Source of the DNA: Holophagales bacterium
Lineage (GTDB): Bacteria > Acidobacteriota > Thermoanaerobaculia > Multivoradales > Multivoraceae
NCBI GenBank assembly: GCA_009845425.1
Contig: VXZQ01000004.1
Coordinates: forward strand, 140,585 to 204,584
Length of the DNA stretch: 64,000 bases
Direction: 5' to 3'
Shown: positions 1 to 64,000 of the stretch, piece after piece
How the letters are laid out: the number at the start of each line of letters is the position of its first letter
How positions within the stretch are numbered: position 1 is the first letter of the stretch
The notes under the pieces: model-generated
What the model saw: the letters and a program-made list of their open reading frames with translations, nothing else
What the model was told of the DNA's origin: nothing
The model's database searches: none
Position numbers and translations under genes: made by a program

Positions 1-995
1 AACGGCACCGCGAAGTCGCCATGCAGCAGGACGTGGTGCACGTTCTTCTCGAACAGATCGCCGCTGTACCAGACGGTTAGGTGCTCCGCGAACGTGAAGT
101 AGCCCCAGACCAGGGACATCGTCACGAACAGGAGCCCCAGGTTGTTGAAGACCCGGTCGGTCAGGAAGCGCTCGAGCGCGAGGCCGCGCCGGAGCAGCGC
201 CATCGCGATCATCAGCACCGCGATCCCCGAGAAGATCGCGCCGACGACGAAGTACGGCCCGAAGATCGTGCTCTTCCAGCCCGGCGTCTGGGTCATCGCG
301 AAGTCCCAGGACACGATCGTGTGGACCGAGACGGCAACCGGGATGATGGCGACCGCCAGAATCCGGATGCCCCACTCCAGGCTGTGCCACTGCTGCGCCG
401 TGCCGCGCCAGCCGAGCGCCAGGACCGCGTAGAAGCGCTTCTTGATGCCCGCCGCCGCGCGGTCCCGCATGACCGCCGCGTCCGGGATCAACGGCAGGAA
501 CAGGTAGAGCGCGCTGCCGATGATGTAGGTCGTGATCGCGGCGATGTCCCACACCAGGGGCGAACGGAAGTTCGGCCACAGCATCCGGCTGTTCGGGTAC
601 GGGATCATGTAGTAGAAGATCGTCACCCGGCCGAGGTGGATGAGCGGAAACAGGCCGCCGATCGCGAGCGCGAACAGGGTGATCGCCTCGGCCGAACGCG
701 TGACCGGCCGCCGCCACTCCGCCTTCGTTACCCGCAGGATCGCCGAGATCAGCGTGCCGGCGTGGCTGATGCCGATCCAGAAGACGAAGTTGATGATGTA
801 GAAGCCCCAGAACACCGGCCGGTTGATACCGGTGACGCCGATGCCGTTCGCGATCTGGTAGCCCCAGCAGTAGAAGAAGACGAGGACCAGGGCACCGCTG
901 GCGAGCGAGCCGATGAGCAGACCTGGACGTCGCCGGTCGAGACGGCCGAGCAACTCGCCGTCGAGCGCCTTGGCACCGGCCTGGGGCCGACCCAT
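1..995 (-). CDS. actC: Alternative complex III subunit ActC (NrfD/PsrC-like polytopic membrane subunit). The 3' end runs off the window.
   Basis: This gene is absent from the ORF track because it has no stop inside the window. My reverse-strand translation from the ATG at 993-995 gives MGRPQAGAKALDGE...GINRPVFWGFYIINFVFWIGISHAGTLISAILRVTKAEW..., a multi-TM NrfD-type sequence. The ATG overlaps the TGA of the upstream Fe-S subunit (TGATG). It follows actA/actB. Confidence 0.85.
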   Translation of the reverse strand, partial: MGRPQAGAKALDGELLGRLDRRRPGLLIGSLASGALVLVFFYCWGYQIANGIGVTGINRPVFWGFYIINFVFWIGISHAGTLISAILRVTKAEWRRPVTRSAEAITLFALAIGGLFPLIHLGRVTIFYYMIPYPNSRMLWPNFRSPLVWDIAAITTYIIGSALYLFLPLIPDAAVMRDRAAAGIKKRFYAVLALGWRGTAQQWHSLEWGIRILAVAIIPVAVSVHTIVSWDFAMTQTPGWKSTIFGPYFVVGAIFSGIAVLMIAMALLRRGLALERFLTDRVFNNLGLLFVTMSLVWGYFTFAEHLTVWYSGDLFEKNVHHVLLHGDFAVP

Positions 996-1696
996 CACTC
1001 AGCAGGCTCCCGCCATTCCGTACCGCTCAGGTAGACGACGCCGGGCCGCGTATCGAGATCGCCGAGCAGGCTGAAGGCCCGGGGCGACTCGGCCCACCTG
1101 GACACCTCGCTGTCCGGATCGTCCAGGTCGCCGAAGGCGATCGCCTTCGTCGGACACGACTGCTGGCAAGCGGTCTTCACATCGCCGTCCGCGACCTCAC
1201 GCTCTTCCTGGGCCGCCTCGTCCTTTCCGGCCTGAATGCGCTGGACGCAGAACGTGCACTTCTCCATCACGCCGCCGGGGCGGACGCTGACGTCGGGGTT
1301 CAACTGGGAGTCGAGCGGCGCCGGAAACTCGGCGTCGAACCAGTTGAAGACGCGCACGGTGTACGGGCAGTTGTTGGCGCAGAACCGCGTGCCGATGCAG
1401 CGGCTGTACACCATCGCGTTCAGCCCTTCCGGATTGCGGTACGTGGCGTAGACCGGGCAGACCGGCTCGCACGGCGCGGCGCCGCATTGCTGGCAGAGCA
1501 CCGGCATGAAGCGGGTGCGGACATCGGGGAACTCACCCTCGTAGTAGCGCTCGATCCGCAACCAGTGCATCGCCCGGCCCTCACGGGCCTGTTCCTCGCC
1601 GACGGTCTGGATGTTGTTCTCGGCCGCGCAGGCGACGACGCAGGCCTCGCAGCCGGTGCAGCGGTCGAGATCGATGGCCATGCCCCAGCGCGTCAT
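995..1696 (-). CDS. actB2: Alternative complex III Fe-S subunit (ActB2 part), a 4Fe-4S ferredoxin-type protein like PsrB/DmsB.
   Basis: 233 aa with several Cys clusters: CTGCEACVVAC, CQQCGAAPCEPVCP, CIGTRFCANNCP, CTFCVQR...CQQSCP. It has a 4-nt overlap with the upstream molybdopterin-like subunit. Confidence 0.9.
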   Translation of the reverse strand: MTRWGMAIDLDRCTGCEACVVACAAENNIQTVGEEQAREGRAMHWLRIERYYEGEFPDVRTRFMPVLCQQCGAAPCEPVCPVYATYRNPEGLNAMVYSRCIGTRFCANNCPYTVRVFNWFDAEFPAPLDSQLNPDVSVRPGGVMEKCTFCVQRIQAGKDEAAQEEREVADGDVKTACQQSCPTKAIAFGDLDDPDSEVSRWAESPRAFSLLGDLDTRPGVVYLSGTEWREPAE

Positions 1697-3984
1697 GCCT
1701 TCCCCCCATCATGCGGCGCCCAGCCGACCGGTATCTCCTCGGCCTGCCGCAGGCCGCGCCCATAGATCACCGGCCGCTCGCTGCGGCGAGGCCGGCGCAG
1801 TCTCTCGATCCGCACCCGGACGCCGCTCCGCGCGAACGCGCCGGCGCCAGCGACCCGGCGGTCCGGATCGAGTAACGAGTTCACGTTGACGCCCCGGCCA
1901 CGGGCGTAGCGGCCGTAGTCCGCGTGACCGCCGCCAACCGGCACACCGACCGAACCGGGTCGCACCGTCGGCAGCACGATCGCCGGCAATTCGATCTCGG
2001 CCGCGGTACCCGTCAGCCGCACGATGTCGCCCGTGCGAACACCGAGACGGTCCGCGTCCTCGGTGCCGACCTCGGCCCACGACCCCCACATCACGGTCGA
2101 CAGCGGGTCCGGCAACTCCTGCAGCCACGGCCGGTTGGCGCCGCGGCCATCGGCCAGCTTCAGCGACTCGAACGGAATCAGCGTGAAGGACTCGACGCCC
2201 GCCGGAGCGGCCGGCGCCGGCAGCGAAGCCGGATCGACGATCCCGACCGGCACGTCGGCCCGGGCGTCCGGAACCGGCGCGCGTCTCATCTCCTCGGTCC
2301 CCACGAGGCCGCCGGCATCCGTCGTCCGGCGCACGAACTGCCGGGCGTTCAGCGCGCCGGCGATCAGCGAAGCCGGCAGGGCCGCCGGGTCGCTCGCCTC
2401 GTCACCGGCCGCCCTCGTCGCCGCGAAGGCGTCGCTCAGCGCCGACTCGACCGCCTCCTGGAAGCCGGGCCAGGGCAGAGCGCTACCGGCGGCCGCGGCC
2501 AGGGCCAGCGCCACATCGCCGGGATGCCGCGCCTCGCCGCGCGGCGCCACCGTCGGCGAGGCGACGAGCAGGGCCGGAACGCCGCGCACCGGGTCCGGCT
2601 CCACGGCCTGGAAGCGCTCCAGGTCCGTCTGGACCGGCAGCACGACATCGGCCCGCAACGCGGTGTCGTCGAAGAACGCGGAGCAAGCGATCACCGTGTC
2701 GGCATGCTCGAAGGCGGCCTCGAGCCCCGGCATTCCGTGCAGCGGGTCGGCCTCCGACACGACGAGAACGCCCGATCCGCCGTCGCCGGCCAGCCGCTCC
2801 GCCAGCGCCGCAGGCGGCAACGCCGCGGCGGCGTCGCCGGCCAGCCGGTCCTCGAAACCGAAGTCGACGCCGGCGAAGACACCGCCCTCGCGACCCACCG
2901 AATCCAGCAGCAGGTTGAGCGCCAGCGCGGCGGCGCCCGCGGCGACGCCGTTCTCGCCTTCGAGCGCCGATCCGCCGGCCATCACCAGCGGCCGCCGGGC
3001 ACGGGCAAGCTCGGCGGCAAGCCGCTCGATCCGGCCGGCGTCGATACCGCAGCGCTCGGCAGTCGCCGCGAGGTCGGGCGGCGCTCCGGGATAGAGCGCC
3101 TCGTAGGCCGCCCGCCCTTCCTCGCCGACCGCTCCCGATCCGAGCAGGAGTCCGGCGAGCCCGCGCGCGAGGAACCCCTCGCTGCCCGGCCGCACCGGCA
3201 GCCAGTCGTCGGCGTTGGCGGCGGTCAGGGAGTGCCGCGCTTCGACCTGCACCAGCTTGCCGCGCCGGTCGGCCGTGAGTTCGGCCCAGGCGGCGCCCAA
3301 GTGGACGGGACTCCGCCACCGGTCGAGGCAGGGAGCGCCGACAGAGACGACATAGTCGGACCGCGCCAGGTCATAGGCCGGCCGGGTCGATTCACCGAAC
3401 GCGAGCCGCGCGGCCTCCCGCTCGACGACCGCGTCGGCCGGCTGCCAGTGAACCGGCGGCGGCGTACCGACCGTCGCCGCGAACCGCCGCCACAAACCGA
3501 GGAGCGGTCCCGACGGCGCGCCCGCGACAATCGTTGTCGCATCAGGCGCGGCCGCGATCGCCGTCGCCGCGGTTTCGAGCGCCTCCTCCCACGAGACAGG
3601 CTCCAACTCGCCCGAGGACCCCCGTCGCATCGGCTCCGTCACCCGGTCCGGGTGATACAGCTCCTGCAGCGCCGAGTGCCCCAGCGCGCAGACGCCGCCC
3701 CGGTTGACGAAGCCGGACGGCAACCCCTCGATCTTCTTCGCCAGCCGGTCGACCGTCCGCACTTCGATCTCGCAACCGGCGCCGCACTGCTCGCAGATCG
3801 AGCGGCGCCACACCGAGGCGCCGGGCAGAGCCGTACTCCGCCGCACCGGTGACTCGATCAGCTCCTGATCACGCCGCCGACAGCCCTGAAGCACCGCCAC
3901 GCCCGCCGCGGCGTAGACCTTGAAGAAGTCCCGCCGCCCGATCGTCACCCGGGGTTCGCCGCGCTTGCCGTGGCCGCCGCTCAT
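1693..3984 (-). CDS. actB1: Alternative complex III molybdopterin-oxidoreductase-like subunit (ActB1 part), Tat-exported.
   Basis: Twin-arginine motif GRRDFFKVYAAAG, N-terminal CEQCGAGC cluster, and about 760 aa with the general look of a molybdopterin oxidoreductase. The likely ATG at 3982-3984 overlaps the actA TAA by 1 nt; the ORF track extends the gene to a GTG at 3996. Confidence 0.85.
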   Translation of the reverse strand: MSGGHGKRGEPRVTIGRRDFFKVYAAAGVAVLQGCRRRDQELIESPVRRSTALPGASVWRRSICEQCGAGCEIEVRTVDRLAKKIEGLPSGFVNRGGVCALGHSALQELYHPDRVTEPMRRGSSGELEPVSWEEALETAATAIAAAPDATTIVAGAPSGPLLGLWRRFAATVGTPPPVHWQPADAVVEREAARLAFGESTRPAYDLARSDYVVSVGAPCLDRWRSPVHLGAAWAELTADRRGKLVQVEARHSLTAANADDWLPVRPGSEGFLARGLAGLLLGSGAVGEEGRAAYEALYPGAPPDLAATAERCGIDAGRIERLAAELARARRPLVMAGGSALEGENGVAAGAAALALNLLLDSVGREGGVFAGVDFGFEDRLAGDAAAALPPAALAERLAGDGGSGVLVVSEADPLHGMPGLEAAFEHADTVIACSAFFDDTALRADVVLPVQTDLERFQAVEPDPVRGVPALLVASPTVAPRGEARHPGDVALALAAAAGSALPWPGFQEAVESALSDAFAATRAAGDEASDPAALPASLIAGALNARQFVRRTTDAGGLVGTEEMRRAPVPDARADVPVGIVDPASLPAPAAPAGVESFTLIPFESLKLADGRGANRPWLQELPDPLSTVMWGSWAEVGTEDADRLGVRTGDIVRLTGTAAEIELPAIVLPTVRPGSVGVPVGGGHADYGRYARGRGVNVNSLLDPDRRVAGAGAFARSGVRVRIERLRRPRRSERPVIYGRGLRQAEEIPVGWAPHDGGKA

Positions 3985-4535
3985 TACCGGTGGCACTCCA
4001 GACAGTCGTCACTGGCCTCGTTCTCGCGGTGACACTCGACGCACCAGCCCATGTCCGCCACATTGCGTACCGGCTCGGCCACCGTCATCGAAGCCACGTC
4101 GCCGTGGCACGTCAGGCACTCGATACCCGCCCGGGCATGGGCCCTGTGGTTGAAGTGCACCATCGCCGAGTCGGGAATCACGTTGACCTTCGCCCACAGG
4201 ATCGGCTCCCGGTTCTCATTCGCGAGCATCACCTTCTGGACCTCGGGGTGGTCCGGAATCTCCCGCCGATGGCAACCCGCACAGGACTGCACCGACGGCA
4301 TCCCCGCATGAACCCCTTCCTCAGCACCCCGATGGCAACGAACACACTCCAGCCCCGCCTCGATGTGGACCTGGTGGTCGTAGGCGATCGGCTGCTCGGG
4401 GGTCGGCAGGTTCTGGGTCGGGCCGCAGGCGAACAGGGCGAGTCCCAGAATCCAGATGCCGGCGGGAAGGCCGGCGCACCGACAGTCCGGCCGCGCCCCG
4501 GGCGGGTACAACCGACGACGCTGCGCCTCAGCCAC
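3984..4535 (-). CDS. actA: Alternative complex III pentaheme cytochrome c subunit ActA (lipoprotein-like signal).
   Basis: Five CXXCH motifs (CVRCH, CAGCH, CLTCH, CVECH, CLECH). The N-terminus has a hydrophobic stretch and a LFAC lipobox. GTG start at 4533-4535. The gene order actA-B-C is typical of ACIII. Confidence 0.85.
   Translation of the reverse strand: MAEAQRRRLYPPGARPDCRCAGLPAGIWILGLALFACGPTQNLPTPEQPIAYDHQVHIEAGLECVRCHRGAEEGVHAGMPSVQSCAGCHRREIPDHPEVQKVMLANENREPILWAKVNVIPDSAMVHFNHRAHARAGIECLTCHGDVASMTVAEPVRNVADMGWCVECHRENEASDDCLECHR
4447..4490 (+). repeat. REP-like GC-rich hairpin repeat, copy 1, lying inside the 5' coding region of actA.
   Basis: The sequence agaatccagatgccggcgggaaggccggcgcaccgacagtccgg differs from copy 3 (19447-19490) at only a handful of positions. 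It shares the core TGCCGGC-N4/5-GGCCGGCGCACC with the copies at 17378-17418 and 51543-51572. Confidence 0.7.
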
Positions 4536-4545
4536 CGCGGCCGCC

Positions 4546-5157
4546 TCAGACCTCGCGGATCCGCTCGTACGAGGGGACTTCCTGCAGGCCCGTCCAGTAG
4601 CGCCGGACGTTGTCGCCGAAGTCGTCGATGCCGAGCGAGGCCGCGAGCTTCAGGCCATAGCCGACGCAGATGTCGGCGATCGTGAAGCGGCCGCAACACA
4701 GAAAGTCGCGGCCGTCCGAGGTGGCCGCCTCGACCAGCCGCAACCGGCCCAGGAACCATCTCCGGTAGTCCTCAGCGACCTGCGGGACCCGGCGTTCCTC
4801 GGGCTCCAGCCGCGTGTAACGGAGGAACAGCGTCTGCGGGAAGGTCAGCGTCGCGTCGCTGTAGAACAGCCAGTTCAGGTACGCGCCGTACTCCGGGTCG
4901 TCCACGTCGACGGCGAGCGGCGTCGGGCCGTAGCGGTCGACCAGGTACTTCGCGATCCCCGAAGACTCTGTCATGTGAACGTCGCCGTCGATCATGTAGG
5001 GAACCGTGCCGAGGAGGTTCGTGCCGAGGTAGTCCTTCTTGAACACCCGCGGCGGGAAGGGCAGGACGTGCAGGTCGTAGTCGAGGCCCATCTCCTCGAG
5101 CGTCCAGACAGCCCGCAGCGAACGGGCCCCCTGACAGTGGTAGAGCTGAATCGTCAC
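4546..5157 (-). CDS. Glutathione S-transferase.
   Basis: TIQLYHCQGARSLRAVWTLEEMGLDYDL...GTVPYMIDGDVHMTESSGIAKYL reads as a thioredoxin-like GST N-domain followed by a helical C-domain. The GTG at 5155-5157 overlaps the upstream stop (GTGA). The ORF-track extension to 5334 would overlap the crotonase gene. Confidence 0.8.
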   Translation of the reverse strand: MTIQLYHCQGARSLRAVWTLEEMGLDYDLHVLPFPPRVFKKDYLGTNLLGTVPYMIDGDVHMTESSGIAKYLVDRYGPTPLAVDVDDPEYGAYLNWLFYSDATLTFPQTLFLRYTRLEPEERRVPQVAEDYRRWFLGRLRLVEAATSDGRDFLCCGRFTIADICVGYGLKLAASLGIDDFGDNVRRYWTGLQEVPSYERIREV

Positions 5158-5957
5158 GAGGACTCCCCGCCGGATCCGACGGCCGCCGCCCAGCTCGGCT
5201 TGCGCTTCTCGCGGAAGGCCGCCATGCCCTCCGCCGCCTCCTCGCTCTGGAACATGCGCCGGCTCCAGCCCTGGGTCAGCTCGAAGCCCTCGGCGAGCGA
5301 GATGTCGGGGACCGCTCGCACCAGCTTCTTGCACTCGACGACCGCGTTCGGGCCGCCCAGGTTGATCGCGTCGATTTCCTCCTGGACCGTCGCCATCAGT
5401 TCGTCACGGGGCACCGACTTGTGGGCGAGGCCGTACTCCACCGCCTGGCGGCCGCTGAACCGGTCGCCGGTCAGGAACAGCCGCATGCCGTGGTGCGGCC
5501 CCAGCTTGCGCAGGCAGACGACCGCGATGATCGCCGGGATGACGCCGATCCGCACCTCGCTGAAGCTGAACATTGCCTCTTCGGCGGTGATCACGAGGTC
5601 CGATGCCGCGACCATGCCCAGACCGCCGGCGAAGGCATGGCCGTTCACGGCGGCGATCACCGGCTTCTCGCCCTCCCAGATCGCGGTCAGTACGTCCGGG
5701 TAGGGCACGATCCGCTCCGGCTCGCTCTCGCCCGGCTGCCGTTTGAGATCGGCGCCCGAGCAGAAGCCCTTGCCCGCGCCGGTGATCACGATCGAGCGCA
5801 CGCTGTCGTCGGCCTGCGCCGCGGCCAGGTGGTCATGGACCTCCGTCACCAGCGTGGGCGACAGCGCGTTCCGCCGTTCCGGACGGTTCAGCGTGATCCA
5901 GGCGGCGCCGCTCCTGACCTCGTAGAGCGTGCACTCCGTACCAGGCTGGTTCGACAT
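5154..5957 (-). CDS. Enoyl-CoA hydratase/isomerase (crotonase family). By context it is probably methylglutaconyl-CoA hydratase.
   Basis: WITLNRPERRNALS...ITGAGKGFCSGADLK...AAVNGHAFAGGLG are crotonase signature blocks. It lies directly downstream of the biotin carboxylase genes. Confidence 0.85.
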   Translation of the reverse strand: MSNQPGTECTLYEVRSGAAWITLNRPERRNALSPTLVTEVHDHLAAAQADDSVRSIVITGAGKGFCSGADLKRQPGESEPERIVPYPDVLTAIWEGEKPVIAAVNGHAFAGGLGMVAASDLVITAEEAMFSFSEVRIGVIPAIIAVVCLRKLGPHHGMRLFLTGDRFSGRQAVEYGLAHKSVPRDELMATVQEEIDAINLGGPNAVVECKKLVRAVPDISLAEGFELTQGWSRRMFQSEEAAEGMAAFREKRKPSWAAAVGSGGESS

Positions 5958-5988
5958 GCGGATCCTCCTCGCGTCAACGTATCGCGAC

Positions 5989-8019
5989 CTAGACGGCGTC
6001 CTCGGCGATCACGACGAGCAGCTCGCCGTTCCCGACCTGCTCGCCCTCGGCGACGCGAAACTCCGAAACCGTGCCCGGTGCCGGCGCCGTCACGCGGTGC
6101 TCCATCTTCATCGCTTCCAGAACCAGGAGGAGTTGACCCGACTCGACCCGATCCCCGACCGCGGCGTGGGTCGTGATCACCTTGCCCGGCATCGGGGCGG
6201 TCAGACCGCCGGCGACGGCCTCGAGACCGGCGACCGGGAAGCGGGGCAGTTCCCGCAGTTCGACGTCGCCCTCCGGGCCGTGCACGAGCCAGCGGTCGCC
6301 ACGGGAAGTGACGGTCGATCGCAGCCTGCGTCCGTCGATGACGACCTCGACACCGTCCCCGGTGCGCCGCCGGAGCTCGACCGCGTGCTGGCTCGGCTCG
6401 CCGTCTCCCGGCGTGGCGCGAGCATCGAACCGGCCGTCGCGCTGGATCCGGTACTCGATGCGCAGCGCGTCGCCGGCGCCGGTCTCGAAGTCGGTCCGCT
6501 CGTAGGGCATGACCGTGTTGCGCCAGCCGCTCGTGATCGTCGGATGGATCCGTGCCGCCTGCCTGCGATCGTGCTGGGCGGCCATCGCCGCGCAGATTCC
6601 CGCGGCGACCACCTCGCCGGCGGACGGCAGGTGCACGGGTTCCGGCGCCACGCGCTCAATGAAGTCGGTCGTCGTATCGCCGGCCAGAAACTCGGGCGAC
6701 CGCAGCGTCGCGACGAGGAAGTCGCGGTTCGTCCGGATGCCCTGCACACGCGTCGTCTCGAGCACCCGGGCGAGCCGGAGCGCCGCCTCGCGCCGGCTCG
6801 GCGCGCCGACGATGACCTTGGCCAGCATCGGATCGAACTCGATGCCGACATCGCTGCCGCTTTCTATGCCCGAGTCGAAGCGCGCGTTCGTTCCCGCCGC
6901 AGGCTGCCACCGCTCGATCCGCCCGGTCTGGGGCAGGAAGTCGTTCGCCGGATCCTCCGCGTAGAGCCGCGCTTCGATCGCGTGGCCGTCGATCGCCAGG
7001 TCGTCCTGGCCGAAACCGAGAGGCTCCCCCTGAGCGATCCGCAACTGCTCGCGGACCAGGTCGAGTCCGGTGATCTCCTCGGTGACCGGATGTTCGACCT
7101 GCAGGCGGGTGTTCACCTCCAGGAACCGAAAGTCGGTCGGCGCCGAGCCGTCCGCCGGCTGCTCGACCAGGAACTCCACCGTGCCTGCCGAGCTGTAGCC
7201 GATCGCCTGTCCGGCGGCCACCGCGGCGGCACCCATGCGCGCCCGCAGGTCCTCGCTTACCACCGGGGACGGTGCCTCCTCGATGATCTTCTGGTGGCGA
7301 CGCTGGATCGAGCACTCCCGCTCGAAGCAGTGCACCAGGTTGCCGTGCAGATCGCCCAGGATCTGGATCTCGACGTGGCGTGACGAGGCCAGCCAGCGTT
7401 CGAGGAACACGGTGCCGTCGCCGAACGCGGCCTCCGCCTCGCGGCGCGCGCCCTCGACGGCTTCGGCCAACTCGTCTTCCGACTCGACCACGCGCATGCC
7501 GCGGCCGCCGCCGCCCGCCGCCGCCTTGACCAGAACCGGGAAGCCGACTTCCGCCGCCGCCGCGGCCAGGCCGGCGTCTTCGTCGAGTTCGACGGCCTGA
7601 AGCGTGGGCACGTCCGCCTTGCGCATCAACTCCTTGGCCGAGAGCTTGTCGCCCATCGCGCCGATAGCCTCGGGCGACGGGCCGACCCAGATCAGACCGG
7701 CCTCGGTCACGGCCCGGGCGAAGTCCGCGTTCTCGGACAGGAAGCCGTAGCCGGGGTGGATCGCGTCGGCGCCGGTGCGCGCGGCGGCGGCGAGCACCTT
7801 GCCGATGTCCAGGTAGGTCTCCGTTGACGACCGCCCGTCGAGCGCGATCGCTTCATCGGCCTCGGCCACGAAGGGCGCATCGGCGTCGCCGTCGGCATAG
7901 ACCGCGACCGTCGCGATGCCCATGTCGCGCGCCGAGCGGAAGATCCTCCGCGCGATTTCACCGCGGTTGGCGACCAGGAGCCGGGTGATCACGCCGCCGT
8001 TACATCCTGAAGACGGCAT
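5989..8019 (-). CDS. Biotin-dependent acyl-CoA carboxylase alpha subunit (biotin carboxylase plus BCCP), of the methylcrotonyl-CoA or geranyl-CoA carboxylase type.
   Basis: LLVANRGEIARRIFRSARDMGIATVAVY marks an ATP-grasp N-terminus, and the C-terminal LVLEAMKMEH is the biotinyl-Lys motif. The true start may be the GTG at 7992, which would remove the 20-nt overlap with the beta subunit. Confidence 0.9.
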   Translation of the reverse strand: MPSSGCNGGVITRLLVANRGEIARRIFRSARDMGIATVAVYADGDADAPFVAEADEAIALDGRSSTETYLDIGKVLAAAARTGADAIHPGYGFLSENADFARAVTEAGLIWVGPSPEAIGAMGDKLSAKELMRKADVPTLQAVELDEDAGLAAAAAEVGFPVLVKAAAGGGGRGMRVVESEDELAEAVEGARREAEAAFGDGTVFLERWLASSRHVEIQILGDLHGNLVHCFERECSIQRRHQKIIEEAPSPVVSEDLRARMGAAAVAAGQAIGYSSAGTVEFLVEQPADGSAPTDFRFLEVNTRLQVEHPVTEEITGLDLVREQLRIAQGEPLGFGQDDLAIDGHAIEARLYAEDPANDFLPQTGRIERWQPAAGTNARFDSGIESGSDVGIEFDPMLAKVIVGAPSRREAALRLARVLETTRVQGIRTNRDFLVATLRSPEFLAGDTTTDFIERVAPEPVHLPSAGEVVAAGICAAMAAQHDRRQAARIHPTITSGWRNTVMPYERTDFETGAGDALRIEYRIQRDGRFDARATPGDGEPSQHAVELRRRTGDGVEVVIDGRRLRSTVTSRGDRWLVHGPEGDVELRELPRFPVAGLEAVAGGLTAPMPGKVITTHAAVGDRVESGQLLLVLEAMKMEHRVTAPAPGTVSEFRVAEGEQVGNGELLVVIAEDAV

Positions 8020-9631
8020 AGCCCTTCGCCCCCTCGACGGCCCGGCTGTGGCAGGCCGACAGCGAAAGACCGAGCACAGTGCGGGTGTCGCGCGGGTCGA
8101 TCATCCCGTCGTCGGAAACCCGGGAGGTCGCATAGAGACCCAAAGAGCGCTTCTCGGCCCAATGGATGACGCCGGCGGCCCGCTTCCTGTCCGCCTCCTC
8201 GTCGAAAGGGATCCCGCGCCGTTTCGCGGCCGCCCGGGTGACGATCGTCATCACACCGGCCATCTGCTCCGGGCCCATGACCGCGATCTTCGCTGTCGGC
8301 CAGATGTACGTGAAGCGGGTGCCGTACGCGCGGCCGCTCATGCCGTAGTTGCCAGCCCCGTACGACGCGCCGACAATCACGGACAGGTGGGGCACGGTCG
8401 AGTTCGAGACGGCGTTGATCATCTTCGAGCCGTTCTTCGTGATGCCACCCTGCTCGTAGTCCGTGCCGACGATGTAGCCGGTGATGTTGTGCAGGAACAG
8501 CAGAGGAACGTCGATCTGATTGCAGAGCTGGATGAACTGGGTCGCCTTCTCCGCCGACTCCGAGAAGAGCGCGCCGTTGTTGCCCAGGATGCCGACCGGA
8601 TAGCCGTGGATCGAGGACCAGCCGCAGACGATCGTCGGCCCGTAGAGTGGCTTGAACTCCTCGAAGCGCGAGCCGTCGACGATCCGGCCGATCACCTCCC
8701 GGATGTCGAGCGGCGAGCGCAGATCGCGTGAGACGAGGCCGAGCAGCTCCTCCGGATCGAGCACCGGCTCGTCGGGCGGCAGGCTCGGGCCGGGACCTTC
8801 CTTGCGCCAGTTCAGGTGGGCGATGACGTCGCGGCACAGGCGGATGCCGTCCATCTCGTCCTGCGCCAGGTAGTCGCCGAGGCCCGAGATGCGACAGTGC
8901 ATGTCGGCACCGCCGACGCTCTCCGGCTCGGCGTCTTCGCCGGTCGCCATCTTGACCAGGGGCGGGCCGCCGAGCGAGACCATCGCCTGGTTCTTCACGA
9001 AGATGTTGTAGTCGCTCATTCCCGGCTGATAGGCGCCGCCCGCGGTCGAGGCGCCGAAGACGATCGACACGGTCGGAATGCGCATCTTCGAGAGTTCGGA
9101 GATCTCGTAGAAGAGGCGGCCGGACTCGGCGAAGTGCCCGAGCGCGCGCTTCGTCTGCGCGTCCGGATCGTCGCCCGTGTTGCCGCGCAGGTCGGCGCCC
9201 GCGGACTCCACGAACTGGACGTAGGGCAACCGGTTGATCCGCGCGATCTCCAGGCCGCGCATCAGTTTCTTCGAGTTGAACTCGTTGAAGGCGCCGGCCC
9301 GCACGGAAGGGTCGTGGCCGAGGACCACGCACTCCGTCCCCGAGATGACGCCGACACCGAGTACGAAGCCGGAGCCGACCGTGTAGTACGAGTTCCAGGC
9401 CGCGAGCGGCGAGATCTCGAGGAACGGGCTGTCCCGGTCGAGGGCGTTCGCCACACGCTCGCGCACCGGCAGCCGGCCGCGGCTCCGCAGGCGGTTCATC
9501 GCCTCCGGCCCGCCGCCGCCGGCCACCTGCTCGAGCAGGTCGTTCACCTGGTCCAGCTGTTCCAGGATGTCGGCTCGGTTCTTCCTGAACTGCTCCGAGC
9601 GAACGTCGACGTTGGATCTGAGAGCCTGCAT
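8000..9631 (-). CDS. Acyl-CoA carboxylase carboxyltransferase (beta) subunit, of the methylcrotonyl-CoA carboxylase type.
   Basis: 543 aa with a carboxyltransferase look: GRLPVRERV..., GAFNEFNSKKLMRG, TVSIVFGASTAGGAY, SVIVGASYGAGNYGM. Confidence 0.9.
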   Translation of the reverse strand: MQALRSNVDVRSEQFRKNRADILEQLDQVNDLLEQVAGGGGPEAMNRLRSRGRLPVRERVANALDRDSPFLEISPLAAWNSYYTVGSGFVLGVGVISGTECVVLGHDPSVRAGAFNEFNSKKLMRGLEIARINRLPYVQFVESAGADLRGNTGDDPDAQTKRALGHFAESGRLFYEISELSKMRIPTVSIVFGASTAGGAYQPGMSDYNIFVKNQAMVSLGGPPLVKMATGEDAEPESVGGADMHCRISGLGDYLAQDEMDGIRLCRDVIAHLNWRKEGPGPSLPPDEPVLDPEELLGLVSRDLRSPLDIREVIGRIVDGSRFEEFKPLYGPTIVCGWSSIHGYPVGILGNNGALFSESAEKATQFIQLCNQIDVPLLFLHNITGYIVGTDYEQGGITKNGSKMINAVSNSTVPHLSVIVGASYGAGNYGMSGRAYGTRFTYIWPTAKIAVMGPEQMAGVMTIVTRAAAKRRGIPFDEEADRKRAAGVIHWAEKRSLGLYATSRVSDDGMIDPRDTRTVLGLSLSACHSRAVEGAKGYAVFRM

Positions 9632-9700
9632 GCGAAAACCGCCGCTAGCAGCGCAGCGGCGACGGGAAGTCTGCGTGAAGAGCGGCGATCATGTCAGATC

Positions 9701-11302
9701 TCAGGCCGCGCTGTAGGCCCCCTTCCGCCACTCCTCCACCAGCACGAACTTCTGGATCTTGCCGGACGGCGTAAGCGGGAATTCGTCGACGCGGTACCAA
9801 GCCTTCGGCGTCTTCTGTGGCGACAGATTCTCGCGACAGTAGGTGTGGAGCTCGCCGTCGCTCGCCGGGTTCGACGCGTCCGCGTCGCGGACGAAGGCGC
9901 CGACGATCTCGCCCCAGCGCTCGTCCGGCAGACCGACCACCGCGACGTCCGCGACCTGCGGATGCTCGAACAGCAGCTCTTCGATCTCCCGCGGGTAGAT
10001 GTTCTCGCCGCCGCGGATGATCATGTCCTTCAGCCGGCCCGTGATCGTCGTGTAGCCGCGGTCGTCCATCGTCACCAGGTCGCCGGTGTGCAGCCAGCCA
10101 TCCTCGTCGATCGTCTCGGCGGTCTTGTCGGGCATCTCGAAGTACCCGAGCATGACCAGGTAACCGCGGCAGCAGAGCTCGCCCTGCTCGCCGATCGGCA
10201 CCGTGGCGCCGGTCGCGGGGTCGATCACCTTCATCTCGGTCTGAGGCAGCACCGGACCGAGCGTGTTCGCCTTGTCCTCCTCGCTGTCCTCCGGCTTCAT
10301 CAGTGTGACGCCCGGCGACGCCTCCGTCTGACCGTAGATGATGGAGAACTGCACTCCGAGCGTCCTCTCGATCCGCCGCACCAGGTCGGCGGGCACCGTC
10401 GCGCCGCCCGAGCACACGGTGTGGACGGACGACAGATCACGGCTGCCGAAGTCGGGATGCTCCATCACCGCGATCAGCATCGTCGGCACGCCGAGCAGGT
10501 GCGTGGCGCGGAGCTCTTCGACCAGCGCCAGCATGAGCCCGGGTTCGAACATGACCAGGTTGACCAGGGTCGCCTGCTGCTGGCAGGGACCGAGGACGCC
10601 CAGGACGCAGCCCCCCGTGTGGAACAGGGGCATCGGGTTCACGTAGGCGTCGCCGGGCGTGACACCCAGACGCTCGGCGACGAAACGGGCGTTGTTCGTG
10701 ATCCCGCGGTGGTGCAGGTAGGCGCCCTTGGGGAAACCGGTCGTACCTGACGTGTACTGGATCTGGACCGGGTCGTCCGGGCTCACGTCGGGAAGCTCGA
10801 CGTCATCGGGCGCCGAGGCCAGGAACTCCTCGAACTCGTCGAACGGGATGATCTCCCGGAGTTCCGGCAGGCCGTCCGCCACCTGCTTCAGAGACTCCTC
10901 CATCGGATTGCCGCGGAACGAGCGCAGGTAGAAGATGCCGGACGACCGGGACTGACGCAGCACGTACTCGAGTTCCTTCGGCTGGTAGGCCGGGTTGACC
11001 GTCACCAGGACCACGCCCGCGAGTCCCGCGCCGTACTCGAGGAGCACCCACTCCGGAATGTTCGGCGCCCAGACGGCGACCCGGTCGCCCTTCTCGAAAC
11101 GGGCGGCGAGGGCCCGGGCGACGCGCTCCGCGCCCGCCAGCAGTTCGGCGTAGGTCCAGGTTCGCCGCTCTCCGGGCACACCCTCGATCAGCGCTACCGT
11201 GTCCGGGGCCCTGGCCGCGGCGTCGCGGAGAATGCCGCCAACCGTCGTCTCGAGGACGGGTGAACTCGCATCGGCGGGAACGTAGCTCTCGGTCAGCGCC
11301 AT
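9701..11302 (-). CDS. AMP-dependent acyl-CoA synthetase/ligase.
   Basis: AMP-binding motif YTSGTTGFPKGA, plus GYFEMPDKTAE...WLHTGD and a C-terminal PSGKIQKF. Confidence 0.9.
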   Translation of the reverse strand: MALTESYVPADASSPVLETTVGGILRDAAARAPDTVALIEGVPGERRTWTYAELLAGAERVARALAARFEKGDRVAVWAPNIPEWVLLEYGAGLAGVVLVTVNPAYQPKELEYVLRQSRSSGIFYLRSFRGNPMEESLKQVADGLPELREIIPFDEFEEFLASAPDDVELPDVSPDDPVQIQYTSGTTGFPKGAYLHHRGITNNARFVAERLGVTPGDAYVNPMPLFHTGGCVLGVLGPCQQQATLVNLVMFEPGLMLALVEELRATHLLGVPTMLIAVMEHPDFGSRDLSSVHTVCSGGATVPADLVRRIERTLGVQFSIIYGQTEASPGVTLMKPEDSEEDKANTLGPVLPQTEMKVIDPATGATVPIGEQGELCCRGYLVMLGYFEMPDKTAETIDEDGWLHTGDLVTMDDRGYTTITGRLKDMIIRGGENIYPREIEELLFEHPQVADVAVVGLPDERWGEIVGAFVRDADASNPASDGELHTYCRENLSPQKTPKAWYRVDEFPLTPSGKIQKFVLVEEWRKGAYSAA

Positions 11303-11356
11303 CGTGCTCTCCTCTCGTGAGTCGTGAATCGTAGCCCCTTGCTACCCTTCGCGCCC

Positions 11357-12346
11357 ATGACGGAACCAGTCGCCGAGAAGATCCTCGACTCGCTCTACCG
11401 GGTCGTCGTGCCGCTGCCGCGGAATCCGCTCAAGGAAGTGAACAGCTACGTCCTCACCGAGGACGATCGCTTCCTCGTGATCGACACGGGAATGAATCGG
11501 CCCGAGTGCCGCGAGGTCCTGACCGCGGGGCTCGACGAGATCGGCGTCGACCTCGAGAAGACCGACTTCCTGGCGACCCACCTTCACGCCGACCACCACG
11601 GCCTGATTCCGGAACTCCTGCGACCAGGGCGGACTGCTTCGATGGGCGCCATCGACGCCGCGGTGATGGGCCGGACCCACGGCGGCTGGTCCGAGAACAG
11701 CCCGATGGGCGTCTACCTCAGGCGCAGCGGTTTCCCGCCCGACGAACTGGCCGAGTCGTTCCGGCGCCACCCGGGCGCGCGTTTCAGCGGCCAGATGATC
11801 GAGTACGCACCGCTGTATGAAGGCGATGCGATCGAGATCGCCGGCTACCGCCTCGAGGTCATCGACACGCCGGGCCACACGTTCGGCCACATCTCGCTCT
11901 ACGACCGGGCCAGGCGCCTCTTCATCGCCGGCGACCACATCCTGGGCGACATCACCCCGAACATCCAGGCCTGGGCCGACGACCATGATCCGCTGGGCCT
12001 CTACCTCGAGAGCGTCGCCAAGGTCGAAGCGCTGGACGTCGAGCTCTGCCTGCCTGGCCACCGCAGCCTGATCCACGACTTCAAGGGTCGCTGCGCGGAG
12101 CTACGCCGTCACCATGAGGTCCGCGGCCAGGAGATCCTCGACATCCTGCGCGCGAACGGCAGCCGCAACGCCTACCAGACCGCCAGCGAAATGACCTGGG
12201 ACATCCGCGCCAAGTCCTGGGACGACTTCCCGATCATGCAACGCTGGTTCGCCACCGGCGAAGCGATCGCGCACCTGCGCTGGCTGGAGGACCTGGGAGA
12301 ACTGCGGCGGGAAGATGCCGGGGGACGGATTCTCTACAGCGCTTGA
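11357..12346 (+). CDS. MBL-fold metallo-hydrolase.
   Basis: HxHxDH motif (HLHADHHG), plus TPGHTFGH and LPGH. It is divergent from the acyl-CoA ligase. The ORF track offers an alternative GTG at 11324. Confidence 0.8.
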   Translation: MTEPVAEKILDSLYRVVVPLPRNPLKEVNSYVLTEDDRFLVIDTGMNRPECREVLTAGLDEIGVDLEKTDFLATHLHADHHGLIPELLRPGRTASMGAIDAAVMGRTHGGWSENSPMGVYLRRSGFPPDELAESFRRHPGARFSGQMIEYAPLYEGDAIEIAGYRLEVIDTPGHTFGHISLYDRARRLFIAGDHILGDITPNIQAWADDHDPLGLYLESVAKVEALDVELCLPGHRSLIHDFKGRCAELRRHHEVRGQEILDILRANGSRNAYQTASEMTWDIRAKSWDDFPIMQRWFATGEAIAHLRWLEDLGELRREDAGGRILYSA

Positions 12347-12355
12347 GCTAGCGAG

Positions 12356-13303
12356 TCACTCAGCCTTGCCGAGCGTCCCCTCCACTGACGTCTCCATCGA
12401 CGTGGATATGGACATCGAGGAGGCGCCAGCCGGCTGACCTTCCACCTGGGGCATCTCCATCACCATGTCGGTGTCCATGGTCATGTTCATGCTGTAGGCC
12501 GAGGTCAGCCCGGTCGACTCGTCGAGTTCGTACGAGCCAGCGATCGACCCGGAGAGGTTCTCGTAGCGCATCTCCAGGCCGGGCATGCTTGGGAGGCCCG
12601 GAAACTCGAAGCCGGCATCCTCGGCTCCGGAAACCGTCGCCGTGGCATCGATGGACGCCAAACCGTCGCTTCGGTTGGTCAACGTGTACGTCGTCTCGAT
12701 ATCGATACCGAGCGCGCTCACGGAGTCCGTCCATGTGTCTCCGACGGCCACCGGACGATCGGGCAACGACAAACCGGACTGGCCCGTCATCTGCTTGATC
12801 TGGTCTTCTCCGAAGTTCCCTTCAAGGAACTGGCCCATCATGACGCGAAGCTCGTCCGGCGCTTCCAGCCGGTCCAGCATGGCCTCCATCATCGCCTCGA
12901 GCCCGTCGAACTCGACCAACTCGCCGCCGCGAGTCATCACCATCGTGAAGGTCACGCCGACCATTCCCTGGTAGAGGTCGTTCAGGTCGAACGGGGCCTG
13001 ATCCAGGCCAGGCATACCGCCCATCTCCGCCGACACGGATGTCGTCTTGTAGCGCCCGACCACCGTGTCGTCGGATCCCGCCTCGAACACCACGTCGTGG
13101 TCCATCCGCATCGTCATCGATACCTCGATGTCCATCCCCTGCATCTGGGTCCGCGTCCGTGTCTCCGTCGTCGTGGTACCCGCGTAGGTGGTGCCGAGTT
13201 CGGGGTCGAGCCGGTAGACCAACTCCTGGCCAACACAAGCCGTCGAGACGAAGAGCGTCCCCACGAAGGCAAACGTCGCCACAGGTACTCGTTGAATCAT
13301 CAT
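12356..13303 (-). CDS. Hypothetical secreted Met/Thr-rich protein.
   Basis: The ATG at 13301-13303 is preceded by AAAGGAGGAACC. Signal peptide MMIQRVPVATFAFVGTLFVSTAC. Met-rich blocks include MTMRMDHD and MNMTMDTDMVMEM. I recognised no family. The ORF-track extension to 13606 overlaps the DUF4160 gene. Confidence 0.6.
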   Translation of the reverse strand: MMIQRVPVATFAFVGTLFVSTACVGQELVYRLDPELGTTYAGTTTTETRTRTQMQGMDIEVSMTMRMDHDVVFEAGSDDTVVGRYKTTSVSAEMGGMPGLDQAPFDLNDLYQGMVGVTFTMVMTRGGELVEFDGLEAMMEAMLDRLEAPDELRVMMGQFLEGNFGEDQIKQMTGQSGLSLPDRPVAVGDTWTDSVSALGIDIETTYTLTNRSDGLASIDATATVSGAEDAGFEFPGLPSMPGLEMRYENLSGSIAGSYELDESTGLTSAYSMNMTMDTDMVMEMPQVEGQPAGASSMSISTSMETSVEGTLGKAE

Positions 13304-13389
13304 GGTTCCTCCTTTGAATCCGACGGCCGGTCGCCAGTCGATCGTGGTCACTTCCAGCGATGAGCCCAGCCACCGGAGCGGCCTGCTGA

Positions 13390-13650
13390 TCACTCGAGCG
13401 GCGCGATCTTCCCCAGGTCTTCCGAGCGCTGCCCGCGCTTCCAGGCCTGCCGCAGCTCGTCCCGGTGCAGATCGGCCCACTCCATCACCAGGCCGAGAGC
13501 ACGCGGGGGGAGGCGACCTTTCAACACGGTCAGCCTCTCGATGCCGATCAATACGACCGCACCGCCGTACCGGACGTGAAAGTGGGCCGGAGGCGTGTCT
13601 CCACACTCCATTTCGACGACGATCCCGTAGAAGCGACTGACTTCATGCAT
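13390..13650 (-). CDS. DUF4160 domain protein.
   Basis: MHEVSRFYGIVVEMECGDTPPAHFHVRYGG... matches my memory of the conserved DUF4160 N-terminus (RFYGI...PPHFH). Confidence 0.7.
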   Translation of the reverse strand: MHEVSRFYGIVVEMECGDTPPAHFHVRYGGAVVLIGIERLTVLKGRLPPRALGLVMEWADLHRDELRQAWKRGQRSEDLGKIAPLE

Positions 13651-13674
13651 CAGAGCGGCGGCTCCTCACTGTTC

Positions 13675-14235
13675 TCAAGGGCGATTCCCAAGCGTACCAA
13701 TGCTCTCCGCGCCACCGGCGGCTTCCAGCGTCAGGCCCGCGGTCGTCGTGACCTTCGTGCCGGCCGGGATGTCCTCCGTCACGACGCAGTTCACCCCGAT
13801 GAAGACGTCGTCGCCTATCTCGATGCTCCCGATCAGGCGACTGCCGGCGCCGACGAAGACGTTGTCGCCGAGGGTCGGCATCTGGTCCAGGCGCCTGCCG
13901 GTCGGGGCGCCGATCGTGACCTGGTGGAGCAACGTTCCGTTGCGCCCGATGCGCACGCCGTTGCCGATCACCAGGCCGATGCCGTGGCTGATGAACAGAC
14001 CAGGTCCGATGCGTGCCCCCGGCGCGATGTCGACGCTGTTGAGAAAGAGCGACAGCCTGGCGACGAACGGCCCCAGGACCGGGATGCGACGGCTCTTGAA
14101 CCAGTGGGCGATCCGGTAGAGCACGACAGCCTGATAGCCGTTCTCGAACAGCAGCGACTCGAGCACGTAGAAGGGGAACGGCTTGGTCTTGATCGCGCGC
14201 AGGCGGCGCGTGTCCTCGCGCAGGTTCTTCAGCAC
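13675..14235 (-). CDS. Serine O-acetyltransferase-like hexapeptide acyltransferase (polysaccharide O-acetylation type).
   Basis: LKNLREDTRRLRAI...YRIAHWF...IAPGARIGPGLFISHGIGLVIGNGVRIG...IGDDVFIGVNCVV shows a left-handed beta-helix repeat. The GTG at 14233-14235 avoids overlap with vapC; the ORF track gives 14280. Confidence 0.8.
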   Translation of the reverse strand: MLKNLREDTRRLRAIKTKPFPFYVLESLLFENGYQAVVLYRIAHWFKSRRIPVLGPFVARLSLFLNSVDIAPGARIGPGLFISHGIGLVIGNGVRIGRNGTLLHQVTIGAPTGRRLDQMPTLGDNVFVGAGSRLIGSIEIGDDVFIGVNCVVTEDIPAGTKVTTTAGLTLEAAGGAESIGTLGNRP

Positions 14236-14239
14236 GGGA

Positions 14240-14614
14240 CTACTGGACAATCTCCAGCTCGGGTACATCGGCGAAGTCACGCTCGTTGAGCGTCCAGAGC
14301 GCGGCGCCCTGAACCAGGGCGCACGCCGCGATCGCGATGTCCGCCTGGCGAGCGCGGGGCCGCGAGACGACTTCGTAGATCTCGGCGGCTCGAGCCGCGG
14401 CCTCGGCGTCGAACGGCACGGCGGCAGCGGCCGGCAGGATCTGCTCCTGCGCCAGTCGCTCCGCCACCGTTCGCGGTCCGCGAAGCCACTCGTACAGAAC
14501 CAGTGTGGAGATACCCAAACGGTGGCCGTCCTCGACGAAGGACATCAGCCGGTCAAACGAACGGTGAGGAGACACCAGAGCGTCCACCAGGGCCGAGGTG
14601 TCAAGGTGAATCAT
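14240..14614 (-). CDS. vapC: PIN-domain toxin VapC.
   Basis: 124 aa with MIHLDTSALVDAL at the N-terminus and acidic residues spaced as in PIN domains (YEWL, QADIAIAA, NERDF). It has a 4-nt overlap with the upstream small RHH gene. Confidence 0.85.
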   Translation of the reverse strand: MIHLDTSALVDALVSPHRSFDRLMSFVEDGHRLGISTLVLYEWLRGPRTVAERLAQEQILPAAAAVPFDAEAAARAAEIYEVVSRPRARQADIAIAACALVQGAALWTLNERDFADVPELEIVQ

Positions 14615-14898
14615 CGCCGATCGGAGTCGCGGTCCCAGCCGACACGACGGGATTCGCGGATCTCACGCAACTCGGCCTCGACCGCCTCCGCCGAGCCCGT
14701 CACCTGCGCGCTGCGCAGTCGGCCGAGCACTTCCAGCATGCGGAGCCGCTCGACCTCGCTCAGCCTGTCGCAACGGGCCGCATAGTCGGCGATCGCCTCG
14801 CGGACGATCTGGCTCTGGGGTTTGCCGAGCCGCTCCGCCGTTCGCCGAAGGCGCCGGACGGTAGCTTCGTCGAGTGAGTAGGTCGCGCGCACCACCAT
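14611..14898 (-). CDS. vapB: Ribbon-helix-helix (CopG-like) antitoxin VapB.
   Basis: 95 aa with MVVRATYSLDEATVRRLRRTAERLGKPQSQIVREAIADY, a beta-strand plus two helices typical of RHH. It is paired with vapC. Confidence 0.8.
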   Translation of the reverse strand: MVVRATYSLDEATVRRLRRTAERLGKPQSQIVREAIADYAARCDRLSEVERLRMLEVLGRLRSAQVTGSAEAVEAELREIRESRRVGWDRDSDRR

Positions 14899-14913
14899 AA
14901 GGTGGCAATACTG

Positions 14914-15873
14914 TCATAACTGCCCCGAACCTGCAGCCTGCGCGTGCTCCTCGCGCAGGTCGATCCCCGGCGGCGGCGCCATCGGCGTCCGGAGACCCTC
15001 GATCACGCCGCGGAGCTTGGCGATGACGGCGCCCTGGTTGCCGCGGACGAGTTCGCGAAAGAAGGCCAGGAAGAGGCCTGCCGAGAGAAACAGGAGGAAC
15101 GAGCACCATTGCGCCGGCCCACCGTAGCGGCGCACGAACAGGGCGGCGCTGCGGCCGTTGAAGAACGTCCGCGAGGCCCGGTAGCCGCCGACCGTCCGGG
15201 CCACCATGTGGTACAGCACGGCCCGGTGCGCGTAGTAGCAGCGGTAGCCGCGCTCCTTCATCCGCATGCACCAGTCCGCGTCGTCGAGCGCGAGGTGGAA
15301 CAGCGGATCCCAGAGGCCGATCTCCTCGACGACGCTCCGGCGCACCAGCATGGCGCAGCCGTTCACGTAGGGCACTTCCTCGTCTCGGTCGTATTGGCCG
15401 CGATCGACCTGGCCTTCGCCCCGCTCGCGGGTCATCGACTCGCGAAAGCGAATGCGGCCGCCGGTGGACCACAGCCGGTCGCGCTCCCCGTGGTAGAGGA
15501 TCTTCGGACCCACGCAGCCGATGCCGGGATCCGCCTCGGCTACCGCGACGAGTTCGTCGAGGAAGTCCGGCTCGACTTCGATGTCGTTGTTGAGCAACAG
15601 GAGGTAGTCCACGCCGCGGTCGACGGCAAGTTCGATCCCCTTGTTCATGCCGTAGACGACGCCCTGGTTTTCCTCCACCCGGATCTGGGTCACACCTGGA
15701 TGCGCGGCAGCGACCGCCTCGGACGAGCCGTCGCTGGAGCCGTTGTCGATGTGGATCAACTCGCAGGCGGGATAGGTCATCGCTTCGAGGCTCGCCAACG
15801 CCTGCAGCGTGATGTCGCGTCCGTTGTAGTTCAGGACGAGGGCGGCGACGGTTGGTGCTCCCTGTCCAGCCAC
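14914..15873 (-). CDS. Family 2 glycosyltransferase.
   Basis: VAALVLNYNGRDITLQALASL...IHIDNGSSDGS...LLLNNDIEV is a GT-A fold signature. Confidence 0.85.
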   Translation of the reverse strand: MAGQGAPTVAALVLNYNGRDITLQALASLEAMTYPACELIHIDNGSSDGSSEAVAAAHPGVTQIRVEENQGVVYGMNKGIELAVDRGVDYLLLLNNDIEVEPDFLDELVAVAEADPGIGCVGPKILYHGERDRLWSTGGRIRFRESMTRERGEGQVDRGQYDRDEEVPYVNGCAMLVRRSVVEEIGLWDPLFHLALDDADWCMRMKERGYRCYYAHRAVLYHMVARTVGGYRASRTFFNGRSAALFVRRYGGPAQWCSFLLFLSAGLFLAFFRELVRGNQGAVIAKLRGVIEGLRTPMAPPPGIDLREEHAQAAGSGQL

Positions 15874-15915
15874 GCAGGTCAGCGTAACGTAGACGCGGCG
15901 GCTAACATCCGCGCC

Positions 15916-17364
15916 ATGCGCCGCTGCCTCCTAGCTGCCGCGCTCATCCTGCCGTGCGTGGCGCCACCCGCGCTTGCGCAGCCGGCGGACGAGCCGCCGC
16001 CGACACCAATCTGGCCCGGCTTCCGTGGGCCGGACGGCATCCCCGTCTCGGACAACGAACGGCTGCCGCTCCACTGGTCGACCACCGAGAACGTCGAATG
16101 GAGCGTCGAGGTGCCGGGTTCCGGCTGGTCGTCGCCGATCATCGTCGGCGACACCATCTTCCTGACCACGACGGCCAGATCGACCGAGGCGACCAAGCGG
16201 CCGGAGTTCGGCACCGAGTACAGCAACGAGTTCATGCGCGAGCTGCGCGAACAGGGGCTTCCCTGGGAGGAAGTCCTGAAGCGCCACGACGAACGCTTCA
16301 TCGAGTTCCCCGACGAAGTCGATCTCGACTACCAGTTGATCGCCTACTCGCTCGAGGACGGCGCCGAGCTCTGGCGGCGGACCTTCTTCGCCGGACCGCC
16401 GCCCGGGGGCCGCCACTCGAAGAACACGTTCGCCTCCGAGACGCCGGTCACCGACGGCGAGACCATCTTCGTCTACGTCACCGGTCTCGGCCTGTGGGCC
16501 TACTCGCTGGAGGGCGAGCTGCGCTGGGAGAGGCGGCTCGACCCGTTCCAGATCTACATGGACTTCGGGACCGGCGGTTCGCCCGCCCTCACGGACGACC
16601 TGGTCGTCATCCTGAACGACAACCAGGAGCATCCGTTCCTGGCCGCCTTCTCCAAACAGGACGGCCGCGAGTTCTGGCGCACGGCCCGGGGACGGCTCGC
16701 CGCTCCGCACGCCCCGAACCATCGAACTTCCTGGAGCACACCCTTCGTCTGGCGTCACGACGAGCGCACCGAGATCGTCGCCCTCGGCCCCTACACGGCG
16801 ATCAGCTACGACACGATGGGGCGCGAGCTGTGGCGGCTGACGCGGCACTCGCTGCTCCCTGTGCCGACGCCCTTCGCCTACGACGGCCTGCTCTACGTGA
16901 CGTCGGGCGTCCACGGAGACCAGAATCGCCCGATCACCGCGATCCGCCCGGGCGCCGCCGGCGATCTCACCTTGGCCGAGGACGAGACGAGCAACGACTA
17001 CGTCGTCTGGAACGACAACCGCGCCGGCACCTACATCCCGACACCGATTCCCTACAAGGGCTCCCTGTGGGTGGTCTACGACCGCGGCATCTTCGCCCGC
17101 TACGACGCGGCCACCGGGGAACGCCTGTACCGATCGCGAATCAATGACTCGAACGGCCACTTCACGACATCGCCCTGGGCCTACCGGGACCGCATCTTCG
17201 CCACCGACGAGGCCGGCACGACGTTCGTGTTCGGAACCGGCGACGAGTTCGAGCAGCTCCACGCGAATCCGCTGGATGAGATGACTCTCGCTTCTCCGGC
17301 GCTTGCCGGCGACCGGCTGGTCATGCGAACGCGATCGAAGCTGTACAGCTTCCGGGAGCCGTAG
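15916..17364 (+). CDS. PQQ-like (BamB-like) beta-propeller repeat protein, secreted.
   Basis: The ATG at 15916 gives the signal peptide MRRCLLAAALILPCVAPPALA. Repeated W-containing blades follow (WSVEVPGSGWSSPIIVGDTIFLTT, ELWRR, LRWER, EFWRT, ELWRL). The upstream 324 codons of the track ORF are antisense to the GT2 gene. Confidence 0.75.
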   Translation: MRRCLLAAALILPCVAPPALAQPADEPPPTPIWPGFRGPDGIPVSDNERLPLHWSTTENVEWSVEVPGSGWSSPIIVGDTIFLTTTARSTEATKRPEFGTEYSNEFMRELREQGLPWEEVLKRHDERFIEFPDEVDLDYQLIAYSLEDGAELWRRTFFAGPPPGGRHSKNTFASETPVTDGETIFVYVTGLGLWAYSLEGELRWERRLDPFQIYMDFGTGGSPALTDDLVVILNDNQEHPFLAAFSKQDGREFWRTARGRLAAPHAPNHRTSWSTPFVWRHDERTEIVALGPYTAISYDTMGRELWRLTRHSLLPVPTPFAYDGLLYVTSGVHGDQNRPITAIRPGAAGDLTLAEDETSNDYVVWNDNRAGTYIPTPIPYKGSLWVVYDRGIFARYDAATGERLYRSRINDSNGHFTTSPWAYRDRIFATDEAGTTFVFGTGDEFEQLHANPLDEMTLASPALAGDRLVMRTRSKLYSFREP

Positions 17365-17377
17365 CGCAGCAAAGACT

Positions 17378-17418
17378 GGGTGCGCCGGCCTGGGTGCGCC
17401 GGCCTTCTGGCCGGCATC
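17378..17418 (-). repeat. REP-like GC-rich hairpin repeat, copy 2 (inverted orientation), between convergent genes. It contains a 14-nt tandem duplication.
   Basis: Plus-strand sequence gggtgcgccggcctgggtgcgccggccttctggccggcatc. The hairpin is GCCGGCC-TTCT-GGCCGGC. The unit tgggtgcgccggcc is present twice, at 17377-17390 and 17391-17404. Confidence 0.75.
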
Positions 17419-17421
17419 TCC

Positions 17422-18189
17422 TTATCTGACGGGATTCATGTCGAGTTCCAGGCGGTCGAAGAACTCGATGCGACTCGGCATCGTCGCCTCGATCGTCTCC
17501 ACCATTTCGCGGGAGATCCGCTCCGGGCGGTGCCGGACCGCGAAGAAGGGACCGAAGCTCTCGGCGACGTCCTCCCGGCCGGGATGGTCGCGGGCGTAGT
17601 CGGAGATGTACCCGCCGTCCGCGGCCTGAGCGGCGAGCCAGGCATCGGCGGCCGCGTGGACCGGATCCAGGGAGGTGTGCGCCGCCTCGTGCATCAGGAT
17701 CTCCTCCAGCACACCGTCGCGCAGGTACTCCGCCGCCTTTCCCGTGTGGATCAGGATGTTGTCGTTCCCGCCTCCGAAGGGCTGGTCGCCCCGGTGGATC
17801 CACACAGTCTCGACCAGCGTCCGCAGGCCCGCTGGCAGTTGCCCGATGGCCCGGGCGTAGAACGCCGCGTGGCGCTTGGCGGTGGCGGCATCGCCGAACT
17901 CCACGTTGACCTGAACCTCCACGGTCGTCTCACCCTCGAACGCAGCGTTGAACAGGAAGGCATCGGTCGGCACGAACGCGTCAGCCCGCCGGTCGAACAT
18001 CCTGCGGGTGTCCAGCCCCGCGTAGTCGAGACTCCGCAGGGCGGACGGGTCGGACGCAACGATGAGATCGGGATCGATGAAGGCGGTGCCGCGATAGGGC
18101 GGCTCCTGGGGCACCGGCTCCGGCGTAGCACAGGCGAGGCTGAGCAACAGGACGGTGACAGGCGCGGAGCTTTCTCGTAACCGGAACAC
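17422..18189 (-). CDS. Hypothetical lipoprotein with an HExxH motif (putative zinc metallopeptidase-like).
   Basis: Lipobox LLSLAC and the motif ILMHEAAHTSL. I recognised no family. Confidence 0.5.
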   Translation of the reverse strand: MFRLRESSAPVTVLLLSLACATPEPVPQEPPYRGTAFIDPDLIVASDPSALRSLDYAGLDTRRMFDRRADAFVPTDAFLFNAAFEGETTVEVQVNVEFGDAATAKRHAAFYARAIGQLPAGLRTLVETVWIHRGDQPFGGGNDNILIHTGKAAEYLRDGVLEEILMHEAAHTSLDPVHAAADAWLAAQAADGGYISDYARDHPGREDVAESFGPFFAVRHRPERISREMVETIEATMPSRIEFFDRLELDMNPVR

Positions 18190-18206
18190 GGCGGCTGGCC
18201 TGGCGA

Positions 18207-19433
18207 CTACACGATCCGGACTTCCGGCACCGGCAGGATGAACCTGCCGCCCCGGCGGCGGAACTCGGCCTGCTGGGCCAGGATCTCGTCTTCGAAGTTC
18301 CAGGCCAGGAGCAGCACGTGGTCGGGTGACGGTTCCTCCAGGAGTCGCTCCGGCGCGACGATCGGGATATGGGAGCCCGGGGTGTAGCGGCCCTGCTTGA
18401 GCGGGCTGCGGTCGGCAATGAAGTCGAGCAGATCCGGGCCTACGCCGAAGAACTCGAGCAGCGTGCTGCCCTTGGCGGGAGCGCCGTAGCCGGCGAGACG
18501 GCGGCCCTCCGCCTTGAGGCCGTTCAGGCAGTCCATCACCTCCCTCTTCAACCGGCCGACCCGCCCGGCGAACGCGAGCCAGGTGTCGAACCGGTGGATG
18601 CCGAGCTGCTTCTCGGCGGCCAGGACATCGTCCACGCTTCGGTCCACCTCTCCCTCGCCCCGGCGCATCACGGTGGCGCGGAGCTGACCGTGGTGGATCG
18701 GCAGCCGTTCCACCCGCACGACCTCCATGCCGTGGTCCGCGAAGAGCCGCATCATCGGGCCCAGCGCCCAGTAGGAGACGTGCTCGTGGTACACGGTGTC
18801 GAACGCAAGCTGGTCGAGCAGGTCGACTAGGTAGTGCGCCTCGAGGACGAAGGCGCCGCCGGGCGCGAGGACCGCGTCGAGGCCCGCGACGAAGCCTGAG
18901 AGGTCGGGGATGTGCGGAAACGTGTTCGTCGCGGTGATGAGCGCCGCGGGGCCCCAGCGTTCAGCGATCTCGCCTGCGGTGTCCGCGCCGAAGAAGCCCC
19001 GGTAGCGCTCGATCCCGGTGTCGCGGCTGAACTCGGCCAGGTTCTCGGCCGGGTCGACGCCGAGGGTCCTGGCGCCCCGGTCGCGGAAGCAGCAGAGGAG
19101 CGAAGCGTCGTTGCAGCCGATGTCGATGACGAGGCCGCCGTCGGCGAGGCCATGCCGGGACGTGAGGGTGGCCGCCAGGTCGTCGAAGTGGGCCCGCAGC
19201 GTGTCCGAGGCCGACGACACGTAGAGGTAGTCCGTGAACATCGCCGCGGGCGGCACGCGCTCAACGAGCTGGACGTGGCCGCAGCCGTGGCAGAAGCCAA
19301 CGCGCAGCGGGAAGCGCGGTTCGGGCCGGCTCAGGTCTTCGGCGCTGGGGAACTTGTTGGCGAGTGCGGTGCTGCCGAGGTCGAGGAACGTCTCGACCTC
19401 GGGCTCGGAACAGACCAGGCAACTCGCGGTCAC
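18207..19433 (-). CDS. SAM-dependent NDP-sugar C-methyltransferase (TylCIII-like).
   Basis: N-terminal zinc-ribbon pattern CLVCSEPE...CHGCGHVQL, followed by a class I methyltransferase core (VIDIGCNDASLL) and a C-terminal domain typical of sugar C-methyltransferases. Confidence 0.75.
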   Translation of the reverse strand: MTASCLVCSEPEVETFLDLGSTALANKFPSAEDLSRPEPRFPLRVGFCHGCGHVQLVERVPPAAMFTDYLYVSSASDTLRAHFDDLAATLTSRHGLADGGLVIDIGCNDASLLCCFRDRGARTLGVDPAENLAEFSRDTGIERYRGFFGADTAGEIAERWGPAALITATNTFPHIPDLSGFVAGLDAVLAPGGAFVLEAHYLVDLLDQLAFDTVYHEHVSYWALGPMMRLFADHGMEVVRVERLPIHHGQLRATVMRRGEGEVDRSVDDVLAAEKQLGIHRFDTWLAFAGRVGRLKREVMDCLNGLKAEGRRLAGYGAPAKGSTLLEFFGVGPDLLDFIADRSPLKQGRYTPGSHIPIVAPERLLEEPSPDHVLLLAWNFEDEILAQQAEFRRRGGRFILPVPEVRIV

Positions 19434-19446
19434 CTAGCCCCTCGCG

Positions 19447-19490
19447 TGAATCCGGAGTGCCGGCCAGAAGGCCGGCGCACCGACAGTCGG
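19447..19490 (+). repeat. REP-like GC-rich hairpin repeat, copy 3, intergenic inside the minus-strand sugar operon.
   Basis: The sequence tgaatccggagtgccggccagaaggccggcgcaccgacagtcgg has the hairpin GCCGGCC-AGAA-GGCCGGC. It is near-identical to copy 1. Confidence 0.75.
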
Positions 19491-19506
19491 ACTTTCGGTC
19501 GCGACG

Positions 19507-20514
19507 TCAGCCATGGTGGAAAGGAGCGACGAGCTGCGAGCCGTGGGATTCATGGCCAACGGGCAACTCGTACAGGTCGGCCAGCGCCGCGCGGACCGCG
19601 GCCTGCCGATCGGGCGGCACCACGAACAGCAGGAACCCGCCGCCGCCGGCGCCGCAGAGCTTGCCTCCCAGGGCGCCGGCCGCGATGGCCGCGTCGTACC
19701 AACCGTCAATCAGCGGCGTCGTGATGGATCCAGCGAGCTCCCGCTTCATCCGCCAGCCCTCGTCGAGGAGCCGGCCGATGCCTTCGACGTCGACGTCACC
19801 GGCGCCGAGATCCCGGTGCAGGTCGCTCGCCTGGTCCCGCATCCTGCGCAGCGATTCCAGGTTCAGCTCGGTGCGGTCGTCCTGCTCCGAGAGCACCGCG
19901 CTCGCGTCCCGCTGGTGTCCGGTCCAGAACATGAGCACCGAACGAAACAGCTCGCGCAGCCGGTCGCCGGGGATCCGCAGGTGCTCGACGGTAACCCCGC
20001 CGTCCCTCTTGAACGACAGCAGGTTGAGTCCGCCGTAGGCCGCGGCGTACTGGTCCTGCTTGCCGATCCGCGCACCCAAGACGTCGATCTCGATGTGGCA
20101 CGCCTCCTCCGCCAACTGACCCGCCGACGCGCGCTCGCCCTTGTACGAGTGGAGCGCGTTCAGCAGGCCGACGGCGAAGGCGCTAGAGCCGCCGAGACCG
20201 GTGGACGCCGGTACGTCGCCGACCGTCGAGATATAGACCGGCGGGTCGACACCCACGAAGCGCAGGCACTCGCGCGCGATGTTGTTGTCCAGTTCGTCGA
20301 TCCGCTCGACCTGCTCGCTCCGCGAGTAGTTGACCCGGACCGGTTCGAAGAACAGCTCGCTGTGCCGTTTCACCGTGACGTAGACGTAGCGGTCGATCGT
20401 CGTCGAGAGCACCGCGCCGCCCTCCCGGCGGTAGAACGCCGGCAGGTCGGTGCCACCGCCCACCAGGGACACCCTGAGCGGCGTACGGGTCACGATCAGG
20501 CGCGATGCGTCCAC
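19507..20514 (-). CDS. hddA: GHMP-family sugar kinase, D-glycero-alpha-D-manno-heptose 7-phosphate kinase type.
   Basis: TRTPLRVSLVGGGTDLPAFY...VGDVPASTGLGGSSAFAVGLLNAL...GGKLCGAGGGGFLLF are GHMP motifs with the HddA-like N-terminus. Confidence 0.75.
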   Translation of the reverse strand: MDASRLIVTRTPLRVSLVGGGTDLPAFYRREGGAVLSTTIDRYVYVTVKRHSELFFEPVRVNYSRSEQVERIDELDNNIARECLRFVGVDPPVYISTVGDVPASTGLGGSSAFAVGLLNALHSYKGERASAGQLAEEACHIEIDVLGARIGKQDQYAAAYGGLNLLSFKRDGGVTVEHLRIPGDRLRELFRSVLMFWTGHQRDASAVLSEQDDRTELNLESLRRMRDQASDLHRDLGAGDVDVEGIGRLLDEGWRMKRELAGSITTPLIDGWYDAAIAAGALGGKLCGAGGGGFLLFVVPPDRQAAVRAALADLYELPVGHESHGSQLVAPFHHG

Positions 20515-20536
20515 GTCAGCGAGGGTTCCAGCCGCC

Positions 20537-20986
20537 TCAACCGTGCCGGAGGGCCCAGTCGTAGGGGATCCGGTCGGTGAACGGATCGAGCCGCTCCATC
20601 TCGTCGGGATCGTGCGGCTCGGTGGCGGCGTTCGCCATGATCACCTGCCTGTCGCCGTATGCCTTGTAGCCGTTGGCGATCCCGGGCGGAATCTGCACCA
20701 GGACGTAGTTGTCCTCGCCGAAGAAGACCTCCTGGAGCTCGCCACGGGTCGGCGAGTCCTCGCGCAGGTCGTACATCACGAGCTTGGCCCGGCCGCTGAT
20801 CACCGCGTTGTTGACGGTCATCGACCGGTGGATGTGCCAGGCCTTGATCGTCCCGGGCCAGGCGGTCGAGAAGTAGATCTCGCCGAAGCCGAGGAAATGC
20901 TCGTCCGTGGCCTTCAGCATGTGCATGATCTTGCCCCGCTCGTCGACGATCTGACGAAGCGGAACCACCTTGACGCCGTGGATCAT
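20537..20986 (-). CDS. RmlC-like cupin (NDP-4-keto-sugar 3,5-epimerase family).
   Basis: [10 protein letters not shown]...[20 protein letters not shown]...[14 protein letters not shown]...[11 protein letters not shown] resembles RmlC-type epimerase blocks. Confidence 0.7.
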
Positions 20987-22065
20987 CCCTTCTCCTCCGG
21001 TTCTGTCCCTTCGCCGCTCGCGCAGGCCTTCCAGCGCAGCGATCCGTCCAGCCGTCCCGAGTCGAGCAGCCGGTTGAGCCAGCGCAGGCGAACGAAGCGC
21101 GGGTCGCCGTAGAGCGCCGCATCGAGACCGACGCGGCGATAGTCATCGATCAAGCGCCTCGCCCCGCTGGCCGCGTCCCGGAACTCGAAGTCCGGGAAGG
21201 CCCTGGCGAACTTCTCGAACGAGGCGCGGTAGGTCCGCTGATCGGCGCCGGGCTCGCCTCGCACCTCGATCTCGCAGCCGGGCACGAGATCGGCCGCGAT
21301 CTCCGCGAGTTCGATCACGCGGTGGTTCAGATGGTCGGCGCCGGTGTTGAAGGCCTCGTTGTGAACCAGCGAAAGCGGCGCTTCGAGCACTCGGCCGAAC
21401 GCCGCCGCCACGTCCTCGACGTGGACGACCGGCCGCCACGGCTTGCCGTCGCCGTAGACGACGACCCGCCGGTTGGCGAAGGCCGCGCCGGTCAGGTCGT
21501 TCAGCACCGTGTCGAAACGCATTCGCGGTGACAGGCCGTACACGGTGCCATTGCGAAGGAATGTCGGCGAGAATCCGTCACCTGCCAGCTCCAGGATCGC
21601 CTCCTCGCTCCGAACCTTGGAACGTGCGTACAGGGTCCGCGGGTCGAGCGGCGAGATTTCGTCCACCGTTTCCGTGCTGGACTGGCCGTACATGATGCAG
21701 GACGACGAGAACAGGAAGCGGCGCACCTCGGCCTCGCGCGCCAGTTCGGCCAGGCGTACGGACGAACGGTGGTTGATCTCCTCGGTCCAGTTCTCGTCCA
21801 GGTTGCCGATCGGGTCGTTCGAGAGCGCGGCGAGATGGATCACCGCGTAGAACGCGCGCAGGTCGCCCGGCTCCAGGTCCCGGATGTCCTTGCGGATCGA
21901 CGGAATCGGCACCGTGTCCGCCGTGATCGTGCAGTCGTCGAAGTAGCCCGTATCGAGCCCGACGACGTCGTAGCCGCGCTCCACCAGATACGGCGCCATG
22001 ACCGAGCCGAGATAGCCGCGATGCCCCGTGATTAGGACCGGGCGGCGCACGAAGGCGGTGCTCAT
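20983..22065 (-). CDS. NAD-dependent epimerase/dehydratase (extended SDR).
   Basis: Rossmann motif [29 protein letters not shown] and the catalytic YARSK (YxxxK). Confidence 0.85.
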
Positions 22066-23273
22066 CCCACCGCCGCCGTTCGGAGAGCCAGCAGCCGCTC
22101 GGCGTGCGCGAGCAGCGGTTCGCTCTCGGTGACCAGGCCGAACGGGCAGCCCGCCGCGTCCGCCGCCTGCCCGTCGCGCTCGTCGTCTCCCAGGAACGTC
22201 GTCCGGGTCAGATCAAGGTGATGATCACGCTGCGCCTGAAAGAGCATCCCGGGGGCCGGCTTTCGGCAGCCGCAGCCCTCGTCCCAGCCATGGGGGCAGA
22301 AGTAGATGCGGTCGATCCGTCCGCCCGCGTCCTCCGCCTCGCCGCACAGACGTCGATGCACCGCCGCCAGGTCGTCCAGCGTCATCCGGCCGCGGGCGAC
22401 TCCGGGCTGGTTCGACACGACGAGCACCCGCCAACCGGCCCGGTTGAAGGCGGCGAGCGCCTCGCGGGCACCCGGTAGCCAGCGCAACTCCTCAGGCGAG
22501 CAGACGTACTCCGCGCGCGGCGGGCGCACGTTGAGGACGCCGTCGCGGTCTAGGATGATCGTCGGCGAACGGGCAAAGAACGCCTCGGTCAGCGGCAGCC
22601 GTTCGTGGCCGCCGACGCTGTAGTAGCGGTGCTCGCTCCAGTAGGCGTGGAGTTCGCCCCGGGCAGTCAGTGCCGGATAGACCGCCTCCTCGAACAGCTC
22701 CTGGTGATCCGGCAGGAGCGGCAGCACCGCCGACTTCTCGAGGATCGCGTAGCTGATCTCGACCCCGCTCAGCCCGGGCGTCGTTCGACCGCGGTCGAAG
22801 ACGGTGACGAAGCCGTCCTCGCCCACGATCACGCTGTCCCGGGTGTAGCCGTCGCGGTTCGCGTAGACGGTGATCTGGGCCGACGCTCCGGAGTCGACGT
22901 AGGAGCGCCACATCCTGTCGAACTGCATCGGCCAGTAGTTGTCGCAGTAGAGGAGCAGGAACCGGTCGTCCAGTTCGCCGGCCGCGTCCTTGACCCGGTG
23001 CGCCGTCAGGTCATCCGGGGCCGTCACCCGGTGGCTGATCTCGACGCCGTACGCCAAGCCGTCGCCGAAGTGCTCGATCATCGCCTCCGCCCGATAGCCG
23101 AGCAGGAGCAGGACACGCTCGAAGCCCTCCTCGCGCAGCATGTCGATCACGTGGCCCAGGAACGGCTTGCCGTGGAACGGAATCAGCGCCTTGGGCAGAG
23201 TGTCCGTCAACGGCGCCAGGCGGGTGCCCCGGCCGCCGGCCAGGATCACGGCCTGCGTGGGTCGGGAGTGCAT
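22062..23273 (-). CDS. Bifunctional sugar-1-phosphate nucleotidyltransferase (HddC-like) fused to D,D-heptose 1,7-bisphosphate phosphatase (GmhB-like HAD).
   Basis: The N-terminal half has [32 protein letters not shown]. The C-terminal half has [10 protein letters not shown]...[11 protein letters not shown]...[20 protein letters not shown]...FLGDDERD, which shows HAD motifs plus the GmhB Zn-Cys pattern. The likely ATG is at 23273; the ORF track gives 23342. Confidence 0.8.
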
Positions 23274-23370
23274 CGCGTTGGACCTCAAGGCGCCTGGAGC
23301 GCGGCGCGAGCCGCGCGCTGGCGAGACTACCAACGAGGGCATCCACGGGGCCCTAACATCTCGCTCCGCT

Positions 23371-25857
23371 TCAGTTGCGAACGCGTTGACCCGAGGGGTC
23401 GTACATGGGTCGGATGGAGGCTTCGGCCGGGACGCGAACGCCCGCGACTTCGATCTCGAGGCGACTGGGCAGTTCGGGGAAGTCCGGCAACAGCGACATG
23501 GGGACGTAGCCGAGGCCGACGGCAGCTCCGAGGCTGTGGCCGTAGCTCCCGGAGGTGACGTAGCCCGCGATCTCGTCCCCCAGCCAGATCGGTTCGTAGT
23601 GGTAGAGCAACGGCTCCGGATCCCGGAGCCTGAACTGGATCAGCCGCTTCGCGACGCCGCTCTCCTTCTGCCTGAGCAGCGCCTCGCGCCCGATGAAGCC
23701 GCCGGGCTTGTCGAACCTGACGGCGAACCCGAGGCCCGCTTCGAGTGGCGAGTCCTGATCGGTGATGTCGTGGCCCCAGTGACGGTAGGCCTTCTCGATG
23801 CGCAGCGAGTCCAGGGCGTGGTAGCCGGCATGCATGAGGTCGAACCCCTCGCCGGCGGCCACGATCTCGTCGTAGACGCCGGCCACAAACTCCGTGGGAA
23901 CGTAGAGCTCCCAGCCGAGTTCGCCGACGTAGGTGATGCGCGATGCCCGCACCAGGCCGTAGCCCAGTTCGATCTCGCGGCTGGTCGCGAACGGGAACGC
24001 CTCGCTGGCCAGGTTCGCCGGCGTAAGGGACTGCAGCAGCGCGCGGGAAGCCGGACCCATCAGGGAGATCACGCCCATCGCCGAGGTCACGTTCGTCAGC
24101 ACGCAGTGCGCGTCGCCCGGAATGTGACCCTTGAGCCAGTGAAAGTCGCGCACCTCGGAGGTGACGGCGGTGACGATCAGGAAGCTGTCTTCCGCAAGGC
24201 GCGTCACCGTGAGATCCGCCTCGATGCCGCCCCGCTCGTTGAGCCACTGCGTGTAGACGATGCGGCCGGGCGGCACGTCGACATCGTTGGCACAAACGCG
24301 GTTGAGCACCCTGGCCGCATCCCGGCCTTCCAGGCGGAACTTCGCAAACGACGACTGGTCGAACAGTCCCACGTTCTCGCGCACGGCCCGATGTTCGGCG
24401 GCCGAGTACTCGAACCAGTTCTGGCGGCCGTAGCTGTACTCGTAGCGGGCCGGCACGCCGTCCGGCGCGTACCAGTTCGGGCGCTCCCAGCCGGCGAGTT
24501 CCCCGTGGCACGCGCCGGCGGCCTCCAGGCGGTCGTAGAGCGGTGACCGGCGCACGCCCCTCGCCGTCTCGAACTGGCGATACGGGTAGTGCATGGCGTA
24601 GAGGAGGCCCAGACTCTCGGAGACCCGCTCGCGCAGGTACCTCCGGTTGCCCTGGAAGGGCATGCTGCGGCGCACGTCGACTTCCCAGAGATCGACCGGC
24701 GGATGCCCGTCGAGAATCCACTCGGAAACGACCTTGCCGATCCCGCCCGCGGACTGGATTCCGATCGAGTTCAGGCCAGCCGCGACGAAGCAGTTCTCGC
24801 ACCCGGGCGCCGGGCCGACGTGGTAGCGGACGTCCGGCGTGAAGCTCTCCGGGCCGCAGAAGAGCTGCAGGACCTCGGCCGACTGGAGTGCCGGCATCCG
24901 CTCCCTGGCGCCGCGCAGCAACGGCTCGAAGTGCTCGCGGTTGGCGGCGATCTCGTCGAAGCAGAAGTCCTCGGGAATGCCGTCCATGCCCCAGGGCCGC
25001 GCGTTCGGCTCGAAGACGCCGACGATCAGCTTTCCCAAGTCGTACCTGAAGTACGAGATGGCGTCGTAGTCCCGCACGACGGGCAGGTTCGCATCGAGTC
25101 CCTCGACGTCGTCGAACCGGACGTAGTAGTGCTCGCACGCATGGAGCGGAACGTTGACGCCGATGGAGGCGGCCAGCTCCCGGGTCCACATGCCGGCGCA
25201 GAGGACGACGCAGTCGGCATCGATGTCACCCTGCTCCGTCGCGACGCCCATGACGCGTCCCCCGGCGGTGCGAACGGAGGTCACCGGCACCTGCTCGACG
25301 ATCCGGGCGCCGGCGGAGCGGGCGGCCGCGGCCAGCGCCAGGGTGATGTCGGTCGGGTTCGCGTAGCCGTCGCCGGGGATGTGCAGTCCGCCGAGCAGGT
25401 CGGACGTCTCGAGCAGCGGTACGCGTTCCCCGATCGTCTTCGCCGTCACCACATTGACCGGCAGCCCGAGCACCTTCGCCAGTGAAGCCGCACGCCTGAG
25501 TTCCTCGAACCGCTCGGGGTCGGCGGTGACCGAGAAGGAGCCGCAGCGGCGATAGCCGGTCGACTGTCCCGTCTCCTGCTCGAGGCGAGCGTAGAGCTCG
25601 CTCGTGTAGCGAGCGAGGTTCGTCATCGTGACCGACTGCCGCAGTTGACCGAGCAGGCCGGCGGCATGCCACGTGGTGCCGGAAGTGATCTGCCGGCGCT
25701 CGAGCAGCAGCACATCGGAGCACCCCGAGCGTGCGAGGTGGTAGGCGACTGAGCAACCGATCACGCCACCGCCGATGACGATCACGCCTGCGCGGCGCGG
25801 CAACTCCGCCGCGCCCTGGCGCCCTGGTTCTCGCTCTCGTCCGGATTCCGGGCGCAT
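23371..25857 (-). CDS. Dimethylglycine/sarcosine dehydrogenase-family flavoprotein (FAD oxidoreductase plus a GcvT-like folate-binding domain).
   Basis: The dinucleotide fold reads VIVIGGGVIGCSVAYHLARSG. The C-terminal aminomethyltransferase-like region reads GYHALDSLRIEKAYRHWGHD...GYVTSGSYGHSLG. The ATG at 25857 is chosen over the longer track ORF, which runs to 26076. Confidence 0.8.
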   Translation of the reverse strand: MRPESGREREPGRQGAAELPRRAGVIVIGGGVIGCSVAYHLARSGCSDVLLLERRQITSGTTWHAAGLLGQLRQSVTMTNLARYTSELYARLEQETGQSTGYRRCGSFSVTADPERFEELRRAASLAKVLGLPVNVVTAKTIGERVPLLETSDLLGGLHIPGDGYANPTDITLALAAAARSAGARIVEQVPVTSVRTAGGRVMGVATEQGDIDADCVVLCAGMWTRELAASIGVNVPLHACEHYYVRFDDVEGLDANLPVVRDYDAISYFRYDLGKLIVGVFEPNARPWGMDGIPEDFCFDEIAANREHFEPLLRGARERMPALQSAEVLQLFCGPESFTPDVRYHVGPAPGCENCFVAAGLNSIGIQSAGGIGKVVSEWILDGHPPVDLWEVDVRRSMPFQGNRRYLRERVSESLGLLYAMHYPYRQFETARGVRRSPLYDRLEAAGACHGELAGWERPNWYAPDGVPARYEYSYGRQNWFEYSAAEHRAVRENVGLFDQSSFAKFRLEGRDAARVLNRVCANDVDVPPGRIVYTQWLNERGGIEADLTVTRLAEDSFLIVTAVTSEVRDFHWLKGHIPGDAHCVLTNVTSAMGVISLMGPASRALLQSLTPANLASEAFPFATSREIELGYGLVRASRITYVGELGWELYVPTEFVAGVYDEIVAAGEGFDLMHAGYHALDSLRIEKAYRHWGHDITDQDSPLEAGLGFAVRFDKPGGFIGREALLRQKESGVAKRLIQFRLRDPEPLLYHYEPIWLGDEIAGYVTSGSYGHSLGAAVGLGYVPMSLLPDFPELPSRLEIEVAGVRVPAEASIRPMYDPSGQRVRN

Positions 25858-25894
25858 CTTCGTTCGAGGTTTCTTCGAGATTCGTTCCGGATGC

Positions 25895-27334
25895 TCAGCC
25901 GAGCAGGCTCTTCGCCCGCTGCGCCGCCCTGATTCCGCCGCCGATCGCGCCGTCGATGAATCCGCGCCAGCCTTCCCCGTGGTCGCCCGAGCCGAACAGG
26001 ATGCGGCCACGATCCCGCTGGAACTCGTCGTAGTGGCGAGTGACCCAGCCGGGCCGGTAGACGGCCCAGGTGCCACGCGAGTACGGGTCGCCGTTCCAGT
26101 CGTGGCTCATGCTGCCGATCAGCTCCGCGCGCGGGACGTGAGCCCGCAGCGCCCGCTGCACCGCGTCGCCGTCGTTCACGTCGAGGTCGGCGGGGTCCTT
26201 GCCGAACGCCACCAGCAGCGTGTAGTTCGCGGCCTGCTTGTAGGTCATCACGCAGTCGATCGGCTCGCCGATCGCGTAGGTGGCGACATTGCCGACATCG
26301 CCTTCGACCTTGAGCAGGAGCTTGAAGCCGGCGCCGGCGTGGCGCTGCCGGCCCGCCTCGACCACCCCGGCGGCGAGCGGGGGGTCGAAGGCGACGTCCG
26401 CGATCGTGTTCATCGGCAGGCAGCAGATGACGGCCCGGCACTGGATCTCCTCGCCCGCGCCGGTGACCACGACGGCCCCGTCGCCGCGGTCGCGGATGGA
26501 CTCGACGGGCGTCTCGAGTCTCGCCTCGAGTCCCGCGTCGTCAACCATCGCCTGGAGCAGGGCCCGCGTGCCGCGCTTGAGCTTGAAGCGCGCGACGGAG
26601 TCCTCCACCGTCGGCAGGAAGCCGCCCCCGGCTAGGTGCCAGCGCATCAGCTCCAGGTAGGACATCGTCTCCGGCTGGCCGTTCGCCATGATCGCGATGA
26701 CGGCTCGCAGGTAGCTCCGCTGGAGGGACGAGAGCTCGAGCCGCTCGATGTGGTCCGTCGCGCTGATCCGGTCCGCGGCGAGCGCGGCGTCGCGGTTGTG
26801 GAGGATGTCCCACGCCCGCGGAACGATCCGTCGCGCCTCCGCGTGGTAGAGCCGCCAGGCCTCGTACGTCTCGGCGTACCGGGCCTCCGTCAGCCGGATG
26901 CGCTCGCCGTCCGCGATCAGGTAGCCGGTATCCGCCACCGCCCCGGGGGTCTGCTCGATCTCCAGGCCGTAGCGTTCATTCTCGGCCCAGACGAAGGGCT
27001 GGGTGTGGTGGATCCAGGTGCCCCCGAGTTCGACCTGGTCGCCGTCGAAGTCGGCGGTCCAGGTGCGGCCGCCGAGCCGGTCGCGCGCTTCGAGCAGCAG
27101 CGTCGAGTAGCCGTTCTTCATCGAATCGCGCGCGGCGGCGACACCGGCGAAGCCACCGCCGACCACCACGACATCGACGTCGTGCCCGCGAACGGCGGAC
27201 CGGCGGCGCGTGGAAGCGGCGGCGGCAGCGCTTGCCAGGACTGCCTTCCCCGCGAACAGCGATGACACCCCGACGACGAACTGCCGGCGACTGGCGGTTG
27301 CGCTTGCCAAGTTCGGCGCCACGGTTGGAGTCAT
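25895..27334 (-). CDS. Flavin-containing amine oxidase, Tat-exported.
   Basis: The ATG at 27332-27334 gives MTPTVAPNLASATASRRQFVVG (a Tat motif), then DVVVVGGGFAGVAAARD...LLLEARDRLGGRTW, an amine-oxidase FAD fold. The rest of the 935-aa track ORF is antisense to the neighbouring gene. Confidence 0.8.
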   Translation of the reverse strand: MTPTVAPNLASATASRRQFVVGVSSLFAGKAVLASAAAAASTRRRSAVRGHDVDVVVVGGGFAGVAAARDSMKNGYSTLLLEARDRLGGRTWTADFDGDQVELGGTWIHHTQPFVWAENERYGLEIEQTPGAVADTGYLIADGERIRLTEARYAETYEAWRLYHAEARRIVPRAWDILHNRDAALAADRISATDHIERLELSSLQRSYLRAVIAIMANGQPETMSYLELMRWHLAGGGFLPTVEDSVARFKLKRGTRALLQAMVDDAGLEARLETPVESIRDRGDGAVVVTGAGEEIQCRAVICCLPMNTIADVAFDPPLAAGVVEAGRQRHAGAGFKLLLKVEGDVGNVATYAIGEPIDCVMTYKQAANYTLLVAFGKDPADLDVNDGDAVQRALRAHVPRAELIGSMSHDWNGDPYSRGTWAVYRPGWVTRHYDEFQRDRGRILFGSGDHGEGWRGFIDGAIGGGIRAAQRAKSLLG

Positions 27335-27364
27335 GGTCGCGCAGAAGACTCTAGCGGAACCCGA

Positions 27365-29323
27365 ATGTACACTCGACTCCAGACCATGACACCAACCCGG
27401 AAGGCGCGACGGTCCGGAGACGGCATCAGCCGCCGCGACTTTCTTTCCGGGATTCCCGTCGCCCTGACCGGCGCCGCCCTGGCCTGCCGGGACGTGCCCG
27501 CGTTCCAGCGGGAGATCGAACGCGAGAGCACGGCGGCCTATCCGCCGCTGCGCACGGGGATGCGCGGCTCCCACCCCGGCTCGTTCGAAGTCGCGCACGA
27601 ACTGGTCCAGGAGGGGCGGGAGTGGACGGCCACCGAAACCGGCGAAGCGTATGACCTGGTGGTCGTGGGCGCCGGCATCTCGGGACTGGCGGCCGCGCAC
27701 TACTTCTCGAAGCAGGCGGGCCCGGACGCTCGCGTGCTGCTGCTCGACAACCACGACGACTTCGGCGGCCACGCGAAGCGCAACGAGTTCCGGCTCGACG
27801 GGCGGACCTACCTGATGAGCGGCGGCACCCTGTACGTCGAGGCGCCCTCCCAGTACGGGGACATCGCGGGGGGCCTCCTCGAGGAGATCGGGATCGACCG
27901 CGGGCGCTACTACGAGTCCGTCGCCTCGGTAGCGGACACGTACGAGAACCTGGGGCTTGAGCAGGGCATGTTCTTCGACCGCGAGACATTCGGCACGGAC
28001 GTGCTGGTTGCCGGTGTCGGGAGTCGCCCCTTCGCCGAGTTTCTCGCCGACACGCCACTGTCGGAGGCGGTCCGGGCCGATCTGATCCGGCTCCACGGCG
28101 AGGAGCAGCCGGACTACCTGCCGGACCTCTCGCCGGGCGGGAAGAAGGCGTACCTTGCCACGATCAGCTACAGGGACTTTCTCCTCGAACACGCGAAATG
28201 CGATCCGGGGGTGATCCGGTTCTTCGACCACCGGCCCAAGAGCATCTACTGCACCGGAATCGACGCCTACCCGGCACGCTACGCCTGGGAGGAGGGCCTG
28301 CCCGGCTTCTCGGGCATGGAGATTCCGGAGACGCCCCCGGATCTGCTGGCGGACGAGCCGGGCGGCCAGCACGGCCGGGAGAACCAGGCGCGGGCGTACG
28401 AAGGAGATCCCGACGTCTACTTCCCGGACGGAAACGCCACGATCGCCCGGCTCCTCGTGCGCGGGCTTGTTCCGGGCAGCGTCCCGGGATCGACCATGGA
28501 GGATGTCGTCACGGCGCCGCTCGACTACGGGATGCTGGATCGGGCGGGGAACCGCACCCGGATCCGGCTGTCCTCGACGGTGATTCGCGTCGAGCCCGGG
28601 CAGGGCGGCCCGGCCCGGGTCACCTACGTCCGGGACGACCGGGGGCACACCGTCACGGCCGGAAGGGTCATTCTCGCCTGCTGGCACAACATCGTTCCTC
28701 ATCTGGTTCCCGAACTGCCGGAATCCCAGCGGGACGCCCTGACCTGGCCGGTCAAGTCGCCGCTCCAGTACACGAGCGTGCTGCTACGGAACTGGCGCGC
28801 CTTCGCCGAGGCCGGCGTCTCTTACATCGAGGCCCCGGGCGGCTACCACACCTCGGTGGGGCTCGCCGAGCAGCTTTCGCTCGGGGACTACCGGACGTCG
28901 ACCTCGCCGGACGAGCCCCTGGTGATCTCGATGTACCGCTATCCGTGCGAGCCGGGCCTGTCCCGGCGCGAGCAGCACCGAGCCGGCCGGATGGAACTTC
29001 TCCGGACCACGTTCGAGACCGTGGAAGCCAACATCCGGGACCAGCTCAACCGGATGCTCGGCCCAAGCGGTTTCGACGACCAGCGCGACATCGCGGCGAT
29101 CACGGCCAACCGCTGGCCGCACGGCTACACCTACACCTACAACCCGCTTTTTGATCCGCCGGAGTGGGCCTTCGAGGCGGGCGACGACCGGCCCGTGGTG
29201 ACGGCGCGGCAACCCTTCGGCCGGGTCGCCATCGCCGGCGCCGACGCCGCCGCGAGCCCCCACACGGACGCGGCGATCCGCGAGGCTCACCGGGCCGTGA
29301 AGGAGGTGCTCGCGGCGGACTGA
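27365..29323 (+). CDS. Tat-exported NAD(P)/FAD-binding oxidoreductase, spermidine-dehydrogenase (SpdH)-like.
   Basis: Tat motif ISRRDFLSG, then YDLVVVGAGISGLAAAHYF...LLLDNHDDFGGHAKRNEF, a block I associate with the SpdH-like family. Confidence 0.65.
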   Translation: MYTRLQTMTPTRKARRSGDGISRRDFLSGIPVALTGAALACRDVPAFQREIERESTAAYPPLRTGMRGSHPGSFEVAHELVQEGREWTATETGEAYDLVVVGAGISGLAAAHYFSKQAGPDARVLLLDNHDDFGGHAKRNEFRLDGRTYLMSGGTLYVEAPSQYGDIAGGLLEEIGIDRGRYYESVASVADTYENLGLEQGMFFDRETFGTDVLVAGVGSRPFAEFLADTPLSEAVRADLIRLHGEEQPDYLPDLSPGGKKAYLATISYRDFLLEHAKCDPGVIRFFDHRPKSIYCTGIDAYPARYAWEEGLPGFSGMEIPETPPDLLADEPGGQHGRENQARAYEGDPDVYFPDGNATIARLLVRGLVPGSVPGSTMEDVVTAPLDYGMLDRAGNRTRIRLSSTVIRVEPGQGGPARVTYVRDDRGHTVTAGRVILACWHNIVPHLVPELPESQRDALTWPVKSPLQYTSVLLRNWRAFAEAGVSYIEAPGGYHTSVGLAEQLSLGDYRTSTSPDEPLVISMYRYPCEPGLSRREQHRAGRMELLRTTFETVEANIRDQLNRMLGPSGFDDQRDIAAITANRWPHGYTYTYNPLFDPPEWAFEAGDDRPVVTARQPFGRVAIAGADAAASPHTDAAIREAHRAVKEVLAAD

Positions 29324-29425
29324 CGGACGGCCCGCGAGTAGTACCCTTCCTCGCGGTGCTTCTGCAGCCGGGCCGGTAGGCGAGCCGCCGCATCGTGAGA
29401 GACCATGTACTTCCGCCGGTGAACC

Positions 29426-30883
29426 ATGAACAGTTGGCATGCTACGGGCCTGCAAGCGCTGGCCCTCGTTCCACTTGCAGCGCTGGCCCTGGCGTGCGGC
29501 ACCGGTCCTGAGCCGGCGCTCGAGCCGGCGGCCGAGGCACCGCGACGCGTCTTCCTGATCACGGTCGATACGCTGCGCGCCGATCACCTGGGCTGGCATG
29601 GCTATCCCCGGGACACGAGTCCGCGGCTCGACGAATGGGTCGAGCGGGGAGTCGTCTTCGAGCGGGCGATCGTCCAGTGGCCGAAGACCGGACCGTCCTT
29701 CGCGTCGATGTTCACCAGCCTCTACCCGCACACGACCGGACTGATCAACACGGCCGCGCAGACGATCCCCGACGACTACGTCGCGTTGCCGGCCTGGTTC
29801 CAGGAACGCGGCTTCACGACGGCGGCCGTGATCTCCAACCCGGTGCTGAGCCGGGAACTCGGCTGGGGCCGCGGCTTCGACCGCTACGAGCAGACCTGGG
29901 TAGATCAGGCGACCCTGGACGCCGTCGACGAACTTCCTGTCGAGCAGCGACCGATGGCGTTCCGGCGTCACGTGTGGGCCGACCGCGTGAACGAACTCGC
30001 CCGGCCCCTGCTGGCCTCACTGGTATCCGAGGAGCGGCTGTTCGTCTGGCTGCACTACACCGACCCGCACGTCCCCTACCTGCTCCAGCCCGGCACCCGG
30101 AATCCGTTTCTGGACGACGAACACTATGTCGGCGACGAAATCGTTGACTTGACGGGTGCGGAGGGACGCGCGCTCGGCGACCACCGGGAACTCCGCTACT
30201 ACGTGGCCCAGTACGACGCGAATGTGTGGGTCACGGATCGCGCGATCGGCGCCATGCTGGACGAGATTGCCGCCCTCGGCATGGAGGACGGGAGCCTGTT
30301 CGTGGTGACCGCCGACCACGGCGAGGAACTGAACGAGCACGGGGTGCCTTTCGAACACGGTCCGGTGCCCTACAACAGCAGCGTCCACGTGCCGCTGGTC
30401 CTCGTCGGCGAGCCCTGGGTCGACACGGGCGCACGCGTCGAGCAGCCGGTCGAGTTGATCGGCCTCTTCCCCACCCTGGTCGAGTTGCTGGGAGAACCGA
30501 TGCCCGAGGGCTTCGAGGGCCGCAGCTGGGCACCTCTGCTGCGGGGACAGCTCCAGGCCGACGAAGCCCAGACCGGCGCCGATTCGGATCCGATCGCCTA
30601 CGCCGATGCCGGGGCCTACCAGCGTCACCTGCGGAGCATCCAGGACGGTGAGTGGCAACTCGTCCTGCGTCCGCCGAACCGGGACCATGAGAAGCCGACG
30701 ATCGAGCTCTACCACCTGCCGTCCGACCCGCTGCAACTCAAGGACGTGGCCTCCGAGTTTCCGGATGTCATGGACCGGCTCGGTCGACGCCTGAGCAGAT
30801 GGATCCGCGATTCGCCGCAGAACGTCACGCCGCACACCGAGGCCGCGCGCAAGGCGCTCGAAGCGATGGGCTACCTGGAGTGA
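29426..30883 (+). CDS. Sulfatase-like (alkaline-phosphatase superfamily) lipoprotein hydrolase/transferase. It lacks the formylglycine Cys/Ser-x-P-x-R motif.
   Basis: Lipobox LALAC. VFLITVDTLRADHLG...WPKTGPSFASMFTSLYPHTTG aligns to the sulfatase signature, but with Thr in place of Cys and Phe in place of Arg. ADHGEELNEHG is also present. Confidence 0.75.
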   Translation: MNSWHATGLQALALVPLAALALACGTGPEPALEPAAEAPRRVFLITVDTLRADHLGWHGYPRDTSPRLDEWVERGVVFERAIVQWPKTGPSFASMFTSLYPHTTGLINTAAQTIPDDYVALPAWFQERGFTTAAVISNPVLSRELGWGRGFDRYEQTWVDQATLDAVDELPVEQRPMAFRRHVWADRVNELARPLLASLVSEERLFVWLHYTDPHVPYLLQPGTRNPFLDDEHYVGDEIVDLTGAEGRALGDHRELRYYVAQYDANVWVTDRAIGAMLDEIAALGMEDGSLFVVTADHGEELNEHGVPFEHGPVPYNSSVHVPLVLVGEPWVDTGARVEQPVELIGLFPTLVELLGEPMPEGFEGRSWAPLLRGQLQADEAQTGADSDPIAYADAGAYQRHLRSIQDGEWQLVLRPPNRDHEKPTIELYHLPSDPLQLKDVASEFPDVMDRLGRRLSRWIRDSPQNVTPHTEAARKALEAMGYLE

Positions 30884-31785
30884 CGGAGGACGAGGCAGGG
30901 CCTCGGCCGTTCACGATCGAGCGCGTCAGCGTCATCATCCCCTGCCTGAACGCCGAGGAGACCCTGGACGCGCAGCTCGAAGCGCTCCGCCGGCAGACCT
31001 GGCGGGGCGAGATCGAGGTGCTGGTCGCGGACAACGGGTCGACCGACGGTTCGGTCGAACTCGCCGCGTCCTGGCGCGACCGGCTGCCCGGCCTGCGCGT
31101 CCTGCAAGCCGCCGAGCGCAAGGGACCGGCGCACGCCAGGAACGTCGCCGCGGCGGCAGCCACCGGCGACGTCCTTCTCTTCTGTGACGCGGACGACGAA
31201 GTCGCCGAAGGCTGGATCGACGGCCTCGTGCCTGAACTGGAGCGCCATGAGGCCGCGGCGAGCCGCCACGAGATCGAGCGTCTGAACGACGAACAGGCGC
31301 GACGGTTGCACGGCGACGCCGCGCAGCAGCACGGCCTGTGCAGCTACACGAACCCGCCCTTCCTCGACCACGCCGGCGGTTGCGGGCTGGGCGTACGACG
31401 CCACGTCTTCGAAGAGCTCGGCGGTTTCGACGAGGAGTACGTTGCGCTGGAGGACACCGATCTGTGCTGGCGTCTTCAACTCGGCGGCTACAGCCTCGTC
31501 TTCGCGCCCGAGGCGATCGTCCACGTGCGGTTCCCGGCGACCCTCGCGGACGCCTTCCGCCAGGCGGCACGCTACGGCCAGTACAACGTGTACATCTACA
31601 CGCGGTACCGCTCGCGCGGCATGCCGCGGCTTCCCGCACTGCCAGGGCTGCTGCGACTCGGCTCGCTGCTGCTGCGAACGCCGCAGCTCCTGTCGAGATT
31701 CGCCCGCGGCCGCTTCGTCTGGCTCGCCGGCTGGCGGCTGGGCCGGCTCCGGGGCTGCCTGCGCTACCGTAGCCTCGCGTTGTAG
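30880..31785 (+). CDS. Family 2 glycosyltransferase.
   Basis: VSVIIPCLNAEETLDAQLEAL...VADNGSTDGS...LFCDADDEV. The GTG at 30880 overlaps the sulfatase-like stop (GTGA). Confidence 0.85.
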   Translation: MTEDEAGPRPFTIERVSVIIPCLNAEETLDAQLEALRRQTWRGEIEVLVADNGSTDGSVELAASWRDRLPGLRVLQAAERKGPAHARNVAAAAATGDVLLFCDADDEVAEGWIDGLVPELERHEAAASRHEIERLNDEQARRLHGDAAQQHGLCSYTNPPFLDHAGGCGLGVRRHVFEELGGFDEEYVALEDTDLCWRLQLGGYSLVFAPEAIVHVRFPATLADAFRQAARYGQYNVYIYTRYRSRGMPRLPALPGLLRLGSLLLRTPQLLSRFARGRFVWLAGWRLGRLRGCLRYRSLAL

Positions 31786-31795
31786 CCGGTAACCC

Positions 31796-33259
31796 GTGGA
31801 ACAGAGCCCGCACCAAGATCCGGCCGCTCCGGTCGCCGGAGCAAAGCAGCGGCTGCTGCATTCGACGTTCAGTGCGTATGTCACCCTGTTCGTCCGGCTG
31901 ATCATCGCCTTCGGCACCCGGTACGTACTGGCCCGTCTGATCCTGCCCGCGGAACTCGGGATCTACGAGCAGGCGCTACGCGTCGTAGTGCTCCTCTCGG
32001 CCGCCCGCGATCTCGGGCTTACCCACCAGTTGATGCGGGACCCGCGCGAGTCCTACGGCACGGTGCTGGCCTGGAGCGCCGGCGTCGGCACACTGCTGTC
32101 ACTGATCCTCGTCGCCGGCGCTGGCCTCTTCTCCTACGAACCCGACCTGCCCCAGGTGCTGCGGGCCATGTCGGTCTGGATCGTGATCGACGCGGTCATC
32201 ATGGTCTACCGGACGTACTTCGAACGCCGGCTTGTGATCCGCGACATCGCCGGCTTCGAAGTGCTTCGCGCACTGCTGTTCGGTGTCCTGGCAGCTCTGC
32301 TGGCGCTCAACGGCGCAGGAGTCTGGTCGTTCGTCGGCGGCGAACTGGCGTCCTCGGCAGCCTTTGCCCTGTTCCTGCTGTGGCGGGCCCGAGGGCGGAT
32401 TCCCCTGACCCTGGACCCGCGGCGAATCCCCGCCCTGCTGCGGGCGAGCCGCTACCTGTTCGTGGTCTGGGTCGCGTTCCAGGTCTTCAACTACGTCGAC
32501 TACTACATCGTCAGGTACTTCTCGTCGAGCGAGGTCGTCGGCTACTACGCCCAGGCCTACTGGCTCGCCTTCCTGGTTCCGCTCACGCTGACCGTCCGTC
32601 CGCTACTGCCCGCCCTCGTCGAGTTCCGGCATGACAAGGCCGAGTTCGCCGAAACGCTACGTCTCGGAACGCTCGTCTTCCTGTCCGGGATCGTCCTCGC
32701 CGCCTACTTCCTGTTCTTCAACATCGAGAAGGTCGTCCTCCTGCTGTTCGGCGAGGCGTGGACCGAGGTCGGTCCGCTGCTGCGCATCCTGTGCCTGGTA
32801 CCGCTCGTCGATGTCTTCACGACCACCGGCGGCGAGGCGCTCAAGGTGCAGAGGCGGGACCGGCTGTGGCTCACGACCGTGGTCCTGAACATGACGGCCC
32901 TGATCGCCCTCGGCCTCCTCTTCACCTACCAGTGGGGACCGATCGGGATGGCCTGGGCGAACTTCGCCCGTCTCGGAAGCCTGCTCATGCTGATCAAGAT
33001 CTTCGGCATCTTCGCCGGACAGAGACGAAAGCTGGTCCTGAGCCTGGCTCAGGTCTATCTCCTGCCGCTGCCCTTCTTCCTCGCCGCTGCGGCTCTGCTG
33101 CCAGCGGACAGTTGGTCGAGGTTCGTTGCCAGCGCAGCGGCGGCCGGGCTCGGCGCAGGTGCGCTTCTGTTTCGCTTCCTGCCGGACTACCGGCGGTTCT
33201 TCCGCCGGGCGGGGGCGGCGCCGGACGCGGGTAACGCGGACATCGGGACGACCTCGTGA
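31796..33259 (+). CDS. Polysaccharide/oligosaccharide flippase (Wzx-like, MOP superfamily).
   Basis: 487 aa and about 12-14 hydrophobic segments. It sits in a glycan cluster between a GT2 and a GT-C-like protein. Confidence 0.7.
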
Positions 33260-34809
33260 CCGATCGCCGGGCCTTGCGGCTCCTGGGAGCGTCGGTGGCA
33301 GCCCTGCCGCTGCTGACCCTGCTGTTCCTCCCGGTCCGCACGATCGACGACGCCTTCATCACGTTCCGCTACGCCCGCCACCTTGCCGACGGCAACGGCC
33401 TGGTGTTCAACGTCGGCGAGCGCGTAGAAGGGGTCACCAGCCTGTCGTGGACCCTGCTGCTGGCGTTCGTCGAAGCGCTGCGTCTGCCGGTCGAGCCGGC
33501 GGCGTTCGCGCTCGGCGTGTCGTTCGCCCTGCTGGCACTACGCGAGGCATACCTGCTGGGCCGCGGCCTCGGCGCCTCACCGGCAGCCTGTCTGGCCGCG
33601 GTCGCCCTGGTGGCGGTCCATGGCCGTTTCTGGCTCGTCGCCGCCAACGGCCTGGAGGGCGGTCTGTTCGCGTTCCTCGTCGTCCTAGTGGCGCGCAAGA
33701 CCGTCGAGGAAGCCGAGACGAGGCTGATCGGCGCCCTCCTGGGACTGCTCTTCATGACCCGGCCGGAAAGCCTGGTCCTCCTCCCGATCGTTGCCGGCTA
33801 TCAGTTGCTGGGAACGTCCGAATCCGCCGAGAGGACGGAAGCGCGTACCCGAGCCGTCACCCTTTCGGTTGCGGCTCTCGCGATCGTCGGGGCCGTCACG
33901 ATCTGGCGGCTCGGCTACTACGGCGCCCTCCTGCCCAACTCGGTGGCCGCAAAGTCCGCGGTCTCGGCCGGAACCGAGACGCTGCTGGCGAATCTGGTGT
34001 CGGGCCTGTCCTACAGCGTCCGCTTCGAGATCGCGCACGCGCCCCTGATCCTCGGCGCCGCAATCGCACTCATCTTGAGGCCCACGAACCGGGCCCTGTG
34101 GTTCTGCTTGCTGGTCGTCGTGTCGGAGTTGCCGGCAGTGTTCGTGAACGGCGGCGACTGGATGCCCCACTACAGGCTCCTCATGGTCTTCGTACCGGTG
34201 CTGGCGGCCCCGCTGGCCCTCTGCCTCTCGAGTGCGTTCGAGGACTGGGACATGCCGGGCCCCGCCAGACGGCGCTCAGCCTGGGTGCTCGCCGTGCTGT
34301 CCGTGAGCGCCGTCTTCATGCTCAGCCGCAGTCCCTGGCAGACCACACCCGGCCCGCGCTTCACCTTCCATCCGATCACGAGCTGCTACCAGTTCATGGC
34401 GACCCGCCTGAAGCCCCACCTTGCGCCCGGCGACGTCGCCGCCGCCGAAGCGATCGGGCTCTTCGGCTGGATCCTCGACGAAACGACGATCCACGATCCT
34501 CTCGGCCTGACCTCCACTCATCACGCTCGCCACGGCGAGTACCACCTGAACTGGGGCAAGACCGACTACGACCATCTCCACCAGGTCCGCCCCGCGGTCC
34601 TCGTGCTCCACGAGGGCTCGGTGGTGACCCCCGGGAAGATCGACCGCGGCACCGACGGCCACTTCGCCCGCGACTACTCCGCCTGGTTCGTGAGCCAGCA
34701 GCCGCCCTGCGCACCGTACCGGCTCATCGTCTACATCGACAACGAGCGCCTGGAGCACCTTCGCCCGGCGCTCGCCGGCCTGGTCATCGAGCCCCTGCCG
34801 GCCGGGTAG
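33256..34809 (+). CDS. Polytopic membrane protein, GT-C-type glycosyltransferase/polymerase-like.
   Basis: An acidic motif lies right after TM1 ([32 protein letters not shown]), followed by many TM segments and a soluble C-terminal domain. The GTGA overlaps the flippase stop. Confidence 0.5.
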
Positions 34810-34815
34810 GACCGC

Positions 34816-35793
34816 TCAGCCGGCCTGCAACCGCCGGCGCAACCAGATCGAGCCGAAGTGGGTGTCGTAGTCCTCCAACTCGACCGGGCGGTAGCCGGGA
34901 ATCGTCCGCTCCAGGAAGGGCTCGTCGAAGTGGCGGATCATCGGCGCGGAGAGCACGACCTCGAACTCTCGATTGAAGCTCAGGAAGGCCTGCAGCACCA
35001 TCGCTTCCGTGCGGTAGAGCGGCCACTTGGCCCGGAAGACGTACTGTTCGGCCGGGTAGGGCGTGTTGTACGGGAAATGGATGTCGTGCACGTGGACCAC
35101 GACGCCCGGCCGCAGCCGCGGCAGCACCTCGAGAAACAGGAACGCCACGTCGCCGCCGAGTTTCAGCACGTGGGTCGAGTCGATGAACAGCACGTCGCCC
35201 GCGTCGAGAGTGTCAAAGAGCCCGAGGTCCGTGGCTTCGACCCTTGAGACGACCGCGTTCACGACCGGCTCCTCCAGTTCGTTCAGCCGCCCGGTCGGGA
35301 ACGGATCGACGCAGGTCATCTCGCACGAACTGCCGTCGCGGCCATTCGCCTTGGCAGCCAGCCACGCGTAGTAGGTCGAGAGACCGGACCCGATCTCGAC
35401 GTATCGCGCCGGCCGCAGATCCCTCACCATGAGGTACGTCGTCAGAGCGTCGATGACCGGGAATCCGGGGCCATACCCCAGTGCCCGGATCTCGCTGTGC
35501 GCTGGCAACGCGTCGAACTCGCCGCCATGTACGTCGATCAACGCCGACAGCAGCGCTGTCATCGCGTCCAGGTCGTAGTCGACTCCGACCAACTCGCTCG
35601 GCCGGTCCCACGACTCTCGGGACTCCGCCACCTCTGACAGCACCGGCAACGGCGAGTAGAAGTCGGCCGTGCGCGCCACGTTCCACCCCAACCGCCGCAG
35701 GGCGGCAAACAGGGCCGCGTGCAACCGGCGGTAGATCGTTCTAAGCACCTTGACCATCGAACGCCGACGATAGCCCGTTCGGTATCTCGCCAA
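34816..35793 (-). CDS. Class I SAM-dependent methyltransferase (polysaccharide-cluster type).
   Basis: YVEIGSGLSTYY is a SAM-binding motif I-like block, and DVLFIDSTH is also present. The start may instead be the internal ATG at 35757. Confidence 0.6.
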   Translation of the reverse strand: MARYRTGYRRRSMVKVLRTIYRRLHAALFAALRRLGWNVARTADFYSPLPVLSEVAESRESWDRPSELVGVDYDLDAMTALLSALIDVHGGEFDALPAHSEIRALGYGPGFPVIDALTTYLMVRDLRPARYVEIGSGLSTYYAWLAAKANGRDGSSCEMTCVDPFPTGRLNELEEPVVNAVVSRVEATDLGLFDTLDAGDVLFIDSTHVLKLGGDVAFLFLEVLPRLRPGVVVHVHDIHFPYNTPYPAEQYVFRAKWPLYRTEAMVLQAFLSFNREFEVVLSAPMIRHFDEPFLERTIPGYRPVELEDYDTHFGSIWLRRRLQAG

Positions 35794-35981
35794 TCGCCAT
35801 CCAGAGCGTCAGCGGTATGGACGGCAGGCGGCCGTTGCGCGCGACCCGGAGGGAAGGCGCGAAAACATCGCTCGATTCTCCGTTTATCTCACCAAAAAAT
35901 CGCACATGCTCCTGTAGTCTCCTCGTTCGGTGACCTGGCATGCCCTATGAATCGCGGTGAGACTCCTCGCAGAGGTGCCCG

Positions 35982-37365
35982 GTGATCGGCCCCGCGGGAG
36001 TCCTCCAGGAACGTCCGAAGACAACAACGCCGTCCCGAAGCCTCGATCAGACGATCGAGGCCGCCGTGCGCAACCTCCTGAGGAGTCGCAAGGAGGATGG
36101 TCACTGGCGCTTTGAGCTTGAGGGCGACACGATCCTCGAGTCGGAATACGTTCTGCTGCTCTGCTTCCTCGGCCGCGCAGACGATCCGAGAATCGCCGCC
36201 TGCTGCCGGCGCCTGCGCAGGCAACAGCTAGCAACAGGCGGCTGGGCGACCTACCCAGGAGGACGGGTCGACCCAAGCATGTCCGTCAAGGCCTACCTGT
36301 GCCTGAAGCTCGCCGGCAACGACCCGCGTTCGCCGCATATGGCCGCGGCACGCCGCGCGATCCTCGGCGCGGGAGGGCTGCGTGCCTGCAACTCGTACAC
36401 GAAGTTGTACTTGGCGATCTTCGGCCTGTGGCGCTGGCGGCATGCGCCGGCGGTGCCCCCGGAGATGATCCTCCTGCCGCGGTGGTTCTGCTTCAACATC
36501 TACGACATGTCTTCCTGGTTCAAGCTCAACTGCAGGAACTCGAACGGTTCGAGATCGAGGAGGCCGGGGAGATCCGACTCCAGCCTTGCCTGTCGCCGGT
36601 CTGGGACACGACACTGACGGTGAACGCGTTGCTCGATGCCGGTGTGGATGACGGGAAAGCCCCGATTCAGGAAGCTCTGGAGTGGCTGCTGGACCGGGAG
36701 ATCTCGGTCGCGGGCGATTGGCGCCAGAACGCGATGATCGATCCGAGCACGCCGGACATCACCTCTCGAGGCATCCGTGCCCTGCTTGCCGCGGGACTCG
36801 ATCCGCGGGAGGCGCCGGTCAGGAGGGCCGCCGGGTACCTGCTGCGGGAGCAGGAGGAGGACGGAAGCTGGCCCGGACGCTGGGGGGCCAATCACATCTA
36901 CGGGACCGGGCTTTCGCTCCGGGCCTTGGGTGAGCTCGCCGCCGCGGCGACACGCGACCGCTCCGACGCCCTGGCGCGGGCGTTGAGGCGTGGCCGGAGC
37001 TGGCTGCTCCGGGTCCAGAACGGAGACGGCGGGTGGGGCGAGTCGCTCCGTTCCTACGAGGATCCGACCGCCACGGGGGCGGGGACAGCACCGCGTCCCA
37101 GACGGCCTGGGCAATGCTGGGCCTGAGCGCGACCGCCGAAGCGCGGCCGGAACCGCGCGAAGCCGGTCCGGCTCGCTTGGCGTTGGACCGCGTCGCCGCC
37201 TTCCTTCAGGAGCGTCAACGGGAGGACGGTTCCTGGTACGACCATTGGTGGACCGGGGTCGGGTTTCCGGGAGTCTTCTATCTCCGATACCACGGCTACG
37301 CCCAGTACTTTCCGCTCGCGGCGCTCGCTGAGTATCGCCGTCTTCGATCAGGGAGCCGGAGATGA
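35982..37365 (+). pseudogene. shc: Squalene-hopene cyclase remnant: three reading frames, two large internal deletions, and the DxDD catalytic motif absent.
   Basis: - Frame 0 (35982 to about 36510) reads DGHWRFELEGDTILESEYVLLLCFLG...NSYTKLYLAIFG...PPEMILLPRWFCFNIYDMSSW.
- Frame 2 (about 36520 to 37080) reads QPCLSPVWDTTLTVNALLDAG...WLLDREISVAGDW...DGSWPGRWGANHIYGTG...QNGDGGWGES.
- Frame 1 (about 37080 to 37365) reads STASQTAWAMLGL...EDGSWYDHWWTGVGFPGVFYLRYHGYAQYFPLAALAEY.
- The total is about 1.38 kb, against roughly 1.9-2 kb for intact shc genes. Confidence 0.85.
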
Positions 37366-39371
37366 CCATCAGGTTCGCCGAGGAGATTCTCCTGCTCATC
37401 CTCGACGAAGAGCACGGTGATCTGCCGAAGTCCTACTCGGAGCACCTTCTGGACATCGTCGTTGCCGGCGCCGTGTTGATGGACCTGGCGCTGGAAGGAC
37501 GGATCGACACCGACCTCGAGAAACTCGTCCTGGTGGACTCCACGCCTCTTGAGGACGAGCTTCTCGATCCGACCCTGGCGGATGTAGCGACCGGCCCGGG
37601 CGATCGCAACGCGGACTACTGGATCGCGCGTACGGCGGAGCGGGGCAAGGAGATCCGTGAACGCGCGCTTGCCCGCCTGGTCGAGAACGGAATCCTGGAA
37701 ACCGATGCCGGCGGCATGTTCTTTTCGTCCGCCGTCTCCCGTTCCAGGCGCTATCCGACCCGTGACGGGCGCCAGATGGAGGAAGTGCGCCTGCGAATCA
37801 TGCGAGTGCTGTTCAGCGACGAGATACCCGATCCGCGCGATGTCGTGCTCATCTGCCTGAGCGACGCCAGCGGTGTCCTGCGTCGCCTGCTCACGCCGCA
37901 GGAGAGGACCCGGCTGCGGGAACGAATCGAGCAGATCCGGAAGCTTGACCTGATCGGCCGGTTCCTGCTCCCGGCGATTCGCCAGAACCAGCTCGCCGCC
38001 CCGGCGCCGACGGCAGCCCGGCCGCCGAGCGAGATTCCCGAAGTGAAGGGCCTCCCGTTCCTCGGCAGCGCCCTCAGCATGACCGGAGATCTGAGCGTCT
38101 TCTTCGCCCGGCAGTACAGGGAACTGGGCCCCGTCTTTCGCGTGCGCGCCCTGAACCGGCGCCTCCTCGTTCTCGCCGGTCCGGAAGCCGTTCAGTTTCT
38201 TCAACGCCAGGGCAAGGCCCACTTGCGAACCGGCAACGAGTGGTTGCGCTTCAGTTGGGAGATGGGGGCCTCCAAGACGATCATCGCCCAGGAGGGCCCT
38301 CCACACGTCCGCATGCGCAAGACGATGGCCCCGGGCCTTTCGCCCCAGTGCCTCCACGAGCGCATGCCCGACTTCATGCGCATCACCCGAACGGAAATCG
38401 CCGGCTGGCTCCACGGCGGTCCCGTTGCGGCCCGCTCCGCGCTTCAGCGCATGATCACTCGCCAGGCCGGCGCACTGCTGGCCAACCTCGACATGGTCGA
38501 CGGCTCCGACGACCTGGACCGCCTTCTAGGGACGATCCTGGACGTGGAGGTGGCGCGACGACGCCCAAGGTGGTGGCTGAAGCTCCCGCGGGTGTCTCGC
38601 GCTCGAAAGTCCTATCGGGCGCTCTTCGAGGAGATCATGGCAGTGCACGAGCGGCGCAAGCCGTCTGGCGGCCCATCGAACGTCGTGGACGATCTGCTCG
38701 ATCTTCATCGAAGAGACCCTCGGCTGCTCCCCGAAGAGGACCTGCCGGGCGTCGTCGGATCCATCCTCATCGCGGCGCTCCACACGGCAGCGTACACGGT
38801 GGTGTTCGCGCTCTACGAGGCGCTGAAACGCCCGCGGTTCCTGAACGCGATGAGGGCCGAAGCGGACGCCCTGTTCGACAGCGGAGCCGCAGCCGCGCCT
38901 CCACTGTCACGACTTGACGTCACGAACCGCTTCGCGATGGAGACCATGCGGGTGTACTCGATCACGCCCGCGGTGCTGCGTCGTGTAACGAACTCGTTCG
39001 TGTTTGCCGGCCACACGATCCCGGCCGGCGCAGACATCGTGATCGCCTACGGGGCAGCGCACCATCTGCCGGAGCACTTCCCCGATCCGCGGCGTTTCGA
39101 CATCGACCGGTACACGCCGGAGCGGGCGGAGCATCGGGCAGCCGGCGTGTACGTTCCGTTCAGCGCGGGAGCACACAGTTGCCTGGGGAAGGGCCTCGCC
39201 CAGATTCAGATCGCGCTGACCCTTGCGACGATCTTCCATGAGGTCGACCTGGAGATGAGGCCCCCGGGCTACAGGCTGAAGGTCTCCTACGGTCTGTCGC
39301 CCAGGCCGGCCGATTCCTTCAGGTTCGTCGCGCGGCGCAGAAGAGAGAGAGACGCCGCCCTCACCGCCTGA
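37362..39371 (+). CDS. Fusion protein: an N-terminal GPP34/GOLPH3-family domain plus a C-terminal cytochrome P450.
   Basis: - The ORF is a single 669-codon reading frame.
- The N-terminal roughly 205 aa read FAEEILLLILDEEHGDL...VAGAVLMDLALEGRI, which is GPP34-like.
- The P450 part has the ExxR motif (ETMR) and the heme loop FSAGAHSCLGKGLA, with the Cys codon at 39180-39182.
- The ATG overlaps the stop of the shc remnant (ATGA). Confidence 0.8.
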   Translation: MTIRFAEEILLLILDEEHGDLPKSYSEHLLDIVVAGAVLMDLALEGRIDTDLEKLVLVDSTPLEDELLDPTLADVATGPGDRNADYWIARTAERGKEIRERALARLVENGILETDAGGMFFSSAVSRSRRYPTRDGRQMEEVRLRIMRVLFSDEIPDPRDVVLICLSDASGVLRRLLTPQERTRLRERIEQIRKLDLIGRFLLPAIRQNQLAAPAPTAARPPSEIPEVKGLPFLGSALSMTGDLSVFFARQYRELGPVFRVRALNRRLLVLAGPEAVQFLQRQGKAHLRTGNEWLRFSWEMGASKTIIAQEGPPHVRMRKTMAPGLSPQCLHERMPDFMRITRTEIAGWLHGGPVAARSALQRMITRQAGALLANLDMVDGSDDLDRLLGTILDVEVARRRPRWWLKLPRVSRARKSYRALFEEIMAVHERRKPSGGPSNVVDDLLDLHRRDPRLLPEEDLPGVVGSILIAALHTAAYTVVFALYEALKRPRFLNAMRAEADALFDSGAAAAPPLSRLDVTNRFAMETMRVYSITPAVLRRVTNSFVFAGHTIPAGADIVIAYGAAHHLPEHFPDPRRFDIDRYTPERAEHRAAGVYVPFSAGAHSCLGKGLAQIQIALTLATIFHEVDLEMRPPGYRLKVSYGLSPRPADSFRFVARRRRERDAALTA

Positions 39372-39384
39372 GGAGGAGACTCCA

Positions 39385-40569
39385 GTGCCCGGTAAAGACA
39401 AGGTCCTCCCGCACTCGAGCACGATGGCCCCTCCGGGCACATGGCTGCGCCTCCTCTGGGAGAACGGCGGCGCCCCGCCGGCCTACTGGGGCAAGGTGGC
39501 GCGGATCCTCATTCCGACGACGCTGGCTGCTCCTCTACGGATCTTCGAACGACTGCGCTGGGGCGGCGCGGTCGCCCGCGTGGAGATCGACAAACCGCCC
39601 GTCTTCGTGCTCGGCGTTGCCCGCAGCGGCACGACTCATCTGCTCAATCTGATGTCGCAGGATCCCCAGTACGCCTGGATCTCGACCTTTCACGCCGCCG
39701 TGCCGACCTTCTTCCTCACCGGCCGTGGCCGCTTGAAGCGCCTCATGGCCGGACTCGCGCCGGCGACCCGGCCGATGGACAACATGAAGGTGTCCATGGA
39801 CATGCCGGTCGAGGAGGACCTGGCCGTCGCCAATTCGAGTCCTTTCTCTTCCCTCCATGCGCTCTCGTTCCCCCAGCGGGGAGAGTGGTACTTCAACAGG
39901 TACTGCTTCATGCGAGGCCTTTCGGCCAGGGAACTGAAGCAGTGGGAGCGCGTCTACATGGAGGTGCTGCGCAAGGCGACGCTGGACGCCGGCGGGCGGC
40001 GGCTGGTGCTCAAGAGTCCGGCCAACACGGGCCGGATACCTCATCTGCTGCGGCTCTTTCCGGACGCGCGGTTCATCCACATCGTTCGAAATCCGTACGT
40101 GGTCTACGAGTCCCTGGTGCACATGTTCCGTTCGGTCATTCCGATGCACCAGCTTCATTCGATCACCGAGAGAGCTCTGGACGATCTTGCTCTCTTCCTT
40201 CTCCGGGAAACGCTACAGCAGTACTTGAAGGACCGTGCATCCATCCCGAAGGGACAGCTTGCGGAGCTGCGTTTCGAAGATCTGGAGCGGAATCCGCTGT
40301 CGGAGCTCGAGGCCGTCTACGCAACGCTGGACCTGCCGGGCTGGGAGGCGGCGCGGGTCGGGATCGAGAGCTACCTGGATGGACTTGCCGGCTATCAAAA
40401 GAACCGGTACGCCATCGATCCGCGCACGATCGAACGCGTCCAGCGGGAGTGCCGGTTCGCGCTGGACACATGGGAGTACCTGCCGCCCGACCGTCCGTCG
40501 GCCGCGGTGTCCGGAACCTCTACCGGCGCTGTAGCCGCAAGCCGACGACGATCGTGCGGCCCGGCGTGA
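39385..40569 (+). CDS. PAPS-dependent sulfotransferase family protein.
   Basis: A 5'-PSB-like loop (VLGVARSGTTHLLNLM), plus RLVLKSPANTGR and a 3'-PB-like block (IHIVRNPYVVYES). The GTG at 39385 is preceded by GGAGGAG. Confidence 0.75.
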   Translation: MPGKDKVLPHSSTMAPPGTWLRLLWENGGAPPAYWGKVARILIPTTLAAPLRIFERLRWGGAVARVEIDKPPVFVLGVARSGTTHLLNLMSQDPQYAWISTFHAAVPTFFLTGRGRLKRLMAGLAPATRPMDNMKVSMDMPVEEDLAVANSSPFSSLHALSFPQRGEWYFNRYCFMRGLSARELKQWERVYMEVLRKATLDAGGRRLVLKSPANTGRIPHLLRLFPDARFIHIVRNPYVVYESLVHMFRSVIPMHQLHSITERALDDLALFLLRETLQQYLKDRASIPKGQLAELRFEDLERNPLSELEAVYATLDLPGWEAARVGIESYLDGLAGYQKNRYAIDPRTIERVQRECRFALDTWEYLPPDRPSAAVSGTSTGAVAASRRRSCGPA

Positions 40570-42415
40570 CGAAGCCGGGGACCTCGAAGTAGTCCTCGTC
40601 GAGGAGGTTCTCGATCCGTACGAAGGGTCTGAGCCACGACAGGCTGTAGCTCAGGTGGAGGTCGACCTTGGTGTAGTCGTCCATGACCGCCCCGTCCGAA
40701 TCGGTCCGGTCGGAAACGAAGGCGACCATGGCGGCCGCCGTGAAGCGGTCCGTAGGCTGTAACTGCGCGACTGCCGTCGTGCGGTTCTTCGGCCGCCGGG
40801 CCAGGGGATTGCCCGTGGCCTCGTCTTCCGTCCGGTTGTACGTGTGCGAGAACTCGAGGCTGGTCGAGATGTCCGGCCGGTAGCGCAGGGTGAACTCCGC
40901 GCCGCTCGAACTCGCCCGGGCAACGTTGCCGAAGGTGAAGCTCGTCAGCTCGAACTCGATCAGTTGATCGAAGTCGATGTCGAACCAGGTCAGATCGAGC
41001 GTCACGCCCGAATCGCCCAGCCGCTGCTGCACCCCGATGTCGAAGCCTTCGGTGGTCTCGGGCAGCAGGTTCGGATCGCCCGAGAACGGGAAGTAGAGCT
41101 CGTTGAAGTTGGGTGCCCGGAACGCCGTGCCGTAGCTGCCGTGGACGCGGCCGCGGCCATCGCTCCAGCCGCCTGAGACGGTGACCCGATGACTTGTCTC
41201 GGACCCGAACGCCGAGTGCTCGTCGCCTCGCAGCGCGGCGGTCACGTGAACATCGTCCGTAATCGACCACTGGTCCTGCACGAACCACGAGTCCAGGTCG
41301 GCCTCCTCGTCAAACGTGCCGACACTCGTCCCCCGCCGGTTCTCCGTCCCGAGACCCAGGTTCAGCACATTGTTCGTGCCCAGGGTGATGTCGGACTGAA
41401 GGTCGATCTGGCGGATCTCGGAACGGATCTCGTAGTTGTTCCAGATCGTGTCGGGATCGGTCCCGAGCAGGGTCGCGTCGGTCTGGCCAAGGCGCACCGT
41501 CTGTCGCCAGAAGGAGCTCAGGTCCTTCTCCACCGTCAGGGAGACGGTGTCCTCGTCCTGGGCGGCCATCGCGTTCAGATCCTCGAGGCCGAATCCGTCC
41601 ACCGCGGTGTCGCCGCGGTAGGAACGAGCCCGCAGGTCGATCCGGCCGTCACCCGCGAAAGCGGCGCCGAGGCGGCTGCTCAAGGTCTGGTTCTCGTACG
41701 GATCGTCTTCGACCGCACCGCCCTCGATCGCGCGGTGGGACACGCCGTCGGTGCTCAGGTCGACCGCTGAAACGCTGACGTCCCAACGGTCGGTCGCGCC
41801 CAGGAGGCCCAGCTCGAACCGGCGGTGGTCGTGGGTGCCGGTCTCGCCGGCGCCGCTCAGCCGCCATCCCCTGGTGCCGCGGCCGGTCGTGATACTGACG
41901 ACCCCGGTCATCGCCTCCGAACCGTATGTCGCCTGCGGGCCGCGAAGAACCTCAATGCGCTCGATGTTGGCCGCCAGCAGGTGCGCGAAGTCGACCGTGC
42001 CGCCGGTGACCGAGTTGACCCGCACGCCGTCGACGAGGACCAGGGCCTGCGCTCCGGAGCCGCCGCGCACCCGGACCGTGGCGATCTTGCCGGGACCTCC
42101 GGCGTGAGTCACTTCCGTGCCGGGAACCGTGCGGAGCAGGTCGAGCACGGCCACCGGATTGCGCCGTTCGATCTCTTCGCCGTCGATCACCGTGACCGCG
42201 CTGCCGACCTCCGACGCCGGCACCTCGTAGCGGTTGGCGCTGACGACGATCTCCTCCGCGACGGTCTCTGGCTCGGCGCCAGCTTCCTCGTCCTGGCTGC
42301 CGGCTACCGGCGCCACCAGCAGGACGGTCGCCGCGGCGTGCAGCCACGGCAGGTGCGGGCGGCGTCGGGCGCCGCCCCGGGGACGTGGTACGTCGAGACT
42401 TCTCTTGTCGTTCAT
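40520..42415 (-). CDS. btuB: TonB-dependent outer-membrane receptor. It is a likely cobalamin/corrinoid receptor because a B12 riboswitch lies upstream.
   Basis: 631 aa with a plug domain (EEIVVSANRYE...VTVIDGEEIERRN...DLLRTVPG...VRVRGG...VLVDGVRVN) and a beta-barrel with alternating aromatic strands. The cobalamin riboswitch is in its 5' leader. Confidence 0.85.
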   Translation of the reverse strand: MNDKRSLDVPRPRGGARRRPHLPWLHAAATVLLVAPVAGSQDEEAGAEPETVAEEIVVSANRYEVPASEVGSAVTVIDGEEIERRNPVAVLDLLRTVPGTEVTHAGGPGKIATVRVRGGSGAQALVLVDGVRVNSVTGGTVDFAHLLAANIERIEVLRGPQATYGSEAMTGVVSITTGRGTRGWRLSGAGETGTHDHRRFELGLLGATDRWDVSVSAVDLSTDGVSHRAIEGGAVEDDPYENQTLSSRLGAAFAGDGRIDLRARSYRGDTAVDGFGLEDLNAMAAQDEDTVSLTVEKDLSSFWRQTVRLGQTDATLLGTDPDTIWNNYEIRSEIRQIDLQSDITLGTNNVLNLGLGTENRRGTSVGTFDEEADLDSWFVQDQWSITDDVHVTAALRGDEHSAFGSETSHRVTVSGGWSDGRGRVHGSYGTAFRAPNFNELYFPFSGDPNLLPETTEGFDIGVQQRLGDSGVTLDLTWFDIDFDQLIEFELTSFTFGNVARASSSGAEFTLRYRPDISTSLEFSHTYNRTEDEATGNPLARRPKNRTTAVAQLQPTDRFTAAAMVAFVSDRTDSDGAVMDDYTKVDLHLSYSLSWLRPFVRIENLLDEDYFEVPGFVTPGRTIVVGLRLQRR

Positions 42416-42429
42416 TCGGGCCTTCCTCC

Positions 42430-42632
42430 CCCTCGGGATTCCTCTCCGGGCGACCCTTCCGGGGCCGGCGGAGTTGTGTGCCGCGGCAGACAGCCAGGTC
42501 TCCTGGCTTACCTTCGTCCTACTGGCCGGCCCTTCCCATCCCGCTGGCGGGACAGTGGTTAACGCCGGCTTTCGTCCGGATCACAGTCGCGGGGCGGTGG
42601 GAGAGTCTCACTCCCTTCCCTTGAACTGCCTG
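42430..42632 (-). promoter_or_regulatory. Cobalamin (B12) riboswitch in the leader of the TonB-dependent receptor.
   Basis: The minus strand reads ...AAGGGAAGGGAGTGAGACTCTCCCACCGCCCCGCGACTGTGATCCGG...GTAAGCCAGGAGACCTGGCTG.... It contains the conserved GGGAA...GTGA.A...CCCGC.ACTGT core and a B12 box (AGCCAGGAGACCTGGC; plus strand 42493-42508). GGAGGAAGG then precedes the ATG at 42415. The ends are approximate. Confidence 0.85.
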
Positions 42633-42775
42633 CGTTCGATGTGTGCTCAGACTCTTGCTTCGGTGATCCTCGTCACGTTGAAGAATCGGGCTGCGAAGGG
42701 GCACCATAGCAGTCTCGCGAGGCGGCCTACAATCACGCGATGCGGAACGCGATAGGTGAGCAACTCTCTCTGCTC

Positions 42776-45700
42776 ATGGACGAGCCCGACGCCGCGTTCC
42801 GCGTCCACGCCTCGCACCGCCTGGAGACGCTGGCAGAGTGGCTCGCCGACGAGATGCGGCGGAATCCCGCCAAGCCACTCGAGCCGGAACGGATCGTCGT
42901 GCCGGACGCCCTGCTCGGCCAGTGGCTGCGGCTGCAACTCGCTACTCGCCTCGGCGTCGCAGCGCACCTGCGGATCGAGCAGCCGGCGCAGTTCGCCTGG
43001 GCGGCGATGCGCGAAGTTCTCCCAGAACTCTCCCAGGAGTCGGTGTTTGGTCCTTCCTACCTGCGTTGGAGGATCTTCGACCGCCTCGGGAACTGGACCG
43101 GAGATGACGAGATCGCCCGCTACCTGACCGACGGCGACGCGCGCAAGCGGTTCGAACTGGCCGACCGGCTTGCCGTCGCCTACGACCGTTGCCGCATCTA
43201 CCGGCCGGACAGCATTCGCGGCTGGCAACAGGGCGCATTCGACTCCTGGCACGCACGCCTTTGGGCCGATCTCGCGGCAGGCGAGGCCCAGCCCCGGCAC
43301 TGGGTCGATGCCATCGACCGCTACCGGGACGCCCTGGCACGGCGCGCGCCGGAGAGTCCCCAGGGAACTCCCCGACACAGGGTGAGCTTCTTCCACGTCG
43401 CCTTGATGTCACCCACCTACGTAGAGATGCTGAAGCTCGCCGCCGGCGCGATGGACGTCGATCTCTACTTGCTCAGTCCTTCGTTCAAGTTCTGGTATGA
43501 CGCCCCCAGACGCGACGACCGCGGCTACTACGAGGAACACGACGACCTGCTCGGCGCCTGGGGTCGGCCGGCGCGCGACCTGCAAACGCTGCTCGCGAGC
43601 GGTCCGGAAACTCCAACCGTCCTGAACCGCCAGCCAGCCGAAGACGCGCCCCTTCCCGCCACCTGTCTGGCCGCCCTGCAGCGCGACATCCTGGACGCCG
43701 CGGCCGCCAGCGAGCCGCCCGAACGGGAACCGCAACGCCGCGACGACTCGATCCAGATCCACGTGTGCCACTCTGCGACCCGCGAAGTCGAAGTCCTGCA
43801 CGACCGGTTGCTCGGAATCTTCGACACTCACCCGGACGTCCAGCCCGCGGACGTGCTGATCCTGACGCCTGACCTCGACACCTACGCACCGCTGGTCGAG
43901 GCTGTCTTCGGCGCAACCGGACCGATCCCTTTCAGCATCGGCAGGCACCGACTGAGGGAGGGCGCGGCGCTCACCGCATTCCTCGACCTGCTAGAGCTGC
44001 CGGGCTCCCGCTACGCGGCGAGCGACGTGCTGGTACCCCTGCTCGCTGTGTCAGTGCGTGCCAGGTTCGGGTTGGCCGACGCCGACCTGGCAGCGATTCG
44101 GGATGCGGTCGCACGGGCCCGGATTCACTGGGGTATCGACGAAGACCACCGAACCGAACTCGGCGTGCCCGCTTCCGCGAGCCACAACTGGAGGCACGGC
44201 CTGAGCCGGCTCATTCTCGGCTATGCGATGGACGAGGGCGACGTGCTGATCGACGACAAGACGCCCTGCGCCCTCGACCGACGCGGGTTTCGCAGGAGTG
44301 CCCACGACTACGAACTCTTGGGGCGCTTTTGCCGCTACTGCGAGCTGGCGTTCGTACTCGACGGATGGATGGAAACCAAGCACACTGCGAGCCAGTGGAC
44401 TGAGCGGCTACGGAGCGAGGTCCTCGACGCGTTCTTCGTCCGCGACAAACGCGCTGGCGCCGAAGGTGCCCGCGAGGTCGACACCGTGGCGCGCCTGATC
44501 GACGCCTTCGAGGAGCAGTGCCAGCGTGCCGAAGCCACCGAGCCGATCGCATTCCCGGTGCTCCGAGACGTGCTGAACGGGCTCGCCGCGGAGGCCGTTC
44601 GGTCCGCGCCGCGCCTCGCGGATGCGGTCACGGTCGCCGGGCTCGCTTCCGGCCAAGTCCTCCCGGCAAAGGTGATCTGCGCCGTCGGCCTGAATGACGG
44701 CGTCTTCCCCAGCAGACCGCGCCTCGCCGCCCTCGACTTCCAAGCCGACCTGTTCGACGGCCCGGCTCGCCAGCCCGGCGACCGCGACCGCCGCGACGAG
44801 GACCGCTTCGCTTTCCTCGAGGCGCTCCTTGGGGCAAGGCGCTGCCTCGTGCTGACCTACACTGGCCGGGATCTCCAGGAAGACAAGCCGATCCCGCCGT
44901 CCGTGGTCGTAAGTGAGCTGGTCCAACGCCTAGCGGAACGCTTCCCGGCAATCAAAGTGGACGACTGGATCCGGCTTCACCCGCTACAGCCATTCAGCCG
45001 CCGCTACTTCCAGGACGATGACATCGACCCGAGCAATGCCTCGGCACTATTCAGCTACTCGCAGCCCATGGCCGCCGCGGCAACGACTCTCTCCTCGCGA
45101 CGCGAGCGGCCAGACCGCTTCCAGGGCGAGGTGGCCGAGAGCAGCCGTCGTAACGGCACCGAGGAACTCGAGCTCGAGGACTTCGTCCGGTTCGCCTTCA
45201 GCCCGTCGAAGGAGTTCGTCCGCAACCGGTTGGATCTGGTCCTCGACACGCGCGAAGACCGCATCGAAGACGACGAAGCTCTCGACCTGAATGCACTGGA
45301 GGTCTGGCGCCTGAAGACCGAGCTAGCGGACCTAGGTGATCTGGAAGACGAGAGGACCCACGACCTGGCCGCGGCTAGGGGCCTGCTGCCGCCCGCGAAC
45401 CTTGGCCGCGTGCAGCACCGCGAATCAGCGGCCCAGGTGCGGAGTCTTCTGCAAGCGATGCAGAGATTCCGGGAACACGAAGAAGCGCCACTCCAGGAAG
45501 TCGACATCGTCGTCCGGGGCGTCCGTCTGGTGGGCGGAGTCGCGCGCTTCCACGATGCGAAGAACGAGCTTCTCTGGTGGCGTATCGGCCGGATCCGCCC
45601 CAAAGATCGACTCGCCGTCTGGCTACGGCTGCTGGCCGCCATCTGCCACCGGAACCGTTCAGCCGCCGCGTACCTGTTCGGCGGCACTACCGAAGTCGAG

Positions 45701-45991
45701 AGCGAGAAGCTCGCCGGCCCCTCCCCGGATGCCGCTAGATCGATGCTCGGGAGGTGGGTCGAAACCTGGCGGGACGGTCAGCGCCGACCGCTGCCCTTCT
45801 TCCCCTCGACCTCCTGGAAGTGGATCGGCACCAAGGAGTCGAGCGCGGCCGCCCTCAAGGACTGGAACGGCGACTTCGGCGAGGGCGGCGACGCTTGTCA
45901 CCGCTTGATCTTCGGCGACGATCCCCTACGCGACCCGTTCGAGTCGCTCGCCCGCGACCTCCTCGGCCCGCTGAAGGAGGCCCGTTCATGA
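42776..45991 (+). CDS. recC: Exodeoxyribonuclease V gamma subunit RecC.
   Basis: About 1070 aa. The N-terminus FRVHASHRLETLAEWL resembles the RecC start LRVYHSNRLDVL. The gene is followed by recB and recD with ATGA overlaps. The ORF track offers an alternative ATG at 42740. Confidence 0.9.
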   Translation: MDEPDAAFRVHASHRLETLAEWLADEMRRNPAKPLEPERIVVPDALLGQWLRLQLATRLGVAAHLRIEQPAQFAWAAMREVLPELSQESVFGPSYLRWRIFDRLGNWTGDDEIARYLTDGDARKRFELADRLAVAYDRCRIYRPDSIRGWQQGAFDSWHARLWADLAAGEAQPRHWVDAIDRYRDALARRAPESPQGTPRHRVSFFHVALMSPTYVEMLKLAAGAMDVDLYLLSPSFKFWYDAPRRDDRGYYEEHDDLLGAWGRPARDLQTLLASGPETPTVLNRQPAEDAPLPATCLAALQRDILDAAAASEPPEREPQRRDDSIQIHVCHSATREVEVLHDRLLGIFDTHPDVQPADVLILTPDLDTYAPLVEAVFGATGPIPFSIGRHRLREGAALTAFLDLLELPGSRYAASDVLVPLLAVSVRARFGLADADLAAIRDAVARARIHWGIDEDHRTELGVPASASHNWRHGLSRLILGYAMDEGDVLIDDKTPCALDRRGFRRSAHDYELLGRFCRYCELAFVLDGWMETKHTASQWTERLRSEVLDAFFVRDKRAGAEGAREVDTVARLIDAFEEQCQRAEATEPIAFPVLRDVLNGLAAEAVRSAPRLADAVTVAGLASGQVLPAKVICAVGLNDGVFPSRPRLAALDFQADLFDGPARQPGDRDRRDEDRFAFLEALLGARRCLVLTYTGRDLQEDKPIPPSVVVSELVQRLAERFPAIKVDDWIRLHPLQPFSRRYFQDDDIDPSNASALFSYSQPMAAAATTLSSRRERPDRFQGEVAESSRRNGTEELELEDFVRFAFSPSKEFVRNRLDLVLDTREDRIEDDEALDLNALEVWRLKTELADLGDLEDERTHDLAAARGLLPPANLGRVQHRESAAQVRSLLQAMQRFREHEEAPLQEVDIVVRGVRLVGGVARFHDAKNELLWWRIGRIRPKDRLAVWLRLLAAICHRNRSAAAYLFGGTTEVESEKLAGPSPDAARSMLGRWVETWRDGQRRPLPFFPSTSWKWIGTKESSAAALKDWNGDFGEGGDACHRLIFGDDPLRDPFESLARDLLGPLKEARS

Positions 45992-48900
45992 CGGTCGGTA
46001 CCGGACGTCGAAGCGCGATGGAAGCCCCGTTGAACGGCGATCTGCTCATCGAAGCGAGCGCAGGCACAGGCAAGACCTATGCGTTGACCACGCTGGTCGC
46101 CCGCCTAATCGTCGAGGCGGAGCGATCCATCGACGAGCTCCTGGTCGTCACCTTCACGATCTCGGCCGCCGGCGAATTACGGGACAGAGTCCGGAAGACT
46201 CTGCACGAGGCGCGAAGAGCTCTCGCCGACCCTCGCGCAGACGCCTCCACTCAAGCCCGCGAGCTGACGGAAAACTGGCGTGGCGCCAGCATCCGGCGCA
46301 CCGACGCAACCGGAAGGCTGACGAGCGCCCTGCGCGACTTCGACCAGGCGAACATCACCACGATCCACGGCTTCTGCCAGCGGGCGTTGATCGAGTTCGC
46401 GCTCCCCGCGGGCATTCCTTTTCGCTTTAGGGTCACCGGCGACGACGCTCTGGGGGTCGCGGCGGCGACTCGCGACTTCTGGCGTCACGGCATGGCGTCC
46501 GTCGAGATGCAACTGCTCGACTACGCCAAGTCGCGGCGCTTCGCCGCCGAGAAGGCGCTCCCGTGGGACGAGAGCGCAACCCAATGGGCCACGAAGCACT
46601 ACGCCAAGCGGAGCGACATCCGAGGGGCCCCTGAACCCGCGAATCGCGACGAAGAGTTGCAGTCGCGACGGGATCGGTGGCTTGCCGAATGCAGGAGCGC
46701 GCAGGCTTTCTGGGGTGACCCGCGGGAACGCGACGCGTTCATCGACGTCGTCCGGCCCGTGAGCGAAGGCCATGCGTCGAAGCACCAGTGGAAGAGCGGC
46801 AAACGGAACGACGCGCAAGCCACGGCGGTCGTCGACGCCTTCGAGGCCGGCGCCCTAAGCGATCTGCCACCGCACTACGCCGGCTCTTTCGGCCGCGAAG
46901 CCCTTGTCGACAGGCTCTACAAGCGGACCCCGCCGCCGGCGACTTCGCTGTTCGACCGTCTCGATCGTCTGGATGAGACCGGCAACGAGTACGGACGCCA
47001 CTGGCTCGCGGACCGGCAACGCAGCCTGCTAGAGAGCGTCCGCGAAACCGTGCACGAGAACGCCTGGGCCCGCCGGCATCTCAGCTTCACCGACCTCCTG
47101 ACCGAGCTGCACCTGGTGCTTCGCGGCGGCTCCGGCGCGCTCCTAGCCGAACGGATCCGCACCCGCTACCCGGTTGCGCTGATTGACGAGTTTCAGGACA
47201 CGGACCGCCTACAGGCGGACATCTTCGAGAAGATCTACCCCAGCGACGACGCCTCGGCAGGAAACCTGTTCGTCGTCGGCGACCCCAAACAGTCCATCTA
47301 CCGTTTCCGCGGCGCTGATGTCTTCGCCTACCTCGACGCCAGGAAGCGTCTGGCCGCCAACCACAAGGAGTTAAAGCTCGATCGGAACTATCGCTCGACT
47401 CCGAAGCTCGTGCGAGCCGTGAACGCCCTGTTCGGAAGGCCCTTTCCGTTCGTCATCAAGGAGTTCACCTTCGAAGCGACCGAGGCGGCCGATCGCGAGC
47501 GCCCCCATCTTGTCCTGCACGGCAATGACCACGATTCCCGACCGTTCCAGATCGAGGCCTACCGCAGACAGGACGGCAAGAAGTGGAACAAGGGACAGCT
47601 TCTCCCCGCGGTAGCCGAGCACACGGCCGATCGAATCGCACGCCTACTCGGCGGGGCGTCTGCTTCACCCGACGGAAACTGTACGGTTGCCGAGATCGTC
47701 TCGAAAGATGGCGCGCAGCCCGTCTCCGAGGGCGACATTGCGGTGCTCGTCCGCACCGGCGAGCAGGGGAAGGGCGTGGCCGAGGCCCTGCGCCAACGCG
47801 GCATCGAGAGCATCGAGATGGGTACCGACAAGGTCTTCGATTCCGACGAAGCGGCTTCCCTCTACCGCCTCCTGTACGCCCTGTGCCTGACCGAATCGGA
47901 GTACAACGCCACCCCGCTGCTGCGAGGCGCGCTGGCGGCCGACCTGTTCGGACTGAACCTAGAGCAGCTCGCCCGACTCCGCGACGACGATGACTTCTGG
48001 ACCGGGTGGCGCCAGAGGGCGTGCGGCCCGGACGGCTGGGCCGAGGTCTGGAGAAAGCGGGGCATCGCGGCTCTGATCCGGCACATCCTCTTCGCCCGGG
48101 AGTCGGACTGCGCTTCTAACCTCCTTCGTTACCCGAACGGGCCGCGCCGGCTGACGAACTACCTACACCTCGCCGATCTTCTCCACGAGGCCGAAACCCG
48201 CCACCGGCCCTCGCGGCATGGCCTCGTCGACTGGTTCCGGCGCTCGCGGGCCGAGCCCAGCGAGGCAGACGAAACGGCGCAGCTTCGCTTGGAGAGCGAC
48301 GAGAGCCTGATCAAGATCGTGACCGTCCATCGAGCGAAGGGACTGGAGTTCGGAATCGTCTTCTACCCTTTCGCCTGGCACAGGCGCCCACTGAAGCGTC
48401 CCGAGGTCGCCGAGTACTTCGACGCCGCCGACCAGACGCCTGTTCTCGATCTGCGCCCATCGAACGAGGCCTGCGATCGCCAGCGCCTCGAGGAACACGC
48501 GGATGAACTGCGCCTTCTGTACGTGGCAGTGACCAGGGCGAAGCACCGCTGCGTCGTGGGTTGGGCACAGGCGAACGACGCTCAGCACGCACCGCTGGCC
48601 TGGCTCCTCCACCGGAACGGAAACAGCGACGGCCAGAACGAAATCGACGCCCTGAACGAGAACGCCGCCAGGGTTGCCAAACTCGACAGCGACGCTTGGT
48701 TGGCCGATGTCCGTCGGTTCGCGAGCCAGGCGCCGGACGCCGTCGCGGTCAGCACGTTTGATCTGGCCCCGCCCGAGGCCGCGGCGTCGCCGCTCCGCCC
48801 CGCAGGCGAGGACGACGGTGAAACCTCCGGAGCACAAGAACTCGGCCGCCGACTGGCTTCCATTCGCCAACGGACCAGCTACTCCGCCCTCGCCAGCGAC

Positions 48901-49749
48901 GCTGGCGCCGCCAGGTCCGAGACGGAACATGAGCAGACCGACCGGCCCGACCACGACCCGGACGAACCGGACGCTTCCGACGAGAAAGCCGCGACCGCGG
49001 CGCGGCGAACCCGGCAGGAGGACGAAGAGGACGAACTCACCGTCTTCGCCTTCCCAAGCGGCAGCCGCACTGGTAGGTGCTTGCACGAGATCTTCGAGAA
49101 GCGAATGCAACCCGCCCGGGACCTCGATTCGATCTGCCGGGATGCGCTGGAGCGGCATGGCATCGAACCGAAGTGGGAGCCGGTGGCCCGGACCCTGGTC
49201 CAAGACGCTTTCGAGACGCCGCTGACTCGGCCCGGCGAGGCGGGAAACGTCTTTCGGATCGCCGACCTGCAAAGGCCCATCCCCGAGCTGGAGTTCCATC
49301 TGCCCGTCCAGGGGCTCAGACGGACCGAACTCGCCGCATGCCTGTGCGAGCACGGCTACGACCACTCGTTGCCTGACAACCGGTCGGCCATCGACGGCTT
49401 CCTGCACGGCTTCATCGATCTGGTGGCACGGCACGACGGCCGCTGGTACGTCATCGACTACAAGTCGAACTGGCTCGGTCCGGACCTGGCCTCGTACTCG
49501 CAGGAGGCGATCGCGGAATCGATGCGCCACCACGGCTACCACCTCCAGTACCTGCTGTACCTGACCGCCCTGCACCGCCTGCTGGCGCTGCGGCTCTCCA
49601 ACTACGACTACGACCGCCACGTCGGCGGCGCCTTCTACCTGTTCCTGCGCGGCATGAGGCCGAACGCGCCCGGCAGCGGCGTCTTCCACGACCGTCCGTC
49701 CCGCGCCTGTATCGAAGCCATCGACACCCGCTTCGGCGAAGCGCCATGA
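45988..49749 (+). CDS. recB: Exodeoxyribonuclease V beta subunit RecB (UvrD-like helicase plus PD-(D/E)xK nuclease).
   Basis: LIEASAGTGKTYAL (Walker A), ALIDEFQDTD, and the C-terminal nuclease block GFIDLVARHDGRWYVIDYKSN. The ATG at 45988 overlaps the recC TGA. Confidence 0.9.
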   Translation: MTVGTGRRSAMEAPLNGDLLIEASAGTGKTYALTTLVARLIVEAERSIDELLVVTFTISAAGELRDRVRKTLHEARRALADPRADASTQARELTENWRGASIRRTDATGRLTSALRDFDQANITTIHGFCQRALIEFALPAGIPFRFRVTGDDALGVAAATRDFWRHGMASVEMQLLDYAKSRRFAAEKALPWDESATQWATKHYAKRSDIRGAPEPANRDEELQSRRDRWLAECRSAQAFWGDPRERDAFIDVVRPVSEGHASKHQWKSGKRNDAQATAVVDAFEAGALSDLPPHYAGSFGREALVDRLYKRTPPPATSLFDRLDRLDETGNEYGRHWLADRQRSLLESVRETVHENAWARRHLSFTDLLTELHLVLRGGSGALLAERIRTRYPVALIDEFQDTDRLQADIFEKIYPSDDASAGNLFVVGDPKQSIYRFRGADVFAYLDARKRLAANHKELKLDRNYRSTPKLVRAVNALFGRPFPFVIKEFTFEATEAADRERPHLVLHGNDHDSRPFQIEAYRRQDGKKWNKGQLLPAVAEHTADRIARLLGGASASPDGNCTVAEIVSKDGAQPVSEGDIAVLVRTGEQGKGVAEALRQRGIESIEMGTDKVFDSDEAASLYRLLYALCLTESEYNATPLLRGALAADLFGLNLEQLARLRDDDDFWTGWRQRACGPDGWAEVWRKRGIAALIRHILFARESDCASNLLRYPNGPRRLTNYLHLADLLHEAETRHRPSRHGLVDWFRRSRAEPSEADETAQLRLESDESLIKIVTVHRAKGLEFGIVFYPFAWHRRPLKRPEVAEYFDAADQTPVLDLRPSNEACDRQRLEEHADELRLLYVAVTRAKHRCVVGWAQANDAQHAPLAWLLHRNGNSDGQNEIDALNENAARVAKLDSDAWLADVRRFASQAPDAVAVSTFDLAPPEAAASPLRPAGEDDGETSGAQELGRRLASIRQRTSYSALASDAGAARSETEHEQTDRPDHDPDEPDASDEKAATAARRTRQEDEEDELTVFAFPSGSRTGRCLHEIFEKRMQPARDLDSICRDALERHGIEPKWEPVARTLVQDAFETPLTRPGEAGNVFRIADLQRPIPELEFHLPVQGLRRTELAACLCEHGYDHSLPDNRSAIDGFLHGFIDLVARHDGRWYVIDYKSNWLGPDLASYSQEAIAESMRHHGYHLQYLLYLTALHRLLALRLSNYDYDRHVGGAFYLFLRGMRPNAPGSGVFHDRPSRACIEAIDTRFGEAP

Positions 49750-51506
49750 GCCGCCACGCCCAGATCGACGCGCTGACCGAAGCCGGCCTTCTCGCCGACA
49801 TCGACCGCTACTTCGCCCGGCTGACGATGGACCTCGGCGCCTGCGATGACGTGGCGCTAGCAGCTGCCACGACGAGCGCGCTTCACCGGAACGGCCACGC
49901 CTGCCTCGATCTCGGAAACGCAGGCAAGCCTGTCGCCGCGCTCGTGGAACGACCCGATTCCGCCCGCCCGGAGGACACGCTGGCGGACGAACTGCAGGCG
50001 GTCGCGCTACCCGGAAAGGCCGCCCTGCTCGAAGCTCTGGCTCGAAGCCCCGTCGTGGCTGCCGACTCCGGAGCAGCGATCGAACAGCCCCTCGTGCTGG
50101 ACCGCGACCGCCTCTACCTGCACCGCCTGTTCCAAGCCGAGCGCGAGCTGGCGGCGCGCCTGCTCGCCTTGGCCGCGGACCGGGACCACACGACCCAGGG
50201 CGAGTCCACCATCGCGCGAGTCTTCGACGAGGGAGAGGACCGAACCCCCGAGGCGGTCGCCGCACTGCGCATCGCCCTGGAGCGACGCCTGTGCATCGTC
50301 ACCGGCGGCCCCGGCACCGGCAAGACGACGCTCGCCGCCAAGCTGATCGCCGCGCTGGTCGACGCCGACCTGGCCCACCCACGCCGGATCGGGCTCGCGG
50401 CGCCGACCGGGAAGGCGGCGTCGCGCATCCAGGAATCGGTTCGCGGGAAGCTGAGCGCAAGTCTCCTCAACCGGATACCGGGGCTTCACGACTTCCCGGC
50501 CGAGGCTTGGACCATTCATCGCCTGCTGGCAAGCCGCACCAGCCGAATGGATCGCCTCGACGCCCTGGTCGTCGACGAGTGCTCGATGGCCGACCTGCAC
50601 GTGATGGTCCGCCTCGCAAGCGCCCTGCCGGAAGGTTGCCGGCTGATTCTCCTCGGCGACGCGAACCAGTTGGCCTCGGTCGAGCCAGGCTCCGTCTTCA
50701 GCGATCTCTGCAAGGCGGGCGACCGGGGCTCGCTGGCGCACTGCGTGACGATCTTGACGAGGAACTACCGCTTCGATGAGCGTTCCGGCATCGGCCGACT
50801 CGCCGCCGCCGTGGTCGCCGGCGACCCCGAGGCGGCCGCGCGCGTCCTGCTTGACGGCGGCAACGCCAGGATCCGGCTCGAACCGCTGGAGAACGAGGCC
50901 GCCTTCGACGCGTTCGCTCACGACTGCGCCCGGGAGTGGTCCGACCACATGGCGAAGCTGGCCGCAGACCCGCTTAGCGCCGCTCCGTTCCCGGCCCGGC
51001 GGGTCCTGTGCAGCCATCGGCGCGGCCCCTTCGGCACCGACCGTTTCAACCGCCTGGTCGAGCGCCGCCTCGCCGAAGCCGGGCGCCGGACCGAGGACGA
51101 CGAGTTCTACGTCGGGCGACCGATCATCGTGAACCGCAACGACCCGCAGACCGACCTCACGAACGGAGCTACGGGCGTCGTCGTTCCCGGCGACTCGGAC
51201 CACCCGCGGGTCTGGTTCCCTGACCTCGACCACGCCGGCGAACGCTTCCTGGTCTCGCCCTCCCGCCTGCCGCAGCATGAGAGTTTCTTCGCCCTCACCG
51301 TGCATCGGTCACAGGGCTCCGAATACGACGACGTCGTGTTCGTCCCGGGCCAGGCGGACTCGCGCGTCAACACGAAGGAACTGCTGTACACGGCGGTGAC
51401 CCGGGCGCGACGCAAGGTCACCGTCCTGGCGACCGCGCAATCCGTCCGCGCCGCCGTCATGCGGACGACGTCGCGGTCGACCGGCCTCCTCGACCGGCTC
51501 CGCTAG
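49746..51506 (+). CDS. recD: Exodeoxyribonuclease V alpha subunit RecD.
   Basis: CIVTGGPGTGKTT (Walker A), LVVDECSMAD, and the C-terminal ALTVHRSQGSEY. The ATGA overlaps recB. Confidence 0.9.
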   Translation: MSRHAQIDALTEAGLLADIDRYFARLTMDLGACDDVALAAATTSALHRNGHACLDLGNAGKPVAALVERPDSARPEDTLADELQAVALPGKAALLEALARSPVVAADSGAAIEQPLVLDRDRLYLHRLFQAERELAARLLALAADRDHTTQGESTIARVFDEGEDRTPEAVAALRIALERRLCIVTGGPGTGKTTLAAKLIAALVDADLAHPRRIGLAAPTGKAASRIQESVRGKLSASLLNRIPGLHDFPAEAWTIHRLLASRTSRMDRLDALVVDECSMADLHVMVRLASALPEGCRLILLGDANQLASVEPGSVFSDLCKAGDRGSLAHCVTILTRNYRFDERSGIGRLAAAVVAGDPEAAARVLLDGGNARIRLEPLENEAAFDAFAHDCAREWSDHMAKLAADPLSAAPFPARRVLCSHRRGPFGTDRFNRLVERRLAEAGRRTEDDEFYVGRPIIVNRNDPQTDLTNGATGVVVPGDSDHPRVWFPDLDHAGERFLVSPSRLPQHESFFALTVHRSQGSEYDDVVFVPGQADSRVNTKELLYTAVTRARRKVTVLATAQSVRAAVMRTTSRSTGLLDRLR

Positions 51507-51591
51507 ACAGCGGCGCCGGTCGGGCAGAAGCCGCCTGCGGCGGATGCCGGCCGGAAGGCCGGCGCACCCAGGGGGACCGGCTCCGCTAGAC
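51492..51591 (+). repeat. REP-like repeat, copy 4 (core 51543-51572), bracketed by a perfect 17-nt direct repeat that includes the recD stop codon.
   Basis: gaccggctccgctagac occurs at 51492-51508 and again at 51575-51591. The 66 nt in between contain gatgccggccggaaggccggcgcacccagg. Confidence 0.75.
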
Positions 51592-51596
51592 GACGA

Positions 51597-51628
51597 AACC
51601 CCGCCGCGGCCGAAGCCGGGGCGGGGTT
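51597..51628. terminator. GC-rich hairpin between convergent genes (candidate bidirectional terminator).
   Basis: aaccccgccgcggc-cgaa-gccggggcggggtt forms a 13-bp stem with one mismatch and a CGAA loop. It has no U-tract, so assigning it as an intrinsic terminator is tentative. Confidence 0.45.
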
Positions 51629-51659
51629 GTCGATTCCACGAAGCGACTGGCGACAGCAG

Positions 51660-53072
51660 CTACTCGCCGCCGCTGACCGTGCCTTCGCCGGCGTCGCTAT
51701 CCGCGCCCTGACGCTGCTGCCGGCGGTAGCGCCGGAAGATGTCGCCCTGCTCCTCTTCGCTGAGCGAGTCCCAGTCGACTCCGAAACGCTCCTTGATGGT
51801 CTTCCTGAACTCCTCGCGGTTGAACCGCTGCTGACTCAGGAAGCCCGTGTTCGACGGGTTGTACCCGGGCTCGGCGTCGGCGTAAGAGACGAAGCCGAAC
51901 ATCATCTCGGCGGTCGTCGGGCCGCCGTAGACGACGGTCGCGGTCGGATCGGGATTCGACGGGTTGTCCGCCGAGTTGTCCCACGCCATCGTCAGCTCGA
52001 TCTCGGTGCCGGCCGGGATCTTCTTGCCGCCCGCCGGATACTTGTAGTGCGTCTGCCAGTTGAAGTCGTACCGCGGCACATCGAGCAGAACCTCTTCGGT
52101 GCCGTCCGGGTACTTCGCCAGGTAGTGGGCCGACTTGCCCCGCAGGTGCATGTGCGGCGTGTAGCCGAGCAGCAGCGCGTCGCGCTCGAACTTCGCCGTC
52201 GTCGTAGCGACGTAGTTCGAGTCGCCGGGCGGGATCTCGAAGTCGAACTTGCCCATCGACTTGCTCTGCATCACGTGGTCCGGCTTGTAGTCCTTCGGAT
52301 AGAAGCGAAGGGCCACCGAGGAACGATCCCAGGTGCCGGTGCCCGGCCCCGGCTCCTTGTGGTAGTGCATGTTCCAGCGGATCGTCGTGCCCGGCTTGAC
52401 CAGGGTGCCGAAGCCGTCGTGGTGGACCGTCGGGTCGTTGCCCGGGGCGATGCCGCCGAAGGGACGCGCAATGATGTGGTGTACCACCGGGCCGCCCGGA
52501 CGGAACTCGACCGCCTTGATCCAGCGCGGCTCGGGCAGCATCTCCTCCGTGATCACGGTCTCGAAGTTGACGTACTGGTCGCGGACGTCGTCCTCGACGA
52601 AGAAGTCCTGGCCCATGTCCATGACCAGATCCGGCTCGCCGATCGTCCAGCCGTCGCTGCGTTCCCACACCTTGGCAGGCGGCGCATCGGCCGCGTTGCC
52701 CATCGGCGCCCCGCCCTTGGCCCAGGCGATCAGCGTGGCCTTGTGCTCGTCCGACAGCGAGCGCTCGTTCTCGAACACGCCGTGGTGTCGCGGCGCGGCA
52801 TGCCACGGGGGCATCAGGCCGGCTTCCACCTGGCGGGCGATCGAGCGCGCCCAGGGCCGCGTCTCCTGGTAGCTGGTGAACGCCATCGGCGCCACCATGC
52901 CGCCCAGGTTCGCGCCGTTCGGGCGGTGACAGACCTGGCACTCCTGCTCCAGGATGTTCTGCACCTCGCCGTAGTAGGTCGGCGTGGCTGTCGGAGCGTC
53001 GTTGTTGTTGTTCGCCGCCGCGAGCGGAGCGGCGAGCGCGAGGATCGTCAGCACAGCGAGCGCCTGCTTCAT
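51660..53072 (-). CDS. Secreted cytochrome c domain fused to a copper type II ascorbate-dependent-monooxygenase-like (PHM/DBH-like) domain.
   Basis: The ATG at 53070-53072 is preceded by GAGGAG. Signal peptide MKQALAVLTILALAAPLAAA, heme motif CQVCH, and His/Met patterns VVHHII, NMHYH, HMHLRG, YDFNWQ and TAEMMFGF, which are reminiscent of CuH/CuM sites. Confidence 0.65.
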   Translation of the reverse strand: MKQALAVLTILALAAPLAAANNNNDAPTATPTYYGEVQNILEQECQVCHRPNGANLGGMVAPMAFTSYQETRPWARSIARQVEAGLMPPWHAAPRHHGVFENERSLSDEHKATLIAWAKGGAPMGNAADAPPAKVWERSDGWTIGEPDLVMDMGQDFFVEDDVRDQYVNFETVITEEMLPEPRWIKAVEFRPGGPVVHHIIARPFGGIAPGNDPTVHHDGFGTLVKPGTTIRWNMHYHKEPGPGTGTWDRSSVALRFYPKDYKPDHVMQSKSMGKFDFEIPPGDSNYVATTTAKFERDALLLGYTPHMHLRGKSAHYLAKYPDGTEEVLLDVPRYDFNWQTHYKYPAGGKKIPAGTEIELTMAWDNSADNPSNPDPTATVVYGGPTTAEMMFGFVSYADAEPGYNPSNTGFLSQQRFNREEFRKTIKERFGVDWDSLSEEEQGDIFRRYRRQQRQGADSDAGEGTVSGGE

Positions 53073-53176
53073 GGATCGGATCTCCTCGGGTCGGGTTCGG
53101 TTGGGTGCTAGTTGCAACACCGTACCACATGAGGCCGGTCGCAACTTTGCCTGAGACCCGAGCGCTCCCGCGAAGA

Positions 53177-54415
53177 TCAGGGCACCCGCCTACGCCGCCG
53201 AAAGCGGTCTTCACGGTGCTCCTCGTTCACCAGGATGAGGCGAAGCGCTTCGACCGCGTTCCATACGTCCATGTAGCGCACGTACAGCGGCGCCAGACCG
53301 AACCGCATCAGGTCCGGGCCGCGGAAGTCGCCGACCACGCCCCGGGCGTTCAACGCCTGGACCAGCGCGTCGCCCTCCGGGTGGCACAGTGAAACCTGGG
53401 CGCCTCGTTGGCCGGCGTCGGCGGGACTCGCCGGAGTGACGTCGAACTCCGCGAGACGCTCGGCGGCGAGCCGGAGGAAGAGGTCGCCCAGCGTCTCGCT
53501 CTTGCCTCGCAACTCGGCCATCTCCACGTCCTCGAAGGTCCGCAAGCCGTCCTCCAGAGCCGCGAGCGACAGGATGGGAGGGGTTCCGGTCAGGAATCGG
53601 CGCGTTCCCGGCGCGGGCCGGTACCGCGTGTCGAAGTCGAACGGACTGGCATGCCCCATCCAGCCGGTGAGGGGCGACTCGAGGGAGTCCTGAAACTCGC
53701 GCGCAACGTAGAGGAACCCTGGCGCGCCCGGACCGCCGCTCAGGTACTTGTAGCCGCAGCCGACCGCGTACTCGACGCCAGCGTCGTTGAGCCGCATGGC
53801 GACGGCGCCCACGCTGTGGCTGAGGTCCCAGACCAGCGGTACGCCGTTCGCGCGCGCCACGGCGGTCAGCGCCCGCAGGTCGCGTCGCCGCCCGGTGCGA
53901 AAGTCCACGTGCGAAACGGTCGCCACGGCCACGTCGGATCCCAGGGCCGACTCGAAGTCGTCGGGCGCCGTCAGGCGAAGCGTCGCCCCGGATCCCTCCA
54001 GAAGGCGCGCAAGGCCCTGCGCCATGTAGAGATCAGTCGGGAAGTTGCCCTTGTCGGCAAGCACGACCCCGCGGCCCCGCGCCTTCTGCATCAGCGCCCC
54101 GAGCAGCTTGAACAGGTTGAGCGAGACGGAATCGGCCGCGATCACCTCGTCCGCACCGGCGCCGACCAGTGGCGCGATGCGCGCCCCGATGCGTTCGGGC
54201 AACTCCAACCAGTCGCTCCGGTTCCAGGCCGCGACCAGATCCGTTCCCCACTCCCGGCCGATCAGCGCCTCGGCGCGGTCCCGCATCGTCCGTGGCGGAG
54301 GTCCAAGGGAGTGTCCGCCGAGGTAGATCAGCCCTTCCGGAAGATCGAACCGATCACGAAAGCGCGCCAGCGGATCGCGGCGGTCCATCTCCGCCGGGTC
54401 GCGCTTGGGGTCCAT
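53177..54415 (-). CDS. kynU: Kynureninase.
   Basis: RFRDRFDLPEGLIYLGGHSLGPPP...SVSLNLFKLL...DFRTG...WDLSHSVGAV...GCGYKYLSGGPGAPGFLYV are PLP fold-type I kynureninase blocks. Confidence 0.85.
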   Translation of the reverse strand: MDPKRDPAEMDRRDPLARFRDRFDLPEGLIYLGGHSLGPPPRTMRDRAEALIGREWGTDLVAAWNRSDWLELPERIGARIAPLVGAGADEVIAADSVSLNLFKLLGALMQKARGRGVVLADKGNFPTDLYMAQGLARLLEGSGATLRLTAPDDFESALGSDVAVATVSHVDFRTGRRRDLRALTAVARANGVPLVWDLSHSVGAVAMRLNDAGVEYAVGCGYKYLSGGPGAPGFLYVAREFQDSLESPLTGWMGHASPFDFDTRYRPAPGTRRFLTGTPPILSLAALEDGLRTFEDVEMAELRGKSETLGDLFLRLAAERLAEFDVTPASPADAGQRGAQVSLCHPEGDALVQALNARGVVGDFRGPDLMRFGLAPLYVRYMDVWNAVEALRLILVNEEHREDRFRRRRRVP

Positions 54416-54493
54416 CGGTGGAAGTATAGGGAGGCGACAGAAGCCGGGGCACTTCTACTCGGTCGTCGGGCAGACTATTCTCCCAAGTGAGAG

Positions 54494-55696
54494 ATGAACG
54501 CGCCTTTCGAGCAACAGGCCTTCGACATCCCCGCCTGCTACGTCGACGGCTACAACGCGGCCCGGGCGCTGGAACCCGCCCTGGCGGAGCGCTACATCCG
54601 CTACACGACCCTGGGCGATCCGCTGGCCGACCGTGCGGTCGAACAACTGGCGGCGATCGTGGAGCCGCACCACGTTCACCGCACGATCGCCCAGACGGTC
54701 GACCACTACCACGATCCGCCGAAGGACACTCCCGAAGCTCTCCGGGAACTCATCGAGTCATCGGCCGTCGTCCCCGACTGGTTCGACCCCGAGATCGCCA
54801 TGAAAGCCACGAGGGCCTTCCTCCGCAACTCGGACATGGTCCTCGGAGGACTCGTGGGCGGCGCCATCGTCGAGGGCTTCTCCACCCTGATCAGCAAGTC
54901 GTTCCGCATCCGCAGCCGGATCATCCTGAACGGCGTCCGTCGGCTCAAGCAGAACACCCTGCAGTTGACGGAGCAGTTCATGCCGGGCGGTCTGGAGCCC
55001 GGCGGCGACGCCTGGAAGCTGAGCCTGCGTATCCGCCTGGTGCATGCCCAGGCGAGGATGCTGCTCAGGCAGTCGGACGAATGGGACGCGCCGGAGCACG
55101 GCATGCCGCTCAGCGCGGCGCACATGCTGCTGGGCGCGGCCGCCTTCTCAGGCCGTCTGATGCACCACGTCGCGCGCCTGGGAGGTGACTTCAGCCGGGA
55201 GGAGAAGGATGCCTACGTCCACGTGTGGAGATACACGGGCCTCGTGATGGGGATACCCGAGGGGATCATGTTCCATGATCATGCTTCGGCGTGCCGCATC
55301 TTCGAGATCGCGGCGACCTGCGAGCCGCCCCCGGACGACGACGCCATCATCATGGCGAACAGCATCGTCAACAGCGCGCCCATCCTGCTCGGATTCACGG
55401 AGACGCAGGAACGCCGCGAGATGGCGGCGTTCATCTACCAGGTGTCGCGGGAACTGATCGGCAACGACCTGGCCAATTCCTTCAGATTCCCCAAGTCGCG
55501 GTTCATCAAGCAGGTACCCCTGCTGTTCCTGAGGAACAGAGCGGAGAAGGCGGCCCTGAAACTGCTCCCCCGGCTGTTCGCGAACCGGTCGATAAAGCGG
55601 TTCGACGCGCTGCTGGACGCCTCGGATCTCGGCGAGATCGAGCACTCGTACGCGCTGCCGACCACCCTTCACGACGAGGATTCCCGCGACTGGTAG
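54494..55696 (+). CDS. DUF2236 / MpaB-family oxygenase-like protein.
   Basis: LRIRLVHAQARMLL matches the conserved RxVHxxVR-type motif, and the overall length and layout fit my memory of the family. Confidence 0.6.
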   Translation: MNAPFEQQAFDIPACYVDGYNAARALEPALAERYIRYTTLGDPLADRAVEQLAAIVEPHHVHRTIAQTVDHYHDPPKDTPEALRELIESSAVVPDWFDPEIAMKATRAFLRNSDMVLGGLVGGAIVEGFSTLISKSFRIRSRIILNGVRRLKQNTLQLTEQFMPGGLEPGGDAWKLSLRIRLVHAQARMLLRQSDEWDAPEHGMPLSAAHMLLGAAAFSGRLMHHVARLGGDFSREEKDAYVHVWRYTGLVMGIPEGIMFHDHASACRIFEIAATCEPPPDDDAIIMANSIVNSAPILLGFTETQERREMAAFIYQVSRELIGNDLANSFRFPKSRFIKQVPLLFLRNRAEKAALKLLPRLFANRSIKRFDALLDASDLGEIEHSYALPTTLHDEDSRDW

Positions 55697-55697
55697 C

Positions 55698-56627
55698 TCA
55701 GCGCGAGGCGCCGCCGGCCGCCGGCCGGCCAGCGTCCAGATCGGCGTGCAGGGCGCCGACGAGCGCGGCCACTTCGGGGCGGGTCAGTTTCGACCCCGGG
55801 CCCTGCTCCTCGACTCGGGCAAGGGTGGCCCAGGCGAGGCGAACAGGAAGCGCGGTGAACCCCAGGTAGCCGCGAGGCGCGCCGGCTTGCTGCAGGTGGG
55901 CCACGTACTCTCCGGCCACTTCAAGGTCCGCGCGGGCCAGCTCGAACGCGAGCGTCCGGTCGCGGCCGTCCCGAATGAACGACCTGCCCTCATCCTCGTC
56001 GGTCGCCGCATCCTTGAGGATGTTCACGAGCTGCAACGCCTCGCCGAACGCCGCCGCGCGCCGCCGGAGCGCTTCCGCCACCTGTTCCAGCGGCGCGCCA
56101 AGCAGGAACAGCTCGGTCAGCATCTCGCCGACGATTCCGGCAACGACGTAGCAGTAGTCCCGAAGCTCGGGGATGCCCTTGAGGCGGAGCTCGCCGTCCC
56201 GGTCGGCGCGCCTGACGATGTGCGCCATGCCCACGCAGGTGCGGCGAACGTGATGACCGACCGCCGACCGGGCCGGCGGATCGAGAGCCCGATACGCCGA
56301 AAGCACCTCATCCGTCGCCTCGAGCAATTCCAGGTAGCCCTCGTGAGGCGAGGGTGGCTCGGCGAGCCAGGACGCGACCAGATCTCCCGTCGCGGCGCCT
56401 GCCGTGTCGTCCGTGTCGTCCAGCAGGTCCGCGAACCGGAACAGCGCCTCGACCCGCTGCTCCCGGCTCCAGACCGCCGCGTCCTCTAGCGTGTCGGCGA
56501 TCCGCAGCAACAGGTAGCCCAGGGTCACCTGATCCCGCGTCGCGCCCTCGAGTTGGGGAATCGAAAGCGCGAACGTTCTGCTCGTCTTGACCAGAAGATC
56601 TTCGAGGTCTGCCATCAGCGAGCGCAC
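55698..56627 (-). CDS. Squalene synthase / phytoene synthase family (head-to-head prenyl diphosphate synthase).
   Basis: SRTFALSIPQL, a first Asp-rich motif RIADTLED, YCYVVAGIVGEML, and a second motif NILKDAATDEDEGRSF. Confidence 0.8.
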   Translation of the reverse strand: MRSLMADLEDLLVKTSRTFALSIPQLEGATRDQVTLGYLLLRIADTLEDAAVWSREQRVEALFRFADLLDDTDDTAGAATGDLVASWLAEPPSPHEGYLELLEATDEVLSAYRALDPPARSAVGHHVRRTCVGMAHIVRRADRDGELRLKGIPELRDYCYVVAGIVGEMLTELFLLGAPLEQVAEALRRRAAAFGEALQLVNILKDAATDEDEGRSFIRDGRDRTLAFELARADLEVAGEYVAHLQQAGAPRGYLGFTALPVRLAWATLARVEEQGPGSKLTRPEVAALVGALHADLDAGRPAAGGASR

Positions 56628-56719
56628 GAGTCTACCGGTGCCGGGAGCGAGGTGCCCTGCCGGTTGTGCGTGGTATCGTGCCGCCTGTTCCTGCCAGCGG
56701 AGCCACGCCCGAGCGCCTC

Positions 56720-58246
56720 ATGAACTCCAATGCGATTGCCCCGCTCTCGCTAGTACCCGCTGTATTCCTGTACCTCGGCTGCTCCCTGGCGCCGGCGCCG
56801 GAACTGCCCGATCCGGCGCCGGAGATACCGGCAAGCTTCGAGGAAACTCCCGCAGCCGTCGCCGCCGACGCCCATGAGCCGTTGCAGTGGTGGAAGGCGT
56901 TTGCCGATCCGGCGCTCGACCGAATCATCGACTCGGTGCTCGATTCGAATCTGGACATGGCCGCCGCGGTCGCCCGCGTGGAGCAGGCCAGGGAACGAGC
57001 GCGGATCGCCAGGGCCGCGATCCGGCCGGTCGTCCAGGGCGGCGCGGGGATCAACGACCTGACGAACCCCACCAACACGGGCTTCGGCGCCCAGATTCAG
57101 GAACTCGGACTGGAACGGCTCGCCCCCGGTTTCACCCTGCCGGAACGGCTCGCGATCACGACCTGGTCCCTGAGCGCCGACTTCTCCTACGAGATGGACT
57201 TCTGGGGACGCGCCAGCAGCTCCGCCCTCGCCGCCGGCGCCGAGTACCTCGCCTCGGAGTCCGACTACCAGACCGCGAGAATCGGAGTCCTCGCCGAGAC
57301 GATCGGCGCCTACTTCGAGATCGTCGACCTTCGGCGGCGAATCGCGATCAACCGAAAGATGGTCGAAGTCCTCCAGGAGCGCGAGGACGTCGCCTCCACC
57401 CGCTACGACCGAGGTCTCGCCGATTCCTCGGTCCTCTACGGCATCCGCCAGGAGTTGCGGAACACGCAGGCCATCCAGCCCCAGCTCGAGAACGGGCTGG
57501 CGAACGCGGAGGGGCGTCTCGCCGTCCTCCTGGGCGGCTACCGGGACAATCTGGCCGAACTGCTGCCCGAAGTGCCGGCGCCAGAAACCACGGCCGATCC
57601 CGTTCCGCCGGGGATCCCGGCCGACCTGCTCATGCAGCGGCCGGACGTCAGGGCGGCGAGGCACCGGCTCGAAGCGGCTGGCTTCCAGGTCGACGCCCGG
57701 CGCGCCGAGCTCCTTCCGACCCTCTCGTTCTCCGGCTCGATCGGGCTCCAGAGTTCCAAGGTCGACAGCCTGTTCAAGGTGGACCAGTGGTTCACCAACC
57801 TGGCATCCAACCTGCTCGCGCCGGTCCTTCAAGGCGGGCGGCTGCGCAGCAACGTGGCGCTGGCGGAGGCCCGGTTCGGGGAGTTCGCGGCGACCTACGG
57901 CCGCACCGTCGTGACCGCTGTCAACGAGGTCGAAACGGCCCTGGCCGTGCACGGGAACGAGGGCCGGCGCCATGCCCTGCTCGCCTCGCGCCTGGAAGAG
58001 GCCCGAGCGACGGAGAGGCTCCGCTCCCAGAGATACGAGGCGGGCATCGGGGGCTACGCCGACTTCCTCGACGCGCTGCTGACCCGCCTGAACGTCGAGT
58101 CCGCCCTGGCCGGCGCTGAGCGCGACCTCGCGCTCTCCCGGCTGACCGTCCACCGCGCCCTGGGCGGCGCCTGGACGCCCACGGACTCGGCAGGCGAAGC
58201 GCAGGCGGCCCAGGCGCCGCCACAACCGGCGCCACAAACGGAGTAG
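56720..58246 (+). CDS. Efflux outer-membrane factor lipoprotein (NodT/TolC family).
   Basis: Lipobox FLYLGCS, plus QWWKAFADPALDRIIDSVLDSNLDMAAAVARVEQAR and repeated coiled-coil halves. The ATG at 56720 is chosen within the track ORF that starts at 56666. Confidence 0.85.
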   Translation: MNSNAIAPLSLVPAVFLYLGCSLAPAPELPDPAPEIPASFEETPAAVAADAHEPLQWWKAFADPALDRIIDSVLDSNLDMAAAVARVEQARERARIARAAIRPVVQGGAGINDLTNPTNTGFGAQIQELGLERLAPGFTLPERLAITTWSLSADFSYEMDFWGRASSSALAAGAEYLASESDYQTARIGVLAETIGAYFEIVDLRRRIAINRKMVEVLQEREDVASTRYDRGLADSSVLYGIRQELRNTQAIQPQLENGLANAEGRLAVLLGGYRDNLAELLPEVPAPETTADPVPPGIPADLLMQRPDVRAARHRLEAAGFQVDARRAELLPTLSFSGSIGLQSSKVDSLFKVDQWFTNLASNLLAPVLQGGRLRSNVALAEARFGEFAATYGRTVVTAVNEVETALAVHGNEGRRHALLASRLEEARATERLRSQRYEAGIGGYADFLDALLTRLNVESALAGAERDLALSRLTVHRALGGAWTPTDSAGEAQAAQAPPQPAPQTE

Positions 58247-58255
58247 GACCGGCAG

Positions 58256-59452
58256 ATGAGTCGACTAACCGGCTTTCTCGTTGGCGGCGCGATACTGGTC
58301 GGGGCCACGGGTCTTGCCGTGTTCATGGTCTCCCAGCGGCCCGAACCGGAACGCGTACCGCCGCCCTCGCAGATCCCCTTCGCGATCACCGCCGCGGCGC
58401 AGGCCGGCGAGGGCGCGATCCCCGTGTTCGGGGCCGGGACGGTGCGGCCACGGGCAGAGATCGACATCGCCGCCGAGGTAAGCGGCAAGGTGGTCTGGGT
58501 CGACCCGGCGTTTCAGAGTGGCGGACGGGTGCGCGAGGGACAGGTGCTCTTCCGTATCGACGACGCTGACTACCGGCGCTACGTGGAGAAGGCGCGAGCG
58601 AACGTCGCGCTCCAGAGGGTCGAGGTGCTCAAGGTCAAGGAAGAAGCGCAGGTCGCGCGAAAGCAGTACGAGCAGTTCAAGGAGCGCCAGGCGGAAAGCG
58701 GAGCGGCTTCCGAAGCGAGTCCGCTCGCGCTCTGGCAGCCTCAACTCGAGGCCGCCGAAGCCGCCCTGGCCAGGGAACACGCCACGCTTGGCGAGACCGC
58801 CCTGAACCTCGCGCGAACGGCGGTCAAGGCGCCCTTCTCCGGCGTCGTGCGGACCGAGTCGGTCGACGTGGGCCAGTTCGTGGCCGCGGGCCGGGGAGTG
58901 GCGCGGCTCTATGCGTCCGACGCCGTCGAAGTCGTCGTCCCGCTCTCCGACCGGGAAGCGGCGCTCGTTCCCGGCCTGTGGGATCTGCGGGCCGGCGACG
59001 GCAACCGGGACGTGGCGGTTCAAGTCGTGGCGGACTACGGTGGCCGGCGCTACGACTGGGACGGTTACGTGGACCGCGTCGAAGGCGCGCTGGACGAGCA
59101 GACTCGCACCCTCGACGTGATCGTGCGGGTTCCGGAGCCCTACGGCAGCGGCGCGGCCCCGGACGCCGGCGAACCGCCGCTGCTGGTCGGCAAGTTCGTC
59201 GACGTGGAACTCGAGGGCATCGCGCCGGACGCCTGGTTCAGGATCAGGCGACCGGCCCTCAGACCCGGCAACGAAGTCTGGGTAGTGCGCGACGACAGGG
59301 TGACGATTCTGCCGGTCACGGTCCTGCAGCGTGCCGACGACGAGGTGTACGTCACCGGCGCTCTCCAGCCGGGCGATGCCGCCATCGTCGGCGGGATCCA
59401 GGTCGGCACCGACGGGATGGAGGTCCGAACGGCAAGCGCGCAGCCGGAGTGA
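58256..59452 (+). CDS. Efflux periplasmic adaptor (membrane fusion protein), paralog 1.
   Basis: N-terminal TM anchor, lipoyl-type block AEVSGKVVWVDPAFQSGGRVREGQVLFRIDDADY, an alpha-hairpin, and VKAPFSGVV. Confidence 0.85.
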   Translation: MSRLTGFLVGGAILVGATGLAVFMVSQRPEPERVPPPSQIPFAITAAAQAGEGAIPVFGAGTVRPRAEIDIAAEVSGKVVWVDPAFQSGGRVREGQVLFRIDDADYRRYVEKARANVALQRVEVLKVKEEAQVARKQYEQFKERQAESGAASEASPLALWQPQLEAAEAALAREHATLGETALNLARTAVKAPFSGVVRTESVDVGQFVAAGRGVARLYASDAVEVVVPLSDREAALVPGLWDLRAGDGNRDVAVQVVADYGGRRYDWDGYVDRVEGALDEQTRTLDVIVRVPEPYGSGAAPDAGEPPLLVGKFVDVELEGIAPDAWFRIRRPALRPGNEVWVVRDDRVTILPVTVLQRADDEVYVTGALQPGDAAIVGGIQVGTDGMEVRTASAQPE

Positions 59453-59469
59453 CGACCAGGCGCCGGGCC

Positions 59470-61002
59470 ATGCGGTACCTGGCGATCGAGTGCGTGCTGC
59501 TGGTTTCGCTACCCCTCGTCGGCTGCGGCGACGCCCAGTCCGGCGAGGATGGCGAGGGCTGGGTCCTCGTCTGGTCAGACGAGTTCGACGGCACGGCCCT
59601 GGACGCTTCCAGGTGGAACATCCAGACAGGCGACGGCACGGCCGAAGGCATACCCGGCTGGGGCAACAACGAGCTGCAGAGCTACCGGGCCGCCAACATC
59701 TCCGTGTCGGACGGCGTCCTGGTCATCACGGCCCGCGAGGAGGACGCCGGAGACGGTCATGCGTACACCTCCGGGCGCATCAACACCGCCGGCAAGCTGG
59801 ACAAGACCTATGGCCGCTTCGAGGCGCGAATCCAGGCCCCCGGCGGCCAGGGCCTCTGGTCCGCCTTCTGGATGCTGCCCACCGACTCCGCGTACGGCGG
59901 CTGGGCCGCCGGCGGCGAGATCGACATCCTGGAGGTGTTCTCCCGCGATCCGGGCCCCTTCGCCCAAGGCGCGCTGCACTACGGGATGGCGTCGCCGCTC
60001 AACACCGTCGACTACGCGAGGTACTCGGAGGTCGATCCCTCGGACGGCTTCCACGTCTACGCCGTCGAATGGGACGAGGAGGAGATCCGCTGGTTCGTGG
60101 ATGGCGTTCACTTCCACACGGTCCGGCGAAACGGGTACTGGAACTACTACAGGGACGCCGCGACGAACGCCCACGTCTCCGGCGGTGTTTCGGCGCCCTT
60201 CGACCGCCCGTTCCACCTGCTGTTGAACCTCGCGGTCGGCGGCAATCTGCCCGGCGAGCCCGTGGCCGGCGCGCTGCCGGGCGAACTCAGGGTCGACTAC
60301 GTGCGCGTGTACCGATGCGGCATCAACGCCTCGACCGGCGTCGGATGCGCCGGCCTGGCTGACCGAATCTCCGCCGCGGTCACGCCACCGGCGCCGGCCG
60401 ACGTCTACCGGGCCGTCCACGATCTCTACGTGGATGCCGCAGGGCCGCTCCGCTTCGCGGGCGGGGAGGACGGCGTAACGCTCGACCTCGCCGTCGACGA
60501 CGCGGATGGAGCGCTTGCCGTCGCGGAAGTCGTGCACGCCGACCGCGGGACGGTAATCGATGTCGCCACCTCCGGGGGCGGCAGCTTCTCGATCCGCCCG
60601 GCCGGCGAAAAGCGGCTGACCCTCTTCGGCATGGGCGGCGCCCCCGAATCCGGTGACTTCGCCGGCGAGCTGCAGTTCGACCTGTACGTGTCCGCCGACG
60701 GCACGGATGCGGCGGGAAGCCTGAAGATCAAGCTCGACAGCGGCTCCCTCGACGCCGGCGCCGTCGACCTGCCGCTGGCGACACTGAAGCACGAAGAGTG
60801 GACGACGGTCACGGTCCAGATGGCCGACATCGTCCGGAACCCCGCCCGGCCCGGTGGACGCCCCGTCGACCTCGGCCGGGTGCGGAGCCTGTTCGCGCTC
60901 GAACCGGCGAGCTTCGCGCGCCTCCAGGTGGATAACATCCGTCTGATCTGCGGCCACGTCGTGCAGGGCGGCTGCGGAATAGGGCAAGATCCCCAGAGAT
61001 GA
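59470..61002 (+). CDS. Glycoside hydrolase family 16 lipoprotein (beta-glucanase/laminarinase-like) with a C-terminal beta-sandwich-like domain.
   Basis: Lipobox LPLVGCG, plus WSDEFDG and the catalytic GGEIDILEV (ExDxxE). The ATG at 59470 is chosen; the upstream part of the track ORF overlaps the adaptor gene. Confidence 0.85.
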   Translation: MRYLAIECVLLVSLPLVGCGDAQSGEDGEGWVLVWSDEFDGTALDASRWNIQTGDGTAEGIPGWGNNELQSYRAANISVSDGVLVITAREEDAGDGHAYTSGRINTAGKLDKTYGRFEARIQAPGGQGLWSAFWMLPTDSAYGGWAAGGEIDILEVFSRDPGPFAQGALHYGMASPLNTVDYARYSEVDPSDGFHVYAVEWDEEEIRWFVDGVHFHTVRRNGYWNYYRDAATNAHVSGGVSAPFDRPFHLLLNLAVGGNLPGEPVAGALPGELRVDYVRVYRCGINASTGVGCAGLADRISAAVTPPAPADVYRAVHDLYVDAAGPLRFAGGEDGVTLDLAVDDADGALAVAEVVHADRGTVIDVATSGGGSFSIRPAGEKRLTLFGMGGAPESGDFAGELQFDLYVSADGTDAAGSLKIKLDSGSLDAGAVDLPLATLKHEEWTTVTVQMADIVRNPARPGGRPVDLGRVRSLFALEPASFARLQVDNIRLICGHVVQGGCGIGQDPQR

Positions 61003-62207
61003 GTCAACGAACCGGCTGGGCCATCGGCGGCCTGATCCTGATCGGAGCCCTCGTCGTCGCGGCCTCGATGGTCCTGTTGAGGCCCGAGCCGGCCTCCAGG
61101 CCTCCCCCTTCCCTCCTCCCCTTCGCGCTGACCGCACCGGTGGAAGCGGGCGAAGGCGCCATCCCGGTCCACGCCGCCGGCACGGTGCAAGCGCGGGCGG
61201 AAGTCGACGTCACCGCGGAGGTCAGCGGCAAGGTCGTGTGGGTCGATCCGGCCTTCGAGAGCAGCGGACGCGTCCGAGAGGGACAACCGCTGTTCCGCAT
61301 CGACGATGCGGACTATCGGGGCCGGGTGCAACAGGGACGGGCCAACGTCGCGTTGCAGCAGGTCGAGCTGTTGAGGGTGGAAGAGGAGGCGGCCGTGGCG
61401 CGCTCCCAGTACGAGCGGTTCAGGGAACGTCGGGGCAGCGAAGCGAACTCCGACGCACCGAGTCCCCTGGCTCTCTGGGAGCCCCAGCTTCAGGCGGCCC
61501 GAAGCGCGCTCGAGCGGGACGGAGCCGCCCTCAGGGAAGCGGTGCTGCACCTGAAACGCACCGAGATCCGAGCCCCGTTCCACGGCATCGTGCGGTCGGA
61601 GTCGGTGGACGTCGGGCAGTACGTGGCCGCCGGCCAGAGCGTGGGGCGACTCTACGCCTCGGACTCGGTCGAGGTCGTGGTCCCGCTTTCCGACAACGCC
61701 GCCGCGCTGCTACCCGGTCTCTGGGATCTCCGGGCCGGCGAGGCCGACACGCGGATCGCGGCGCGCGTCATCGCCGAGTACGGCAACGCGAGCTACGCCT
61801 GGGACGGCTACCTGGATCGTGGCGCCGTTACGCTGGACGAACAGACGCGGACAATCGACGTGATGATCCGTGTTCCGGAGCCCTTCCTGAACGGCTCGCC
61901 GGTCGACGCCGGCCTCGACCCCGGCACGGCGCCGCCTCTGCTGGTCGGCAAGTTCGTGGACGTGGAACTCCAGGGTCTCGCCCCGGAGCGGTACTTCAAG
62001 GTGCCGGACTCGGCGCTCCAGACCGGCGACGAGGTCTGGGCGGTACGGGACGGCAAGGTGAACATCGTGCCGGTGCAGGTCCTGCAGCGCTCCGGCAACG
62101 TCGTGTACGTCACCGGAGCGCTCGAAGCGGATCAACCGGTCATCACCGGCGGCGTCCGGCTCGCCACCGAGGGCATGGCGGTGCAGACGGCGACAGGAGG
62201 CTCGTGA
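60999..62207 (+). CDS. Efflux periplasmic adaptor (membrane fusion protein), paralog 2.
   Basis: It is collinear with paralog 1 (AEVSGKVVWVDPAFESSGRVREGQPLFRIDDADY, PPLLVGKFVDVELQG). The ATGA overlaps the GH16 stop. Confidence 0.85.
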   Translation: MSQRTGWAIGGLILIGALVVAASMVLLRPEPASRPPPSLLPFALTAPVEAGEGAIPVHAAGTVQARAEVDVTAEVSGKVVWVDPAFESSGRVREGQPLFRIDDADYRGRVQQGRANVALQQVELLRVEEEAAVARSQYERFRERRGSEANSDAPSPLALWEPQLQAARSALERDGAALREAVLHLKRTEIRAPFHGIVRSESVDVGQYVAAGQSVGRLYASDSVEVVVPLSDNAAALLPGLWDLRAGEADTRIAARVIAEYGNASYAWDGYLDRGAVTLDEQTRTIDVMIRVPEPFLNGSPVDAGLDPGTAPPLLVGKFVDVELQGLAPERYFKVPDSALQTGDEVWAVRDGKVNIVPVQVLQRSGNVVYVTGALEADQPVITGGVRLATEGMAVQTATGGS

Positions 62208-62255
62208 GACCTGGCGGGCGAAACCCGCTTCCGGTTCGGCGATAGTCTCTCGCCC

Positions 62256-62510
62256 ATGGACTCTGACGGCGCCTCCGAGATCCTCGCCCGGTTGCGGGAC
62301 GTGCTGCGCGAAAGCGCAGTCGAGGAGCATGACTGGGACGCGGTGGTCGCGGAGACGCCGATCGAGTCGCTCGGCTTCGATTCCCTGACCATCCTGGATG
62401 TGCTCTACGACGTGGAGGAGGAGTTCGGGATCGCGCTCGATCCGAAGCAGGTCGTGAAGACCCGCACGATCGGCGAGATCATCGCGCTGCTGCAGCAGAA
62501 CGGAGCCTGA
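62256..62510 (+). CDS. Acyl carrier protein.
   Basis: 84 aa, acidic, with the phosphopantetheine site LGFDSLTILD. Confidence 0.8.
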   Translation: MDSDGASEILARLRDVLRESAVEEHDWDAVVAETPIESLGFDSLTILDVLYDVEEEFGIALDPKQVVKTRTIGEIIALLQQNGA

Positions 62511-62528
62511 GCGCAGCCTCCTGGCCCG

Positions 62529-63386
62529 GTGCTCCACCTTCTCGAATACTGGGCGGCCCGGCTGGCGCTGTTCGGCGTCGATCTGCTGCCGCCGACCGCC
62601 GCCTCCCGCTGGGCCGCGGCGCTGGGCTCGCTGTGGTGGACGGCCGACCGGCCGCGGCGTCGCGTAGCAATCTCGAACGTCCTGCGCGCGGGCGTGGCCG
62701 GCAACGCGCGGCAGGCGCGGGCAATCGGCCGCGGCGCTGCCCGCCACATGGGGATGGTGCTGGTCGAGTCGATGAAGTCGGCGCTCGTGCTCGACGACCC
62801 GGAACGGCTGCGGGTCGACATTCCCGACGATGTGGCGGCGGTGCTGGAGGATCCCGACCGAGGCCTGATCGTCGTCTCCGGTCACTTCGGCAACTGGGAG
62901 ATCGCGGGCCAGTGGCTGTCCCGGTACAAGCCGGTCGCGGGCATCTCCCGGCCGATGAACAACCCGCGGGTACAGAAACTGGCGCTCGAGCGGCGGCAGC
63001 GGCGCGCGTTCCGGATGATCCCGAAGTACGACCCGGATCCGGGGCGCTTCCTCAAGCTGCTGGGCGACGGCGAGATCCTCGCTCTGCTGGTCGATCAGCA
63101 CGCCCGCCAGGGGATCGACGCGCCGTTCTTCGGGCACCCCGCGAAGACCCACACAACGGCCGCAATGCTGCACCTGGTCGCTCGGACGCCGCTCACCTTC
63201 GCGGTCTGCCGCCGGACGGCGCCGATGACCTTCGAGCTGACCCTGTCGCCGCTGATCGAGCAGCAGAGGAGCGGCGACCGGAACGCGGACGTCGAGGCGA
63301 TCGTCCGGACCCTGAACTCACTTCTGGAGGAAGCGATCCGCCGCGACCCGGAACAGTACCTTTGGGGCCACCGTCGCTGGCGCTAG
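62529..63386 (+). CDS. Lipid A biosynthesis lauroyl/myristoyl-type acyltransferase family (LpxL/HtrB-like lysophospholipid acyltransferase).
   Basis: The catalytic block is VVSGHFGNWEI, followed by ALLVDQHA...FFGHPAKTHTTAAMLH and a C-terminal PEQYLWGHRRW. Confidence 0.8.
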   Translation: MLHLLEYWAARLALFGVDLLPPTAASRWAAALGSLWWTADRPRRRVAISNVLRAGVAGNARQARAIGRGAARHMGMVLVESMKSALVLDDPERLRVDIPDDVAAVLEDPDRGLIVVSGHFGNWEIAGQWLSRYKPVAGISRPMNNPRVQKLALERRQRRAFRMIPKYDPDPGRFLKLLGDGEILALLVDQHARQGIDAPFFGHPAKTHTTAAMLHLVARTPLTFAVCRRTAPMTFELTLSPLIEQQRSGDRNADVEAIVRTLNSLLEEAIRRDPEQYLWGHRRWR

Positions 63387-63856
63387 TTCGGCTCCGGACT
63401 CCGGCGCTGGGCGATGCACTCGATCTCCACCGCGGCGCCCAAGGCCAGGGTCGGCGACTCGATCGTCGCCCGGGCCGGAGGGCTGCCACCCAACACGGCG
63501 ACCCAGGCCACGTTCATCTGCTCGAAGTTGGCCATGTCGGTCAGGTAGACGGTGCACTTCGCCAGGTGGGCCAGGTCTGAGCCGGCCGCTTCGAGGATCG
63601 TCTCGATGTTCCGGAGCGCCTGCGTCGTCTGCGGGCCGATGCCGCCAGGCGCCAGGTCGAAGCTCTGGCCGACCGTGCCGAGCGTGCCGGCGACGAAGAT
63701 CAGGTCGCCGACGCGGGTCGCGTGCGAGAACGCTTCGAGCCGGGGCAGTGCGTCGGTGTTGATGCGGGGCGGCTGGGCGGCGGCCGGCGACAGGGCTGCC
63801 AAACAGGCACCCAAAACGAGTGAGGGAATCGAAGCTCGGGCAGGGAGATGGAGCAT
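63383..63856 (-). CDS. RidA/YjgF-family deaminase with an N-terminal signal peptide.
   Basis: ATRVGDLIFVAGTLG...QTTQALRNIETILEAAG...KCTVYLTDMANF...PARATIE are YjgF family blocks. The N-terminal LVLGACLAALSPAAA suggests export. Confidence 0.8.
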   Translation of the reverse strand: MLHLPARASIPSLVLGACLAALSPAAAQPPRINTDALPRLEAFSHATRVGDLIFVAGTLGTVGQSFDLAPGGIGPQTTQALRNIETILEAAGSDLAHLAKCTVYLTDMANFEQMNVAWVAVLGGSPPARATIESPTLALGAAVEIECIAQRRSPEPN

Positions 63857-63922
63857 GGCGGGCAGTCTAGCGGCGGGTCGATTGGCTGCCGGGACCGGTC
63901 GGTCGGCTAGCCTCGATGGTCT

Positions 63923-64000
63923 ATGGCGCAGCGGTACCGAGGAAGCCGGCTCAGCCTGCTAGTCACTCTTTGGCTTGCGGCGACGCCTGTCCTTCCCGCG
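63923..64000 (+). CDS. Possible 5' end of a secreted protein gene, running off the window.
   Basis: The ATG at 63923 gives MAQRYRGSRLSLLVTLWLAATPVLPA, which looks like a signal peptide. Only 26 codons are visible, so the call is very tentative. Confidence 0.2.
   Translation, partial: MAQRYRGSRLSLLVTLWLAATPVLPA

Follow-up and report, generated by a model that had tools for sequence, protein, structure and literature searches.

A GPP34–cytochrome P450 fusion of the sponge-symbiont family GPP34_L, its domains and its gene neighbourhood in a Holophagales genome

The pairing of a GPP34 domain with a cytochrome P450 is already known, having been published in 2025 under the family name GPP34_L (Ferreira et al., Microbiome 2025; PMC11706023). 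The family comprises 656 proteins exclusive to sponge symbionts, occurs across many phyla, is present in 85.5% of the sponge-associated Acidobacteriota genomes and is expressed in hospite. In sponge Actinobacteriota, stand-alone GPP34 genes usually have a separate P450 gene within five genes, and the SB066x bins were assigned to Ircinia ramosa (PMC11706023). A second point of comparison is a review in Marine Drugs from 2017, which put forward a hypothetical bacterial gene cluster, made up of an SHC-like cyclase, a P450/FMO and a sulfotransferase, as the source of sponge merotriterpenoid sulfates (PMC5618424).

The window analysed here, a stretch of 64,000 nucleotides from a Holophagales bacterium, encodes a protein that is almost certainly a member of GPP34_L. 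It has an N-terminal PF05719 domain and PF00067 in the same polypeptide, and its 669 aa fall within the family range of about 650-690. The published family likewise places the GPP34 Pfam domain ahead of the P450 one, has a length of about 660 aa and occurs in Acidobacteriota and many other phyla (PMC11706023); nothing structural sets the window protein apart. The closest relatives of the window are Acidobacteriota (‘Holophagales’) MAGs from sponge metagenomes, and synteny extends to other MAGs of this origin. The protein is 98-99% identical to sponge-MAG proteins of the type analysed in PMC11706023, and the segment carrying the fusion and sulfotransferase genes (36725-40512) has 96.7% DNA identity to MAG SB0666_bin_22, with 85-95% for the upstream segments. 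Beyond the published description, the present analysis covers the gene flanks, the PI4P-pocket residues, the P450 subtype and the I-helix variants. The features of the locus are as follows.

35982..37365, + strand: squalene-hopene cyclase pseudogene, split over three frames
37362..39371, + strand: GPP34-P450 fusion ORF, 669 aa, almost certainly a GPP34_L member (Pfam and published family)
37377..37976, + strand: GPP34 (GOLPH3/Vps74-fold) domain, residues 6-205 (PF05719, E 1.3e-38, 133.5 bits)
37734..37757, + strand: basic hairpin V125-S-R-S-R-R-Y-P132 (alignments of 88 members and with Vps74)
37977..38045, + strand: Pro/Ala linker, residues 206-228 (AlphaFold confidence and alignment)
38046..39263, + strand: cytochrome P450 domain, residues 229-634 (PF00067, E 2e-48, 165.8 bits)
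38772..38789, + strand: I-helix A471-A-L-H474-T-A476, with His474 encoded by CAC at 38781-38783 (sequence and alignment)
38940..38951, + strand: ExxR motif E527-T-M-R530, with E527 and R530 invariant in the family alignments
39087..39110, + strand: PERF-type motif P576-RRFDID-R583, with P576, F579, D580, I581 and R583 invariant
39159..39200, + strand: heme-thiolate loop FSAGAHSCLGKGLA, with G603, H605 and C607 invariant
39385..40569, + strand: PAPS-type sulfotransferase (Sulfotransfer_3, Pfam E 2.8e-36)

The fusion ORF reads without interruption from its ATG start to its TGA stop. GPP34 and p450 are the only Pfam families found in the protein, and since both scores lie far above the curated cut-offs (29.1 and 22.8 bits, respectively), the domain calls are beyond chance. 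The single-polypeptide fusion of 669 codons described by the sequence-only reading is therefore genuine, with GPP34 close to where that reading had put it (residues 1-205 or so); a stop codon or frameshift between the two domains was looked for in the sequence and none is present in the ORF. The same reading erred in denying any Met or GTG start near the junction, as V228 is encoded by GTG (38043-38045) and M240 by ATG (38079-38081). These codons are the one point in favour of an artefact, be it an assembly join, a lost stop codon or a P450 translated separately from an internal start. They are not enough to revive a reading as two proteins, given that the fusion is kept in every relative examined: each of the 85 sequences scanned (84 loci and the window) aligns end to end as one HSP and has a linker of much the same length, more than 10 phyla are represented, and complete chromosome-level assemblies are among the sources. 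The internal GTG, moreover, has no Shine-Dalgarno sequence upstream of it. Both domains are under purifying selection (dN/dS versus relatives of 0.06-0.21 for GPP34 and 0.10-0.34 for the P450), and with respect to some relatives so is the linker itself. The artefact explanation is thus effectively refuted. The fused architecture was found in all 120 protein clusters among the matches listed and, in species-representative genomes, at 537 loci, of which 79 were retrieved. The refuting condition named in the sequence-only reading, an architecture both common and functionally described, therefore applies by half: the architecture is common and described (PMC11706023), its function is not. Some members of the family harbor two GPP34 domains.

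The domain-only AF2 model of the GPP34 part (pLDDT 88.5, pTM 0.88) confirms the GOLPH3 fold at the level of predicted structure, its only PDB matches with E<1e-3 being GOLPH3 (TMq 0.70) and Vps74 (TMq range 0.61-0.70). The window domain shares with these proteins the beta-hairpin and the helix bearing the R174 equivalent, but it is only about 20% identical to them, lacks the N-terminal COPI-binding extension and is fused to an enzyme. The PI4P/sulfate pocket of GOLPH3, which we take to be formed by W81, R90, R171 and R174 (human numbering), corresponds to S26, A35, K96 and R99 in the window protein. Across 88 aligned members, the W81 position is Pro, Ser or Ala and never Trp, R90 is replaced by Ala in 84, and R171 by Asp, Gly or Glu in 73, whereas Arg is retained at the R174 position in 83. 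As judged from these alignments, three of the four pocket residues are lost in GPP34_L. By contrast with Vps74, the family has a basic four-residue insertion in the hairpin VSRSRRYP, which has a hydrophobic MFF before it; V125 and Y131 are present in all 88 members, R130 in 87, and R127 and R129 in 80 each. Going by the sequence, this hairpin would probably be the surface for membrane binding. The Pro/Ala linker noticed earlier is present, and it differs in length by only a few residues among aligned members. Its residues 214-222 form the sole internal stretch of the AlphaFold model with low confidence (pLDDT <50), and the pTM of 0.67 for the whole-protein AF2 model, against a mean pLDDT of 87.8, indicates that the inter-domain geometry is not reliable.

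The P450 domain opens with a Pro-rich hinge of the microsomal type (EIPEVKGLPFLG). It is complete, as had been stated from the letters alone, with ETMR as ExxR and the Cys loop F600-SAGAHSC607LGKGLA-613, whose Cys607 codon is TGC at 39180-39182; the FxxGxxxCxG, ExxR and PERF-type motifs of a competent P450 are all family-invariant. The usual acid-alcohol pair of the I-helix (D/E-T) is replaced in the window by H474-T475, in line with the AALHTA reported earlier. In the 88 aligned members the acid column holds Asp in 50, Glu in 20 and His in 17, the following Thr being present in all, and the His is restricted to one Acidobacteriota clade (hereafter the His clade). It is a feature of that clade and not a trait of the family. 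CYP51 enzymes are active with an I-helix H-T pair, so H474-T475 is no argument for inactivity. The association with CYP51 suggested earlier is borne out to the extent that Methylococcus capsulatus CYP51 is the best match of solved structure (domain E 7.5e-35; family profile E about 1e-54), and Foldseek gave a TMt of 0.85 to both the M. capsulatus and the human CYP51, with about 24% and 20% identity. Next among the best solved relatives come CYP120A1, CYP184A1 (with bound oleic acid), CYP170A1, taxadiene hydroxylase, CYP3A and CYP46A1; every one of them, CYP51 included, has lipids, terpenoids or steroids as its substrates.

Identity as a CYP51 was considered and rejected. Membership of a P450 family requires at least 40% identity, and structure-based alignments gave 20-25%. 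The B'/B'-C signature YxxFxxPxFGxxVxYD is also absent, the window protein reading NEWLRFSWEMGASKTIIAQ where M. capsulatus has AYRIMTPIFGRGVVFDA. The I-helix (AALHTA in the window, AGIHTS/GSLHTS in clade relatives) gives a mixed picture, with H-T in common with the (A/G)G(Q/H)HTS of CYP51 and the remainder different. With only about 24% identity to CYP51, the substrate is not assignable by homology.

The sulfotransferase gene starts 13 nt past the fusion stop and is preceded by a GGAGGAG ribosome-binding site (39372-39378). Adjacent same-strand partners (<500 nt) recur throughout the family, as 64 of 80 non-redundant loci have a Sulfotransfer_3 (33 loci, the commonest), an Acyl_transf_3 (17) or an EcKL (14) gene in this position, whereas the bins from 3 to 10 kb at those loci contain these families only 1, 0 and 2 times, respectively. 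The subfamilies of the fusion protein follow the partner type. Of the 15 EcKL loci, 14 have an MFS exporter next to the kinase, with two distinct gene orders among them. ABC exporters are present in 13 loci, and RND pump genes flank the fusion loci of two His-clade relatives. Upstream in the window lie cell-envelope genes coding for a sulfatase, a GT2, a flippase and a GT-C-like membrane protein, and the sulfotransferase could serve these genes instead.

On the other side, the stop of the cyclase pseudogene overlaps the fusion start (ATGA, 37362-37365). Three lesions were identified in the pseudogene: 341 nt are lost at the junction 36514-36518, 255 nt, with the DCDD catalytic motif among them, at 36725-36728, and 1 nt near 37079. 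In relatives the orthologue is intact and reaches 595.9 bits with TIGR01507 hopene_cyclase, against a cut-off of 431.1. Of 12 His-clade loci, 9 have a squalene-hopene cyclase gene within 3 kb of the fusion, compared with none of the 67 other loci. The cyclase-fusion-sulfotransferase trio is retained in one relative with a rearranged gene order (L015), and in another (L007) the cyclase is independently truncated.

From the anatomy of the protein and its gene context, we infer a membrane-tethered lipid hydroxylase that feeds a sulfotransferase, the product being hydroxylated, O-conjugated and exported; for this scheme as a whole we consider the chances even. The GPP34 domain, lying immediately upstream of the Pro-rich hinge, would occupy the place of the transmembrane anchor of microsomal P450s and, by way of a flexible linker some 20 residues long, would keep the CYP51-like, lipid-type P450 next to a membrane or lipid surface. 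Contact would be made by the conserved hydrophobic-plus-basic hairpin (FFxS..VSRSRRYP) and not by the unconserved eukaryotic PI4P pocket. The P450 would then hydroxylate a lipophilic substrate, probably polycyclic and terpenoid- or steroid-like, and the new hydroxyl would be sulfated by the neighbouring enzyme. In the sister subfamilies the place of the sulfotransferase would be taken by a kinase (EcKL/APH) or an acyltransferase (Acyl_transf_3), and the conjugate would commonly be passed to an adjacent efflux pump. The parts of this scheme differ in strength. That the P450 and the conjugating transferase form a functional pair is rather probable. The role of GPP34 as a tether falls just short of an even chance, and membrane or lipid targeting is the most plausible of the roles suggested for the domain by the sequence-only reading. 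A terpenoid or steroid as the substrate is a tentative proposal; in the His clade, the linkage of the module to a squalene-hopene cyclase suggests hopanoid-type triterpenoids as the obvious candidate. With the window cyclase dead and the P450 and sulfotransferase intact, however, this enzyme pair cannot depend solely on the product of the neighbouring cyclase. Acyl_transf_3 enzymes often act on extracytoplasmic glycans instead of small lipids, which counts against the scheme.

The cyclase linkage can be taken further, to a dedicated triterpenoid-tailoring cluster in which cyclase, P450 and sulfotransferase would yield a hydroxylated, sulfated hopanoid or polycyclic terpenoid sulfate. Polycyclic terpenoid sulfates have long been known from sponges, and the survival of the trio through rearrangement, the translational coupling of cyclase and fusion, the bona fide hopene cyclase of the relatives with its DCDD motif and the restriction of the CYP51-like His to the cyclase-linked clade all point this way, as does the prediction of such a cluster in PMC5618424. 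The window and L007 nevertheless weaken the hopanoid-specific reading, as the cyclase is a pseudogene with three lesions in the former and truncated in the latter, with the P450 and sulfotransferase still under purifying selection. In addition, the cyclase is absent from the other four subfamilies, and the surroundings of the fusion locus showed no prenyltransferase or polyprenyl synthase. We regard a dedicated cluster as unlikely. The GPP34 part might otherwise be a ligand-handling or regulatory module, likened to a lipid-transfer or carrier domain, that binds the lipid substrate or the anionic sulfate or phosphate ester product and presents it to, or gates, the P450. The stronger conservation of GPP34 than of the P450, an invariant Arg/Tyr cluster suited to an anionic group and the doubling of the domain in some members are consistent with this, and the stand-alone GPP34 genes near separate P450 genes in sponge Actinobacteriota (PMC11706023) suggest a partnership at the protein level without covalent tethering. 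However, the ligand pocket is hypothetical and the flexible linker leaves no defined interface in the model. The activity of the fold in eukaryotes, moreover, is the binding of membranes and protein tails, and we hold a ligand-handling role to be improbable.

Ferreira et al. (2025) proposed that the symbiont exports the GPP34 protein into sponge phagocytes, where binding of PI4P on the phagosome would block its maturation, the P450 part being accessory and without a defined role. In its favour are the restriction of the family to sponge symbionts of many phyla, its expression in hospite (PMC11706023), the fold shared with the eukaryotic PI4P adaptor GOLPH3/Vps74 and a P450 of eukaryote-like type, for which a host reductase might in principle serve. 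The loss of three of the four pocket residues, with Ala for R90 in 84 of 88 members and W81 never Trp, argues against the proposal, and the protein starts at helix 1 of the domain, with no signal peptide and no N-terminal extension of the GOLPH3 type. Its almost constant operon neighbours are metabolic enzymes of the cytoplasm or inner membrane (PAPS sulfotransferase, kinase, acyltransferase) together with efflux pumps, secretion-system genes were not seen in the loci examined, and a heme enzyme dependent on redox partners would be an odd cargo. The effector proposal, including its accessory P450, is in our view improbable for this protein.

The membrane-tethered hydroxylase proposed here recalls several known systems. 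Like microsomal (class II) P450s, it has an accessory element before a Pro-rich hinge, but the anchor would be a peripheral folded domain and not a transmembrane helix. P450 BM3/CYP102, CYP116B and the M. capsulatus CYP51-ferredoxin fusion likewise join a P450 and an accessory domain by a linker in one polypeptide. Their partner is a C-terminal electron-transfer domain, whereas that of GPP34_L is N-terminal and matches no cofactor-binding family, which means that separate redox partners are needed; no flavin or iron-sulfur domain was found by Pfam in the fusion protein, and within 3 kb of the fusion loci there is no conserved ferredoxin-like ORF. CYP51, above all the M. capsulatus fusion (PDB 6mcw, 7jj1, 7snm), the best match by sequence and profile among solved structures, shares the N-terminal Pro-rich hinge and, with the window clade, the I-helix His-Thr pair, whereas most GPP34_L members have Asp or Glu in place of the His. 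The three enzyme types of the cluster hypothesised in PMC5618424 lie side by side in the His clade, but with no aromatic prenyltransferase or polyprenyl synthase seen nearby and with a cyclase that scores as an ordinary hopene cyclase and has become a pseudogene in the window. Finally, a hydroxylase gene with an O-conjugating transferase gene and an exporter gene after it resembles the phase I/II/III metabolism of animals, where a P450, a sulfotransferase and an efflux pump act in turn; this is an analogy only, the coupling within GPP34_L being suggested by operon structure.

The fusion of a GPP34 domain to a cytochrome P450 is genuine and is kept by selection. The 669 codons at window 37362-39371(+) form a single uninterrupted ORF with an ATG start, as the sequence-only reading had it, and both proposed domains are recovered with Pfam scores far beyond the curated cut-offs, GPP34 (PF05719) over residues 6-205 (E 1.3e-38) and P450 (PF00067) over residues 229-634 (E 2e-48). 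The P450 motifs described there are likewise in place: ExxR as ETMR at residues 527-530, the heme loop FSAGAHSCLGKGLA with Cys607 encoded by TGC at 39180-39182, and an I-helix reading AALHTA in which the codon of His474 is CAC. That reading erred in denying any start codon near the domain junction, where V228 is GTG (38043-38045) and M240 is ATG. Separate translation of the P450 is nonetheless unlikely, because the fusion is family-wide and no ribosome-binding site lies upstream of the internal start-type codons. An assembly join or frameshift is ruled out by the full-length fusion, since the query is matched end to end in a single alignment in 85/85 sequences scanned (84 loci and the window), several loci coming from complete chromosomes. 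Both domains are present in 120 of 120 protein clusters among the matches listed in a search of 5.8 billion proteins (41-98% identity), a scan of one genome per species gave 537 loci with the fusion, and linker length is nearly constant across the aligned relatives. dN/dS, measured against five relatives, lies at 0.06-0.21 over GPP34 and at 0.10-0.34 over the P450.

No second GPP34 or P450 copy was found within the window. Many other genomes harbor several paralogues of the fusion, at times in tandem and each with its own partner gene, for example the loci L012 and L015, ~14 kb apart on one chromosome (OZ220688), the tandem copies L064 and L077, and three loci in VXML01. Some database clusters depart from the simple architecture: P0029 and P0091, with lengths of 926 and 945 aa, show a pair of GPP34 domains before the P450, which may be a real tandem duplication or a merged gene call. 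The cluster P0032 was considered as a GPP34-P450-sulfotransferase triple fusion and rejected, as its frame shifts just ahead of the Cys loop (..GVYAPLRRWSAQ..) and reads into the downstream sulfotransferase gene; judged from its sequence, it is evidence for gene adjacency alone and no genuine three-domain protein.

The architecture itself is already known. Ferreira et al. (Microbiome 2025, PMC11706023) distinguish a short and a long form of the bacterial GPP34 proteins, the long one named 'GPP34_L', with 98.9% (656/663) of the latter being GPP34 plus cytochrome P450; the long form was reported only from sponge symbionts, across many phyla, occurs in 85.5% of sponge-associated Acidobacteriota genomes, and is expressed in sponge metatranscriptomes. 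Our literature search found no biochemistry of any GPP34-P450 member and turned up this comparative genomics study alone. Our own genome scan agrees with the published distribution. The MAGs behind the retrieved loci are labelled Holophagales, Thermoanaerobaculia, Gemmatimonadota, Binatia, Latescibacterota, Nitrospirales, Spirochaetia, Trueperaceae, Alpha- and Gammaproteobacteria, Rhodothermaceae, Bacteroidota and Chloroflexota, nearly all with sponge-microbiome-type isolate names. The window is collinear with MAGs bearing such names, with 93-97% DNA identity to the four closest over the fusion and sulfotransferase segment. Few gene-level signatures of life within sponges are as clear as the fusion, which is already on record as such.

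A domain-only model of the GPP34 part is well defined (pLDDT 88.5, pTM 0.88), and its significant PDB neighbours are GOLPH3 and Vps74 alone (TMq 0.61-0.70, ~20% identity), the next matches having E >1. We take W81, R90, R171 and R174 to form the PI4P/sulfate pocket of GOLPH3/Vps74. Alignment to these two proteins gives S26, A35, K96 and R99 as the respective equivalents in the window protein. None of 88 members has Trp at the W81 position and 84 have Ala at that of R90; at R171 the residue is mainly Asp, Gly or Glu, and R174 is the one pocket residue kept (83/88). On these alignments the residues of the eukaryotic PI4P pocket are lost, which weakens the sole published idea on the function of the fusion, the proposal of a role as secreted effectors, in which GPP34 proteins bind PI4P of the host and keep phagosomes from maturing (PMC11706023). 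Two further observations stand against such an effector: the operon partners are metabolic, as described below, and the fusion protein has no secretion signal, its N-terminus being directly the first helix of the GOLPH3 fold, with neither a signal peptide nor an N-terminal extension.

What the GPP34 domain does conserve is a hairpin with a hydrophobic F/L-F/L-S followed by V-S-R-S-R-R-Y-P, in which V125 and Y131 are present in 88/88 and R130 in 87/88 members, and which carries a four-residue insertion relative to Vps74. Through this basic and hydrophobic hairpin, the domain may hold the enzyme at the membrane. It directly precedes a Pro-rich hinge (RPPSEIPEVKGLPFLG). In microsomal P450s, the transmembrane anchor sits immediately ahead of a Pro-rich hinge, so that GPP34 occupies in the fusion the place of that anchor. 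Since linker residues 214-222 are flexible (pLDDT <50) and whole-protein pTM is 0.67, the AlphaFold output being per-residue confidence only, the relative orientation of the two domains is undefined in the model.

Among solved structures, the top sequence match of the P450, over the whole domain, is the CYP51-ferredoxin fusion of Methylococcus capsulatus (E 7.5e-35), followed by other CYP51s and then by CYP184A1, CYP170A1 and CYP120A1; a profile built from 22 family members gives the same ranking (E ~1e-54) and reaches taxadiene hydroxylase, CYP3A and CYP46A1. The model of the fusion (mean pLDDT 87.8) matches bacterial and human CYP51 with TMt 0.85 and CYP120A1 with TMt 0.83-0.86, at an identity of just 20-25%. 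This low identity and the absence of the B'C-region substrate-recognition signature of CYP51 place the P450 near but outside that family, membership being ruled out (~24% identity, signature missing). No NCBIfam equivalog was found for the fusion, the best matches being terpenoid oxidases far below their cut-offs. From sequence and model, the P450 is best described as lipid-type and eukaryote-like, with CYP51 nearest yet no CYP51 itself. The linking of the I-helix His to CYP51 was a good lead, but this His is no family-wide feature: the acid position in 88 aligned members is Asp in 50, Glu in 20 and His in 17, all His forms belonging to one Acidobacteriota clade (hereafter the His clade). The I-helix Thr is invariant.

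In the window, the fusion lies between two candidate partners. Upstream is a squalene-hopene cyclase gene (35982-37365), with its stop and the fusion start overlapping as ATGA. In close relatives other than the locus L007, the cyclase is intact (634-661 aa, with the DCDD catalytic motif, 595.9 bits versus a hopene-cyclase cut-off of 431.1 bits), whereas the window copy carries three lesions:

Lesions of the window cyclase
Junction 36514-36518: 341-nt frameshifting deletion
Junction 36725-36728: 255-nt deletion, removing the DCDD catalytic motif
Near 37079: 1-nt deletion

As microhomology at the two large junctions is just 3-5 nt, genuine deletions fit better than an assembly collapse, and the window cyclase is a pseudogene. 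In L007, from another MAG, the cyclase is truncated differently, which suggests that decay of the gene is independent within the lineage. On the downstream side, 13 nt separate the fusion stop from the start of a Sulfotransfer_3 gene (E 2.8e-36), which is preceded by a GGAGGAG site and is likewise under purifying selection. The dead cyclase beside an intact P450 and sulfotransferase implies that the pair acts on another compound, or that a second cyclase lies elsewhere in the genome.

Farther upstream are cell-envelope genes (sulfatase, GT2, flippase and a GT-C-like membrane protein) and a methyltransferase on the opposite strand; farther downstream are a TonB-dependent receptor and recBCD.

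Other features of the window
23371-26076 (-): DAO and GCV_T fusion, dimethylglycine/sarcosine dehydrogenase-like; appears unrelated to the fusion
29426-30883 (+): sulfatase; appears unrelated to the fusion
33256-34809 (+): conserved 517-aa protein; no Pfam match; in NCBIfam, a GT-C-type arabinofuranosyltransferase is matched weakly (E 3.5e-10, far short of the cut-off)
42740-51506 (+): complete recC-recB-recD operon; appears unrelated to the fusion

The 517-aa protein probably belongs to the envelope polysaccharide cluster as a membrane glycosyltransferase. Between GT2 and the flippase, relatives harbor a hicA/hicB toxin-antitoxin pair (3047-3945 in L001/L002), and the window has just ~210 nt at this site (31787-31995), a presence/absence polymorphism.

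For the family as a whole, all ORFs around 80 non-redundant loci were clustered and HMMs were built from the main clusters. Genes were counted as adjacent at <500 nt on the same strand, and the 3-10 kb bins of the same loci, which hold many times more sequence, served as internal control.

Partner types next to the fusion
Sulfotransfer_3: adjacent at 33 loci; 1 hit in the 3-10 kb bins
Acyl_transf_3: adjacent at 17 loci; 0 hits in the 3-10 kb bins
EcKL/APH-type kinase: adjacent at 14 loci; 2 hits in the 3-10 kb bins
Three types together: adjacent at 64/80 loci; 3 hits in the 3-10 kb bins

The fusion is therefore near-universally paired with an enzyme transferring a group onto a hydroxyl. This gene-context analysis is new relative to PMC11706023. 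By average-linkage clustering the fusion proteins fall into five subfamilies, which match the partner type, and no cyclase was found outside the His clade among the clustered loci.

Fusion-protein subfamilies and their partners
His clade (n=12): cyclase 9/12, sulfotransferase 8/12
Two D/E clades (n=28 and 7): sulfotransferase
VGLDTT clade (n=14): Acyl_transf_3 12/14
Fifth clade (n=17): kinase 13/17

An exporter is also frequently present near the fusion. Of 15 kinase-type loci, 14 have an MFS_1 pump adjoining the kinase, in two gene orders (direct BLAST with the kinase and MFS proteins of L057), and ABC exporters occur in 13 loci, chiefly of the acyltransferase type. At the two RND loci, both with His-clade relatives (L012, 6263-9877; L016, 7541-13452), one relative has an AcrB pump gene immediately upstream, and the other has TolC-like (OEP) and HlyD-type membrane-fusion genes on its downstream side. 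About a dozen loci harbor PhyH dioxygenases. No conserved ferredoxin-like small ORF was found near the fusion, motif matches being chance ORFs in GC-rich DNA. A protein of 275 aa encoded downstream of a fusion in Gemmatimonadota (L004/L005, 12012-12839) has a weak, sub-threshold match (E 1.3e-3) to EXPERA/EBP, the sterol isomerase superfamily, which is suggestive of sterol chemistry.

The P450-kinase-MFS module is highly similar across six loci (L051, L055, L057, L063, L069 and L070, ~10000-15100 in each), the kinase being 67-82% and the MFS pump 73-78% identical. As these loci belong to Alphaproteobacteria, Gammaproteobacteria, Spirochaetia and Vicinamibacterales, with kinase values of 74-82% across the four taxa, such identity points to a recent horizontal transfer of whole modules between sponge symbionts.

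Taken together, the lost PI4P pocket, the lipid-type CYP51-like P450 and the near-constant pairing with a sulfo-, phospho- or acyltransferase, often with an efflux pump as well, suggest a bacterial system that hydroxylates, conjugates and exports lipophilic compounds. The P450 would make a hydroxyl, which the partner enzyme would then conjugate. The substrate could be a lipophilic terpenoid or steroid-like compound, given the nearest relatives of the P450, the linkage to a cyclase, the ecdysteroid-kinase-like partners and the weak EXPERA/EBP match. A joint reading, which we offer as tentative and on balance doubtful, is that GPP34-P450 is the oxidative first step of small cassettes moving horizontally between sponge symbionts of many phyla, in which hydroxylation is followed by O-conjugation (sulfate, phosphate or acyl) and export; the compounds acted on would be polycyclic terpenoids or sterols from the host or the community, with hopanoids in the Acidobacteriota clade, the cassettes could be a bacterial source of sponge-typical sulfated terpenoids and sterols, and GPP34 would be a peripheral membrane anchor replacing the microsomal transmembrane helix and no PI4P-binding effector. 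The sequence-only reading is partly supported as interpretation and, bar the start codon, confirmed as observation, and the gene context provides a concrete, testable alternative to the published effector hypothesis. If correct, such a hydroxylation, conjugation and export system would explain the strong selection of the fusion family in sponge symbionts, represent a new mode of P450 attachment to the membrane, and offer a genetic entry point to the question of where sponge sulfated terpenoids and sterols come from. The Acidobacteriota cyclase-P450-sulfotransferase trio is similar to the cluster that a 2017 prediction assigned to sponge merotriterpenoid sulfates (PMC5618424), with a cyclase, an oxygenase and a sulfotransferase; no prenyltransferase was seen near the trio.

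Follow-up and report, generated by a model that had tools for sequence, protein, structure and literature searches.

We propose that the locus at positions 35982-40569 (forward strand) of the window, the whole 64,000-nt stretch of DNA that was analyzed, is a lipid-tailoring operon of three genes, belonging to sponge-associated, Holophagales-like Acidobacteriota and present here in a decayed copy, and that the intact operon oxidizes and sulfates a hopanoid, a model that we hold with moderate confidence. The unit consists of a squalene-hopene cyclase (shc) remnant, a gene fusing a GPP34 domain to a cytochrome P450, and a sulfotransferase (ST) gene. An earlier note on this DNA had suggested triterpenoid oxidation and sulfation. 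The idea gains from the coupling of the genes, from intact shc genes found in relatives in three gene orders and from the CYP51-like character of the P450, and it loses ground outside the acidobacterial clade, where most P450-ST pairs have no cyclase.

The start codon of the P450 (ATG, 37362-37364) shares 4 nt (ATGA) with the stop codon of the shc remnant (TGA, 37363-37365). A Shine-Dalgarno-like AGGGAG, read from the sequence, lies at 37350..37355 (+), 6 nt 5' of this ATG, and a further GGAG directly abuts the start codon. The P450 stop codon (39369-39371) is separated from the ST start codon (GTG at 39385) by a 13-nt spacer, in which a GGAGGAG ribosome-binding site (39372..39378, +) is placed 6 nt 5' of the GTG. 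Together with the conservation of the 4-nt overlap in relatives, these features bear out the translational coupling of the three genes claimed in the earlier note. The only noncoding gap upstream is the spacer between a divergent Methyltransf_24 gene and shc (35794..35981), where the promoter of the unit probably lies. A motif scan returned no sigma-70 promoters, a consensus that says little for Acidobacteriota, and 3 terminator-like sites versus 2.5 expected by chance.

The shc pseudogene (35982..37365, +) is broken into three frames (35982-36617, 36299-37126, and 37033-37365), and its fragments align only piecewise to Pfam SQHop_cyclase_N/C and to NCBIfam TIGR01507, covering positions 16-176, 446-559, and 554-637 of the 640 of the TIGR01507 profile. 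They score 149, 160, and 84 bits, short of the equivalog cutoff of 431 for full-length membership. The intact orthologues of loci L052, L008, and L012 score 547 to 604 bits, above this cutoff, and the shc that relatives carry intact at this locus (604 bits) is bona fide. Alignment to intact orthologues located the lesions. At 36514..36518 (+), 346 bp are missing and the frame is shifted; the intact form, present in runs X13, X14, and X24, has 341 extra letters at this junction. At 36727..36728 (+), an in-frame deletion of 258 bp has taken away the catalytic DxDDTA motif (DCDDTA in relatives); L002 and L004 read YYPDCDDTAEAL at this point, which is absent from the window, and intact strains of other runs have 259 letters between both sides of 36727|36728. 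Finally, a 1-nt deletion in a G-run (37075..37079, +) causes a second frameshift, and intact strains of other runs carry an additional G behind 37074. In four sponge-metagenome samples, the Logan contigs assembled per run span all of these junctions, with 0 differences and at the depth of the flanks. The decay of the cyclase noted earlier is therefore confirmed as two deletions and a 1-nt frameshift, and an assembly artefact was rejected, since four independent per-run assemblies agree. The decay is recent: in the shc codons that remain, the changes specific to the window amount to 23.5 nonsynonymous versus 27.5 synonymous. A long-dead pseudogene was rejected, as substitutions in the retained codons are still mostly of the selected type.

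Relatives with a 98% identical P450 have, in the same neighborhood, the order shc (634-661 aa)-ATGA-P450-ST. An 86% relative carries shc-P450-RND (L004) and, at a second locus of the same genome, P450-ST-shc (L008); further orders are P450/ST-shc-P450-ST-RND (L009) and P450-shc-ST (L012). The association of shc, GPP34-P450, and ST thus recurs in three gene orders within one acidobacterial clade, and the P450s of all shc-linked loci form a single clade in the tree. The 4-nt overlap of shc with the adjacent gene is kept in L001, L004, L008, L009, and L094. Synteny with intact shc, to which the earlier note had pointed, was therefore found, and the gene overlaps argue for a shared pathway. A relative also has a housekeeping locus, shc-hpnH-OEP-RND (L095). 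As for the window strain, a second gene resembling shc is located on contigs whose depths in four samples are 64/32/20/113, compared with 72/32.5/22/136 for the window contig. This tracking of depth fits the suggestion that the P450 and ST depend on another cyclase copy.

The GPP34-P450 fusion (37362..39371, +; 669 aa) is intact (Pfam GPP34, 1.3e-38; p450, 2e-48). Its GPP34 domain (residues 6-205; 37377-37976, +) scores 133.5 bits against PF05719, with a gathering cutoff of 29.1, and retrieves Vps74 and GOLPH3 in phmmer. The P450 domain (residues 229-634; 38046-39263, +) scores 165.8 bits against PF00067 and has the haem-thiolate loop FxxGxHxCxG with heme Cys607 (39180-39182, +), the ExxR motif, and the I-helix Thr; across 53 family sequences, residues F600, G603, H605, C607, E527, R530, and T475 show little or no variation. 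The AF2 model of the fusion has a mean pLDDT of 84.6. The best PDB match of the P450 domain by sequence, over its full length (E 6e-35), is Methylococcus CYP51 (the M. capsulatus CYP51-ferredoxin, PDB 6mcw/7snm). The two proteins have similar C-terminal halves and share the I-helix His-Thr signature (AALHTAA in the window, aligned with AGHHTSS), but they are only 24% identical, below the ≥40% rule for the CYP51 family, and the CYP51 B'-helix/B'-C loop signature (Y..F...P.FG..V.YD) is not conserved in the window (ewlrfswemgasktiiaq versus ayrimtpifgrgvvfda). Furthermore, the fusion partner of the window P450 is GPP34, in place of the ferredoxin or membrane anchor of CYP51s. The I-helix His-Thr is present in every member of the shc-linked clade, and most other clades have Asp/Glu-Thr. 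Foldseek with the fusion model ranked CYP184, CYP97, CYP51, and BM3 nearly equal, so the fold alone does not identify the substrate class. CYP51 substrates are cyclised triterpenoids; judged by sequence, the P450 domain thus has its closest relatives of solved structure among enzymes acting on cyclic triterpenoids.

The PAPS-type ST (39385..40569, +; 394 aa; Sulfotransfer_3, Stf1/Stf9-like; Pfam 2.8e-36, 126 bits) is also intact. It belongs to its family by the invariant 5'-PSB-like GxARSGTTH and 3'-PB-like VRNPY...S motifs, with G77, R80, G82, T83, H85, R235, P237, Y238, and S243 as invariant residues. The AF2 model has a mean pLDDT of 89, with the tail (372-394) below 50. Stf9 (2z6v) and Stf1 (2zq5) are the best matches by sequence and by Foldseek; they have the same Sulfotransfer_3 core and PAPS-binding motifs, but are 17-20% identical to the window ST and lack its N-terminal three-helix segment (residues 17-65). 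The enzyme is also near lipid-acting PKS ST domains. At 40513..40516 (+), ~63 nt of relatives are missing (window 40512/40517 versus L001 13151/13219; 67 letters lie between both sides in other strains). This loss removes the ST stop codon and spacer, so that the ORF overlaps the convergent TonB-receptor gene by 50 nt. The final ~18 aa are thus a read-through tail specific to the window, and the change is confined to the disordered C terminus.

We found three independent shc inactivations: in the window, in L010, and in L094, where an IS21 insertion is responsible. L010 is a 99% relative (Holophagales MAG bin SB0665_bin_19), a different strain with deletions different from those of the window. 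Compared with close relatives, the P450 has an omega of 0.07-0.10, and omega is 0.13-0.17 for the ST. In the three shc-less lineages (window, L010, and L094), branch-specific nonsynonymous:synonymous changes in the P450 were 2:11, 2:8, and 5:28. The P450 and ST have stayed under purifying selection after the loss of shc. That the cyclase was destroyed while its two neighbors were kept under selection suggests a lipid-tailoring role for the family to which the fusion belongs. An equally possible reading of the same retention is that the product of the adjacent cyclase was never required by the pair.

The window protein is an ordinary representative of this family, GPP34_L, with GPP34 followed by P450 in one polypeptide of a sponge-associated bacterium, and the sequencing runs that contain the window are sponge metagenomes. 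GPP34_L (GPP34 plus cytochrome P450) was published as sponge-symbiont specific (Microbiome 2025; PMC11706023); it is carried by 85% of sponge Acidobacteriota and expressed in Aplysina metatranscriptomes, and PI4P binding and phagocytosis evasion were proposed as its role. That paper examined flanking genes for the short form, GPP34_S, only, and the terms sulfotransferase, cyclase, and hopanoid are absent from it. The published proteins and ours have the same two-domain architecture, similar length, and the same sponge ecology; our analysis differs in finding a lipid-tailoring operon context and a PI4P pocket of which half is not conserved in a provisional alignment. We likewise found the GPP34-P450 family to be nearly restricted to sponge symbionts, of many phyla. 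Of 84 loci sampled in other phyla, about 75 lack a cyclase in the 8 kb around the GPP34-P450; therefore, a hopanoid is not necessarily the substrate across the family. In 25 of 84 loci, across taxa, P450 and ST genes are neighbors in the same direction, and seen from the ST side, two of three sampled distant homologues adjoin a GPP34-P450. The cyclase association therefore holds within the acidobacterial clade and fails elsewhere, where most P450-ST pairs are without a cyclase within 8 kb. Each P450 clade has a single type of conjugating partner: a sulfotransferase, an Acyl_transf_3 enzyme, or an EcKL kinase together with MFS. Such partners would follow a hydroxylate-then-conjugate logic.

For the intact form of the locus, we infer the substrate, the order of hydroxylation and then sulfation, the tethering by GPP34, and the feeding cyclase as follows. 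Within the cytoplasmic membrane, squalene-hopene cyclase would make a C30 hopanoid with five rings, which the GPP34-P450 is predicted to hydroxylate; the CYP51-like P450, otherwise soluble, would be tethered peripherally to the membrane or to lipid by its GPP34 domain. The ST, of Stf type, would then place a sulfate from PAPS onto the new hydroxyl as an ester, and in some relatives the neighboring RND pump might export the product. The window strain would have recently lost its dedicated cyclase and kept the P450 and ST intact, each with its own ribosome-binding site; most likely, the two enzymes act on the product of the second (housekeeping) cyclase of the same genome. As in hopanoid loci, where shc lies with hpnH, hpnG, hpnP, hpnR, and the RND exporter gene hpnN, shc here shares its operon with tailoring enzymes; relatives also have an RND pump. 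In contrast, known hopanoid tailoring consists of radical-SAM side-chain extension and methylation, and we know of no P450 hydroxylase or sulfotransferase for hopanoids. Our literature searches on hopanoid plus sulfotransferase and on hopanoids of sponge Acidobacteria found nothing relevant.

The P450 and ST might instead form a phase-I/II/efflux cassette for an exogenous polycyclic lipid, chiefly sponge sterols, with shc as a lineage-specific add-on. We consider this unlikely, albeit in keeping with the near confinement of the family to sponge symbionts of many phyla (PMC11706023), with the CYP51-like P450, with partners of steroid-conjugating types (sulfotransferase, O-acyltransferase, and ecdysteroid-kinase-like) accompanied by MFS or RND pumps, and with the survival of the P450-ST pair through three independent shc losses. 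Nevertheless, shc is translationally coupled in three arrangements in this clade, sterol uptake or degradation genes were not found near the cassette, and the convergent TonB receptor is missing from L004 and L008.

A pair from Mycobacterium tuberculosis offers another model. Cyp128 and Stf3 are encoded in one operon there, and hydroxylation precedes sulfation (sulfomenaquinone S881). A similar pair here would act on a linear polyprenyl lipid (menaquinone, for instance, or squalene) by omega-hydroxylation and sulfation, and the cyclase would have only a precursor pool in common with it. The likeness lies in a bacterial P450 gene beside a PAPS sulfotransferase gene of the same broad Stf type, the ST being nearest to the mycobacterial Stf family, and in an isoprenoid membrane lipid as the substrate, predicted in our case; moreover, most members of the GPP34-P450 family have no cyclase neighbor, and published work links M. 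tuberculosis stf3 to a sulfated menaquinone and CYP128A1 to menaquinone-9. However, the mycobacterial pair has no GPP34 domain, no cyclase, a linear substrate, and a different P450 family. Among P450s of solved structure, those closest to ours are CYP51s rather than fatty-acid or polyprenyl omega-hydroxylases, and the gene overlaps with shc favor a shared pathway, making this explanation quite improbable. The published idea, in which the protein is secreted, binds PI4P, and as an effector keeps the phagosomes of sponge cells from maturing, with unrelated neighboring genes, draws on the sponge-symbiont-restricted distribution and the expression in Aplysina metatranscriptomes (PMC11706023) and on a genuine GPP34 fold. 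The PI4P pocket of Vps74 comprises W88, R97, K178, and R181 (PMC2806290). In the fusion, W88 is replaced by Ser26 and R97 by the family-invariant Ala35, K178 aligns with K96 at a variable position, and R181 aligns with the conserved Arg99; the window protein thus lacks the full pocket, in residue equivalences that are provisional because the pairwise phmmer alignment is weak (E 4e-4). Further difficulties for an effector are that the fusion has no signal peptide ahead of the GPP34 fold with which it begins, that a P450 requires haem and a reductant, and that its conserved partners depend on cytoplasmic PAPS or, in the case of shc, are located in the inner membrane, with overlapping genes. We regard it as very unlikely for the window protein. 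Lastly, it is extremely improbable that decay affects the entire locus, with the P450 and ST as leftovers without function. Four deletions do fall within 4.6 kb, one of them at the ST 3' end, and the lower GC content judged by eye in the earlier note proved to be a real but small dip, since the block (66.3%, versus 68.5% in the remaining window) ranks among the lowest 7% of sliding windows of its size; GC3 is 0.81-0.82, versus 0.86-0.92 in adjacent genes. Yet both ORFs are full-length with all invariant catalytic motifs, omega is 0.07-0.17 with mostly synonymous terminal-branch changes, and the altered ST tail touches only the disordered C terminus.

Returning to the hopanoid model, hopanoid hydroxylation and sulfation would, if confirmed, be new to the lipid chemistry of bacteria and of relevance to sponge natural products and triterpenoid biomarkers. 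Few genomic features mark sponge symbiosis as clearly as GPP34_L, and its gene neighborhoods suggest lipid tailoring by oxidation, conjugation, and export, a concrete biochemical alternative to the effector hypothesis. More speculatively, and with considerable doubt, GPP34_L cassettes may constitute a system shared horizontally across the phyla of sponge symbionts that hydroxylates a polycyclic triterpenoid (own hopanoids or host sterols), caps it with sulfate, acyl, or phosphate, and exports it. If so, anionic or esterified sterol-like surface lipids, not a secreted PI4P-binding protein, would mediate sponge recognition or escape from phagocytosis, and sulfated hopanoids would be a new class of bacterial lipids and a possible source of the sulfated triterpenoids reported from sponges. 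The three cyclase losses with retention of the P450-ST pair provide a natural experiment on the need of the pair for that cyclase.

Among the window genes scanned, we found neither a ferredoxin or reductase partner nor PAPS-synthesis genes. The window does contain a squalene/phytoene-synthase-family gene (55698..56627, −; Pfam SQS_PSY, 6.4e-30), which is a possible source of squalene.

The block at 35982-40569 comprises three genes, all in the same direction (forward strand): a squalene-hopene cyclase (shc) remnant at 35982-37365, a GPP34-P450 fusion at 37362-39371 and a sulfotransferase (ST) with a Sulfotransfer_3 match at 39385-40569. The shc remnant is readable only in three frames, at 35982-36617 (SQHop_cyclase_N positions 1-155), 36299-37126 (SQHop_cyclase_C positions 130-243) and 37033-37365 (SQHop_cyclase_C positions 239-319). 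The 669-aa fusion is uninterrupted, with GPP34/GOLPH3 at residues 6-205 and cytochrome P450 at residues 229-634. The junctions bore out the translational coupling proposed in the earlier note: the P450 ATG (37362), with AGGGAG 6 nt before it, overlaps the TGA of the remnant (37363-37365), and GGAGGAG (39372-39378) comes directly after the P450 stop (39369-39371) and precedes the GTG of the ST (39385). The lower GC content that the note had judged by eye is mild, yet real (66.3% versus 68.5% in the rest of the window, within the lowest 7% of equal-sized windows).

This locus is a decayed copy of a conserved shc/GPP34-P450/ST operon of sponge Acidobacteriota. At least 880 proteins are homologous to the fusion, and each of them has both domains. 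Copies with a 98%-identical P450 lie in surroundings that match those of the window, in the order flippase, 517-aa membrane protein, Methyltransf_24, shc-P450-ST, TonB receptor and recC; their shc is intact, 634-661 aa long, with a 4-nt overlap into the P450 gene. In an 86%-identical relative the order is shc-ATGA-P450 and then an RND pump, and its 2.9-Mb contig also bears P450-ST-shc, a further locus in which ST and shc overlap by 4 nt. Two other relatives' loci read P450/ST-shc-P450-ST-RND (L009) and P450-shc-ST (L012). The intact cyclases score 547-604 bits and pass the NCBI hopene-cyclase equivalog cutoff of 431, and the P450s of all these shc-linked loci form one acidobacterial clade in our tree. 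The P450-ST pair is thus found beside an intact shc in relatives, as the earlier note had proposed to check, and since several gene orders occur in one clade, the association has been kept through several rearrangements, good evidence that the genes share a pathway. At L009:10001-13177, the GPP34-P450 and ST are joined in one 1058-aa ORF, which may be a sequencing error; the contig is a 1x-coverage long-read one, and its shc is also split.

Alignment of the window against intact orthologues mapped three lesions in shc: 346 bp are absent at 36514-36518, which shifts the frame; 258 bp are absent in frame at 36727|36728, which takes out the catalytic acid motif YYPDCDDTAEAL; and a G-run near 37075-37079 is 1 nt short. 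The source of the window is a sponge symbiont, and in per-run contigs of four sponge-metagenome samples (X1-X4), every lesion junction was covered with zero differences and at flank-equal depth. The lesions are real, and the cyclase is decayed as had been claimed. A 97%-identical strain with none of the three lesions occurs in three 2025 runs from two organisms. In the 459 shc codons that remain, changes specific to the window amount to 23.5 nonsynonymous to 27.5 synonymous, against 16:32 and 15:20 in intact relatives; as 23.5:27.5 is far from the neutral expectation, the death of this shc was recent. In all four sample assemblies, the 33-mer at 36578-36610 forms a separate unitig at ∼1.4-1.7x the depth of the flanking contig and is therefore common to another sequence of the sample (a co-occurring strain or other shc copy).

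Two further strains with the window synteny have inactivated the same shc, each differently. Relative to the locus L052, the remnant in L010 (Holophagales bin SB0665_bin_19; 7115-7996) has lost ∼297 bp and all of its 3' half (∼1037 bp), and it still contains the segment deleted from the window shc. On a 3.08-Mb contig (L094:4337-8443), an IS21-family element (IstA rve plus IstB) splits shc, a third independent inactivation. All three shc-dead lineages retain a full-length P450 and a full-length ST. In pairwise comparisons of the window, L010 and intact strains, a set without L094, omega was 0.07-0.10 in the P450 and 0.13-0.17 in the ST. On the terminal branches of the three shc-dead lineages, nonsynonymous:synonymous changes in the P450 were 2:11, 2:8 and 5:28, and those in the ST were 6.8:10.2, 3:9 and 8:19. 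Together, these results argue that the pair is useful without this shc copy.

The P450-ST pair in the window probably now depends on another cyclase. Aligning the contigs of the four samples to the paralogous shc L012:7362-8864 recovered a second shc-like gene, carried by contigs of 4.9 kb (23 kb in X2) and 3.2 kb. With 64/32/20/113 and 66/34/20/123 in the four samples, the depths of these contigs track the 72/32.5/22/136 of the window contig; depth covariance across samples is the basis of binning. The housekeeping locus of the relative L095 reads shc-hpnH-OEP-RND. The second gene is a candidate for, and probably is, the housekeeping shc of the window's genome, and it is a plausible supplier for the pair.

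In sequence searches, the best solved match of the P450 domain was Methylococcus CYP51 (E 6e-35, full length), followed by Naegleria, Acanthamoeba and human CYP51, with CYP184A1 and CYP170A1 ranking lower. CYP51s are sterol 14-alpha-demethylases; a true CYP51 was ruled out here, as the two are just 24% identical and do not have the B'-helix signature in common. The shc-linked P450 clade has the CYP51-type His-Thr in the I-helix, and most other clades of the family have Asp/Glu-Thr. With a confident model of the fusion (pLDDT 84.6), Foldseek did not discriminate among E-class P450s. The ST keeps both PAPS-binding motifs. Its nearest relatives, in sequence and fold alike, are the mycobacterial Stf9 and Stf1; the ST domains of CurM and olefin synthase, which act on lipids, come next, and sulfotransferases for peptides and heparan lie further away. 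Functionally, the closest precedent is the Cyp128/Stf3 pair for sulfomenaquinone in mycobacteria. Relatives' ST ends at 380 aa; in the window, a fourth deletion (∼63 nt) took the ancestral stop codon, and the ST ORF therefore overlaps the convergent TonB-receptor ORF by 50 nt (40520-40569), its new 18-residue tail being predicted disordered.

Homologues of the GPP34 domain include Vps74 and GOLPH3, in which four residues bind PtdIns4P (PMC2806290). In a phmmer alignment, two of the four are replaced (Ser26 and the family-invariant Ala35) and a third position is variable; an Arg-rich patch (R99, R127, R129, R130, R145 and R148) is conserved. A signal peptide is absent from the GPP34-P450 sequence, and the GPP34 domain would anchor the P450 at the cytoplasmic membrane face, the site of shc and its product. 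This fusion family has been described as GPP34_L, with 656 proteins from sponge symbionts only, present in 85% of sponge Acidobacteriota, expressed in Aplysina metatranscriptomes and proposed to be secreted PI4P-binding effectors (PMC11706023). That study makes no mention of a sulfotransferase, cyclase or hopanoid and analyzed flanking genes for the short form only.

A family scan with one genome per species gave 549 GPP34-P450 loci in Acidobacteriota, Gemmatimonadota, Latescibacterota, Binatia, Dehalococcoidia, Alpha- and Gammaproteobacteria, Bacteroidota and others, many with bin names that indicate sponge studies. Host taxonomy is out of step with the P450 tree, and this implies transfer between phyla. 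When neighboring ORFs of 84 loci were clustered, the partners were an ST of this family (25/84), an Acyl_transf_3 O-acyltransferase (19), an ecdysteroid-kinase-like phosphotransferase (13), an MFS pump (13), an RND pump (9) and shc (8). Partner type tracks the P450 phylogeny and the I-helix motif: across loci L014-L089, GLDTTAS goes with Acyl_transf_3 and G[IM]DTSAS with the ecdysteroid-kinase-like gene and MFS pump. Two of three sampled distant ST homologues also adjoin a GPP34-P450. These neighborhoods suggest a common logic in which the P450 would make a hydroxyl and a transferase would cap it, often with a pump present.

Cyclase linkage lies mostly within the acidobacterial clade, apart from three non-overlapping neighbors in Alphaproteobacteria/Arenicellales (L038, L067 and L072). 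P450-ST pairs lacking a cyclase, which the earlier note took as counting against a triterpenoid substrate, thus do occur, which weakens the note's reading in part, and this confinement keeps alive the alternatives that the P450-ST pair acts on a host sterol or on a polyprenyl lipid. Against them stands the association maintained within the acidobacterial clade. Overall, the triterpenoid oxidation/sulfation proposal has partial support. From gene content and homology, the most likely product of the operon is a hopanoid-type triterpenoid that has been hydroxylated and sulfated. The cassette would be of the P450-plus-sulfotransferase lipid-tailoring type, with a fusion protein that had already been catalogued at its core, and this reading offers a biochemical alternative, open to testing, for a gene family that is a hallmark of sponge symbiosis. 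Literature searches on hopanoids with sulfotransferases and on sponge Acidobacteria hopanoids returned no description of such a module.

Compared with L001, the relative with the 98% P450, window 28652-44921 has mosaic identity, ∼95.5% in 28652-31786 and 36725-40512 and only 84-88% in 31996-36518 and 40517-44921, a pattern suggestive of inter-strain recombination around the cassette. L001 and its fellow relative L002 (3046-3945) carry hicB, plus hicA in L002, between the GT2 and flippase genes, where the window has only ∼210 bp (31787-31995). At 54494-59452, an MpaB/Lcp-like oxygenase gene and a squalene/phytoene-synthase-family gene converge, and OEP and HlyD efflux components come next; L009 also has an MpaB-like gene near its cassette. 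Upstream, a sugar/polysaccharide block (18207-34809) encodes an NTP-transferase/HAD fusion, epimerase, C-methyltransferase, sulfatase, GT2, flippase and a 517-aa membrane glycosyltransferase-like protein, and it is conserved from the sulfatase onward in the closest relatives (L001 and L002).
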